Assembly (NCBI GenBank): GCA_024704765.1 | Contig: JAKMXF010000222.1 | Span: 1,178,001-1,242,000 of the forward strand | From: Oopsacas minuta | Taxonomy: Eukaryota; Animalia; Porifera | Direction of reading: 5' to 3' | DNA length: 64,000 bases | Shown here: one piece after another, positions 1 through 64,000 of the stretch | Layout: each line of letters begins with the position of its first letter | Position numbering within the stretch: position 1 is the first letter of the stretch | Position numbers and translations under genes: made by a program | The notes under the pieces: model-generated | Database searches by the model: none | What the model saw: the letters and a program-made list of their open reading frames with translations, nothing else | Told to the model about the DNA's origin: nothing

Positions 1-935
1 CGAACATCAATACTCTTCCTTCACATCACCACAATGTTCAAAACGAACATAAAATAACAAACTCGACAAATTTGCTATGTCACTAGATTCATCTAGCTGC
101 AAAGAATACCATTTAGCTGATTTTATTTGCTAGATCAGCTGTTCTTCCATGTCGCAAGCAAGATCGATCACTCTTCTAGCAACAGTGTCGTTTGATAGTG
201 GAACCCGCGCAGTTATCTTTGCTGCAGATTCTCCCAACATTTCTCGGCATAGATCACCAATGCAACCAACCAGAAGTTGTTCGCCAATTATGTATGGTTT
301 TTTTGCCTTCACAATACGTAAAGATTCCTTGTAAGAAGCTCTTAATGCTGAAACATTTATGTGAGATGAATCAACATTTGTTTCTGGCAGCCTATTAATT
401 CGTCGCGTTTTTCTTGAAAAACTCAACTGGTTTTGAGATCAGCACCGTTTGTAAATGTCTACTGAACTTTGAAGGCTTTAAAGCTCCATTGGACAAAACC
501 TCGCCACATATAAGACACTGAGGCTTCTGTAGTCCATCTTTGAATATAGAAGTAAAACCAAAGCGAATGAATGAAATGTCGTAGTTATGGATTTTCGTGC
601 AACCTCTTTTTCCCGGTTTGTCGGATTTATCAATAACTCATCTTCATCAGATCCCGAAATGTCTTGAGAATCAGTATAGAGTCTATTACTCTTAGTTAGG
701 TAAGTATCCAATTGTCCTCGCTTTCGTTTGGACATAAATTTCTTTTTCAACTATAGCAAATTAATAACTAAAATATTAATAGATATTAGCAAAGGTACGA
801 TCTATTTGAAAACTATCAATGGAAGTTCTACCTATTCTTAAAACAGGATAACTGTTTGTATTTAATGCTCTATGTTATATGTTTGCTGGGTGACATAATT
901 CTAAATAGCATTCTAGGAGGTGGAATAAGTGTAAT

Positions 936-3900
936 CGTGACCTACGTTATAATAAGGCCTGTTCACTAGTGCGATTTTTTGGACCATGGATGTCGTTTAA
1001 GTCCATTGAATTTTATTTCAAATAATCATGTATTTGATGTTATTCACCCAAATCGTGAACTTAAAAATTATTCTTAGGCGATTTTAAAGACTATGGATGT
1101 CGTTGAAGGCTTGTAAAAAGTATTTCTTAGAAACCCATAATATTTATATTAATTTATGAATTAACCTTTTTGTTATATTCAATTTATTGAAACAATACAT
1201 TTAAGTGCTCACTACCCGTTGTACCTTGTCCTCTTGTACTTTTATCCTAAGTTGTTTAGACAACTTAGATTTTATCTCTGTAATGCCGCTCTCCACCCTG
1301 TTCTATCAGTTATGTGCATTTCTTTAATCTACCTCTCGATTTCTCCTTTTTATAGTTTCAATTAGCTTGTCATGCCCAACAGGTGTTCTGCCCCCGGATG
1401 TCGGAGTAATTACGCAGGAGAACCTTATACTCCAGTATTTAAGCTGCCAAATGGCCCACCTGATCTTCTCAATCGTTGGCTTCGAGCGCTCTGTAGAGAA
1501 GGTATCAGAGACTTCTAGAATGTGTTTGTGTGCTCAAAACATTTCCTCGACGAAGAAATTCAGACCAGTTTTTCTATCCATCAACCAGATGGAACATACT
1601 TAGAAGTACCAGCTAAGCCTAAATTGCAGAAGGATGCAGTGCCAAGATTTCTACCTGGATGTCCACTTCATCTCTCTTCGTCATCTGACATCATACCTCC
1701 GAGATTTGATAGATCTTTGAGAGAACAGCACTTGATTGATACTGCAATAAATGAGAGTCTATTACAGTATAACCAAGACAAAGAACTTTTTCAGATTACT
1801 ACACTGGAAGACTTGGTATCCAAAACGAAGCACTAGGGTTTGCCTAATCATTGGTTAGTTTGGTCTTCTGATGATAATTCCTTTAATTTACTCAAACCTT
1901 CTATAACGAATAACAGTTTGATTGCAATTAGATGCTCGTTAGCTATTACCGAAACATTACATACTATGGGTTTCTACGAAGGTATACGCATTCCTCTTTC
2001 TCTCACTCAGATAAATGATATTCGTCAACTTAACGATTTGCTTAAAGAAATTGAAAACCATTCTGCCCCTACTAATTCTCCTGAAACATTCCAACGCCAT
2101 ATCAGAGAAGCAACCGGAAGCATTCGTAAAGCTATTGACTCCCTTTCAACTGGAGAAGAATCTGGAAACCAACAGCCTCTATTATCAAGTCTTCAGTTTA
2201 TTCTATGCCAATTGGATAACGCTTTGATCGCGAAAACTATGAGGCGATACAACATCGAAACTCTTGTCTTGTCCCTCAAATGTCAGCTTATCTCGCCAGT
2301 TTGTTATAGATATCTTCAATCCCTGGACTGTCTATCATTGCCGCACCTTTCTACTCTAAAGCGCTTATATTCCAATTTTGGTTTGGATTCTGAGTTTACC
2401 AACTATCTCAAACAATCAGTCACTCAGTTTAACAAATGGGAACGAAATGTAGTGATTCAGATGGATGAAATTCATGTAAAATCCACATTTACATACAAAG
2501 GAGGTAAGTTAATTGGATCTTCTTTGAATCCTACTGATCCTGCAAAAACCGTTTTTGCCTTCATGATATCAAGTTTGTCCAAACGATGGTCCAGTATTGT
2601 CCGTTTACTGCCCTGTTCCAGCTCATCTGCTGAGGTACTCTTTCCTATCATCAAAGATGTTATTCGTGATGTTGAAGCATGTGGACTTTCTGTACACGTT
2701 TTATGTACTGATAATTACCCGATGAACGTTAACATTTTCAAGTTATTTTCTCCCAGCCGACTTCTAGAGCATATTGTTCCTCACCCTATGGACTCAAACC
2801 GGCCATTGTTTTTGCTTTTTGACTTCGTTCATATAATCAAATCGATACGTAATAACTGGCTAAACCAAATAGATTATAATAAAACATTCACTTATCCAGA
2901 TTTTGAGAACATACAAGTTGCGAGCACTGCAGTTTTCGAAGAAATTCGCAAATTATATAAAAGTGACCAACACTCTGTTGCTAAATTAGCTCCAAGATTA
3001 ACCTCTAAAGCTTGTTGGCCTTCCACTTTAGAACGACAAAATGTTTCTTTAGCTTTAAGGATATTTGATGAATCTACACCCGCTGCATTAAACGTTAGCT
3101 ACCAATCGCGATACCACACTTCTACAAATTCACAGACTGCAGACATTATCCCCATTATTTGTAATGTTTGGAAGATATTCAACATCAATACTCCGAACAA
3201 GGGTATCCTTCACAAAGATGAATTTTCAGTTCCACTTACCTACAATGATACCAGATTTATGTTCCTTCAACGTGTAGTTGATTGGGCTGAATGTTGGCAA
3301 GTCATGCCTGACAAAAGAGGTAAATTAAGTCCTCAAACCTTTACAAGTTTCCGTCACTCTTGTATTTCACTCCCGTGCATTGTAAACCATCTGGCTGGAA
3401 ATTGTGGCTATTCGTACGTCCTTTCTTCGTTCTTGTAAAATGATCCACTTGAGCATCATTTTGGCTTGTATAGGATGATGTCAGGAGCACAATACCACAC
3501 TAGCTATTGCCAGGCCCTTGAAACAGAACGGAGAATAAAGTTGTCCAGCATACTCAAATTATTTTCGAAAAAGCCTGTAGAAGATAGCATATCACTTAAG
3601 AACTTCTTAGAATCGTGCTCATCCTCTTGTGACCAAGACTCCCATGCGTCTTTCAGCTTGGAGATGTATCTCTCGGCGATTCAGGGATATTCAGGGATAG
3701 AATTAAACAAGCAAATACTCCAATCACTCTCCTTTATAGCAGGCTACTCAGTGCATGCCTATTACAAACATTCTACTAAATGTCAATCATGTCTCTTATT
3801 CCTCACTGAAAACAAAGAAATGGAAATTGAAGAACCTTCAGATTCTGAATATCGATTAATCCAGATAATCGACCGAGGCTCACTAAAATGGCCAAGTAGT

Positions 3901-4560
3901 GATGTCATAGACGCAATTATTACGCTATGGAAAGTATTCTCTTCTATCGAGAGTCAACCAAGCATATTCAATAGCTTTATAACCGGTCCTTCTAGAAGTA
4001 TCCTGATACAGTTAACAACAAGTCTTATAGAAGATGAACAAGCTGAAGTATGGAGAGTGATGTGTGACGAATGTGGTACACTCATGTGGGATGTATTAGC
4101 TAAACTATTGACTGCTACATCTAACTGTCTTATGTCAAATAAGATTAAGAACATGAATTCCCAGCTACCCTTGAAACCGTGTGTCGAAAATACTCGAAAA
4201 TTAAAGAAATTAAAGCCTAATTAACTTATCACATACCACTTTAATATACGTATCTTTTATTATTTTGTACTATTATCAGGGACTCACTATTTGAAATATG
4301 CTTAGTATTAAACCCAATATTATTTTCTCTCATGGATTCACATTTTAGTTAATTTTCTCTAACTATAACATTTACTGTAAAAATAAGGACTTAAATGCAT
4401 CCATGGTCTTCAAAATCGCTTAAGAACAATTTTAAGTTCACGATTTGGGTGAATAACATCAAATACATGATTATTTGAAATAAAATTTAATGGACTTAAA
4501 CGACATCCATGGTCCAAAAAATCGCACTAGAGAACAGGCCTTATTATAACGTAGGTCACG
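936..4560 (+). mobile_element. P-superfamily (THAP transposase) element with long TIRs and 7-bp TSD
   Basis: TIRs 936-1099 and 4398-4560 (CGTGACCTACGTTATAATAAGGCC...), about 6 mismatches. GTGTAAT is duplicated at 929-935 and 4561-4567. Confidence 0.92.
1372..4224 (+). pseudogene. THAP-domain P-element transposase (THAP9-like), one frame broken by 3 in-frame stops
   Basis: ATG 1372: MPNRCSAPGC...W...VCSKHF (THAP C2CH). Core motifs QMDEIHVK, FDFVHIIKSIRNN, RQNVSLALRIF, (Q)NDPLEHHFG. ORFs starting 1522, 1840 and 3466 share the frame. Stops: TAG 1516, TAG 1834, TAA 3436. Confidence 0.9.
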
Positions 4561-5752
4561 GTGTAATTTGTTTACAATTCCAGGAAAGCGAAATGAATTC
4601 AGATATTATCGTAAAAGTTGTGTGGAAGAACTAAAACTTTAAAGAATAAAATTTCGTAAATCACTTTCCATAGCCATTCCGCGGCCCCTTTGCAACTTCC
4701 TCGCGGACCCCAGTTTGAGTACCACTGGATTAGATCATTCTTATTACTTATGCATTATTGTGCAATTTTATCAGTTTGGTCTATCCTAAGACTCGTTTTC
4801 TCTTCCCAAAGTTCTGATCAAACTTTTGCAGGGCTAGGATGTAGATGATAAACTAATCGCATAAAGTCATAAACCATATAAGCCCCAGGTGTATGATGAA
4901 GCCTTCCAGGCCATCCAACATGCTAACCGTTATAGGAAATTCATCTTCATTGATATTAGGAATTGTGTCAAGAAACCAGAGACTGTTTGTTATACAATGG
5001 TTAGATTTGAAATCCAATACCAATATTATCTAAACTGTCATTCAACTATCTTGATGTTCGTTACTAAGAGTTATCTCTGATAGATAACAAACTAAATCTA
5101 ATTACGCAGGTATGAGGAATTTTGCAGATTTTACGACATTCTTTAGGTCTATGTACTTTCGTTTCCAGAGAGGGGAAGTGTTTATATCGTGATCTGTTTT
5201 AACAAGCTGAAAGCCATTAGGAGCGATCGTTTTGCCATTAACTACTTCTCTATTAGTTAGTTCGGCAAATGAATTATGAAGTGGGACTAATCTCAGCCTT
5301 TGATAGTCAATTCTTAGAGAAGCTTTCTTGTACTTCTTAATAGATCTACTTCAAATATTACTTTCTCACTATATATTCATTTCTTTGCAGGTTTGTCCAA
5401 GAATACAAGAATGAGAAAGAATTCTTCCAAGTGGTGACATCGCTTGCTGTATCTATCTTTCCTACATCTGAGATCTTTGAATGTCCTCTGAATATTACGA
5501 ATTTTCGGACTTGATAATCCAAATTTATTAATATAATCAATAATTGCCTCTCTTCAAGACACTTTGGAAAGGAAATATTCAAAGGCCACCTGGTTATTCA
5601 TTTTAGTTTATATTATAAAAACAAAACTTTTAAAATCAATAGTGAATTAACAAGTCAATGTCATTAAAAATGTTTGACTGGTTTTGGGTGCCTACTGACG
5701 CATTTAGAAAACATAATTTTTAAGCGAATATATGTATCTTTCGATATGTTTA

Positions 5753-7059
5753 TACGAAGGGCACTGGAAAAGCTTTGACATTGACCGGCATGTCAGATAG
5801 TAATAATAAAATTGACCATTAAATATTTTCAAAATACTCTCCCTGACAATCAATACTTTTTTCATTCTGGTAAACCAATTATCAAAACATTTTTTCCACT
5901 CTTCTTTGGGTATGTCTCTGATCGCTTGGAAAAGTGCCCCTCTCAACTCCTCATTAGTCGAAGATCCCCCACGCAATTGATCTTTGAGTCTAGGGAACAA
6001 CCAGAAGTGGCAAGGGGCTAAATCAGGACTGTAGGGTGGGTGAAGTAATGTTTTGAATCCAGAATTTTCCAAAACCCCGCGAGTTCTGTTTGCCGTATGC
6101 AATGATGCATTATCATGATGAAGAAGAATTCCTCTAATGCCTGTCTTCTCCCGCTGTGACTCAATTGCTGTGATGACTTTGGGTAGGCACACTCTAGTGT
6201 ACCTGTCGGCAGTAACAGTCTTTCTCTCCTCGAGAGCAACAGCTTCGACAAACCCACTAGATCTGAAAAAAATCGCCCACATTTGTTTCCCAACAGATCT
6301 AGCCCTCCGCACTTTGGTTGGAGGTGGGGTATCTTATTAAACCCACTCCTTTGACATTCGCTTTGTTTACGGTTCATAATGGTATATCCATTTCTCATCA
6401 CCTGTAAGGATCTCAGAAACAGCTCTTGAACTTCCAGGAGCAAACCTTCTGAGCATAATTTTGCAAAAGTCTATGCGGGATATCTTTTGCTGTAAGTTCA
6501 AAGAATGGGGGATCTATCGGGCACACAACTTGCTGACACAAAGCTCTTTGTACAAAATGATATTAATTGTCCTCGATGATAACTCGGTTTCATACTCTAA
6601 CTGAGCGTACGTAATATGAGGATCTTTAGTAATTAGATCTAGCATTTCGTTAACATTTTCTTTATTATGTAAACATTCTGTCATCCTGCACGAGGAGCAT
6701 CTTCAACAACAAAGTTCCCGTGAATAAATTTCCTGTAACATCGTTCAACTGTGCTTAGAGAAGGAGCTAGATCCGGGAAAAGTTCTTGTAAAGATTCATA
6801 GATTTCTACTCTTGTCTTCTGTAGTTTGAATAAGATCAAAACCATTGCTCGAAAATCGCGTTTTGTAAGATCTGATTTAGATTGAGATATTTTAGAAGCC
6901 ATGTATACAAAATTATCCAATTTTTGAAAGTAGAAGATATAAATGAATGAAAGTTTCAAAGTAGAGTAATAAAATATGTCTGAAAAGATGGATGCGGGAA
7001 AATATCCACAGGTTAATGGTTTCATATCAAACGGCAAATCTTTTCGAATGCCCCTCGTA
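5753..7059 (-). mobile_element. mariner (DD34D) element, full length (1307 bp), decayed transposase
   Basis: TIRs TACGA(A/G)GGGCA..GAAAAG with TA flanks at 5751-52 and 7060-61. Motifs APSLSTVER, KLCAR*IPH, TGDEKW, LHHDNA, HPPYSPDLAPC. Several stops and frameshifts. Confidence 0.9.
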
Positions 7060-7799
7060 TATATTTACTTGTCACGACTGACACATACCACGATATATAT
7101 CACTCACTGGGTATATCTAGCACGTTGTTTTTTCGTATAGTAGGTAAGAGATCTTGCGTCAAACCCAATACTGTTTCTAGATATCTATTTTCTACATATT
7201 TGGATTAATGTATATGATGAGTTATTACACAATCAGATTGAAATGTAAAATTGACAAATTTTACAATTATTATACTTAGAACTCCCTCATTTGTTCAATC
7301 ATTCCAATGACTCAAAGCATCGCTCTTCTTTTGTTTATTGCTAAATTTCATTTAAAAATGATCAAGTTGTTAAGAAAACAACACAAATTTTGAAAATATA
7401 TTAGTTTTTGAAATACAAACTTTCAAAGAATCTTCTTATATGTTCAACTAAGCCGTTAGCCATTTGGTTGTAACCGCGAGTGCTTATCTACATGCAGTTT
7501 CTTGTGAGACTATTTGAATTCCAAAAATCATTTAGTATTCATGCTTGCTAATAAACAGAAACTTTTTAATACTCACTTTACTTGTGAGCGCTGGCTATTC
7601 TTGTCATGCTGGATGGTATAGGGTAATCCCCTAACCAAGTAGTTCTATTCCAGGTTCTTACTAATTTCTCAGATGTCTTATATTTGAGATGATATACAGC
7701 AACATACTTGCTCAGATAACAAACAGTCACTGATACAAGTTCTATCCATCTTTCTCATTCTTATCACTTATATAGTCCATTTCTATCGGTTTCTAGGTT

Positions 7800-8440
7800 T
7801 CAGATGGAGGTGGAATTTGTTGTAGCTTCTTTTGTGGTTGTGGTAATGTAGCAGTCAGCGGAAAGCATGTCATGGGCAATGTGGCCAATTATTGCAGTTG
7901 CAGAGAATCTTGAGTGTAATCCAATCCCCATATCAATCCCATTTTGACTTTGCAAGTCAACCAAGCCTTGATGATTTCCCAATGGTCTGTTATTCTTAGA
8001 TATACAATAACATGTACAGAAGACTCTCTTTGTAGTATCCCAGTTTTTGCTGTTCATAACATCTACATGGGTAGGCATATTGTTTTCTCCTGCTGGGTCA
8101 TGATGTCTTTTGATATAATATGCGCATCTGAATGCAATTGCTGGAGTATCTTTCTGTAGTGATGTAAGCTTAGCCTTTGTGAGCTTCGTTATGTTTGACA
8201 TTCGTCATTTGTCATTCCGGACTCAAGTGAACCCCGTGCGTTCGATATGAACCTAAACCTTTAATAGATCCACAGAAATGCACCCAAGTCTCCCTTCTTT
8301 GCACAATAGCCAAGGATGATCATACCTTTTCACACGCCAAATTTCATCTGTACATACTTCTGGAATATCAGCCACTATCGAAGGTGTTGGAATATATGGT
8401 GACAAATCGTAGTCCATGTCGTTTGTTTTACTTATGTTTG
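7800..8440 (-). pseudogene. Degraded hAT-derived fragment (KIAA1586/ZNF862-like)
   Basis: VFCTCYCISKNNRPLGNHQGLVDLQSQNGIDMGIGLHSRFSATAIIGHIAHDM, and upstream HPWLLCKEGRLGC. No TIRs seen. Confidence 0.6.
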
Positions 8441-8679
8441 TTGGTTGCTTTCTGAAATTGAAACATTATCCGAATTATTTAGAAATCCAATCATGTTTGA
8501 TTGGTAAACATCTCTTAAAATAATAAATAGCTAAAAAAATATTAGATATAATGTATGTTGGTCCAACTATTGCAAGAATGCTAAACTCGCACACAAAATG
8601 CTGAACGAGTGAGAAATTGGTGGGGTAACGCGTTCCCCGCGTTCCCCTGGAAAACATCAGTCTTCGGGTAGTCTATATA

Positions 8680-9595
8680 CAGTCAGGGGACAAAAGTATT
8701 CGACCACACAAATATATTGTCATAAATTGTATACTCTTTCCCGCTCCTATATATTGTGTAGTCTATATTCGTAGCTGCTATCTAGTAATTTGTATAGAAT
8801 AACATATGTTTTTCAAGAATTTCAAAAAAATATTTTAGATTGACACTTTTTGAAGGTGTTAATTATTAATAATTATTAGATAATTATTGATAATCAAAAT
8901 ATGTGGTAATTCAAAACCTATTAAGAATCTATAATTTCTGACTTGATATTTGAATTTTACGTAGGCGAGTTACCCCAAGTTGAAATTTCCAATCGGATTG
9001 AACAATTTTTACCAAAGTTATAAAAGAATTTCAATTTGTCCCACTTGTGCCACTTTTTCAAAAAGTGGCACAGGTGGCAGGAAAAAGCGCCACTACAAGG
9101 AAATCAACTAGGGTTAGGAGGAATAAGTCGAAGTAATATTTTCGAATGATATGACTATGCTAACCCTTGAAATCCAAAATAACCTCTTGGTAGCGGCCAC
9201 TTGTGCCACCTTCGGCAAAGGTGGCACAAATGGCACAAAATTGAAATTTATCTATAACTCTGTTAAAAATTGCTCAATCCGATTGGAAATTTCAATCTGG
9301 GGTAACTCGCCTACGTAGAATTCAAATATCAAGTCAGAAATTATACATTCTTAATAGGTTTTGAATTACCACATATTTTGATTATCAATAATTATCTAAT
9401 AATTATTAATAATTAACACCTTCAAAAAGTGTCAATCTAAAATATTTTTTTGAAATTCTTGAAAAACATATGTTATTCTATACAAATTACTAGATAGCAG
9501 CTACGAATATAGACTACACAATGTATAGGAGCGGGAAAGAGTATACAATTTATGACAATATATTTGTGTGGTCGAATACTTTTGTCCCCTGGCTG
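8680..9595. mobile_element. Palindromic Tc1-like MITE, copy 1 (916 bp)
   Basis: Starts CAGTCAGGGGACAAAAGTATT and ends with the inverse; TA on both sides; ~400-bp inverted arms; no ORF. Confidence 0.92.
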
Positions 9596-9799
9596 TATTA
9601 ACAAAACTTTCATTTGGGGTAATTAACGTGTAAATTAAGGTATCAGCAAACTAATAGAAGTGACAATATAGATATATATTATGACAATTCGCGGTCCTTG
9701 GCCCTGACTTGAGAAAGAACACCATGGCAAATAGGGCATATCCATAAACTGAATTGGGGGAACCAAAATTGTAACCTCGTAATTTGGTGTAAAAATCAC

Positions 9800-10545
9800 T
9801 TCTAAATTCCGATAAATTGTGGATCTGGTCACACATCTTCTGGTGTGTATCTTCTGTCTTGTTGAGCAAGAACAGACTCAGCAACAGATGACCGGTCTTT
9901 ATAGGATCGTCTCCTCCGCGGAGTTCATGCACCACATACACCTGTGCGAGGAGGCGAAGCGCCGTCTTGCGGGTGCAATCAACTAGCCAGATCTTGCTTT
10001 GTTGTAGCAACCCGAGGTTGCGTCGTGTCCCGAAGATTGCGAATCTATCTGCACCGCCTTCACCAGAGTCATAGAGTAGGAACAGTTACCCCTTGGCTAT
10101 CCGCTGGGATTTTGCAAGTTGAACAAACTCAGGTAGGGCGGTAGGTTCTACTTGAGGTGATTGTATACTTGCACGCTGACGCTTTATTGTCCGCTTCAGT
10201 CTTGCAAACTTAGGTAGTTTAGCAGCAGTACCCTCTCATGCTGTCATCATACCCTCACCGATTACGTGTTGTGAGCTGTCATATGTATTCCATGCTTCCA
10301 CTTGATACTTGTCTTTTCTCACAGCAGGCTGTAGCCCGCACTTCAGGTTCATGCAGATGCCTCATTATCTCCATTACCTTTCGTGTGAACCTTTGTTCTC
10401 TCTTTCCCTCTCTCTCGCTACCAACATGTCAAACCTCTTCTCTTTGACCTCATTACTGAACGGTGCAACTATTAATTGAAGTGGATAGTAGTCGGGATGT
10501 GTTAGCTGTACCCCAGTAGAACTTAGTATAATCTTCTATTTTTAG
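9800..10545 (-). pseudogene. Degraded Mutator (MULE, FLYWCH-type) transposase fragment
   Basis: Minus strand gives LFLLYDSGEGGADRFAIFGTRRNL..SKIWLVD..AQVYVVH..GHLL..NKTEDT. Its 5' flank matches the copy at 42850-43045. Confidence 0.65.
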
Positions 10546-11247
10546 TTTTAGAAATCATTAGGTGAATGTTTGAATAGTTAATTATATTTGTTGAATGTTA
10601 CTTATTCATAATAGTAATAGTTCATATTTATATCCCGGAAACTAGGATTTATGAAGAGCTTTGCTCAGTAAGATTTCGACAAAAGTAATGAAACAGAGAC
10701 TGAAAACATTTCAAAATTGACCATCTGTATATTAGATTATACATGCCTGGTTTCCACTAATAGAGTGATCGTAAATCGCAAAGAAAACTCGCTTGTTTAT
10801 TTAACATACCTCTAAATATATAAAGCACACCTTACATGAAGTTATTTCGAGGAAACACACATATATATACACTAGAACCTCTGAATTATGCCACACTTGG
10901 ACTCAGGGAAATTGTCGTTATTTGCTAAAAAATGACTGAAAAACGGAATCACTTGGTGTCTGTAATTCTGAAATACATTAATGTTAATGTCTATTGAAAA
11001 ATCGGAATTTAACCGTGACAAAGGAGCTCTAATAAGCTCGCTCCGAAAAGCAGTGTTAGCCCACACTGAATCCGCGCAAGAGGTTAAAAATTTGAAACAA
11101 GTGCAAAAATGTATTGTCAACTGTTCTTGAAGCTATGTTGGTTTGTAATAACTTCTACGTAATTTGATATGTCATCCTCTAGTAATCAACAATAGATATT
11201 TTCGAGCACTATCTAAATGAATCTATAGAAGCTACTTAATTAATCTA

Positions 11248-12618
11248 CAGTATGTTCAGAAATTATTGGGACTTTTCATGATTAACTTTAATCACCATGA
11301 AGGATATCAGGTTATGCGCATATTATACAACCATTTACCTTACTGTATATATACACTTCCTATAATAGTTAGAAAACCAATAGATTCGCTATTTCACATA
11401 ATATTTCGTTTGTTTGGCTGAAATATTGTGATTCCCAAGCAAATATACCTATATATATTTCGAGACCCCATTTCCGGCATCTAAGACCGCATATTTTGTA
11501 CAATGTACAAGCACTCTACCCAAGAACAGCGTAGAAATCAAATAGAGACACTATACAATGCAGGAATTACCAAAGGAGTGGATATCTGCCAGCGAACAAG
11601 TATACCTAAGCAGACTGTATATCGTGTCTTGAATCTGATAAAAGATAAAAAAAGCCTTCAGCGCAGAAGGGGTGCTGGTCGGCCTTCAAAAATCAAGGCA
11701 AATGACAAAAGAAGGATAGCTGCTTTATATCAAAGCAATCCGAGGACCTCTCTACGCTCTATACTACCAAGATTGAGCTCTCCTGTGTCCATAATTATTC
11801 TTCATGCTCAGGTAAATAGGCAAAACTTTGTCAGCAAGCGGGCTGTCCTAGTTCCAGCACTCACCGACCTCCATGTTTCCAAAAGAATCGCCTGGTGTAA
11901 AGAAATGAAGTGTTTTGATTGGAGTAAGACCTTCTTTACTGATGAATGTTCAGTTTGGCTTGACTCTAGAAGAGTCAACCTGTGGATTAAAAAGGGACAA
12001 ACGGTTCATCTGCCAACCTTCAGGCATCCATCTAAAGTTCATCTTTGGGGTAGAATTTCGATAATGAGGACTACACATCTGAGGATTTTCCCAGAAAATT
12101 TCAATCAGGTGGTATATATTTCCACTCTTCGCGAGTGTTTTATTGAGGATGCTAACGCAAAATACAGAGATAGCTGGGTTTTACAGGAGGATAACAGTCC
12201 TGTGCACACTGGCAGAGCAGCTAAGGGGTGGAAGACGGAGTTTGTCCCCCTTAGAATTGATTGGCCGCCAAATAGTCCAGACCTAGCGCCCATTGAGAAT
12301 CAGTGGGCAGTTTTGAAAAGGAGGTTGATTGTACTTCATCCTAAAACAGTAAGCCAACTAAAACAGGCAATTCAGGACATATGGGAAACATTTGATCCAG
12401 ACTTTCTCCGTCCCTTTTGCACTTCAATGCCCAAAAGAATTAGATTGTGTTTAGACAATGCTGGGAAAAAATTAATTATTGATAGAATGTGATAATAATG
12501 CTGGTATTTCTTCAACTATATGTATTTTAACTTAGTGTTAAAACGAGAAATCTCTATGAGTCATGAATTCATAGTATAATAAATTTATGATCAGTCCCAA
12601 TAATTTCCGAACACACTG
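11248..12618 (+). mobile_element. Tc1-like element, full length (1371 bp)
   Basis: TIRs CAGT(A/G)TGTTC(A/G)GAAATTATTGGGACT with TA flanks at 11246-47 and 12619-20. Confidence 0.93.
11503..12492 (+). CDS. Tc1-family DD34E transposase, open 329 aa
   Basis: Paired-like HTH and GRP; FTDE, QEDNSPVH, WPPNSPDLAPIE; 34 residues counted between the second D and E. Confidence 0.88.
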   Translation: MYKHSTQEQRRNQIETLYNAGITKGVDICQRTSIPKQTVYRVLNLIKDKKSLQRRRGAGRPSKIKANDKRRIAALYQSNPRTSLRSILPRLSSPVSIIILHAQVNRQNFVSKRAVLVPALTDLHVSKRIAWCKEMKCFDWSKTFFTDECSVWLDSRRVNLWIKKGQTVHLPTFRHPSKVHLWGRISIMRTTHLRIFPENFNQVVYISTLRECFIEDANAKYRDSWVLQEDNSPVHTGRAAKGWKTEFVPLRIDWPPNSPDLAPIENQWAVLKRRLIVLHPKTVSQLKQAIQDIWETFDPDFLRPFCTSMPKRIRLCLDNAGKKLIIDRM

Positions 12619-13514
12619 TATTTAGCAAATTATGCAAAGCAACTGGGGAAGCAATGTCTTTTAGCTTAGTATTAACTACATGAATTCAGGACAAGAAATT
12701 GATTCCATTCTTTAGTAATGTAAACTGTTAAATTATTAACCAAAATTGGCCCATCAAAAGTTGAGCGAAATGTCGGTATCCGATTCCAATTGAAGTTTTC
12801 AAGATTTCTCCCAAATATATTCAAGTAACTTCCTAAACAACAATCTCTCTGAGTGCGAATATGAGAACAAATACCACGTTCGATTTCCATTAATTGATTA
12901 TTAAGGTTGAAATTAATTAATGTATGTCTCAATGTGGTAATTTAACGTGGCTCACGGAGCAAAAACCATGAAGGTTTTATCTGACACAAATACCTCTCTC
13001 TCAGAAAGCATCATTGTTTGTTAATCAACCATTAACATTTGGATCGCCACTGCACACTTCTATAATGCTTTATTCGCCAATTGAAAATTTCAATATTTAG
13101 TTTGTATGGAACCTCAATCATAAATTATTTACCAAAATATTTTTACAAATTTATGATATTTGTATGTATATCTTTACGAGGGGCATGACTCTAGATTTGT
13201 TGTTGAAATTGCTGTTTGTTGAATAATAAGCTAAACTCACGTCTACATTTATCTAAGTATCTTCTTTCTTGTTTTATGGTTTGTTCAATTTTGTTAGGTC
13301 TGGTTGACATATTGAGTTATTGTAAACCCAGGGGGGCAAATATATTGTTCATAAGAATTTGACTATGCTTAATGGATTATTTATTTCAAATCTTTTAAAA
13401 GGATTCTAGCCACTGGCTTCGTTCAAAATAAGTGAATTTTCTTAATAATCCGGTTAACTATTCACTATGCTGACTAGTTTACTATCCATATTAATCGTTA
13501 TTATATATTATCAG

Positions 13515-13759
13515 GCAATTGAAGGAATCGAAACATTATTATTTCTTGAAGTACTGACAATTGGTTCTAATCTCATCTCAGATCTTGAGAATATCATGTG
13601 TTTAAGAAATTTGAAATATCTCAGAACTTTACGTTTAAATGGAAACCCTGTTTCAAATGAAGTTTGTTATCAAGACTATGTCATTTCTCGTCTACCGCAT
13701 ATAGTATACCTTGATTTTCGAATGATTTTGTATGCTGACAGATTACATGCAAATGCTAG
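13515..13759 (+). CDS. Isolated exon of an SDS22-type LRR protein with LRRcap, resembling DRC3/LRRC48
   Basis: TATCAG acceptor and AG/GTATTT donor. EVLTIGSNLISDLENIMCLRNLKYLRTLRLNGNPVS..YQDYVISRLPHIVYLDFRMI. Neighbouring exons were not identified. Confidence 0.6.
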
Positions 13760-14068
13760 GTATTTACCGCTATTTTAAATCACATTACTTATAAATAGCC
13801 TTAGTCTTCTAAATGCATTTCCTTGAACTTTTTTTACGGTATGTAGAAAGAAGTAATGTGGTCTTACTGATAACACTACGTAACACAATTTTTGTTTGGC
13901 TTCAATTTTTGATGTCCCTTATGTTTTTTGGGTCGCTGAATTCAAAAATTGTGTTAGTTTTTCCATATCATCAATGCTTTTTGACGTATTTACACTTTTT
14001 GCATTTTCCGAACAAGTTGTGTTGTTCATATATGTATATTTACCTACAGCTCTTGTAATAGATTTCAA

Positions 14069-15958
14069 CACGTAGTTATGTGTTGATAAGTTAATTTGGA
14101 CATGAAATCACTACCAAACAGTACATTGCTGATTACAAGTCCTAAAGAAAACAAAACGCACTCATGTTAGAGAGTTAAAATACTTCAAAAATGAACTGTT
14201 GAACGAGCTTTTCTTTTGTGACCAGAAATGTCTTCCCTTATCAAAAACCACATGTAATCGCCCATCATTGCACTGTCTCAGCGGCCCTGACACCGTCTTT
14301 TCATTAGCTGAATGTCTTGGTGAAATCTCTCGCCATGTTCCTCGTTGGAATCCCCCAAATTTTCTTGAAAGAAGTCAAGATGAGAGCATAGAAAATGAAG
14401 TTTCAACGACATGCGACATCCCATCTTTTTGTAGCTTGTGATCAGAGTGTTCACTATCTCTTCATAATTAAGATCTTTGTTATTTCCTAAAAAGCCATTA
14501 ACTACATCTCGTAATGCCTGCCATGCTTTTCTTTCTGTTTCGGTCATTTTATCCTCCAGGGTTCTTGACTTTAACATGGTGGTTATTTGGGGGCCAACAA
14601 ATATTCCTCCCTTTAGCTTAGCATCTGATATTTTTGGAAAAATTGCACGGATTTCTTGAAAAGCTTCTCCTTCAAAATCTAAAGCTTTAACAAATTGCTT
14701 TACAAAACCTAGTTTTATATGAAGAGGTGGTAGTAAAACCTTTCCCGGCATACAAGTGGCTCTTTGATGACATTGTACTTTCCTGGCATTAATTCTTTTC
14801 TTGGCGGCCATTGAATCTTCTTGTAGTGCTCTCCATCAGCTCTGCTGTTCCACAAACAAAGAAAACATGAGTATTTGGTGCAACCACCCTGCAGTCCCAA
14901 CAAAAACCCCAACATCTTAAAATCACCACAGAGCTGCCAGTTAAATTCAGCATAGTTTATTTAAGCAGTAGTTGCTTGACATTTTCATAGTCTTCTTTCA
15001 TTTGTATTGAATAAGCAAGTGGAATTGACGGATATTTGTCCCCATTATGAAGTAAAACTCCTTTAAGACTTTTGGTGGAACTATCAATAAAAGTCGCCAC
15101 TGAGAAGGGTCATGTTCAATTCCAACAGCATCAAACAAAGCATTCACATCTTTGCAATAGCACAGATCCTGTATTACATCAAAGTAAACAGAATAGCCCA
15201 AGTGCCTCTTCCTGTAAGCAGTTATTTTGCAATCATCACGCAGCAAATTCCACTCGCTTAATCTTGACGTCAATAGCTCTGCTGCAGATTTTGTTAGTTG
15301 CAGATCTCGTATTAAGTCATCTAATTCTCTCTTAGAAGGATAATGACGATCTGCACTTGTTGATTGGAGATACTCCTCCACAGCATCCGAAGTTTCACTT
15401 GATATCGAGTCTTCGCATTCAATATTAAACTCCAACTAAAATGACAAGAATAAAACATAAGATGCAGATTGTGGGTCACCCTTACAGCATATAAGCTAGC
15501 GTAGCCTTATATTATAAAACATAAAACCACTTACATTTGCTGGTTGTTTTGGAACTGGTAAAGTTTCACTATGAGGAACAGGTGTAATGGATGAAGGTAT
15601 GCTTGGATAAGTCAGTGCTCTTCTTCCCTTAACCTTGCGGTACTTAGCAATATTTACCATACAAAAGTAACAATCATCATGATGGTTTTGTGGCTCTCTC
15701 TAAACTCTTGAAATAGCAAATGGCATAACTCTAGCGGAACCTTCAACCAAGCTTCAAGATTAGATCGACAGCTGTCACAAATCACATGTGGGGCCCAGGC
15801 CTTTTCCTGATTCCCAATGGACATCCAAAATACAGTCTATACGCTTCCCAAAACTTAGCTTCTTTTGATATTTTATTTGAAACATGTTTGTCACCAACCT
15901 AATATCCACAAACATAGCAAAATGAGTCAGGTGAATTCTTGCATTGTCCACTAGCCAT
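14069..15958 (-). mobile_element. Chapaev3-like (CMC) transposon, decayed, with one intron (15436-15534)
   Basis: ATG 15958: CKNSPDSFCYVCG..HHDDCYFC..YPSIPSS; ELDDLIRDLQLTKSAAELL; CTKYSCFLC; PPLHIKLG; GERFHQDI. Several stops. The superfamily name is recalled from these motifs. Confidence 0.72.
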
Positions 15959-16029
15959 TGCAATTTCTAAATTTGAAAAACACTAACTTAACCTGCATAG
16001 GACTCAGCTATGGAACACTCCTGTAAGCA

Positions 16030-16492
16030 ACTCTGGGGTCATTTTTGACCCAATGAAAAATGTACATGCTGGACTCTTGGGCCATTTTTGACCCCAATAA
16101 AAAATGTACACGCTGAACTCTGGGTCATTTGTGACCCCAATGAAAATGTACACGCTGAACTCTGGGGTCATTTGTGACCCCAATGAATAATGTACATGCT
16201 GAACTCTGGGGTCATTTGTGACCCCAATGAATAATGTACACGCTGAACTCTGGGGTCATTCGTGACCCCAATGAAGAATGTACATGCTGAACTCTGGGGT
16301 CATTCGTGACCCCAATGAAGAATGTACATGCTGAACTCTGGGGTCATTCGTGACCCCAATGAATAATGTACATGCTGAACTCTGGGGTCATTTGTGACCC
16401 CAATGAATAATGTACACGCTGGACTCTGGGGTCATTTGTGACCCCAATGAAATTGTACACGCCGAACTCTGGGGTCATTTGTTACCCCATTG
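16030..16492. repeat. Minisatellite, ~11 units of ~44 bp, each with a GGGGTCA-N4-TGACCCC palindrome
   Basis: Unit AATGTACAYGCTGAACTCTGGGGTCATTYGTGACCCCAATGAAT. Outer units are more degenerate than central ones. Confidence 0.95.
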
Positions 16493-17444
16493 ACAAAGTA
16501 AATGTGTGACTCTAGTCCCAACTAGTTATTTTCGAGCACAAGTTGTTCGATCTGGCCACAACTGATTGTATTCATCTCATTTTCAAAAGATTGTTAATGT
16601 GATCAGATTTATATATCATTGATCTACTGATAAAATCAAACTCAATCGAAATAATTCAAAAGATTTGAGTGGCCAATGTCAAGCTTATCGCTGTGTTTCT
16701 ATGTCAATAATGGACTTAAGACTCTTGGCTCAGAATCCATTATTGATTTTGGTAAAAAACAATATGTAGAACCTACCTATGTGAGTTTGTTAACTTCAAT
16801 TTAAGACACTTTTATTCTTCAGTAATTGAACTAAATTTCACATAATTAGATTCATTTGGGTCCTGCCGGTAGGCGTTGGGTTATGCAGGCTATGGCCCTA
16901 CAAATAATTATTCCACTTCCATAGACTAATAGGAAGGTGTGCCGATGTGTTTGAGATATCAAGGCCCGAACGATCTTAATTCAAGGACTTACTAAAATTT
17001 TGTTCAGAATTACAGAAAAATTAACATACACAGCGTGGCGCGTGACGAATACATAATAAGTCTGGAAGATAAAGCAAAGCTTAACAGTTGAATTCAAAAA
17101 CTATCCAGCCAATAGACTGGTAGTACAACTCAGGGTTATGCATTGTTCTTTTCAGGGGGGGCAGGTCTGGGGGTACCCCCCTTATTCCCCGTATAAATGC
17201 CGCAATGCACCAGACCCGAATGATTTTGGGCTCCTGGATCTGATAAATATTTCAAGAATTCGATATTATTCGTCCACCAATGTACTCATGCTCTACAGCT
17301 TCTACTATATAGATTTAGTAATCGTCTAGCATGCTAGAAGCAACTTATACCTATTTTACACCCACTCTATGTTGTTTCAGGTTATTTCATATTTCTTGTG
17401 GACCCAGAGTTTGTCTTGTACTAGTTATAAATGCGCCATCGATG

Positions 17445-17590
17445 TGGAGTTGATTTGGGACGAGTTGATTAGGGGCGAGTTGATTAGGGACGAGTTGATA
17501 TTAGGGACGAGTTGATGTATGACCGAAATAATAGGTACGAATTGACTAAAATAATAGGTACGAGTTGACCATGATAACAGACGACTAGAG
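17445..17590. repeat. Short degenerate tandem repeats of GGGACGAGTTGA, probably transposon subterminal repeats
   Basis: Five consecutive ~15-bp units followed by scattered ACGAGTT/ACGAATT motifs. Confidence 0.7.
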
Positions 17591-17649
17591 CCTAAAATTT
17601 GCACGAGTTCACAAAATTTTTAGAGTGGAGTTGACTGGCTCAAGAAATA

Positions 17650-19200
17650 CCACTCATGGAAAAATTAGCGAAAGTTTTCTTGGTACCTCCAGCTTTAATG
17701 TCAGACGTGGAATGATTATTCAGCGTCGCTTGGTACTAGTTGAAGAAGCACGAATTGATTGGCAATCGTAGTTTGATAGTATTCTTCTCCCACCATGAAT
17801 TGGATCTACTTCTAATAATCAGTCCAGATTACGTGCCTCAGCTTTGAAAAATGTGATTTCCATCTCAATTACGTCAGTGGAGGGAAGGTGATTAATCTGA
17901 TTTGCGTAAGACCTAACTGTGAATAACGGCTTCCTTCGTTTCAATGACTGTTCTTCTTTTATTGTCGATTCTTGTACAGGGTGTGTATTCTTGATTTCGA
18001 ATGCCTTTCTCTCCAAGTCAAGTACAATGTTCATTATAGATTTTAGATCATTTAGATATTCAATATTCTCCAGGGCTTGTGTTCCAAATCGAGGGTCGGA
18101 ACATGTACTGATCAAATAAAATTTATCCAATTTTATAGCCTGAAACGCTTTTTGAGAGTATTGCATAGTACAGTGGACAGAGAATTATTATTCACAGATT
18201 TAGTAGAAATTTCATCCAGCTCTTTATATACAATATCAAGAGCGGGTGCAGGCAATACCATCCCACTGGCTCCATAACTGGATTGTATTCGTTGGTAAAT
18301 AATGCAAAGGGTTGAAGGGTTTTGCATAATTCCCGCAGGACATTCATCTCGTATTTGTAGGAGGTTCATATGAAGTTTGGGGAGTTCAGTAAATAGGTTG
18401 GAACATTTTTAAGAAAAACCTTAGCCCATTTGTTGAGCATTTTGCACTATTGACAAACTTCTGTGTTTTTCCACAATAATGTTAATTCTTCCCCGATGAC
18501 CCAAATTTGTGTTCAAAATCTTTTACAGCTAATTAACCTGTGTGGTATAAACACGGGGACCAAAATTGAAGAAACCCCCTAAGTAGGCGAGTGAGTAGAG
18601 AGTCAGAGAAGAATCTGACAATCCTAGAGACACAAGATCGACAGTATGCAGCATCTGTTTGGAGTGTTGATTCGGTTTCAACAACATCTATGTCATCGCA
18701 ATCATTAAATTCATGTTCTGATGATTCAATCTCATCAAATTCTAATTCTTGACCATATTTGCACTATTATCACTACCAACTCGTGCAAGGCATTTCCTCC
18801 GATATAACAAATCACCAAACTCATCATTCAACCCTGCCATCTGGTCTTTGAAATTGAGAGTCTTTCCTTCTAAATTGTCTATTGAATCAAATTTCCTCTA
18901 ACTTGTTCGAAATTCGCTTGTTCAGCTCTCTCCATGCATCATGCTTTCCCCCACACTCTTTGTATTTTATCGTAGAAAAGTGTCGAAGTAGGTTTGTTAA
19001 TGCAGTGGGTAATGCCATACCTAATACACTTATGCCGTGTATTGTCTGACCCTTCGATGGACTGAAAAAACCGCGCGTACAATATAGCACGAGTCTCCCT
19101 ATGTTGGATTTAGGGAGCATTTGATACTTCAACACATATTAGATCCTCACAATAATCGACAAGAAATACTTGACTATGTAAAATATCAGGTTCCATAATA
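17650..19200 (-). pseudogene. Highly degraded hAT (Ac/ZBED1-4-like) transposase
   Basis: Fragments GISVLG..RHF..GKHDA, ASGMVLPA..LKKRF, SDPRF, and C-terminal WW..IRASSTS resembling the dimerisation domain. Confidence 0.5.
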
Positions 19201-20371
19201 TTATCAGGCTCCATAAATCAAGAAATTTTGATGGATAAAAATCAAATCCTCATATAAATAGCGTGGGTAAAACAGAGGCGTGGCCAAGGCGATGCGCTGT
19301 GGTTGAAATCATCTGAACTTGTTCGGACTTCGTTAAGCTGAAAATGGTAAAGTGGTACTGGATATTTAAATATTTTGATCTCTGAATGGTTTCAGACAGT
19401 ATTGTTTTGATTTGAGACAATTTATGATAGAACTAATGACTTTCTACTTTTTAGATTCCCTAACAAAAAATATATATATTGAGTAATACACTTCGGTCTC
19501 CACAACTTATCACACGACTGTAATCAAAGACCGTGCTACGCCACTGCTAAGATAACGAAAACATCGATTAAGTAAGGTCTTGAGCCTCGACACATTGGGC
19601 CATCCGATTAAGTATCAATGTAGGTACATTGATACTAATCGGCAAATCATCTTTTCACTCGACATATGAATAAATCAGATAATGATTATTAACAGTGCTA
19701 CTGGAAAAGACGTCCCATTGAGGAAAGAAAAGTACCGTAGGATACGCTTTATCCTAATAGAAATCGCATTAATTTAAGTAGAACTTGGATAAAAGGTACT
19801 ATATCCTTAAAAATAAAAATTCATCCCCATTCATTTAATGTTATTATGTGTATTCTTTTCAGGGGCCAGAGACCAGACCCCAACTGATTTGGGCTCCAGG
19901 CTGGATCTGAGAAATATGTGAAAATATGATTCACCACACGATTAATCACTGAGTAAAAGTTTTGAAAATGTCAAAATTGGAATCTACATACTCTCGATTA
20001 CTCATTATTAGCAGTTGAAACGAAAGATATAACATGATTTGAAATATATGCAACAAGGTGTGATAATATGATTCATCATATGAAAAATAATATAGAAATA
20101 GATTTGAAAATGTGAAATTTGACATCTACATAATCGATTACCCTAGGATAGGAGTTAAAACGTATTCTCTAGCATCATTTTCAATAGTATGCATAAGGTG
20201 TAAGTGTGAAAATATGATTAATCACATGATATATCTGTGAATTTGTTACTTCGAGCTATGAAAATCATTAAATCGGACACTATACATCCAATACCCTGAC
20301 AGCATGATATTCCAAATCTGTAGCATGCTTTTGAATTTTACATAGAAGTGTGAAATATTCACTTTAGAAAA

Positions 20372-20526
20372 TACTCATATCCGAGGTACCAATCTCAGAC
20401 CCAAAATTTATATGTATACCAATTTTCATGTTAATCGGAAGTGTAGATTTCGACTGACTGAAGGACATACGGACGTCGCACATCGTCAATGGCATTAGGG
20501 CATCTCCCTATAGGAGCTGCACTAAA
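20372..20526 (+). repeat. Short interspersed repeat end with GGAC-type microsatellite (DINE-1/Helentron-like), related to 56930-57060
   Basis: Shared CAAAAT..TATA..AATTT(T)CATG.TAATCGGA..TAGATTTCG..microsatellite..CCC.TATAGGAG at both loci. Confidence 0.4.
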
Positions 20527-20680
20527 AATGACGAAGTTATGCGTAAGATATGTTGATAGATCAAAGAGAATTGAACAAAATATTATAGACACTGAAATGT
20601 TTACTGTATGTATGTGGAAATATTTGAGATAAAATGTAAGTGAAGAATACACAAAGTACTACTGAGTATGCTAAAAAATA

Positions 20681-23600
20681 TCAGGAACTAGATAATGGAG
20701 TCTTCACAGTTTGAGCAAACACAATATTTTTAGAATGTTTTGAGCAAACAAATAATCCACATATACGACAAGATGCAGTAACCTTTAAATCAACATTTTT
20801 TCGAACACATTGGTTACATCGCCCTCTTTTACCTTTAGTTACTAGTTTCGAAATAGGTTCATTAGAATTAATTGAATCAGTGTCAGTATCAATATCAATA
20901 TCACCCTGAGAGGGATTAGCTTTTGCGATAGTCTCAACTCCAAGTACATACGATTCAGATTCTGATACATCCAATATATCAGGAGATTGTTCAGAAAAAT
21001 TTTCCGATATACTTCTATCGGTAGGGATACTTGAAGAAACTTGAGTAATAGCAGTCTTTATCACACTGTGATAGTACTTGAATTTTGATGAATTTTTTCG
21101 AATAACTATCAAAGGATTGACAAGTTGCTGACCAAGAATATAGAGAAATTCTTTCCGATTTTTTGTTTTTACCATCTTGGATTCTGGAAATTTTAGACAG
21201 TATAAAACCCATGCTGCATGTGTTGAAAACCCAATTAGGTCATAAAATACGACACAAGGCCACCTGGCTGTTGCTCGATAACTTCGATACTCCTTAATTA
21301 ATTGGTCCAGTTTATCAACCCCAGATTTTGATTTATTATAATCAAGAATAATTAAGGCTTTATTCTTATACTCCGATAGGGCTTTCGATGTATGCACATT
21401 AGTTAGCAAGAAAACATTTTTGTTTTTCTTTGCTATATAAGAAAGCAGAATGTGTTTATCTGTAAATAGAAATATTGAGGAATAGAGTTCCCTAGTCTTA
21501 GTAACATGTAAAGACCGTGGAATTTCAACTCTCATTTTCTTAATAGTCCCTAAATAACCAATTTGATGTTGTTTAAGTAGTTTATTTGTGAGGCTTAAGG
21601 AAGTGAAATAGGAATCTCCAACAATGATATGTCCCGGATTTAATACACAGGCAAGCCTAAGAACTATATCCTCTGGCTTGTTACTCAAATTAGTTTTACC
21701 TATATAAATCTCTAAAATAAGTGGATAATAATTCTTGGAATCGGCAATAACCCATATTTTAATACCATAACGATCAGGTTTGCTCGGAATGTATTGCTTG
21801 AAAGAACATTTTCCGCGATAGCGAGCCAAATGCTCATCCACTGTAACCCAAGTTCCAGGTGTATAATATTCTCTGAATAAACGATTCAAACTTTCAAACA
21901 CGTCACGAATAGGGGCTAACCTATCAGATTGTTTCCTCTCATCACGAGTTGATGCATCATCAAATCTTAGAAATTTAAGCATATGTTTCAACCGATCCCT
22001 GGGCATCGTTGCCTTAAAGATTGGTTTGGATTTATTAATATCATCAGAAAATAGATCTGCAATTGATTCCTTATTAGCATGAAAAACACCAGTTAAAATC
22101 AAGAGTCCCAACAAAGCATTTAATTCCTCTGGAATAAATGCATCAAGATATTTATGCGATTTAAGTTTGTCGCCATTTCGATCTAAATGTTCCATGAGTT
22201 TTGAGTTAGTCATTTGAAGAATAGTATCACACAACTCTCCGGTAAAAAATAACTGAAAGAAATCTAAAAGAAAAGAATCAAATAAGTATATTTCATTAAT
22301 TTACAGGTAATTAACCACTATACTCGAAGTAGAGATACACTGTAATGATTCCCATATCTTGTATTAATAGTAACCTAGCGGTAAGTTCCCTCCGTCCTAC
22401 CCTAACCTGGGCCGTCGAGAGCGCGAGCGGGCCCCCTCTGATATTTTGTTCCGTTATCGTGAAGTGAATACACCAAACGTAAACTATTGCATTCGCATTA
22501 TATATATATTAAAAAATTTAAATAAAAAAAATCCTATTTACTCATATATTTTATGAATTTTGAAATAGCCTATAGCTATATAGCTATTGAGTTTATGATG
22601 TTAAGTAGTATAAATGAAAAAATAATACTACAAAGCTAATACTTCAAGAGGTATTAAAGTTAAGAACAGAAAAATACAAAAATTTACGGTCAGTGTAATT
22701 AACAGAAAGCCTTGTGTGCCTTCTATATTTTCCCCTTTACTTGTCTACTTAATGTAGCCAATAAAGCCCATGCATACCTTAACAGAGAGAATTTCTCGGG
22801 CCCCGGGGTAATTGCCTCGCCTACCCCCCCCCTCACGACAACCCTGGCCCTAACTACATATTTTTCTTATGTAAATTCTTTGTTGATTTTTTGAATATAA
22901 AGTAAACCAATTGTTGAAATATTAAGTTATTAATTCAATTTTGCAATTGTATACATTGCTAAATTGAAGGCACAAAGTGCCAAGTCCCATGCGAACACAA
23001 AGCGTCGGAAAGCCTCGCAGCAGAGCAAGCGAAGCACCTCGTTAGTTAGATGAAAAAATCTGGACAAATTAGTTCCGGCCGGAATCATTTCGAGCTAGAA
23101 CAACAACTAACTCCAGATTTCATATTTATGAATCCGTAAAATTCACTGAGACCCTTCGAACTCCAACTGGAACTAGTTTTGATCATATCAATTTCAAATT
23201 TTCCAACTGCCTCAAAATACTATACCACAGCCCCTACATAGAGAAAGCTATGATTATATATTCCATAAAGCTACTCTAAACAATTTATCAATTTGGATTA
23301 GAAAGATACTAAACAAATTCATTCATTGCCACGTAAAATATCAAATAACACATACAGGGTTAGGCATAAGTTCTGCAACAAAATTGAAATTAAGCTAGAG
23401 GTTCTGCGAATGGTTTTAGGTGAATAATTATTTATCATATATTATCTTCAATATCTTTTTATACAATATTTAGAGTATTGAGTCCTACTAGAAAGATTTT
23501 TTTGATTTATGGACAAAGAAGCAAAACGGTCACTGATAATCTTGTATCATAATGAAGGCAAGTCAGCTTCCATAATATCAAAAATGCTGTCCATAAACAG

Positions 23601-26000
23601 ATGGATAGTCTACCGTACAATCAAACGTTACAAGGAGACTGGCAGTACCCAGGACAGGTTCAGAAAAGGTAGACCTCGTTCTATTCGTACTCCCGCTGTT
23701 AGGAAGCTCGTCCGGGAGAGGGTCAAGAAGAATCCTGTCAGAAGCATCTAAGGTATGGCAAAAGACTTCAATATTTCAACCAGAAGTATGGGGAGGATAG
23801 TAAAAGAGGATTTAGGCTTAAAATGCTACAAATTTCGAGAGGTACAGTTACTTTCTGAGGTGAATAAGAGGCGTAGGTATGAAAAATGTCTGATTCTGAG
23901 AAAAAGGTTTACTGGTGGCACGCACCAGAGTATTGTCTTCTCCGATGAGAAGATTTTTACCGTAGAGATGGCATATAGTCGCCAAAACAGTCGAATTCTT
24001 GCTCCAGATCAAAAGTCTATATCGTCATCAATACGCACAATCAAAAGAACTCAGAAACCTGCATCGGTCATGGTTTGGGGAGCTATTACCTCTGATGGTC
24101 GGACACCTCTGGTGTTCATTGACAAAGGGGTGAAAATTAACAAAGAGGTGTATGTAGAGAGCATTTTAGAGAACGCATTGAAGCCTTGGGCTGGTGAGCA
24201 CTTCAATGGCGCGCATTGGGTGTTCCAGCAAGATTCCGCTCCCTCCCATAAAGCCAAAATGATATCTGAGTGGTTGAAACTCAATGTACCGGAATTTATA
24301 TCAACTGAAGAATGGCCGGCCTCTTCTCCAGATCTAAACCCTATGGATTTCTGTATATGGTCCATCTTAGAGTCCAGGGTATGTGCAAAGCCTCACAAGA
24401 ATGTCGAAAGTCTGAAGTCTTCCTTGATAAGAGAGTGGGATTTAATTAGTGAGGACGTGTTGCGTGCTGCTGCTGATAATTTCTATAAGCGATTGAGCCT
24501 ATGTATTTCAGCAAAGGGCAATACATTCGAAGAGCAAGATTAATTTCGTATCCTTAGTATGTATATTCACTAATTCATTACGAATTTCAACAACTATTAT
24601 GGTAAGATAAGAAATATACTAGTTTATACTTGTTGCGGAACTTATGCCTAACCCTGTATAGCTCAGCTATTCTATATTCCAGCTTGTATTTTACCCAAAC
24701 TGTGCTATATATTAGCTCAGGCAGCTCAGCTGTATACGTCTCATGAATCTGTTAAAATATTCATGTACGAATCATATTTTATTAACAAAAAAGAATTTTT
24801 GAAAATGTAACCATAAGTTGATATTTTCGGGGTCATAATTTGGTGTCCAATAGAAATCGAGAAGATGTAAATGACAAGTAGGGATGGATATAATCCAAAT
24901 TCTATCAACTGTGAACTGTGCTTAAAATCTATGACAGTTTAACTATCCTAATAAGTGAAATTGGAAATGTAAAATGTTTCACATGTCATAATTCCAAATT
25001 CACTCCAACTTGTGATGAGTATTCACGTTGCAATGTTTCTCAAAGTCTATCTACACAACCATACATATAAGGTATTATAGATCTCACAATTCTAATACGT
25101 ATTCAATATCATAGAGACATAGATAGATAAAATATCATGTTGACTGATAATATATTGAGTATAAATAACGAACTTTATCTATTTCATAAAATAGCATCAC
25201 TAAAAGTATAAATATTTATTATCAACCATTAATGGAATGATATGACCAAACTAGTGTGTGAAAATATTATGTATAATACCGTGAAACAGCCACTGTTTGT
25301 TGTAACTTGTCTTACTACACGGAGTATAACAGAATTATTTGAGATTTATAGAAAAGCTTCCATGGACATAACAATATATTAGGATAGTTAAACTTTCATA
25401 AAACAGACCTATATATATAATTCTTTTTGAACAAATTTGGGAATTATTTAACTATCCCAGGAAAATACCTCAAGTAAACACTGATAGATTCCATTCTGAA
25501 AAGAAAAAGTAAAACGAACAACTATTTGTGTATTGCAAATTAGCACACGGAGAGTGTCAAGCATAATCAAAACATTGAAAATGCATTACATGTCCGTTGA
25601 TATCCATACGGCATGGCATCTCCTATAAAGCTTCGCAAAAAATTTGCCAAAAATACAATTTACCTAAAGGAGTTTTACAACCACTGCATTTGTCAGCATC
25701 TATCTTAGGTTCAAAGTTCTGAAAGATGGCAAAGTCATCAATATCGAATTTTTCATACCATTTAGTTTTTTTATCACCTGAAATCCAATAATTAGCTTCA
25801 GGGATATCCATAAATGAACCAGTCGATCCTGTATCCGACCCAGAAGTCGCTAGAGAATCTTCGTCCGACGAGACAGAAGAGTTAGAATAAGTGTCGTCTA
25901 AGTCAATATTCTCCAAATTTATTGAGTCTTCATCTGAATCATATTCATAAATACTCGTATCAGAGAACCGCTGAGGAGTTTTGGGAATTTTAAATGTCAT
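20681..26000 (-). CDS. Two-exon piggyBac transposase (PGBD4-like), ~639 aa: exon 1 26000-25664, exon 2 22263-20681
   Basis: Phase-1 donor TTAG/GTAAAT at 25664/25663 and acceptor CTTTTAG/AT at 22264/22263 rebuild KTPL-D-FFQLFFT. Acidic N-terminus, VDE / GDSYF / GVDKLDQ triad, RRWP-like ARWP motif, C-terminal Cys-rich domain. Confidence 0.82.
23355..24656 (+). mobile_element. maT-type (DD37D) Tc1/mariner element inside the piggyBac intron; transposase 23509-24543 with one stop
   Basis: TIRs CAGGGTTAGGCATAAGTTC(T/C)GCAACA with TA flanks. FSDEK, QQDSAPSH, WPASSPDLNPMD (37 residues counted). TAA at 23749. Confidence 0.92.
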
Positions 26001-26204
26001 TAAGAAAATTATGGTCACTAAGTTGGAATAAACCGTTAAACAATAGGTACTTCTAGTGCTGTATATAATATGGATTCATTGAATATCTAAATTTAAGGGT
26101 AGCTTTAAAATTATTTCTATTATATTTATGTATAAAATATTTTCATATTAATCATGGATAATTTAAAAGACATGTATTTGCCCGAATACGAGTATATGTA
26201 TGAC

Positions 26205-26800
26205 CTTTGAATGATCGTAGACGAGACGTGGGTATACTATTCAACACCATATAGCAAGTATACGAAGCGATCATGGGTGAGGGGCGACGAACAACCGGCG
26301 AAAATTCCTAGGCTCGACTTCAGAAGATCTAAGATTATGTATACCATCTTCTTCAGTAGTCATGGAATTGTCTTGCAATTACCTTGTGAGAGTCGCAAAG
26401 CTGTTACTGCTACTTTCTTTACATAGCAAGGGCTTCCAAACTTGATAAAAAATATAGAAAAGCACCCCCCGAAAACCGGAACTCGAGGAATGAAGATTTT
26501 AATTGATAACGCCAGTTCCCATACAGCTAACCTTACCAAAAATTTCTTGGATGTAGAAGGGTTAGAATTACTTCCCATCCACCATACTCACCAGACCTAG
26601 CTCCTTGTGATTTTTGGCTATTCCTCAAGCTTAAAATCTACCTTCAAGGCAAAGATTTTAACACATTACAAGCACTCGGAACGGGCCTGTACCAGTACTT
26701 CAAATCCATCCCCGAAGAAGAGTACAAAAATGCGTTTTACAAGTGGGTGGAAAGGTTAAAACTTTGTATCTGCAGGAGGCGATTACTTTGAATAAATAAT
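26205..26800 (+). pseudogene. mariner DD34D transposase, 3' half fragment
   Basis: VDETWVYY, IDNASSH, HPPYSPDLAPCDFWLF; stop and frameshift; no TIR recognised. Confidence 0.8.
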
Positions 26801-26849
26801 ATAGTGAATTAGTGTGTATAGTGTTTGTATCATATTCTATGATATCACC

Positions 26850-27299
26850 CGCAAGACTTATTGAACGCCCTAGTCGGCGGCCTTTTAAGCTAGTTCCTGT
26901 GGAAGGCTTTGTGAAGGGCAGTGGAATAATGAGGAGAAAGTTGGGGATCACTTTCTCCGCATTACTCCACGGGATCAATAAATTGTGAATAGTAACTATT
27001 GTAATTGTTAAAATCTGATTGAACCAAATCCCAGACTTTTCATAATATACGAAGGAAGGAACCTGATTGGCCAACGTTGACCAATCAGATTCCTCCGAAA
27101 ATGCATTGATATATATGGGCGAGGTGTGAAAAATTCACATATCTTGTTCAAAAATGGTTCGATTCGAAAAATATTTCTTATTTGGAAAGGTTGAGTACTA
27201 CTTAGTCGATACACAAAATTTGGTTCGAATCGGCCCAGGCATCTCTGAGAAAACGCGCGGACACACATACACACATACATACACTTTGTTTTATATATA
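26850..27299 (+). repeat. Short interspersed repeat (DINE-1/Helentron-like) with CATA microsatellite, cut by MITE copy 2
   Basis: Hairpin CTGATTGG..CCAATCAG, CAAAATTTGGTTCGAATCGG, then (CATA)n-CACTTTGTTTTATATATA. Confidence 0.4.
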
Positions 27300-28214
27300 C
27301 AGTCAGGGGACAAAAGTATTCGACCACACAAATATATTGTCATAAATTGTATACTCTTTCCCGCTCCTATATATTGTGTAGTCTATATTCGTAGCTGCTA
27401 TCTAGTAATTTGTATAGAATAACACATGTTTTCAAGAATTTCAAAAAAATATTTTAGATTGACACTTTTTGAAGGTGTTAATTATTAATAATTATTAGAT
27501 AATTATTGATAATCAAAATATGTGGTAATTCAAAACCTATTAAGAATCTATAATTTCTGACTTGATATTTGAATTCTACGTAGGCGAGTTACCCCAGATT
27601 GAAATTTCCAATCGGATTGAACAATTTTACCAGAGTTATAAAAGAATTTCAATTTGTCCCACTTGTGCCACTTTTTGAAAAAGTGGCACAGGTGGCAGGA
27701 AAAAGCGCCACTACAAGGAAATCAACTAGGGTTAGGAGGAATAAGTCGAAGTAATATTTTCGAATGATATGACTATGCTAACCCTTGAATTCCAAAATAA
27801 CCTCTTGGTAGCGGCCACTTGTGCCACCTAGGGCAAAAGGTGGCACAAATGGCACAAAATTGAAATTCATCTATAACTCTGGTAAAAATTGTTCAATCCG
27901 ATTGGAAATTTCAATCTGGGGTATCTCGCCTACGTAGAATTCAAATATCAAGTCAGAAATTATAGATTCTTAATAGGTTTTGAATTACCACATATTTTGA
28001 TTATCAATAATTATCTAATAATTATTAATAATTAACACCTTCAAAAAGTGTCAATCTAAAATATTTTTTTGAAATTCTTGAAAAACATGTGTTATTCTAT
28101 ACAAATTACTAGATAGCAGCTACGAATATAGACTACACAATATATAGGAGCGGGAAAGAGTATACAATTTATGACAATATATTTGTGTGGTCGAATACTT
28201 TTGTCCCCTGACTG
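27300..28214. mobile_element. Palindromic Tc1-like MITE, copy 2 (915 bp)
   Basis: Nearly identical to copy 1, same spacer orientation, TA flanks. Confidence 0.93.
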
Positions 28215-28778
28215 TATTTTGTAATATCTACTATACAAAAGTAGCAGTCATCATGGTGGTTAACTGGTTCTCTTCAAATTCGAGGTATTGCAAATGGCAT
28301 ACACTTTCGGGTTCCACGTAGCCATCCTTCTAAGGTGGAACCACATGATCCACAGCAGAAGTGAGGAGACCACATTTTGTCAGGATCACCCATTGGCATG
28401 CCAAAATAGGCATAATAAGCAATACACAATTTTGTACCGGGTGTTATATTATGCTTGACTTGTCTGGGTCCAATGTAGTACCCGCAAACATGGCAAAACG
28501 AATCTGGTGACAGCTTGCAAATTCTTCTGGCAGCCATCAACAAATGCTATCTGTGGACAACAATTTATCTAAGTAAATCAAAATTTGAAATGAATATAAT
28601 GTCATGCCAATGTATAATTAATGGGTAATATGAAGCGAAAATCAAAAAAGTAGAATTTCGACATTTTCACTAAATTATTGACGATACATTAAAAGCACAG
28701 TCAAATTCGAATTCCTCACGTCAGAATTGTCTAAAAAACAAGGAAATAACCAAATAAACAAAAAGTTGTTACACTGTG
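28215..28778 (-). mobile_element. Chapaev3-like element, 5' portion with its terminus
   Basis: Terminus CACAGTGTAACAAC (minus) next to TTA. CKLSPDSFCHVCG..PHFCCGSC..MPFAIPRI*REPVNHHDDCYFCIVDITK ends at the TA of MITE copy 2. Confidence 0.78.
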
Positions 28779-28870
28779 TTAGTAGCTTGTGGTGGAGAAC
28801 AAGTTCCAAACTGGACTAGAGAAGATCTACTCAACTTTACAGAAGCCAAAAATGGTTATGACAAGATGAG
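28779..28870 (+). pseudogene. Truncated exon of a HECT E3 ligase (HECTD1/TRIP12-like)
   Basis: LVACGGEQVPNWTREDLLNFTEAKNGYDKM followed by a GAG/GTAAC donor; 5' side cut by the Chapaev terminus. Confidence 0.5.
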
Positions 28871-31221
28871 GTAACTTTTGTAATTTTCGCGATACTAAAT
28901 TTCGAAATTTGCTACTTTTTGTAGAATATTGATTGCGTAATAATTCCCTAAAAATAAAATATTTGATGAAACTTATGACGTCAGACAATTTAGTAGTACT
29001 TGGATTTCAATTCAACCATCTAATATAACAATAAAGCATGGAAATTTTCGAAAATCCAAAAGGGTGACAATACGTCGTGAATCCATGGGGATTACAAGTG
29101 TCAATGATCTTACAATACTTGCATTTTCCGAGCCAGGCCATAAGTCATCTCTGAGACTAGCTTCTTCAATCTCTATATGTGTATATATATTGTTTTTAGT
29201 GGAGTTCGCCTAGCAGCAAGTCGTATTTTTGCACGCGAACTTTGCTACTAGGGAGCTATGTCTTTATAATAAAAATTAACTCCTTGGAAAAATGGCTAGT
29301 TAGACGAACATTAATTGTTGAATATTTAGATATCTTTTCTTATAATTTCAGCACAGCATATTTGATGTTTACTGAGGTTGCTACAAATTTCACCACCATC
29401 AGAAAAGAAAGTAAGTTGTTCCTTCATATTGTGGCATAATACTACACTTTTCTTTCTGCAGAAATTTTCTTTGATCCATTATCGTTTGCGGAAATACTGT
29501 TTATCAAAGTCATTGTGATGTGAATGTGAAGTGTAACTGTGTAATAGAGCTTATATCACTAACCTCTAACACTTAAAAATAGCACAACAACAGATTAAAG
29601 AGTCTTTGATGAAAAGCATTTATTAGTAATCGTTCTTCGAGGCTTTGATTTTGAGTTTCTTAACTTTGATTGATGAATACAAATTTTAAATATTTGAATA
29701 TTGTTTTAAGTATTTGAATACCCGAAATCAGTACTATACCATTGTTTTGCTGTACAGTAGAACTCAGATGAGACGTCTCGGTTAATACTTACTATTTCTT
29801 TCTTCCCAAAAAATATTTCCTATTCATTTCTATACAATATCTATCCGAATAAGACGTACTCTCGAATAATACGTACTGATTTATATTACCCCAATGCGTT
29901 CGATTCATCTTATCCGANGTATTTTAGTAATTTTTATGGCAAACAAATAAAAAAATACTAAACCCAACAAACCAAAAATTGCTAATTAGAATATTAATAA
30001 AAATATATTATATTCATGCCATAACAACGAGTCATACCTTCAGGAATGTAGGGTCGTATTGCACCATCGATTCTTGTTGACCCAACAGGAGCACTAAAGT
30101 CGTTTTTTGGAGGATATGAAATGTTCCGAGTGAGTAGATGGGGAGGAAATGTGTAGTCTAAATTTGCTCTCTTAACTGATCGCCTATATAATAGATAATT
30201 TGATTAAAGCATGCTTCCCTCACCCTTATAGTAGTAGGTGTTATTATACGTAGTAAATTGTCTAAATGGCATCCAATAAAATCCACAAGAATATATATGT
30301 ACATGTATAGAGCACGAACAGGATCCAAAGAACTGTTCAGTGAATTGGACCCATCGGCCACCATACATGTCTCATACGATCATCTTTCGCTAATTCTGAA
30401 TCAAATTTATCCCCATACATGTAGCACTCATATCATACCTCTGTAATGATGTAACTTTCTCCTCCTTCTCAGAAGGAGATTGTCAGATCCGATCAAATTT
30501 TGGTTTCAAGTCAGCATGCTGACCCTCAATAACTCTCCTGATTTTCTCCTTGGCTAGAAGAACCTCTTGGTTATTCGAGCTCTCAGGCATATTTCCATTA
30601 GAATATGCTGGAAGTTGACTCATATGTAAACGATAATAGTTTGAGAAATCAGTATATTTAGGTTATTCTCATTCTAAAACAAGAGTTATACAATTTCATC
30701 TATGATAAATAGGAATTAATAATCAAATAGATATTAAACAATTTGGAAATTCCTCCAAGACTATAATCAGTGAATGAATTGTTGATGGATTAGGAGTATA
30801 ATGTCAGTTCATTAACATCATTACTTGCATAATTAAGCCACTGTTATACAAGTTTGTTGCGTGACGTTTAAGTGGTCAACTGTGGCCGACACAATGAATA
30901 TTGGAGTCAGAAAGTGTGAAAATTCTATGTATAAATGAATGATTAAGTCTTTTTCTACGCTATCGACAGCACCAATTGAGTTAATAGTGTCGTAATAACA
31001 AATTTTCAATATTCGTCTACTAGCCAAATTACGTGTGTTAAATAAATGATATTGACTACCTCTAGTTGTAAGAGTATTGAATTCTTGCAGTCTAGCATTA
31101 TAAGATATAAAGAACATAATTATGGGAATAGATGTTATAACAATATTACATAATAATAGCAATAAGTCTCTAGTGATAAATACTAACTAGCAAGTTAACT
31201 CTATAACTAAAGGGGAAATAC

Positions 31222-32682
31222 TTGAAGAGCACAGCTCCAGATGAGTCAGTCACCGGTCCCTTTCTTCTAGAAAAGTCGATATGCAACGCGGAGAAACTGA
31301 AAGTACGAAATGTGCCTGGCTACCTCGAACCTGTGTTCCTTGATCTGCACTGGATAGATCAATGGAAGAAGCGCCATAACATCACCAGCCGTCAAATCTC
31401 GGGTGAGAGCCAATCAGCAGATCACGCTGGTGCTGACAACTGGATATCAACGCAGCTGAAACTGATCAGAGAAGAGTTTGAAGACAAGGATGTTTTCAAT
31501 GCTGATGAGACTGGGCTATTCTGGAAGATGACACCAGACAGAACTTTGTCTTTCCGAGGAGACTTGTGCAAAGGAGGCAAGCGCTCCAAGGAACGCCTCA
31601 CTGTATTGGTAGCAGCTAGTGCGGTTGGGGAGAGCTTTCCACTACTCGTTATTGGAAAGAGTAAGCGCCCCCACTGTTTCCGAGGCGTCCTGAATCTTCC
31701 AGTGGAGTATGATGCCAATCGAACCGCATGGATGACAAGTGAGATTTTGGAGAAATGGCTAAGGAAGTTGAACAATTCTATGAGATTTGATGACAGGAAA
31801 ATCGCCATGATTCTTGACAACTTCTCAGGTCATCCGAACCTTAACTTGTCCCATATCAAGCTTTTCTTTCTCCCACCCAACACAACGTCTATGACTCAGC
31901 CCATGGACGCAGGTATAATCAAGAACCTCAAGCACCACTACCGCCGGTTTCTTGTTAGGAAGCGTTTATTGGCAGTTGATTCTGAAACGGGGTTCAAGCT
32001 TGACTTGCTCCAGGCCTTGGACTGGCTAAAAATGTCCTGGGATATGTCACCCCCACAACCATCAAGCATTGCTATCAGCATGTTGGGTTCAAGGATTTAC
32101 CTGCCACTGAAGAAACCTCAGCACCTGACACATCAATTTGGAGCAGTGCTGAAGAAGCAGGGCTTGTTTCGGATGGCTTATCATTTGAGGACTTTGTTGC
32201 TCTGGATGATGGTGCTGCAATTGGACCTGGTGCAAATGGTCTCGAGATTGACGATATCCTTAATAGTCTGCACCCTCCAAGTGATGACGATGTTGATATC
32301 GAAAATGACTACAATGAATATCCCCTCAATATCCATGTTCCGTCATTCGACACTGTTGTCTCATGCCTTGACACCGTTATGAAGTTCTTGCGCACCCTCC
32401 CATGCTCAGAGAAACAGATTCAGTCTGTCAGCGAACTTCAAAACTTCTTGGCTGAAAGTCAGCTGAGTTGATTGCAGCAGGCCTCAATAACTTGCTTTTT
32501 CAAGTCAAACTAATCATATTCATGACATTATTATGACGATAATACAACAACATAGCATACTACATCGTATAACACGAATAAATTTGGGAGTCATCCGGTA
32601 GATAATGCATATATAAAGCTTCCTCGGATATAGCGACCTTTTTTGCTGCCCAAACGAGTGTCGTTAAATCCAATGTCTACTG
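31222..32682 (+). mobile_element. pogo/Tigger (TIGD-like) element, 5'-truncated, frameshifted near 32045
   Basis: FNADETGLFW, SKERLTV, AWMT, LDNFSGH, FLPPNTTSMTQPMD. The right end reads CAGTAGAC on the minus strand, followed by TA. Confidence 0.85.
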
Positions 32683-32686
32683 TATA

Positions 32687-33480
32687 TCAAATTTTCTTCA
32701 CCTCTTTTATGAAATCACAAATTTTTAATAATTTTCGATTACCCGTTAATAATATATTGGTCGGTTTGATATCTCTATGTACACAATTCTGTGAGTGTAG
32801 ATACTTTAGACCTTTATAAAACTGGATGACGTAATCGTCTACAATTGAGATATCTTCGTCGGTTAGTTTGCATATTTCTGTCGAGACTTCATTTCGTTCT
32901 CTAAGCCATTCTTGTAAATTTGTTTCACAGAGTTCAAGCTGTATACACATCATAGGGTGTAATACAGGCTGGAGAGGAGGAGCAGGAATTAGTGGTTGGG
33001 GGTTTGAATCTTCTGCTTGAATACGAGGTTCAGGTTGTTGACGGGTTGGTACGTGTTGCCGACGATCAAGTGAAATTTCTTTTCTGAAACCTGGCAATAG
33101 TTGGGGAAGATAAAGAACATCAGGATCAGAGCTAAAATCAAATTTTTGACGCTTTGCTCCCAGATTAGACCTTTTAGATACTGAAGAGGCAGATTCGGTC
33201 TCACCAGCAGTGCTTTCGATTTCGCTAGTACCATTTCCAGCATCCTCTCTTTTATCAATTTCGTAATCTAACCAGACACAATAGTATCTAATCACATTTT
33301 CATGACTCAACTTGGCTAACAACTGCACTTCTCTCACAAATTCGTGTGGATTCCCCCTCAATTTAATCTTTTTAATCGCATACTCACTATTATCCAGCTT
33401 ATTTACAGCTCTCACTACCACAGCATGACCTCCTTTACCCACAGAAATTTGTCTTCCATACTCTAATTCGAGTCTTGAAG
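32687..33480 (-). pseudogene. eIF2-alpha kinase (PKR/PERK/GCN2/HRI family) catalytic-domain fragment
   Basis: SRLELEY..GKGG, YAIKKI, REVQLLAKLSHENVIRYYCVW, kinase insert, IQLELC, HRDIKPTNIL; stops just after KICDF (no DFG glycine). Confidence 0.8.
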
Positions 33481-33482
33481 TA

Positions 33483-34818
33483 CAGGGTGTTAAGAAATTG
33501 ATGTCACCTTTTTGAAATTAAATAGAGCCATAAATTAACTATTTGAATCGTGTTTTAGCTTCCAATTCTTATTCTACGTATTTGAAATAATAGAATTCCT
33601 GTAAATTCCGAAAATTATAGACACTAAAAATACTCTCTTGTTCAATTTTTCTTACTTTTCATATACAAGAAATAATCATGGTCAAAGAAGCTACTCTAGC
33701 TGTCCGTACACGTGCAGTTTGCATGATAGAAGCTGGGATTTTTATTAATAAAGTGGCCAAGGTTGTAGGAGTATCTGTCCGTACCATTCGGCGCTGGTTG
33801 CTGAGGTCCAAGTCTGGTGAACCTCTACAGAACAGGAGGGGCCGTGGAAGGAAAACGTCCGTCACGATGGTACCGAAAGTGGTCATTTCCAAGACAATCG
33901 GTAAAAAAATGAAATCCACACGAGTTATCTCCCAGAATCTCAAATCTAAAGGGTTTTCTATCTCCCACGTGACAGTACACTCGTATTTACGCAAAAATCT
34001 GAAAGTTCGACCATACAAACCCCAGGTTCAACCCAAATTGACGGAAAAACAGAGGACAGCTCGGATAAAATTCTGTAATGAAAGGAAGAATTGGTCAATT
34101 GATAGCTGGCGAAGGGTTTTATTCTCGGACGAGTCCTCCTTTGAGATATTCCACACTCCAAAGAAGCAAAACGACCGAGTTTGGGCGAAATCTAGTTCCA
34201 ATGTTCCTCCTACCGAAAAGGTCAAATTTCCTGGAAAAATCATGGTCTGGGGTGTGATGTCATACCGAGCCCTCTCACATCTCCACATTATCCCCAAAGG
34301 ACAAACTGTGACATCAGAATATTATGTGGAAGTTATATTGAAACAGTCTCTAATACCCAGCATGCTTCGAACGAGAGATTCAGGGACTATTCTGGAGAGA
34401 AAATTGTTGCTAGAAAGGTCCAAAGCAATTTTTCAACAAGATGGGGCCCAGCACATACCTCCAAAAGAAGCCAGGAATGGCTAAAAAACAATATGCCAGG
34501 GTTTTAGACCAAGGACATATGGCCTCCAAACTCACCAGACTTAAATCCTATTGAGAACCTCTGGGCTATTTTGCAAACCAAACTGGATTCAATGGAGCGA
34601 GCAACCAACCTAAAAATGTTAGAAAAGCAGCTGATTTTGGCCTGGAAGGAAATCTCACCGGAGACACTAGAGAAACTCATAGCAGGGATGCCCTCTCGCA
34701 TTAATAAATGTTTAAAATTAAATGGAGATTACATAGGAAAGTAAATAGCACACCTTTCTAGTTCGCATTATTGAAATATGCATGGTATAAAATGGGATAT
34801 CAATTTCTTAACACCCTG
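33483..34818 (+). mobile_element. Tc1-like DD37E element (1336 bp), inserted in the kinase exon
   Basis: TIRs CAGGGTGTTAAGAAATTGAT with TA flanks. FSDES, QQDGA(P)AHT, WPPNSPDLNPIE. 1-bp deletion near 34450 and one TAG; 37-residue spacing after restoring the frame. Confidence 0.88.
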
Positions 34819-35723
34819 TATTGGCTAAAAATAGTCAGATTGATATAATGATTGCATGATTAGCTGTACAGATATATTGTCACATATCTCTGTATAATGA
34901 ATCCGTATTACAGACAATATCCACATCAAAATCCTAACTCCTACACAGGAGAGCATAGACAACCCCAATACCAACCATCTAATAATTTCAACTCCACCTC
35001 TCCTCAACAATATCCCTCTAATTATGCACCTGCTCATCAGTATTCCCTCCTGAGTAACCCCCCTATGGATATAGGCTATGAGTTTATGAGAGAGCTCAAA
35101 CTTTAGGACCTGGGGCCTCATTCACTAAACAACTTAAGTTTTGCTTAAGTATTCCTAAATATTCAAAACTTAATAACATACTTAGAATTTGCTTAATACT
35201 TAAGTATAATACCCCATGTGTAATTCTATATCTATTTACTCGAACAGTAGCCCGCCTCAATTTTTAGTCTACGATTTCTCGCCCTCTCAACGACAAATTT
35301 CGAATTTGATCTCTATTTGGGAAATTACATTAATCCAAGATGTCATAGCACCATGATCATATTCCTGAAATTTCTTATCAAATACCTTTCGAGCAAGGAC
35401 CGAAAGAGATGGTTGGGAAATATTTCGGGGTAGGCAAATATTCACTTACGAGCTACTTTTCGAGTAATACAGTACACCATAGATTCCTAATCCATTTAAC
35501 AATATGGTAACATGTAGTCATAATATAACACCGAAAGCCATATTAAAGAATATTGGTGAATTACTCAATAATATTTTGATAATAACTGTGTAAAATCTAA
35601 ACAAACAATTATAAGGTGATGAAAGATACTATTGATTGACACAGTAGCTGAGAAAAGTTAAGTAGTTCTAAACTATATAAATTTTCGAAAAGACTTCTAG
35701 TGTTTATAGCTTAAATTCGAAAA

Positions 35724-36463
35724 ATGGACCTTCAACAAGATAAAGCAAAAATAAGATCGAAAAATTACTCGCAGGAAGAAATCAATACATTAGTTGATTT
35801 AGTAGAAGAAAATAAATCTAGGCTATTTGCTAGCTTTAGTGCATCTCTAACATTTGAAGAAAAAGCTTCACTTTGGGATCAAATTGCAAGTGGTTTAACA
35901 AGTCAACACGGTGTGCATAGGTCTAGAGATGATGTCACAAAGAACTGGTCTAATCTTTTGTGCAAGCACAAACCTCTAATTGCAGATAAAATAAAATAAA
36001 TCAGAAAAACTGGGGATGGACCAGCTGATGCAGAGTTAACCCCATTGGAGGAAAAGATCTATAGCATAAGGGGTACAGAATGCTTCGAGGGAATTATTGG
36101 TGGAATAGACGTCTCTGCTGAGCCACAAAGTTCCCAACTATCACAGACCAAATGCCAATTAGCCCTTCAGTCCCATTGGATGGTAAAGTACCAGCAGCAG
36201 TGAGTAGGAAAAGACAACATCCACAGTTGGTAACGTCCATTGACGATGATACAAAACGTATTCTTATTTCAAAAGAGGATGAGAAGTTAGTACTTTTGAG
36301 AGAGATCAAAGAGAATTTGGTATCTATAGGGAACGTACTCCAGTTACTGCCTGAAATGGTCCAAAATCAAACAGCAATAGTTAATCTCCTGGCACAACAA
36401 TTGTTTCCATTCGTTGCTCCAAGCAGATTTCCAACGAATTTCCCCCCTAGTAATGTACCATAA
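35724..36463 (+). pseudogene. Harbinger Myb/SANT-like DNA-binding protein, with stop and frameshift
   Basis: RSKNYSQEEINTLVDLV..KASLWDQIA..RSRDDVTKNWSNL..RKTGDGP. Confidence 0.75.
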
Positions 36464-36611
36464 TCCACAATTTTTGATAAATTTAGTTTTTTGCATACTT
36501 ATATCTGTGTATTGCTAAGTTAGAAAGTAAGGCAACGGCGTCCCCCCATGTCTGTAACTGTTATTCTATAATTATATTCAAATGAAACTACACTTGCTAT
36601 AATAACTAATA

Positions 36612-37790
36612 TCAAATCTTAACATCGAGTTTAATAAAAAAAGTTGGTACTATTTCTTGTCTCATCAATACTCCATTTCCTGAAGAATGGGGAGTGTGAG
36701 TCTCATGAATTTGTTCATCCAGTGTATCGATGTCAGTATCGAGGCCATGGTTGATACAAATGTTATGCAGTACCATAGTTGCCATAATAATTTTGCAACA
36801 CTTTTCCGGACTGTAAGAAAGGAAACCTCCTGCCGCCGTATTCACTAAGCGTACTTAGTACTTAAGTACTAAGTATGTACTTAAGTATGCTTAGTGAATA
36901 CGGCCCCTGTTTTGTCCATTGAGCGCCAACAACTTTTCCAAATGCCAAAAGAACATTCGATCGTTTTTTGAACCTTTACAAAGGCTCGATTATATCTTCT
37001 TTGTCCAGGAGTGGTTGGAGATGGTATTGGAGTCATGAGATTCGGTTTTAATCCATATGCACTATCACCCAATAACCATCCATCAACTGTTGGTATAGTG
37101 CCATTTGATATTTTTTCGTTTACAGCGAATTGTCGCCAAATGAATGCATCATGTGTACTCCCGGGCCACATAACAACGGAATCTATGAAACGAAATTCAT
37201 GATCACAAATTGCTTGTATATTAATAGAATGAAACAACTTTCGATTGACATACACTTCTTCATTGAATGCAGGTGCAGTGATGGCTACATGTGAGCCATC
37301 GATACAACCGAACACAAGAGGAAATCCTCCATGTTGATGAAATGATTCTTGGATAACTCTTTGTCGACTTTCACTAGGAAATTTAATATATCTATTTGCA
37401 ATAGATGCTAAGCCATCACGCACTGCAGTGACACACCTTGATACAGATGTTTGTGAAATGCCATGAGCAGAAGCAACTACGTCTGAAATGTTCCAGTTGC
37501 TAGGAACTGTAGTGCTACTACCAATTGTGTTGTTGGAGGTATGGAATGGGAACGTGTTGTTAATCGGAATAGTGTACTCGGTATCTCATTTAGAAGTTCC
37601 ATGAAAAATTGCGAGTAATTCTGTAACGAGAAATAAATTCTCCATCAGAATATTCTTCCAGGGGATTTAGTCGATCTCTGAAAATTCTTTGACGGCGCAA
37701 GCTACTAGCAATTTCAAGATCAAGAATATGAAGCGCTATGCCATTGTTGATATCACAAAATTTCCTTGTAGAATTAGATAGGGCAACAAC
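36612..37790 (-). pseudogene. Harbinger (HARBI1-like) DDE nuclease, disrupted
   Basis: GCIDGSHV, NRKLFHSINIQAICD, WPGSTHDA, LLGDSAY, IECSFGIWK, VLHNICI; upstream HTH ALQFLATG..GISQTSVSR out of frame. Confidence 0.88.
36833..36906. mobile_element. 74-bp palindromic Harbinger-type mini-MITE
   Basis: Arms GCCGTATTCACTAAGC / GCTTAGTGAATACGGC; CTG at 36830-32 and 36907-09. Removing it restores DKTGGFLSYSP. Confidence 0.85.
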
Positions 37791-38044
37791 ACCAACAATA
37801 GCATATATAGATACGTGCATCAATGGATAATCAATATACCTAAAACGAGAAGTTTGGTAGGAAAATTGCAACAGTTTAAGGGCGAATATGTTGAATAATT
37901 TAATAGATATGTCGAGCGAGCTTGACCCCCGCGATAAAACGTGTCGCCAGGCCCAGCCCCTCCGTTCGCCAAATCCTGGCGCCGCCCCTGTCCATAACAG
38001 AACAGTAACACAAAGAATTGGAAAGTGAAAATTTGTAGAAAGAT

Positions 38045-38386
38045 GCAAAATTAAGATGCCGTTTTCTGTAGATAGATATCTAGACAACTAGGATCAAGTA
38101 AATTCCACTCTCTGAGACGAGATCTCAAAAGCTCCGCATTAGATTTTGTCAGACCTAATTCTCTAACCAAGTTTAATAGTTCTTGCTGATTAGGAAAGTG
38201 TGGTTTCCATGATAAGTCTTCGTCGAAGAAGATATAATCTTCCTCGCTAGAAGATATGTACTCAGGATCAACAGTTCCTTCTAAGAAAGGAGAAATCGGA
38301 ATTGGCAGATCTTCATTGTGCGACACTAGGGCAATAGACGATGGAATGTTCGGGTAAACAATATTTTTTCTATCTTTTCCTTTATA
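38045..38386 (-). pseudogene. Chapaev3-like transposase, middle portion
   Basis: YKGKDRKNIVYPNIPSSIALVSHNEDLPIP..FPNQQELLNLVRELGLTKSNAELLRSRLREWNLL; starts at the TA of MITE copy 3. Confidence 0.78.
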
Positions 38387-39303
38387 CAGTCAGGGGACAA
38401 AAGTATTCGACCACACAAATATATTGTCATAAATTGTATACTCTTTCCCGCTCCTATATATTGTGTAGTCTATATTCGTAGCTGCTATCTAGTAATTTGT
38501 ATAGAATAACACATGTTTTTCAAGAATTTCAAAAAAATATTTTAGATTGACACTTTTTGAAGGTGTTAATTATTAATAATTATTAGATAATTATTGATAA
38601 TCAAAATATGTGGTAATTCAAAACCTATTAAGAATCTATAATTTCTGACTTGATATTTGAATTCTACGTAGGCGAGTTACCCCAGATTGAAATTTCCAAT
38701 CGGATTGAGCAATTTTTACCAGAGTTATAGATGAATTTCAATTTTGTGCCATTTGTGTCACCTTTTGCCGAAGGTGGCACAAGTGGCCGCTACCAAGAGG
38801 TTATTTTGGAATTCAAGGGTTAGCATAGTCATATCATTCGAAAATACTACTTCGACTTATTCCTCCTAACCCTAGTTGATTTCCTTGTAGTGGCGCTTTT
38901 TCCTGCCACCTGTGCCACTTTTTGAAAAAAGTGGCACAAGTGGGACAAATTGAAATTCTTTTATAACTTTGGTAAAAATTGTTCAATCCGATTGGAAATT
39001 TCAATCTGGGGTAACTCGCCTACGTAGAATTCAAATATCAAGTCAGAAATTATAGATTCTTAATAGGTTTTGAATTACCACATATTTTGATTATCAATAA
39101 TTATCTAATGTTTGTGAATAATTAACACCTTCAAAAAGTGTAAATCGAAAATATTTTTTGAAATTCTTGAAAAACATATGTTATTCTATACAAATTACTA
39201 GATTGCAGCTACGAATATAGACTATACAGTATATAGGAGCGGGAAAGAGTATACAATTTATTACAATATAATTGTGTGGTTGAATACTTTTGTCCCTTGA
39301 CTG
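38387..39303. mobile_element. Palindromic Tc1-like MITE, copy 3 (917 bp), central spacer inverted relative to copies 1 and 2
   Basis: Same arms with TA flanks; more substitutions in the right arm. Confidence 0.93.
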
Positions 39304-39377
39304 TATATATAGATATATGTATGTATAATTCCATTAAGATTTAAAATTCGTTCGCAGCTTCATTTCCACAACACTTT

Positions 39378-41895
39378 ATGGCGGAACCTACTGATTTTGA
39401 GACATTGTCGCTAGTGACAAAAAGAAAGATGGTATGGGAAGAGATAAATATCATTACAACATTAGAAGAGGCCCCGAGAGTTAATTGAAACTCTCAAATT
39501 TATGGCAAGGAGGGTGATGAAAGCAGATTATGAGCTGTACTATTGCAAATTCAGCAGGACTACATATCCTGATTACTCAATAAAGGCCAAAATCGAAAAA
39601 TATGGTTCTGAGTACAAGGTTTACTTATTCGGTCACCACAAACATGATGAATGTAATCAAAAAGTAGAGTTGCTTAATAAAGGATTGTCTTAGGAAAAGA
39701 AGCAACTGTGTTTAGAAATACTAAAATCAAACCCCTGCACTCTACCTAGAAAGATATTTGATATTATGGTAAACCAAAGACCTGATCTGACGTTCGTACC
39801 TGACGATATTATCAAGATTCGCCATTTTAAACAAAATAACAAATCTAATATATTTGGTGTACATGTGGAAGACTCTCGTCAAGCGATGTGCAACGAAGTC
39901 TCTAAATACCAAGATCATTCACAAGTATTTGTTCGTCAAAAACCGGAAGAAATATACAATGACAAAGGGGAACTTTTCTTAACGATTCAACACATGAATA
40001 TGCTGAAAAATATGTCAGTTCTCAATAAGTTCATCAACTCTGATACAACTCATAGAATGAGTAAATCAAGATTGAACACTTTAGCATGCGGGTATGTTGT
40101 GACAATACTTTCCTGTTGATGTAGCATTTACGTGATCATGAAGTAATTTTAAACTATATTTTTCCTTTTAGCTCAGTTGACTGTCAATTAGTCTATCATC
40201 TGGGCTGTATTGTATTTGCTAGGCATGAAACAGCAAAAGAATATCTAAATATGTTCCGGTCATTAAATGAAGATATGCATAAGATGTTTCAATTTAAACG
40301 AAAAGAGACTCTTACTCGCAGCATGAATGATAATGATGATGCTATTTTCGCTGCTATAAGGGAAGAATTTACAAGTCCGCAATTGATCTTAGGAAATTGT
40401 TATTTCCATTTAGCTCACAGAAGTAAATGTTTAAAAGCTACCTGGGTTAAGAAGGATGGAATCACAAAGGCTAATCTAAAACCAATGCTTGAATACTTAC
40501 ACAGAATTCAGGTAGTGATTATCAATAATTATATTTCTAGGTGATTCATTTGGACAGCCTCCAAACTTGTTAAAATACTAGTTACACAATAATAATACTG
40601 TCTCATTATCTTTATTTAGAAATTACCAACCTACACTGGATCTACAATTGGATTGAAGTTATGGACAAATAAATATTCAAATACCTACCCGAATTCCATG
40701 AAGAGCTTCCTCTCAGAATATGGTCCCCCAAACAAAGATGGCTGGTTACGTAGTAAAGTTGGTCCCGGTATCCCAACTGATAATAATTCTCAAGAAAAAT
40801 TTTTCCACACCTTCAAGAGAACACTCATGCAAACCACACATGGTGATATATTGTATCTGAAGGAAGCGATTAAATGTATTTCATCACAAAGCAAATTGGA
40901 GTCGAGAAGTCTTCCATCACACCACTGGATCTAGATTGTGATCCTCCCAAGCATGTCCTCAGCCGTATTAGAGGATTTTTCCAAAGAGCATTTGAAAAGT
41001 TAGCTTCAAGTGAGTCTGATGGCATATTTCCAGCAGAAACATCTCCATTAGACGATTTACAAGGATTATCTTTAGAAGAATCATTGGCACAACTCCGCAG
41101 AAAGGTTAGTACATCAATAATGTGTACTCAATCCTTAATCTAACTACGAAGTTTATTCGTTGGTTCTCTTGACTATTTTAACATTCTATAGGATATACTT
41201 ATGGAAAGGTTATATCATTCAAAAAGAAAGTATTGCTACTTGCTAGAGAAGGCAATGTACCACACTCACCAGCAGAATATGCATTATATGGATGTTCACC
41301 AAATCCAGACTAGCTGGACGGAAGTTACAGCGCAACAACAGGAAGCGGATGAAGTAACTTGGAGATTGGATAGTTTACAACAAAAAATCGATTCAAGGTC
41401 TTATCCATCTAGCTACCTAATAACTTGCCAAACCCTTTTACTCTTTCAAATTCAAAACATTATATTAATCGAGTCTTTTTTGCTTTATTCCTATAGTGCT
41501 CCTGTTTCCTCTCGAAAGCAATTTGTCATCCCATGTAGAAGGTTACAACTTTTAAACTTTTCTTCGGAAGAATATATACAAGAAATTACCGACTTATTTT
41601 TGAAATATAAATCTGCGTCTCTACATGTGGATCAATATACGGATCTTGACTCCTTATTTTAGAAAGAGAAGGTTTCTATGTCATTACAGAATCCTTAGAT
41701 GAATCTTGTAGATATAAAGTTCAGTATTCCTGCACTTGTCCCAGCTATATGCACTACAAAGCATGTTCTCATGTTATCGCATATGGATTATTGAATAAGA
41801 AAATGGACGCTCACCCAAATGTAACTACTTTCGTAAAATCAGTGAAGAAAAAGCCAGGTAGGCCCAAAAGAGGGAATTGTTATTCATTCGATTAG
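39378..41895 (+). pseudogene. Multi-exon Mutator (MULE) transposase with SWIM finger, disrupted
   Basis: NSDTTHR, MNDNDDAIFAAI..GNCYFHL, TDNNSQEKF, SWIM CTCPSYMHYKACSH, KKKPGRPK. In-frame GT-AG introns 40092-40171, 40512-40619, 41105-41191. Stop at 39691 plus frameshifts. Confidence 0.75.
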
Positions 41896-42639
41896 GAGCG
41901 TTACCTTAGAGAGACACTATTAGCGAGGATTTGTTAATGTAGAAGAATATCTAGTAATTAACCATATTTTCTATTTCAGAATTACTTGCTAGTAATTATT
42001 GACTGTTTAGAATCCAACCTAGAAGTTACTAATGTAAATAATGTTTCTATACATTTTAACATTCTGGACTGAGTATATGAATCCACACTCTACAAAGGGA
42101 AATGTTGAAATGATACCAATATATAGAGCGTATAAGTTTAAACATTTGCCAAATTAATTGCTTTGTTTGCCAAAATAATTGAATCTTTAGTTCAGTTACC
42201 AAAATAATTGAATTCATTGGCCAAGTTAGTGGTACATCCGTATTGATATCGTAAACCTAAACATAGAAGTTCTGTGTTAGCAAAGTGAGGTAAGATGATT
42301 TATAGTAAAGGTAACGAATTTATATCGGGAATTCATACGTAGTAATCAAGGTTGCAACCGAATAGATCAATATTCGGTTCAACTGAATAATATTTGGCGA
42401 ATAGTTCAATATTCGGTTACTAACCGAATATTATCAGTAGATTCGGTTCGATCAGTTTCAACCTTGGTAGTAACTCCATTGATGGAGGAGATGCGAAATT
42501 CATTTGTTTGTTTGCCAGTAAACATGAAAAGTCACCTGTGTAGTTCTATTTAAATGTTGCAACTGTATTATTTTGCATTATCAGCTAAAATATTTTTGCC
42601 ATATTTTATATTCTCTTTATTAACAACTCTTCATTTATC

Positions 42640-43045
42640 AATGGATCGTGATCAGCCCTCCTTCCGGCTGATCAGAACAAGTAAGGGAGGACAAAAGCTG
42701 CTAGAAGGAGGATACCTATATTTGATGCACAGGAGAGTTGGAGAAATGTCAGATTGGCAGTGTGAGCAGGGAGGAGAGTCTAAAGCAAGGGTTCATACGA
42801 AGAGAATGGAGATAGTGAAGCGTACGAATGAGCATCTGCATGCACCTGATGTTCATTCGTACGCTTCACTATCTCCATTCCCTTCGTATGAACCTATGCT
42901 TTCTCTTTCCCTCTCTCTCCATGCCAATGTGTCAAATATCCTCTCTCCTACCTCTCTCCTGATTTCCTCCTCATTCCTGACGGTGCCGCTACCAATTGAA
43001 GTGGACAGTGGTCGAGATGTGGTAGCTGCACCCATGTAGAACATA
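42640..43045. mobile_element. Two head-to-head FLYWCH/MULE 5' fragments
   Basis: Plus copy FRLIRTSKGGQKLLEGGYLY..WQC..KARVHT..KRTNEHLHAPD. The minus copy is homologous to 10330-10545. Confidence 0.7.
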
Positions 43046-43969
43046 TTTTAGTTTTCTAGTTTCTATTTTTGTTTAGTCTTCTGTTTGTTATTAGATAAAT
43101 GTTTAATTAAGTAATTATATTTCTTGCAAGTTACTTATTAATAAGCCAGGCTTAGAGCAGAAACTGAAATTATGAGACAGGAGATGAACCGGAAAGATGA
43201 AGTACATGTATTTCAGGCTCGGGCTGAGCTAGCGACCTCTAGTCTGTCCATCCATCCTAACGACACTGAGTAATTGAGCAATCCAATTTAACATGAAATG
43301 ATATTTGACAAGTAAAATTAATGAAATCGATAATAAGATTAATGTTAGAGAATGTAGGTTGAGTTCTCTACTATACAAGTACTGTAATAAATTGAATATA
43401 GGTATAGTATAAATTTTCAAATACTTCAATTCGTAGATTAGTCATCACTCATCTCTCATTATTCTGACCCTGTTGTTCTTAATTGACTTTGTTCTGACTG
43501 AATCTCTACAGCACATTTACAGGTCTATTCTTTAATTCTATTATTTTCACCCTTCGATAACTATTTAATACTTCACTTGGCCACAATTATACCAAAACTG
43601 CTCTACAAATCATACGTGTTATTTGGAAGGAAACTAGATCGATGTGCTCTCGCTGAGTTCTACCGTTCACATATTACTTTTCATTGAATCTTCTATAACC
43701 AATCTTACCTGTCCCCCTCAATGGGCTATACTTGCCTTTGATGGTACCCATAATCGTGAACTAGTCAATAATATAAGTCAAAGTGAAATTCAAGGAAATC
43801 AAAATCAAGCATATGCTGTTGATTGTGTCGAAGTTGCTATCTTTTGCCTTTCTAAATCAGTAAAAAAGGTGTGAAATATGTAAAACACTTGACAATTGAG
43901 TCTTAATAGCGTTATTCAATTGTCTAGATGATGCATGCTCTGAGTACCTTTTACATTTTATTACGTAGT

Positions 43970-44045
43970 TGAGGGGTGCCCAACATCGGCCCGGCGTAAT
44001 AATTTCATCCAGCCCGCGCAAGCATGCACTGAGACTTTTGTACTT
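43970..44045 (+). mobile_element. Remnant hAT (Charlie-like) terminus
   Basis: GAGGGGTGCCCAACATCGGCCC...CAGCCCGCG resembles CAGGGGTG(C/T)CCAAC-type ends. Confidence 0.35.
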
Positions 44046-44286
44046 TGTAATATATACTATTTCTTAATGAACAATTCCTAAGCCACATTTCGATAGCATT
44101 CATACTGGGTGTCGAATTTCAAAGTATTTGACATTTTGAGGATTCTTATCCATTTTCAATACATGACAGGTGCATGTGTTTAGTAATAGTAATCCTTAGC
44201 GGTGTATAAATATAAACTAGTCAGACTCTGGTCATTTTGAAGTGTAATTAATGTCACGTATTTCTATTTAGTGTTGCTAGCATTCG

Positions 44287-44979
44287 ATGGCCTCAAGTAG
44301 TAGCATAAACAACTTCATCAAGGAATTCGGAGAAACTGACTTGTACACGTTTTTAGGAGTCTCTATAGATAGCAATGTGAAGGAGATAACATCAGCTTAT
44401 CGTAAAACAGCTCTCAAATACCATCCCGACAAGAATCCAGATGAAGCTAGTGCTGCTATGTTCCGTAAGCTCACCAGTGTGTACTCCTTGCTAACAGATA
44501 ACAGTGCACGTTCGGCATATGACAATCTAGTGAGGACGAGACTCGCTTCAGAAAAGAGAAGACTGGAATTTAGTGTCAAGCGACGTAAACTTATGCAAGA
44601 TTTAGAACGGAGGGAGAAACAGGGAGAAGATCTGGCCACCAAAAAAATGAACCATGAAATAGCTCGACTAAGGAAAGAGGGAGAGGCAAGGCTTCTAGCC
44701 GAGACTGAAATATTGAGACAGGAGAGTAAACCTGAAGATGAAACTACTTGTATTTTAAGGGTCAAGTGGGAATTATCTAAGGATGTTCACTGTTCATATA
44801 CGAAAAAAACTCTCACTCAGATGTTCGCTAAATATGCAGAAAGTACCACAGTTGTGGTTTCTGCTGGGAAAGGCAGAGCTCTTGTAGAACTGAAATCTGG
44901 ACCATGGACTTTTCAAGCTATCAATGAGGTTGGAATAAATGAGAATCCATTGACAGTTGAATGGCTTAGAAAAGGTTAA
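44287..44979 (+). CDS. DNAJC17: DnaJ homolog subfamily C member 17 (Cwf23-like), intronless, short C-terminus
   Basis: J domain with YHPDKNPD, charged helix RRKLMQDLERRE, RRM-like LRVKW..YT..MFAKY..GRALVE..NEVG..NPLTVEWL. Confidence 0.85.
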   Translation: MASSSSINNFIKEFGETDLYTFLGVSIDSNVKEITSAYRKTALKYHPDKNPDEASAAMFRKLTSVYSLLTDNSARSAYDNLVRTRLASEKRRLEFSVKRRKLMQDLERREKQGEDLATKKMNHEIARLRKEGEARLLAETEILRQESKPEDETTCILRVKWELSKDVHCSYTKKTLTQMFAKYAESTTVVVSAGKGRALVELKSGPWTFQAINEVGINENPLTVEWLRKG

Positions 44980-45449
44980 GCCATTCATTGATAGCTTGAA
45001 AAGTCCATGGTCCAGATTTCATTTCGAGTAGTTGTCACATGTTATAATGAGTTTTAGCATTATAACATGCGACAACTACTCGAGTTCCTATTTTTTGTAT
45101 ATGTGTGTAATTATGGCTGAATTAATGCTCTTCTTATTTAATTTGTTCATATCAAGTTCATTCGTCCGGTCAGAGAGTTTTATATTTCATAGGAGTACGC
45201 TCCTAATGTTCATACCGTCATAACGTTACGGTATGGAGAAAGAAGCTCATTTTTTCACTCTCCTAGATAGACTTATTTTGGTCGCAAATCATATGTCTAA
45301 AGGAGCACCCGATGCTCCTAAATTATTCCTTGGGTTCAGCATAGCCATGATTCAGCTTACGTTATCTATGGTAGAACCTCTATAAGCCGGAGTTACAAAC
45401 ATCAAGGGTACCTTAAGACAACTATTACTGATCTATTTACTTATTTAGT

Positions 45450-46685
45450 ATGCAAGCTGTTAGGAGATGGTTATTTATACTCCCTGTCCATCACAGATCG
45501 TTCTCCACCTCTCGTAACAATGTATTCATATTGAGTGCTGTACGTACTCCTATAGGGACTTTCCGTAGTAGTCTCTCTCCTATGTCTGCTTCAGAGCTAG
45601 GAGCTATTGCTATCTCATCAGCTGTTGAGAAGGCTGGTATCCATAAGGATCGTGTGCAGGAAGTGTATATGGGTAATGTATTGAGTGCTGGGATGGGACA
45701 GGCTCCCGCTAGACAAGCAGTACTGTTTGCAGGTATGTCTCATAGCACGGAATGTACTACTGTTAATAAAGTATGTGCTTCTGGTCTGAAATCTGTTATG
45801 CTAGCTAGTCAGAGTCTAGCTCTAGGAGATAGAGACTGTATGGTAGCAGGAGGGATGGAGAGTATGTCTAATGTACCATACTATCTATCCAAGGGACGTG
45901 GAGGGTTCGGATACGGACACCAATCGGTAGAGGATGGGATCATTAAGGATGGTTTATGGGATGTGTATGATCAGTTCCATATGGGGAATTGTGCTGAGAA
46001 TACAGCTAAGAAACTATCTATTCCCCGGGAGCATCAGGACGAGTATGCTGTACGTTCCTACAAACTGAGTGCTAATTCAGTACAGAGAGGACTGTTTAAG
46101 AAGGAAATATGTCCTGTTAGTGTTAAGCAGCGCAAGAGTGTTATTGAAGTAGTAGAGGATGAAGAGTTTAGGAAAGTTAACTTTGATAAAGTATCAAGCT
46201 TAAAGCCTGTGTTCCAGAGGGAGGGAGGTACTGTTACAGCTGCTAATGCCAGTACTCTCAATGATGGAGCAGCTGCTATAGTGCTTATGACAGAGACATC
46301 TATACAGAAAGAGGATAAGACTCCTCTAGCTAGAATTGTAGCATATGCTGATGGAGCTGTAGCTCCTATTGATTTCCCTATTGCTCCAGCTGTAGCAATG
46401 AAGAGAGCATTTGCACTATCTGGTTTAACCAAAGATGATATTTCTATGTTTGAAATAAACGAAGCATTCAGTGTAGTTGTGCTTGCTAACATAAAGCTAA
46501 TGGATTTAGATCAGGAGAAGGTTAACGTTAATGGAGGTGCTGTTTCTCTAGGACACCCTATTGGCATGTCTGGTACCAGGATACTAGGACATCTGGCGCA
46601 TAACCTGAGACCAGGGGAGTATGGAATGGCTAGTATATGTAATGGAGGCGGTGGTTCATCTGCTGTTATTATTCAAAAGATATGA
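45450..46685 (+). CDS. ACAT1: Mitochondrial acetyl-CoA acetyltransferase (thiolase II), intronless, 411 aa
   Basis: Basic N-terminal presequence; [30 protein letters not shown]. Confidence 0.95.
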
Positions 46686-46986
46686 ATTCGTAATTTAGAG
46701 TATTTGTTAATTATTCGAATAAAATAATATAATCTATGCTAATTCTTAACTTTAGATATCGAATATTTTGTGTTGCAATTATCCTACCTTCTAATTGTTC
46801 TCTTTTTATTAGTTTATTGTAATAGAATAGAGAATCTCACTCAGTCTTATAGATTAACACTAATTTCTTAATTTTGTGGCTATTATGCCTTAATCAGGTA
46901 TAAACTCAATTTGGCATAATTTCCGATTATAAATATATCAAACTGGTTTTTAGAATAGTTATATAGATTGAGTATTCAATTGAAAT

Positions 46987-49180
46987 ATGGAAAGTTTGGA
47001 GACGGAAGTAGATGCTCTGAGATTCAACTCACAAGGCTATGTGACTAATGGGAGAGCTAAACCCGTTAACTTTAAGGACGGGGTTAATATACAGGATTTA
47101 AAACAAGGAGTTGACTTTGAGATCTCAGATAACCCAGAAGATGACTACGATTCAGATAACCCACATGCTAGCGATGAATTGGAGAAAGGAGAATCATACT
47201 TTGATGACGAGGAGTTGTTTAGAAATCTGAACTTTGACTGTACTATAGAACCAGGTAGTAACTGGTAGTTATGATAATATAATTGGTTACGTAGTATTAT
47301 TGAATCTTGGTTATTTATAAATTATCTAGATGAAAATGATAATACCCCTCTGCCACCATTCGCAAAACTAGCACAAGAAATGGAGAGTATTACACCTGAT
47401 AAGAAAGTAATGAAAAAGGTGTTAAGAGTAGGTGTAGGTGAGCTGGTACCAGATGGAGCTCTCTGTAAGGTACACTATAACGGATATATAGAGTATCAAG
47501 ATGTACCATTTGACAGCAGTAGACTACGAAGAAGACCTCACACATTCAGATTGGGAAGAGGAGAGGTTATCGTTGGTTGGGACATAGGGATAAAAACTAT
47601 GCGAAAAGATGAAATCGCGAAATTTCTTATCTCTTATGAGTACGCGTTTAGAAAAATGGGATGCCCACCTAGAGTACCACCTGAGGCTACCCTCCTGTTT
47701 GAGGTAATTGTAGGTTTTATGTATCTTTATAACTAATTAGAAATTGGAAGTGATGCAATTTTAAATATCGTTATTATCTTAGAAATTAAGATACTATTTC
47801 GGATTTTTATTCCTAACACCATATATAGCAACAATTACAATCTCTAATATTTATTATGCTAAGCTATAAGGGATTTGTATAATTACGAACAGTCAGTGTA
47901 TATTTCTATTTAACTGATTCCGCTTAAAAAGCGGAAACTCGAAAGGGATACTCCTTTCCCTAGGGTATCGATAAGCTAGCCCTTTCGCTTATTCACTTTC
48001 TAAAAGTTTGTTCGATACCTTTGAGTGGGAGGAACCCTAAATCCGTATTCCATTTAAATCTCATCATCATCACTATTTGTGATAAAATTTAGCATTATGA
48101 GATCTCTTAAAAATTATAATAGTTATACATATATGGTATGATATTATTGTTGTTTATGTATAATACCCCAAGAATATACTTCCATATAGTTTAAACTAGC
48201 CTGGATATTAACAAAATGAATACACATAATATTAAATAAACACAAAACAAAGCTTGTGTGTGTTGGAATGGATTGTTGAGCTAGGATATACTATACTCTA
48301 ACGATCCATTCCAACACACAGCCACATTCAATCGCATCTTCTCTCCCTTCAGATAGAGCTAATCAGCTGGGTAGATAACGCAGCAGCTGACGAGTACAGT
48401 AAACTTAGTTCAGAAGAGAAGAGAGGCAAAACATTCCAAGAGATGCTACAAGTTGTACACGGAGAGAGAGAAATGGGAAATGAACACTTCATGTCTCAAC
48501 ACTACGTTAAGGCTGCACGTTGCTATAACACAGCTGTTAGACTACTGGAAGGAGTAATGCTTAAAGATGAAGAAGAAGAGAAGGTTTGGAAGGAAGACTT
48601 AACTCGTCTCAAACTGAACCAAGCGCTCGTGTCACTCAGACTGACAAACAGTCGTGCTGCGTTGCGTTACTGCAGAGAAGTGCTAGATCATGACCAGAGG
48701 AATGTTAAGGCCTTCTACAGGTCAGGACAGGCGTATAAACAGCTGGGAGAGTTCGACAGAGCAAAAGAGAATTATCTAATCGCGTTGAAGGCTGCTCCCA
48801 AGAATATTGAGATTCGCAGAGAGATAGAAGACTTGGATCGTGTGGTCACAGAGCACAAAACACGCGAAAAGAATATTTATCGCAAAATGTTTCATAATGA
48901 AAGATCTAAAGCTCCACTCCAAAATAAACTATCTCTCCGCGACCTCAAGGTACCTGATGAATTCATAACAGAATTGAGAATAACTCTCAGAGAATTAGTA
49001 GAAGATGACTCCCGTTACGAAATTAATCTCCCTTCTACCTTTACAGAGGAAGAGTGTCTCGCTGCTAAACTAGTTGCTGAAGAGATGAATCTTCAAGTGA
49101 CACTACCTGATTTCAGTAAACGCTATTCTGTGCGCATCAACAAGCAAGAAAAACCCCTAACAGAGCTGGAATATTATTAA
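46987..49180 (+). CDS. FKBP6: FKBP-type PPIase-like plus TPR co-chaperone (FKBP6/Shutdown-like); exons 46987-47254, 47330-47703, 48353-49180; ~489 aa
   Basis: Splice phases checked (G+AT = D; GAG/ATA). PFAKLAQEM, VHYNGYIEYQDVPFDS, MGCPPRVPPEATLLFEIEL, three TPR-like helices (KAFYRSGQA). Confidence 0.8.
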
Positions 49181-49426
49181 TATTTTAGATTATGTAAATT
49201 ATGTTGTTAGTTTGTATTTAAATATATGAGCATTTGATTACATCTGTTTGTATCGTAATGACATGATCTGTAGCCATTTCTTGCTAATATGAATCTATTT
49301 CTCCCTCACGTAGGCCCTGTACTGGCATGATATTGTGGTCTTGTAACATACTGATAGATAGTATTTTCTAATCTTTTATTATAGTGTATACTCTCTAATG
49401 AAATAATTGTCTGCAATCCGATCACT

Positions 49427-50203
49427 ATGGCACAACCGGACGATATACAGATTGCTCCGGTGGAGAGAGATGCATACATAACAGAGACTAGTTTTGTTGA
49501 TAACTCATTTGTTACTGAAGATGATATTCCTATCGTAGAAGACTTCACAGCTGTTTCAGAAGGTGTTGGGTATTTGAATATGTACACTTCTGATTGTGAT
49601 CCGGACACTGTAAGTGCTAAAAAAGCTGAAGAAATTGTTGAAATAAAGGAGAATACGATTAAACGAATAATTTCAGCTCGATGGCTACTGAATGACTATC
49701 TAAGCTCTGACGATAGGGACCCCCAGGATAAGTTCAACAATCTCCAGAATTTCACAAAAGACATTATTTCTTTCGTTAAGATTCTTTTCTTACTAAAGAG
49801 CTCAGAATCTTCTCCTGATGAAGTAAAATCAAAACATTCTACTCTCATAACTAATCCTGCTGCAGACTCGCATGACACAGGTAACCTCACAGACAGTAGT
49901 CCTCTATTGGGAGACTTTCAGACACATGAAGCTGATGATATAGCTATTCTACAGAGTATACGTGCTGAGGTAGAGTATTACAGTCAGCAGTGGGTAGAAT
50001 TAGGAGAGTCATCTGAAGAAAGAAAAAGAGTATTTTCTGATCCAGATACAGATGATTTCTCTCAGTTCAGTTCTGTGTCATTTCGCTCTCTTTCATATAA
50101 AAGGAATTTCTTGTGGGTGATTCTAGCAATTATTGTTAGTATGGTGGTAATTGTGATTTTTATAATCTTAGTTTTGATTATAATATTTTCAGTTAACAGG
50201 TAG
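49427..50203 (+). CDS. Uncharacterised acidic protein with one C-terminal transmembrane segment, 258 aa
   Basis: Long open frame with gene-like composition; hydrophobic FLWVILAIIVSMVVIVIFIILVLIIIFSV three residues before the stop. Confidence 0.6.
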   Translation: MAQPDDIQIAPVERDAYITETSFVDNSFVTEDDIPIVEDFTAVSEGVGYLNMYTSDCDPDTVSAKKAEEIVEIKENTIKRIISARWLLNDYLSSDDRDPQDKFNNLQNFTKDIISFVKILFLLKSSESSPDEVKSKHSTLITNPAADSHDTGNLTDSSPLLGDFQTHEADDIAILQSIRAEVEYYSQQWVELGESSEERKRVFSDPDTDDFSQFSSVSFRSLSYKRNFLWVILAIIVSMVVIVIFIILVLIIIFSVNR

Positions 50204-50529
50204 ACTCAACCTGTTAACTGAAAATTTCTTTTTGTAGCTTAATTCTTTCTTCTTATTTTAATATGAATATTTATTTTTACTTACAAGTACCATTTTTGTA
50301 CAGTGGATAATTTCATTTGGAATTGTTCTTGCGATACATTATTAACCTAAACATATTTACTCAAGTCTTAATTTTTATGTTATGCGTGTTATGTTAGTGC
50401 GCGAAATACAACACTCATAAGTAAACATAGTCACATCAGATCAGTTTCAGAAGGCTTATGCAAGTGCTTGAGTTATTATTAATATTAGGTTTTAAATTTC
50501 CAACCGTTTAAGAAGTGACGTATATTTAT

Positions 50530-50800
50530 GGAAAGCTGTATTGAATTCGAAATTCGAAATTCTGAGATGTCGCATTACTATGTATTTATTATTTATCGTG
50601 TTTACCAAGAAAGTCTCATGTAAATTTATTGTTGTTTTTATTAATATCAAGTAAACAAATAATTTAAATCTCAAATTATACATAGAGACTTGCTTTAAAC
50701 GATATTTATGGTAATCAAGTACACGCTGAATCCGAATTTAGCATTTTCAAGTTTCTAACATATACAATTATTGTTGTTTTTATGAATATAGTAGATACCA
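50530..50800 (+). repeat. AT-rich interspersed repeat module, related to 55050-55670 and (inverted) 61890-62335
   Basis: Shared GCTGAATCCGA..TTATTGTTGTTTTTATGAATATA and AAATCTCAA motifs. Confidence 0.55.
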
Positions 50801-51179
50801 ATTTCAATATAGTTCCAGAAACTTGGTTTAAACGGTTATTCTAGGGTAAGTACAGTAATCCCAAACAGTTATACTTATTAGGTTAACAAAGGTGCCCCGA
50901 TTTGCGAATGTCTACTGTATTATAATTTGTATTTGTATTCTACCTCTTTAGTTAATTAATTATATAGCTATTATATATATCAGTAATTTATATATCAGTA
51001 ATTTTGGCTTCTCTTCATGAATACTGATATTTGTTCCGAGTCCGAGCGTTTCAACCTTGGATCTTTGGCACAGAGGAAGTATTAGCCACGTCCCCGGTTA
51101 TTATTAAATTCCATTATTGTGTTGGCTGTATTTTGCTACTTATCCCTAGCTCTGGTATTTATAGTTGGGAATTAAACGA

Positions 51180-51833
51180 ATGTCTTCAGCTACTCCTGTA
51201 CATGCTGATTGCTTCAACATTCTACTCTTGGGTCAAGCTGATGTTGGTAAATCCTCTATCATAAGAAGATTGGATCAAAATTGTTTTGTAGAGGGTCAAG
51301 GCACTAATAGTCTTGGGAGGGATTTTATCGCTAAAAATTTCATAACAAATTCTGGTGAAGTCTCTTGTCGGATTTGGGACACTGCAGACATGGAACGTCA
51401 CTCTGCTAACATTCCTAGCCACTTGTTCAGGGGTAAACAAGGTTTTGTATTCGTATTGAGTTTTACCTGTAAACATTCCTGGCGAAACCTCAGGGATTGG
51501 ATTGATATTGCAAAGTCATTTTACCCATCCGGTCTTCCTCCCAGCATCATTTTAGCAAACAAAAATGATTCTCAGCCATCTGAAAAGACCGTAAATGAAG
51601 TAAAAGATATGTATAATGGTTATAAATGTTTCGAAACTAGTGCTTTATCAGGGCATGGATTAATTGAAGCATTCGAATTTCTAGCAGATGAAATGCTTAG
51701 ATATAATTCAAATAGGCATGACAGAGATCATTACAATAGAGGGAGGGATGATGCTATCCGTGGAGCATCATTCTCTACAGTTGATTCTCCATTTAACTTT
51801 GTTAGACTCATGAAAACATGTTCTATATTATAA
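51180..51833 (+). CDS. Divergent Rab-like small GTPase with CaaL end, intronless, 217 aa
   Basis: G1 GQADVGKS, LGRDF, G3 WDTADME, G4 NKND, G5 ETSAL, C-terminal CSIL. Confidence 0.82.
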   Translation: MSSATPVHADCFNILLLGQADVGKSSIIRRLDQNCFVEGQGTNSLGRDFIAKNFITNSGEVSCRIWDTADMERHSANIPSHLFRGKQGFVFVLSFTCKHSWRNLRDWIDIAKSFYPSGLPPSIILANKNDSQPSEKTVNEVKDMYNGYKCFETSALSGHGLIEAFEFLADEMLRYNSNRHDRDHYNRGRDDAIRGASFSTVDSPFNFVRLMKTCSIL

Positions 51834-54800
51834 GTTGTATTCCTGGCGTGTATATTTTATTTCCACTATTTGTATATCAGTTGAATTTCAATTTATTTTC
51901 ACGATCTTCATATTCTGTGATTTATGATGTATTTACCAACATAAATATCGACTCGTACTTATAATTTTATGTATTCTTGGCTATCAAATAACTGGCCCCT
52001 CGCTTATTCATCTGTAAAAATTCACAATTTTCAATATTTCGTCAATAAACTGGACATTACTAGACACAAGAAATCCGAGAATTTGACACCAATATCCTCG
52101 TTAGGTCACTTAATTGAACCTAGGAGAGTTAATTGTACAATCGATATTGGAATAATAGAGTAGATCTATTATCGTACCATACATGTAATAGTAATTGTGC
52201 ACTGAATTAACGATAAGCTATTTTATATTACTTGTCCATAACGGTTCATGCTCACATTAGTGAGGGAATACACATAATGATAATTTCAAGGTTTATTCGG
52301 ACGAATAGAATTCAAGCGAGGAAGGTCCGAAATCAAGTTGTGCCGAGCTGCACGAACGACCAAATTATCTAGATAATCATTCTATCATATAAGTGTTATT
52401 TAAGTGTTTTTAACCTTATGACACATCGCACACTTGCTATGAGACTTAGCTTTATGATAAAAATAATACTAAATAGTAGTTGATTATAGTTCTATAGAAA
52501 CTTTTAGTTAGGACTCTTTTGTGTTCATAACTGCATAGCACTGCCATCCAGGGGTACAGGGTTGAAGTCTTGGATATATAAAAATATTGGACCATACACC
52601 TGAACTGCATTCTAATTATTTTCATGCGCCTAGGCTATAGATTTAGGATATAAGAATCTTTTAACATAGAGATTGCGCGTATCTCCACTAATCCAGGGGT
52701 TGTTAACACTAGCTACACTTATGGATGCAAGACACATTTTACTACTTGTATAGTTAAAATTTCAATATTTTTTGCCCAGATAAAACGTAATGAGATAGTT
52801 GAATGGTTAAAATATTTTACATACTAACTGACCTATAAAATACAATACCTTCCGCCGTCCCAGTTTCCTAAGGAATTCCGGATGAGAAACAAGTAATTTA
52901 GTCTACATGGCCTAAGTTATATATTTTCAAATCTACACATAATATTCAATAAACTGTATTCAACCACGAATAGATAGCTGTTGGATGTTATCGACATGAA
53001 CACTTGTGAAACCACCTAGTCTCATTAATTTGCATAATAAACTTATCCTATACTTTAAGTAATTACTCATATTCTACTATCAAAAGATAATCTACTCACA
53101 TATTTGTTTGTATTTCCTTAGAACCTAGAGGGTTGTCCTTCATAATATATCCACCTGGAAAATGGTTTGACTGAAAACAACATCGCTGACGCAAAGAAAT
53201 TGACCAAATGGCAATAAGATATATATTAAAACCACTGAGAAATGCAAATGGTGTGAAACTTAAACTTGCTCATAGATGATACGTAATCCCTAATTTACAC
53301 AAGGGACATAAGGCGATACAAAGTTCATTTATAATGTGACTTGTAAAATTGTAATTAACCAAAAGAAATCTTTAGCTAAGCAGGTTCAAGTTTCAGACAT
53401 TAGAAATATAGCAAATCTATATTTTTGGGTAGATAGATTAATTGTAACTTTTGGTGTGTGAATATATTACCTCAGAAAATGGATACGAGCAGTAATTAGT
53501 GAAGTCTTGTGTTTCATACTCTTCTATATTTTGTTGAGATTATACTTTACTTTGAGGAAGGAGGAGGTTTTAGGTTAGAACATACGGAGAGTAATCTATA
53601 TTTACCAGATGAAGGGTTACAATTCATCATCATGTGCATAGGCAAGCTGCATATATTGAAAGATCTTTTTAGTTGAAATCAAATTATTCAGCGAATATAG
53701 ATTATTATTAAGTAATATGAAAAACAGTCAGTATTGTATTATTTATTGTGTAGCAATAAATTGAACTCTATGATTACAGGATTAGGAAGTTTGTGGAAGT
53801 ATAATTATTAATTATATATTCTGATCTAAAATATATATTATTTTATCTTAGTATGGGAAATACTGGACTGATTTCATTGGTGTTTACTAGTCATTTATTA
53901 ACTGTAAAATGTATGCTTCTTGTGTTAATTTGCTCTATTAACAGCAAGAAGCATACATATTACAGTCAATAAATGCACATAATTATGTGATAATGCCCAG
54001 AATTCTGACAGTATATTTGCATCTTGAAAATATTTAAACATTACCTCCAAGCAGGTATAACCACTAATACAGGATCAAACTCCATCCCAACCAAGTGAGG
54101 AATGCCTCAAAATAACCTAAAACGAATTTCTACTCTACTGTGGAACGGACAAAACAGGAAAACAATGATTCGTAGGCTATGAATGATTGAATTTAATTAC
54201 AGTATATGATAGATTATAACATTCTGAACCTGGGTTTACTTGTTCCATTCCAAATAAGTGCTTTAATATTAAAGGAGGAAATATGGATGTATTTTCCTCC
54301 ACAATAGGAGACAAAACACTTAATTAAATGATCAATATTTCCCTCCCTCCATGTACGCAATCTAAGTTAGGAAACTCTATTAAATTGAGTAATGTTTACA
54401 TTTCTCATCAGCGGCACTTATATTGTAATCAGACCCATGTGTCATGACCTAAACACTAATATTAATAACACAGCCAATTTGTTAATTACTTGAAGAGGTA
54501 AACTACAAATATAAAAGCTTGTTAGGTAATTGACTGCCTGACTATAGGTATAAATGAGCGATTACGAAATAATTATGAAACTGATATAAATATTTTGTAT
54601 TAATGATGCTGAAGAACTCATAATTATATATCACATTCTTGAATAATTTATTCCATCGGAGGATATCAGAGACTGTACATTCTATAAATAATGACTACTT
54701 ACTCTTCTCGTATAATTATCATTAGTACAACCTTGAAGATTACTTTCTTATTAACTAAGTTGTATGTTGTATCATTGAACAACTTTATCTGACTAATTTA

Positions 54801-55049
54801 AGGTTATCGTTCCAATTGCTTAATTTAGATTTTGCAATTACCGTTGCTGCAAGCTGCATGCGACTAATGAATTTCTACATTCTTAGAGTCCCAATCCCAT
54901 ATTTCTGGATTGGGTATTCCTGAATCCCTGGATTAGTGTCACCAATTGTAAATGATGTAAATTTGAATTATCTAATAACTGGTCGATATGCTGATCTTAA
55001 GAATAGATAAAATATTATCTTATTTATTAAAACTCCAAAGGTCTTAAAA

Positions 55050-55670
55050 TCATACTTCTATAGCTATAATTGGGTAATCCAGTATGCTGAGTCCGAATAT
55101 GATATTGTTAGCATCTTATGATTAATATTTGTTGTTGTTTATTTTCAAATTTCAAAAAAGTATTTGAACGAAAAATGACCATGAAAATATTAAGCGCCAG
55201 GGCTCTTATTCAGAGAAATACCGTATGTATATATATTATTAAATCTCAATTGTTGTCTGATTGTTTGTCCGTTGTCAAGGAAAGGATTTATGGCATGCAC
55301 TTTTGAAATTTCCGCATAACTATGTATTTATCGTGTTTCTCAAGAAAGTAAATAGAATTCAATATACTTCACTAAATATACCGAACATGCTGAATCCGAT
55401 TTTCACACTTTTGGATTAATCATATGTAAATTTATTATTGTTTTTATGAATATAAAGTAAACAAATTTCAAAATTGAGGTAGAATCATACTTTTAACAAC
55501 TATACTGGGGTAATCGATTATACTGAATCTGAATATTGTAAGCCACATCAATATTATTAAATCTCAATTGTTGTTTGCTTGTTTGTTTGTCCGCTGAATA
55601 CCTCGAGGCGCAATGCGCCGAGTTCATCGCGAAGCGACGAGCCAAAGGCTCGTATATTATGAAATATAGA
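55050..55670 (-). repeat. Cluster of DINE-1/Helentron-like repeat modules with (TTTG)n microsatellite
   Basis: 55600-55655 is the reverse complement of 61905-61955 (GAGCCTTTGGCTCGT.GCTTCGCGAT.AACTCGGCGCATTGCGCCTCGAG). AAATCTCAATTGTTG..TTGTTTGTCCG occurs twice. Confidence 0.55.
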
Positions 55671-58600
55671 TTATCAGTCTGGATCCCGGGATTAAAATCT
55701 TATTGGAGGATTTGACCATTGCTCTCGGTCCTACACGCCAAAAGGAATATATCATATATGTATATATCTTGAAATTATATTTATTTTAATTTAATTATTG
55801 TGTGAGTTCCTGTTTGCCAGGAATGATCTACTGTATTATATATCTTGTATGGTTCAATCCACTTCTCAATTACTAGTGAACAGTTCATATAATTGTTCTA
55901 ATGTACTCTACCTTCCTGGCTATAGTATAGTTCTCTCTACTATCTCGCAGCAAGTAATAAAAGAGGCGGAATAGTCTGGTCAGGTTTAATTACTTTTGAA
56001 TCAATTTGATATTTGATATTGACCAGATTCAGATAATTATAAAATTGGGAAAGTTACATTTGACAAAACTTTAACCTTTCTAACTTTAACATTGTTTTTC
56101 AGATTATCTATTGTAACATATTTGTTACGATATAATAATATTCTCAGTAATATGATAATGTATTGGGGTCTATTTGTGGATGACTTTTGGGGTTAAAATA
56201 TTTTTAGAATAATTAATTTAACGAAAGTGATATACGTATAATTAATGTAATTAATGATGATAGTTATGATTATGAGCAAGTTAATTCATTTAATGGACCA
56301 ATCTCTCCGCCCATGATTAGTTGGTTATGTATTTCTTCAGTATTAATATATTTATCATATAGGGTATTAAAATTAAGTTGGTACAGGCGGTGATTTAAGT
56401 TTTTTTTAATCTCAAATCACCGTCTGTACCAACTTAAATTTTACAAACTTCATTTTAGTCGATTATTGAAAGATATTATTATACTAAATATCCATTTTAG
56501 CAAAGAAAGATAAAATTGAATTTTACTAATTTGTAGACATTTTGAAAATGGCAAAATCGAATTCTACGTCCCTGTTTACCCCTATCTAACAAGTGGAAGC
56601 TAATCTCTAGGATATTTTGAAATGTTCACCAAAAGGTGTGAAAATCTACACATTAGAAATTTATCAAATTCAGGTACACAACTAGATGTCATGTCACTAT
56701 GAGTATACATGCCAGATTTGGCGTCTTAATCTCTAAAAGTGTGAACAGCAGAGCGAAAACATATATGTATATATATATATATATACGATTATACGTATAT
56801 ACTCAGTCAACCATTGCTGAACTGAGCCACTATACTATGGAATAATATTAGTCGGCACAGTACAAATTAAGAAAAATTTCGATCATATTTTCTATCGTTT
56901 TAGGCTGACAGAATTTAAAGAATTGCGAATCTAGATCCCAAAATGTATATCAAAATGTACGTACTAATTTCATGGTAATCGGACTGGTAGATTTCGCATG
57001 GCCGCGCGGACGGACGCACGCACGCACCGGCACGTAATAGATTCCCTTATAGGAGGTGATTTTTGATGAACGATCGTCATCGTCATCGTGATCATTAATT
57101 TGGTGATCAACTAATGCCTACGTATATGACATGTAAATGAACTGAAAATGACCTGATCTGTTGCAATATTTTCACGATGACCTGGCATGGCCTAACTATA
57201 ATAATATAGAACCTTTTGACAAGCCTGAGTACTGATGCCTGCCTGCCTATATAATAATATCATCCTTACTCACTCACTGTACATAATTAATGATCTCAAT
57301 AATTGCCCACCACATGATGAACAATTTGAGATTTATTAGTACTAGAACATACTGTCCGGACGAGGCCTCCTCAATATGGATTTCTGAGCAGGGGGAGGAC
57401 TGGACCATATACTTTGAACCCTGTTTTGGGTTTGAAATTCTTAGGGCGACTGAATGGCATAGCTATCACCTTGGTGATGATAAATTTTATAATCATGTAT
57501 TCAAGGTGTATTGTTAGTTTCAAAATTGTATATATATAAACATACATTTCCTGTTCTTCGAAAATAAGTACTATTACCTCAATTCCGGGTCCAATCACTG
57601 TGCAGCTGTGTGATAATTATTTAGAGTTAGAGTCATCCGATCTTTGAGGTTGTTTATGCATTAGACATATGCTAAATTCAATCCATGCCACGAAGAGTTA
57701 TTCAAAGGACGGGGTCGGGTTGAAACTCCCTGGATATGTTAGAAATCCACACGTAAAAGAACTATCAAAAATGAGTTATTTATCATACGATTAGTGGTGT
57801 TAGGTAGGCAATTTTTGATGAAAAGGTTCACAGCTTCCGTTATAATTTTGCAATTTTATTATACTATTTAAACATAACTATTCCCGTATGATAAACATAA
57901 CTATCCTCGTATGATAAATTTTATAATGTTGGCGTACTTGTTGGTTAAAGTTATGCGCAAATATATAATTGTGTGAGATACTGAAAACAGTTGATTCGCA
58001 TGAATTTGCTTGCCTACCCCCTATGCTATTCAAATAAAATGGGAAGTAAATATACTCAGAAAAACTCTATCTCGAGCAATCCAATATTACTATAATAAGC
58101 TGCATTACCGATGACAAAAACATATTAGAATGAACCAATAAGTTAAGATGTCATTAGTGGATTATTTGATTTATTTCCCAAAGTCTAGCAAATTCTTTCA
58201 GGACACCAATTTATATAATTTCTATTGTACTGGATAATTAATATTATATTTTGTTATTTATACCCAAAAGTAAAAGAATATTTCTCATTTTAATATCGTT
58301 GGAGTAATGAAATATCAGAAATTATTTATGGTACATGCATAAAGAATTATTATACAATTACAATACAATTAAAATATAGTTATAATACAAAGTACATAAT
58401 TTGTATACATTATTAATACATCAATATATTAGTATATTATTTATTTATTATTATATTAATCTGTGTCTGATTCTTGAATGAATGAAGAATTTATTTACTA
58501 GCTATGTAATTACTGTAGTGTTGATTTATTTATTCTATACTATTCTATACTATTCTATACTATTATGTTTAGTATTAGGATTAAATATTGTTATTATTGA

Positions 58601-58694
58601 TTGGAGAAAAATTATCGTAAAATGTTGTATAATTGATTATTTATAGTCGGTAATTATTTCATGCTAATTAGATGTCATTAATATAAGTTGTTTG

Positions 58695-58768
58695 TTATTT
58701 AGTTAGTTAGTAGTTAATTAGTTAGTTAGTTAGTAGTTAATTAGTTAGTTAGTTAGTTAGTTAGTTAT
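58695..58768. repeat. (TTAG)n microsatellite immediately 3' of the Sp gene stop
   Basis: Direct reading of TTAGTTAGTTAG runs. Confidence 0.9.
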
Positions 58769-58780
58769 TTTATTATGTTA

Positions 58781-60172
58781 CTATAACCTATGCTCTTTGA
58801 TAAGATCTTCACGAGTTTCCAAAAGAAGCGATTTGTTGGCTCCAGCTAATTCCATAATCTGTGAGTTGGGTATAGTGTAGTTATGCAGATACTGACTAGG
58901 TGTAGATCCAATGTCTACGTAGTTTGGTGTCAGCACAGGGTCGCATTTAGGAAGTATTGTATTCTTAGTTTCTACGAGTTTATGTTTTGCATGTGTCTTC
59001 TTGTGTTTACTCAGATGGTCACTTCGCATGAATCTCTTGGAACAGATATCACAGGCGAATCTTTTCTCCCCGGTATGTGTTCTTCTATGCCTCTGTAGCT
59101 CGTCACTACGAGTGAAGCATTTCCCACAGAATAACCAATCACAGACAAATGGTCGTTCTCCTGTATGCCATCGCAGATGAGCTCTCAGATGAGAAGTCTT
59201 ACCATACATTTTACCACAATCCTGATAATGACAAATATGGGTTTTCTTTTTTCCAACTTTGCTATTCTCCCCGTTTATGCAGTTAGGACAGTTGCAAGCT
59301 ATTCTACGTGTTCTCTTTTGAGGTTTGTACTCTGTGGTAGGAGTTTGATAGCAGGAGGTAGCAAACCTTTGGTATGCGGAGGGACCAAGGGACTTTATCA
59401 ATGTTGCTTGGTTGGTAAACTGCTGCATTATAGCGTATCTCTCACAAACTTTGATGTCCTGGTTGTTAAACGACTGGTAAGCTGCTGAACTGGCGGAATT
59501 TGGCGTTATAGGTGTAATCGGGGTATTAGGCATACTGTTTAATGTGTGTGGATGTTGTTTGATGGTCGTAGTATTGAATGGTTGACAATGAGGTTGGATA
59601 TTGGACAGCTTTCCTTGTGGCCATCCGCAATTACCATTTATGGGCAGTATAGTTGGTCGAATACTCACTGGGGAGCATGATGTATTGCTTGCCTTTGCCA
59701 TCTAAAGAGTAGAATTTATTGAATTGTGCTCTCATACAACATAATCATAAGGAAATAATAAAATACGTATTAGGAATTTTCGATATTATAATAATTAAAT
59801 TTTAATAAAACTCACTTCAATTTTCTGAATGAAATTGATAGTTGTCCCTGAACTTTGTGGGTTTACTCCAAATTGGTTGTTTGGCAGGTTAGATAGTGCT
59901 ATTTGGGCGGGATAATGTAAAGAGTTAGGAGACTGGGCATTACAATCTGATACTAATGTTTGATTCTGATAAGGGAGACTATGATATTGTGTGTATGCAT
60001 TGAGATTTGCTTGTTGGTAGAAATTGTTGTTATTATTGCTTGACACATTATGAGTATAGCTCCCTTCTGGAGAATGAGGTTCTTGAATCCAAATACCTGA
60101 ATCTGGAGAATTGACATCTGTATTCAATGTGTCAGTTAATTTGGGCGTGTCAGTCGATAAGGCTTGTGTCAT
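58781..60172 (-). CDS. Sp/buttonhead-family C2H2 transcription factor; exons 60172-59816 and 59701-58781; ~425 aa
   Basis: Buttonhead box [10 protein letters not shown]; three fingers [61 protein letters not shown]; phase-0 intron GAA/GTGAGT..TTTAG/ATG. A further upstream exon (donor at 60361) is possible. Confidence 0.9.
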
Positions 60173-60324
60173 TGGTGCTAAGTTTTGACAAGCAAGAAAG
60201 TTGCTTATATTATTCCAATTTTGGCTGGTGCACTATAAAATGAACAATTTATAATAATACATAATCTATATTTAATTATTTATAAATTGCGTCAAAGTTA
60301 ATAGACTATTTGAAAGGCTGCTAA

Positions 60325-60352
60325 TTAATTAATTAATTAATTAATTAATTAA
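60325..60352. repeat. (TTAA)n microsatellite
   Basis: Direct reading. Confidence 0.85.
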
Positions 60353-61889
60353 TGACTTACCGACAGTGGTGGCACTTCAAAGAAATATCCTCTATCTTTC
60401 TCAAGTGAGCTCATTGTTGCAACCATTGTATCTTCTTGATGATATGAATTATAATCTTTTTAGGGTAAAACGTAGTTTACTTATTTATTTTAATAATCTA
60501 CAGTTAAAATATATTAATTATTTATTCGATGTATTAATTTATGTTTTAAATTAAATCTAAAATCTTAATTATATAATATATAGTATTGTATTCGATTCTA
60601 GTTATGTTGTAAATATCGAATTACAATATACGTTGAATTTATCTATATTGATAAATTATTTTGGAATCCTCGGGTATACATTTACAGAGAGAGAGTATAC
60701 GTTGCTATCTTCATTTCAGTATGACCCTTATGACCTCTAAATTGCATCATGTACAATGTCAATTGATATTGTATACCGTTGCAGTTATATTAGAATTGTT
60801 GTAATCTGCAGGTGAAAGGGTGGAGCTTATTTAACATAATATACTTAGGTTAGAGCTCATTAGTCGTAAGCAGAGTTTTTCCAATTTCTACCCGATTCAT
60901 ATCTATCTTACTTACTTTTTATTTGCATTTGCATAACATACAAATTATGTGGCACAACTATTTTAAATTCTTGGAAGTAACATTATTCTTCCGTTAGCTT
61001 ATTTTTCTGCAATTAACCTCTAAGTGAACCACAAGGCTAAGTTTTACATTTGTCTATTCACTATCATACCCACAATGCTGGAGGTAACTTGATTTCAATA
61101 AATGCATTCCTTTCTATCAACATCTGCTCTGTGTGTATTTTGATAGATCCCAATGCTATGGTTTGGATGTGGAATGTCTCTTCAATACATTAATTAACGT
61201 TAGTACTTTCTTTGTTCTCAAACTTAATTAGCTATAGAGGGTTTTACTTTTCCTATTAATTATTAGTTTAAGCTCTTCTCTAGCTCATTTAGCTCCAGTC
61301 TTGAAACTAATATTATAAATGTATTTAAACTTCATTCGGCTATTTATTCACAATTAAAGAAGACGCCTTATACTTCAGTTAACTAAGTGGCCATTATTAG
61401 TTGTTATTATTTATTATAATTCTCTTCTTTAATTCTCCTTGTACGTTAGATCATTGAACTTTAAGTTTAGTGTACTGTTTTGTATATATAATTGTTATTT
61501 TGATCTGTACGAATTGTAAAGTATATTGAGATCTTGTATAATGCGCTAAACAAATGCGGTATTGTATAGCCGTACCATTTATATCTTAGATGATCCTGTG
61601 TATGTGTTTCATCAACTCATCTGTAAGTAATATTTTTAAATGCAAACTAACTTGATTTAATTAATTTCATCCTAACTTGTTCCGATTGATCCGGTTAAGT
61701 GACACGAGGCTCGCCGTACCTACAGTACCAGTTGCACCGCCCCTGGTGTGAAGTTATGATAGCATGTATTCGTGGGTAGCCTAAATGATGTGATGGTGAA
61801 CCTTAAACAAGGCTAAATGAGATGCTCGCTGTGATCCTGAAGAGCGGACCGTGGAGCGAACTCTTACTTTACTAACAATTGATATATTG

Positions 61890-62335
61890 AAACATAAACA
61901 ATTATGAGCCTTTGGCTCGTTGCTTCGCGATAAACTCGGCGCATTGCGCCTCGAGATATCTATTATTCTCCAAAATTGACGGCCCCTTTGAATAATAATA
62001 ATAATAATATAGATATATTTAGAACAATATAATTCACAAATGTACGTATATGGCATAGATATTATTGAATTATTTTGTAAGATCAACCCCCTTTGTAGCC
62101 ATTGAGAGCAAGTATCTATGTAAATTTTGAGAATTTGCTAATTTGTTTCCTTTATAGTCTTAAAAACAACAATAAATTTACATATGAGAAACTTGAAAAT
62201 GCCAAATTCAGATTCAGCGTACTGTGTTACCCCTGTGTAGCCGTTTAGAGCAAGCCTATTCATAAAACAAACATATATTTATATATCAACGGACAAACAA
62301 ACAAACAACAATTGAGATTTTATAATGTAGATTGT
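61890..62335 (+). repeat. DINE-1/Helentron-like repeat copy with (CAAA)n
   Basis: Inverted homology to 55050-55670 and 50530-50800; ends CAATTGAGATTTTATAATGTAGAT. Confidence 0.55.
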
Positions 62336-63011
62336 GTGTCAAATAAATGGAGGCGAAATTATTTTAAGTACAATGGAAACCGCCTACAGCAATTCGTCTA
62401 ATAGGAAAATCCGTCTACTAGTAACTTTTTTCATAGACATTGTGCTGTTTTGTATGGTAAATTAGTGTGCATAATAGCAAAATTCGCCTGTTAGCAAGGA
62501 AGATTAGTCAGTTTCTAGCTAAAGGTCTGTTAGACTCGATTCATATTCTTAATTTGTGGACAGGATTTGTTAAATTTCGGGCCGCGGCCGCGGTAACAAA
62601 ATTCGGCCTGCATGCAACTCATTTTTTAGCACTCGAAAGATATTATCGAGGTTCCATTCGTTCTAATTCCTAAAAAAATTTTGAACATTAAAATTTACTC
62701 TGTATGTGGTAGGTAAACTAATACTGGCACTACACATGTCACATAACTGAATGAAGATACGTACTAGTATTAAGATAATCACCAAAGTTGCAAGATACTA
62801 TCACCATCAATTTTGTATTATAAATTAAAACGATGTGTCACTTGTGATTTGTGACACATTTTACTACTTTTGTCAGCTTAGAATAGGAAGTATTAGAGTT
62901 GAGTGGGTCGAGTATGCAAGAACTTGTGAGCGTACACATTCTACTTCTTATTATATGTAGAATAGATATCTTAAGTATTTTACACTATTTAATAGTAATC
63001 CTTGAGAATTA

Positions 63012-64000
63012 ATGGGCAACAGTTCAAGAGTTCCTAAGAAGTTAGATGGTCGTGATCTCCTGGCTAACGAGAGAGATATCATCACAGATTCCTTTGAATC
63101 TGAACAAATTTCAAAGTTTTTTGCAGAAAGAGGAGAAAGTCAAGAGGGAAATGATAATTTTCAAAAGCTAACTAAACTACTAGTTTCTCCCATTGGTTCA
63201 TCGCTTCGCTCACTACTCTTCCCCCCTACAAGATCTAACCTATCCCGTGTACTCAATATAGCCGGTACTCTGATAAGAGGATCAGCTGTTGACAGATCCT
63301 CTCTCCTATCCGAGTGGATATTCCTCTATTCACAATATAAACATGATGTAGAGAATATTCTACATTGTTTTGTAAGTGATTTCATACACACTTTGTTTAC
63401 CTGGTCCCGATCAGCTGAGCATCTATTACACATCATAACTCCATTAGGCGAAACAGCTGATTCGTATTCTCTGATCAGAGTTTGGCTTTTCACTCGAGAA
63501 GATGGACAATCTGTGACTAATTATTTTCTCGAAACAGCTGGCATTATTGATAACATGACACCTGTTAGTAAAGACACGTATACAGAAATAATGAAGACTA
63601 TTCTAGAATCTAACCCAGTATTTGATAGAATGTTATCTATATTCAGTATTCTATTCTTCCTCTCTTCTCTCCCTTCTAGTGAATTATTACAGATATTAGG
63701 ACAGACACAAGAACACTCCCATCCTCTCTATGATGTAACCACACCCCTGCTACCTTCAGTTATGCCAAAGCAAACTCCTTTTCAAAGTATGATAGGCCCA
63801 GCATGTATGTCAGTGCTCACTCAATATGTCCCCTCCTTACTCAGGGGTCCTGCTAGACAGCTGTTCTGCAGTCGGAGAGATGGAGAGAGTTTCGCTAAGC
63901 TAACAGAGTGTGTGCTTAAGAAAGGACCTACTATGTTGATTGTAAGGGACACAGATGGTTTCTTGTTTGGTGGATTCGCTAGTCAATCCTGGGAGCTCAA
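63012..64000 (+). CDS. MEAK7: TLDc-domain protein (MEAK7/TLDC1-like), 3' end beyond the window
   Basis: Frame translated by hand is open from ATG 63012 to the window end. N-terminal MGNS (myristoylation-like); TLDc start LFCSRRDGESF..GPTMLIVRDTDGFLFGGFASQSWE. Confidence 0.75.
   Translation, partial: MGNSSRVPKKLDGRDLLANERDIITDSFESEQISKFFAERGESQEGNDNFQKLTKLLVSPIGSSLRSLLFPPTRSNLSRVLNIAGTLIRGSAVDRSSLLSEWIFLYSQYKHDVENILHCFVSDFIHTLFTWSRSAEHLLHIITPLGETADSYSLIRVWLFTREDGQSVTNYFLETAGIIDNMTPVSKDTYTEIMKTILESNPVFDRMLSIFSILFFLSSLPSSELLQILGQTQEHSHPLYDVTTPLLPSVMPKQTPFQSMIGPACMSVLTQYVPSLLRGPARQLFCSRRDGESFAKLTECVLKKGPTMLIVRDTDGFLFGGFASQSWEL

Follow-up and report, generated by a model that had tools for sequence, protein, structure and literature searches.

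Swapped flanks of one MITE insertion in the Oopsacas minuta assembly, most likely produced by recombination between palindromic MITE copies

In a 64,000-nucleotide stretch of the genome assembly of the glass sponge Oopsacas minuta, which was analysed as a whole and is called here the window, the two sides of one MITE insertion are carried, as the sequence reads, on two different MITE copies (M2 and M3), and their order is swapped. These swapped junctions most likely arose by recombination between MITE copies; a real homologous exchange through the identical 335-bp arms of the family is given a probability of about one half. The insertion itself is of an ordinary nested kind: a young, 915-bp palindromic MITE of the Tc1/mariner type landed in a Chapaev-like element, itself dead and truncated, at a single TA. 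The features of the region are collected in Table 1.

Table 1. Features of the MITE-bounded block and of its outer flanks (positions in the window)
Feature	Position	Strand	Remarks
Segment S	16029..27299		11.3 kb, also on scaffold C332 (272911-284583) at ~99.8%; bounded on the right by M2
Repeat F, left outer flank	26878..27299	+	LINE-like 3′ end
MITE copy M2	27300..28214	+	915 bp, almost wholly palindromic, termini CAGTCAGGGG..., TA at both sides
TA and E-right	28215..28780	-	5′ part of the Chapaev-like non-autonomous element; Cys-rich N-terminal ORF
Repeat A	28781..29917		one other copy, 91% (C111)
Single N	29918		the only N of the window; join of two contigs, sequence missing
Repeat B	29919..31222		1.3 kb, at least 5 copies at 93-96%, sharp terminus at 29919
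pogo-like element (DDE_1)	31219..32712	+	family copies 95-97% identical
Protein-kinase fragment K	32711..33482	-	two other copies at 99%; four copies with an extra ~210 bp
Tc1-like element (HTH_Tnp_Tc3_2)	33479..34821	+	copies at 99%
Harbinger-like element (Myb_DNA-bind_5 and DDE_Tnp_4)	35105..37879	-	88-93% identity with other copies
115-bp fragment of another repeat	37876..37990		adjoins the truncation point of the Chapaev-like element
E-left and TA	37991..38386	-	middle part of the same Chapaev-like element; cut off at 37991
MITE copy M3	38387..39303	-	centre inverted relative to M2; hybrid copy
Repeat R, right outer flank	39304..42221	+	~2.9 kb; right terminal inverted repeat 42146-42221

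The MITE is found three times in the window, the third copy, M1, being located at 8680-9595; six matches to its terminus were observed against none expected, and each of the three copies has a TA on both sides. The copies have terminal inverted repeats that read CAGTCAGGGGAC... and carry a CAGT-type tip; in the consensus, the two arms match each other exactly over 335 bp. The body is short and non-coding, and no ORF is contained wholly within a copy. The genome comprises at least 40 full copies, which are 94-100% identical, together with 437 arm candidates, and the copy number was estimated at roughly 200. A TA target-site duplication, mostly in a TATA context, is present at both sides in 29 of 30 copies, the exception (L012) having TG at its right side, and the pre-insertion (empty) sites of three loci could be reconstructed. 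By its TA duplication, terminal inverted repeats and many near-identical copies, the family is classified as Tc1/mariner-type; the termini of the Tc1-like element in the cargo, the DNA between the two halves described below, are unlike those of the MITE. The centre of M3 is opposite in orientation to those of M1 and M2, which agrees with the first-pass annotation, where the spacers of M2 and M3 had been read as opposed.

The Chapaev-like element hit by the MITE is recovered in two parts, E-right and E-left. On the minus strand its reading stops in ..DCYFCIVDITK at 28216 and picks up with YKGKDRKNIVYPNIPSS at 38386. When 37991-38386 and 28217-28780 are joined with one shared TA, they match ten other genomic copies at 89-93%, ungapped across the junction, and they are colinear with the uninterrupted copy at 15.6 kb, so that the in-frame join already seen in the first-pass annotation is borne out. 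This 960-bp joined stretch, made of the sequence to the right of M2 and that to the left of M3, is intact in at least 14 other copies, none of which contains a MITE. The halves also belong to the same family, as had been assumed: they diverge from its consensus by 3.0% and 3.7%, the lowest values among 11 copies. One insertion site and one copy-age class are supported for both halves by these sequence comparisons. For both the MITE and the split element, a majority consensus was constructed, solely as a basis for counting differences.

The description of this element as one split Chapaev3 gene is correct as to the split, but not as to a single gene. The element terminus, ..ACACTGTGT on the plus strand at 28780, is conserved in nine of the ten other copies; E-left ends at 37991, whereas the other copies extend about 0.9 kb further. 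The split “gene” is a truncated 5′ fragment of a non-autonomous element of roughly 1.9 kb. Neither the split fragment nor the 2.1-kb copy at 13870-15992 has an ORF that matches a Pfam family; the element is a putative member of the Chapaev3 (CMC) kind, as named in the first-pass annotation. The earlier remark that a simple inversion or deletion cannot give the observed order was also right: both halves are on the minus strand, and an inversion would place them on opposite strands.

Comparison of the two MITE copies gives a more detailed picture. M2 and M3 differ at 26 sites and, because 16 of these are polymorphisms also found in other MITE copies, the two represent separate MITE lineages. M2 shows 99.6% identity over its full length to a MITE copy at C199:682609 (L002), and its left arm, centre and right arm all match this one rare lineage. 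Over 200-290 bp, the arm of M3 that adjoins E-left shows no difference from the arm of M2 on the E side, and both arms have the rare 126C/792G variant. Differences between arms, per 200 nt, have a median of 3 within one MITE copy and of 8 between copies, and the identity of the E-side arms is as expected for two arms of one original MITE. The outer 195 bp of M3, beside R, contain 14 of its 21 departures from the consensus (Fisher p = 1e-5) and all eight of its private changes (Fisher p = 5e-6), and this outer arm has at most 95% identity to any other MITE arm in the genome. M3 is therefore visible as an apparent recombinant, in which a young inner arm and centre are joined to about 200 bp of an old outer arm. 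Altogether, the arms of M2 and M3 comprise three of the rare 126C/792G type and one old arm. Gene conversion from M2 to M3 was considered and rejected, as the centres differ at eight sites and carry different lineage markers.

The outer flanks had been interpreted as one split repeat end, which is not the case. On the left, repeat F is represented by at least 40 copies with varying 5′ truncation, all ending ...CTTTGTTTTATATATA, and M2 begins exactly at this natural terminus; on the right lies a different repeat, R, which begins here at an internal (TA)n and of which the window does not contain the ~110-bp left terminal inverted repeat. The assembly contains no junction between this terminal repeat and a MITE, which is consistent with a real loss; it also contains no empty F.R site, such as the allele joining 27299 to 39304 that had been envisaged. 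The duplicate of 16029-27299 on C332 was examined as an allelic empty site for M2 and discarded, since its boundary is where repeat F naturally ends and the genic DNA to the right of the block is single-copy. The unique parts of the block were not found a second time in the assembly. As for the kinase and HECT fragments that had been attributed to the cargo, the former is present, while no HECT fragment was found in the reading frames tested.

The arrangement could also have been produced during assembly, a reading that we consider rather unlikely, though by no means negligible. In this case the genome would carry an ordinary MITE insertion in the Chapaev-like fragment and another at the TA-rich boundary of F and R; their flanks would have been mis-threaded, with a 1-N SSPACE/GapFiller join closing the loop. 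Because the four flank contigs would all end in the same palindromic MITE arm, they could be cross-threaded by the assembler or the scaffolder, and the roughly 200 MITE copies with arms identical over 335 bp are in keeping with this. The assembly is a hybrid SPAdes one, scaffolded with SSPACE and gap-filled with GapFiller (PMC10280926), a program that closes a gap only if both extensions overlap and the fill fits the estimated size (PMC3446322). The N falls within the cargo, for which the chance under random placement is 0.16, and the left contig (alpha) stops there inside a repeat: the last ~163 bp of repeat A, from about 29755, correspond to the TA/CAGT-type start of another repeat, and a 100% identical twin of the last 130 bp preceding the N is located at C301:11890-12019. 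Homology breaks are also marked by single Ns at other places in the assembly data, and the flanks of an N-run on C332 overlap by 30 bp, which indicates true gaps with poorly estimated sizes. Because the 12-kb block bridges such a gap, its permuted shape is insecure; the spacing of 10.2 kb between the halves, as first reported, depends on the join at the N. The junction of A and B at the N is not TA-flanked. A third MITE hidden in the gap was rejected, as neither the window nor C301 shows a MITE tip past the end of A. The 283-bp spacer at 34822-35104 was not found a second time beside relatives of the repeat in which A ends.

Several findings argue against such an assembly error. It would take two mis-threadings, complementary to each other, across MITEs that should be spanned by long reads, and M2 is coherent with one rare lineage along its full length. 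The alternative, “natural” pairing of the flanks would turn both MITEs into mosaics, and the terminal inverted repeat of R would still be missing; moreover, it needs three lineage switches, as compared with two for the assembled pairing, although this count is a weak argument. The dense private changes in the outer arm of M3 leave no shared 99-mer, so that a de Bruijn jump out of this arm is impossible; a k-mer jump cannot produce the hybrid arm, and the switch from old to young sequence must therefore exist in the reads. Flanks are correctly paired in all three of the other MITE loci that could be tested, no fold-back threading artefact was seen at 30 MITE loci, and the assembly has no contigs with the alternative junctions (F.R, or the left terminal repeat of R beside a MITE).

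A rearrangement made by the transposase appears very unlikely. The facing ends of the two MITEs might have been excised together, by reversed-ends or alternative transposition, and inserted into the Chapaev-like TA on the re-circularised inter-MITE segment; otherwise, the MITE-cargo-MITE unit might have been mobilised as a composite transposon. The precision of the junctions is in keeping with such an event, as each inner MITE end abuts a TA, and this pair of TAs represents a single duplicated target; alternative transposition also allows the two MITEs to be independent copies in arbitrary orientation and, since both MITE ends are the same in sequence, any two ends could in principle synapse. 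However, the hybrid nature of M3 does not fit, since MITEs pass through such events without change; the cargo shows no TA-footprint-TA junction between former MITE flanks, the junction of A and B is not flanked by TA, and the old flank to be expected, the left terminal inverted repeat of R, is missing. The composite form also needs a donor with two element copies hit at the same TA, whereas none of the 14 or more other copies carries a MITE, and its outer flanks, the terminus of F and the truncated R, are not demonstrably one target. If the composite had moved from a tandem duplication, as had been suggested, near-identical MITEs in direct orientation would be predicted, and not separate lineages with 26 differences.

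The same prediction makes it extremely improbable that the assembler collapsed, or threaded only once, an ~11-kb unit (MITE, E-right, cargo, E-left) repeated in tandem, a replicative cointegrate or an extrachromosomal circle. The topology is indeed that of a cycle through a shared repeat, and A and B were linked end to start by the scaffolder; nevertheless, M2 and M3 are too different, have inverted centres and bear different lineage markers, and the unique parts of the unit occur once in the assembly, so that the collapsed array of the first-pass annotation is not retained. Duplicative (replicative) inversion, deletion with formation of a circle, unequal sister exchange and P-type hybrid-element insertion were rejected by reasoning from the anatomy, since each would create a wrong orientation, or just one of the two junctions on a given chromosome.

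Exchange through the palindromic MITE arms, which was among the original proposals, is the best real mechanism. After the nested insertion, MITE copies may have swapped partners via their 335-bp arms, which are identical in the consensus and would be able to pair in either orientation, either through homologous recombination or through break repair by recombination. The two junctions of one insertion would thereby have come to lie on two different MITE copies: M2, the intact young copy, whose other flank is the end of the LINE-like repeat F, and M3, the presumed recombinant, bordered on its other side by the truncated repeat R. Neither one crossover nor one circle integration is sufficient in view of the pattern of MITE variants, which would require at least two exchanges or one non-reciprocal copying event; in particular, the entry of a circle into a resident MITE by a single integration, as first put forward, does not explain three arms of the rare type and one old arm. 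It counts against an exchange that no single simple recombination event yields all four arms and both centres. A position of the halves about 10 kb apart in one permuted block would need a circular or duplicated intermediate; alternatively, the halves may lie far apart after one reciprocal MITE-MITE crossover and may have been brought together by the scaffolder only, the link between them being the unfilled join at 29918. The broader proposal that palindromic MITEs are recombination landing pads, and that a ~10-11-kb circle from a transposon nest with one MITE was re-integrated arm-to-arm into a resident MITE, recurrently in Oopsacas minuta, seems doubtful.

If real, the exchange between MITE copies would provide a clean natural case of a long-armed palindromic MITE family reshuffling DNA via recombination, and not transposition, with one recombinant copy still legible as a hybrid; it would also be a further sign that repair and rearrangement have left numerous small scars in this compact sponge genome. 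If it is an artefact, swapped-halves patterns near high-copy palindromic repeats in this SPAdes/SSPACE/GapFiller assembly require read-level support before a biological reading.

Swapped MITE junctions are a known kind of event, and related patterns are produced in several systems. Repeat-induced mis-joins in hybrid assemblies likewise give swapped flanks of two high-copy repeat copies, an unclosed 1-N join and a contig end duplicated on another scaffold; unlike these, the present case has an internally coherent M2, a hybrid arm of M3 that must be real, and correct pairing at other MITE loci. Reversed-ends or alternative transposition is known from maize Ac/Ds, and hybrid-element insertion from P elements; there too, the ends of two different copies share a target-site duplication, and the DNA lying between the elements is rearranged, whereas here no footprint junction was found and one MITE is recombinant. 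Re-integration of eccDNA by homologous recombination has the same topology, flank-repeat-permuted segment-repeat-flank, with the two sides of one site as the segment ends; however, it predicts reciprocal hybrid MITEs, while M3 is a hybrid and M2 is not, it requires an extra deletion to reach the old MITE at R, and its sole candidate closure point coincides here with the scaffold gap at 29918. Finally, NAHR occurs between dispersed transposon copies, such as Alu-Alu pairs, Ty, IS elements and the foldback elements of Drosophila. The window differs from these in that the repeat is a 915-bp near-perfect palindrome whose arms could pair in either orientation, in the scaffolded outcome, a circular permutation that a single NAHR event does not produce, and in that the reciprocal product is not seen. 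As in NAHR, two copies of one repeat family appear to have traded flanks while the junctions between repeat and flank remained precise, and one of the copies, M3, is visible as a hybrid of two lineages.

The minus-strand open reading frame to the right of M2 stops at the TA at 28215-28216, while the one to the left of M3 begins at the TA at 38385-38386, M2 and M3 being two of the three window copies of a 915-bp palindromic, TA-flanked MITE. The first-pass annotation had taken the two frames for one Chapaev3 gene, split and circularly permuted within a 12-kb MITE-bounded block and colinear at the protein level with an uninterrupted copy at 15.6 kb; this colinearity holds. The halves also form one split site: the stretches 37991-38386 and 28217-28780 are adjacent, with one common TA, in no fewer than 14 further copies of the element (85-96%), and the joined halves align as a single match over the junction to the 10 copies readable for comparison. 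Thus, both junctions derive from one MITE insertion and represent its opposite sides. Divergence from the family consensus is near equal in the halves and unusually low (3.0% and 3.7%), as would fit a single copy.

The split element is, however, smaller than the full gene first described. In the window copy, a 115-bp repeat fragment together with a Harbinger-like element cuts the sequence short at 37991, whereas other copies run about 0.9 kb past the equivalent position, in an extension that is 63% similar to 14239-15110; a Pfam search with the ORFs of the element matched no family, so that Chapaev3 is a putative name. The 5′ terminus at 28780 (..ACACTGTGT) is kept from copy to copy, and the sequences outside it are unrelated. 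The supposed uninterrupted copy (13870-15992), which contains stop codons and frameshifts, is a member of a different 2.1-kb family, of which at least 19 copies exist at 93-97%; its DNA similarity to the split element is only 63-78%.

MITE copies, element halves and repeats in and around the block
Feature	Coordinates	Description
M1	8680-9595	MITE; centre in the same orientation as in M2
F	26878-27299	repeat left of M2; at least 40 copies, 5′-truncated to varying extents, each ending ...CTTTGTTTTATATATA
M2	27300-28214	MITE; centre in the same orientation as in M1
E-right	28215-28780	half of the Chapaev-like element right of M2, minus strand
A	28781-29917	repeat; first cargo unit after E-right
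Single N	29918	between repeats A and B
B	29919-31222	repeat; directly after the N
Cargo after B, in order		pogo-like element, kinase fragment, Tc1-like element, 283-bp low-copy sequence, Harbinger-like element, 115-bp repeat fragment
E-left	37991-38386	half of the Chapaev-like element left of M3, minus strand
M3	38387-39303	MITE; centre inverted relative to M1 and M2
R	39304 onward, ~2.9 kb	repeat right of M3; right terminal inverted repeat at 42146-42221

The MITE has the termini CAGTCAGGGGAC..., which were matched six times in the window against zero matches expected by chance. It is almost fully palindromic, the arms being identical over 335 bp in the consensus of 30 copies, so that orientation is set only by the central ~245 bp. 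TA is found on both sides in 29 of 30 sampled copies, usually in a TATA context. The assembly searched (61.46 Mb in 365 scaffolds, the window being G000:C222:1178001-1242000) contains at least 40 full-length copies at 94-100% identity; the 437 arm-level candidates suggest a copy number of about 200. Median arm-to-arm differences per 200 nt are 3 within a copy versus 8 between copies (28 copies, M2 and M3 excluded), and the two arms of one palindromic copy appear to evolve in concert. A rare variant occurs as a mirror pair on both arms of the same copy, as 126C with 792G in M2 and in the copy at C199:682609-683522 (L002), which additionally mirrors 130- with 784-.

The cargo between the halves had been described as carrying kinase and HECT fragments; the former is present, while no HECT fragment was found in the reading frames searched. 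The protein-kinase fragment (32711-33482) occurs at seven or more loci, including C302:534575, C1:103467, C363:186548, C55:79059, C302:583151 and C222:380020; three copies are 99% identical and devoid of a ~210-bp stretch present in the other four, and several lie near repeat B. This has the look of a gene fragment, possibly derived from a processed copy, that a transposon picked up and spread. A 164-bp inverted repeat lies elsewhere in the window (936-1099 and 4398-4560, 96%; the repeat scan gave 131 nt at 98%); its arms are separated by 3.3 kb and are probably the ends of a further transposon.

The cargo is interrupted by the sole N of the 64-kb window. The published assembly (365 scaffolds, about 61 Mb, 36% G+C) was produced by hybrid SPAdes 3.9 from Illumina and Canu-corrected PacBio reads, with SSPACE, Pilon and a single GapFiller round run afterwards (PMC10280926); GapFiller extends both gap edges, and for a gap to be closed the extensions have to overlap and the fill has to agree with the size estimate (PMC3446322). 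Single Ns lie at homology breaks at 29918 and, in two other loci, at L062:2182 and L024:3222. That at L062:2182 falls inside an R copy and interrupts it, and on C332 (L071) the two sides of a 169-N run overlap by 30 bp. A single N is what SSPACE and GapFiller leave where the estimated gap is zero or negative or where the fill did not close, and the data at these sites agree with a single N being an unclosed scaffold join. Gaps in this assembly are real, poorly sized joins, and this bears on all structural findings in the genome. The contig left of 29918 ends ~163 bp into a TA/CAGT-type repeat; its last 130 bp recur at 100% at C301:11890-12019, this twin stopping at the identical base, while repeat B begins at its own terminus, without such a twin; some sequence is therefore absent from the join. 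The two contigs would be placed side by side by mate-pair links. A gap inside the cargo and a contig end duplicated elsewhere, together with the very high MITE copy number and the ending of all four flank contigs in the same arm, make assembler mis-threading alone a serious rival explanation for the swapped halves; however, flanks are properly paired at all three other testable MITE loci, and fold-back flanks occur at none of 30.

Aligned in inverted orientation, which gives the best match, M2 and M3 show 26 differences, and at 16 of these the states are found in other genomic MITE copies, which marks them as lineage polymorphisms and not as post-insertion mutations. A cointegrate, a tandem duplication with composite transposition, or a collapsed array, the last two already proposed in the first-pass annotation, would each duplicate one MITE and leave two like copies in direct orientation, whereas M2 and M3 are unlike and inverted; these origins are not borne out. 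M2 is 99.6% identical over its full length to L002, having in common with it the rare markers 126C, 130-, 327- and 336G in the left arm and 792G, the mirror of 126C, in the right arm; this match to one rare lineage from end to end speaks against mis-threading.

M3, judged by its markers, is a mosaic. The arm adjoining E-left and the E-side arm of M2 are identical over 290 bp, 792G included; the markers in the centre of M3 are those of a different lineage; and the outermost 195 bp, on the R side, hold 14 of M3's 21 departures from consensus (Fisher p = 1e-5) and all eight of its private changes (Fisher p = 5e-6). Genome-wide, no other arm exceeds 95% identity to this outer one. Per 200 nt, the E-left and E-right arms are at distance 0, the F arm is at 2 from either, and the R arm is at 16 from any other, so that three of the arms are of a single rare, young type and the fourth is old; one MITE is hybrid whichever way the flanks are paired. 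Lineage switches number three for the "natural" pairing versus two for the assembled one, a weak argument against mis-threading. Private changes in the old arm, one per ~25 bp, leave no 99-mer common to other copies, so that a k = 99 graph could not jump out of it; the old-to-young switch must be present in real molecules, and a real hybrid arm counts against mis-threading alone. Transposase-made events, in turn, should leave both MITEs unchanged, whereas M3 is hybrid, and the footprint junction of the old flanks that they predict was not found.

The outer flanks had been read as one split repeat end, and this does not stand: the left flank is the natural end of F, with whose terminus the start of M2 coincides exactly, and the right flank is R without its left terminal inverted repeat. 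The variable truncation and common end of F suggest a LINE-like 3′ end. In other R copies, a ~110-bp left terminal inverted repeat precedes (TA)n; the assembly contains no junction of this repeat with a MITE and no empty F.R site. The left terminal inverted repeat is missing from the window copy under both pairings, a further point against mis-threading. The internal (TA)n of R (39304-39330) is a repeated target for TA-inserting elements; in the R copy at C122:323850-327602, this microsatellite is occupied by a mariner-like element, and the left terminal inverted repeat lies beyond it.

Segment 16029-27299 (11.3 kb) recurs at ~99.8% at C332:272911-284583; its right boundary is the terminus of F, followed on C332 by unrelated DNA and no MITE. 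The C332 segment was considered as an allelic empty site for M2 and rejected, since only a single copy exists of the genic DNA to the right of the block and the boundary is the end of F. It may represent a long transcript ending in a LINE tail and copied in trans, or an assembly duplicate. The segment contains a piggyBac region, and its C332 copy is full of gaps. The left boundary lies in a 44-bp tandem satellite (16015-16495, ~11 units; also C332:272782, 286613 and 292018, and C344:1283), which on C332 recurs at several places around the duplicated segment.

The reading to which we assign a probability of about 0.5 is that MITE copies truly exchanged partners via their arms, by homologous recombination or recombinational repair. 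The starting state would be an ordinary nested MITE insertion in the Chapaev-like element, split by this exchange. With a correct join at 29918, the arrangement would be a true circular permutation, which calls for a circular or duplicated intermediate and, in addition, a deletion extending to the old MITE at R; with an incorrect join, one reciprocal MITE-MITE crossover (inversion or translocation) would account for both junctions. Useful particulars are that the hybrid MITE is still readable and that both arms are able to pair in either orientation. Among known processes, the nearest are ectopic recombination between dispersed repeats and foldback-element rearrangements, along with circular-DNA re-integration and the alternative transposition of Ac/Ds or P elements, and nothing here falls outside them.
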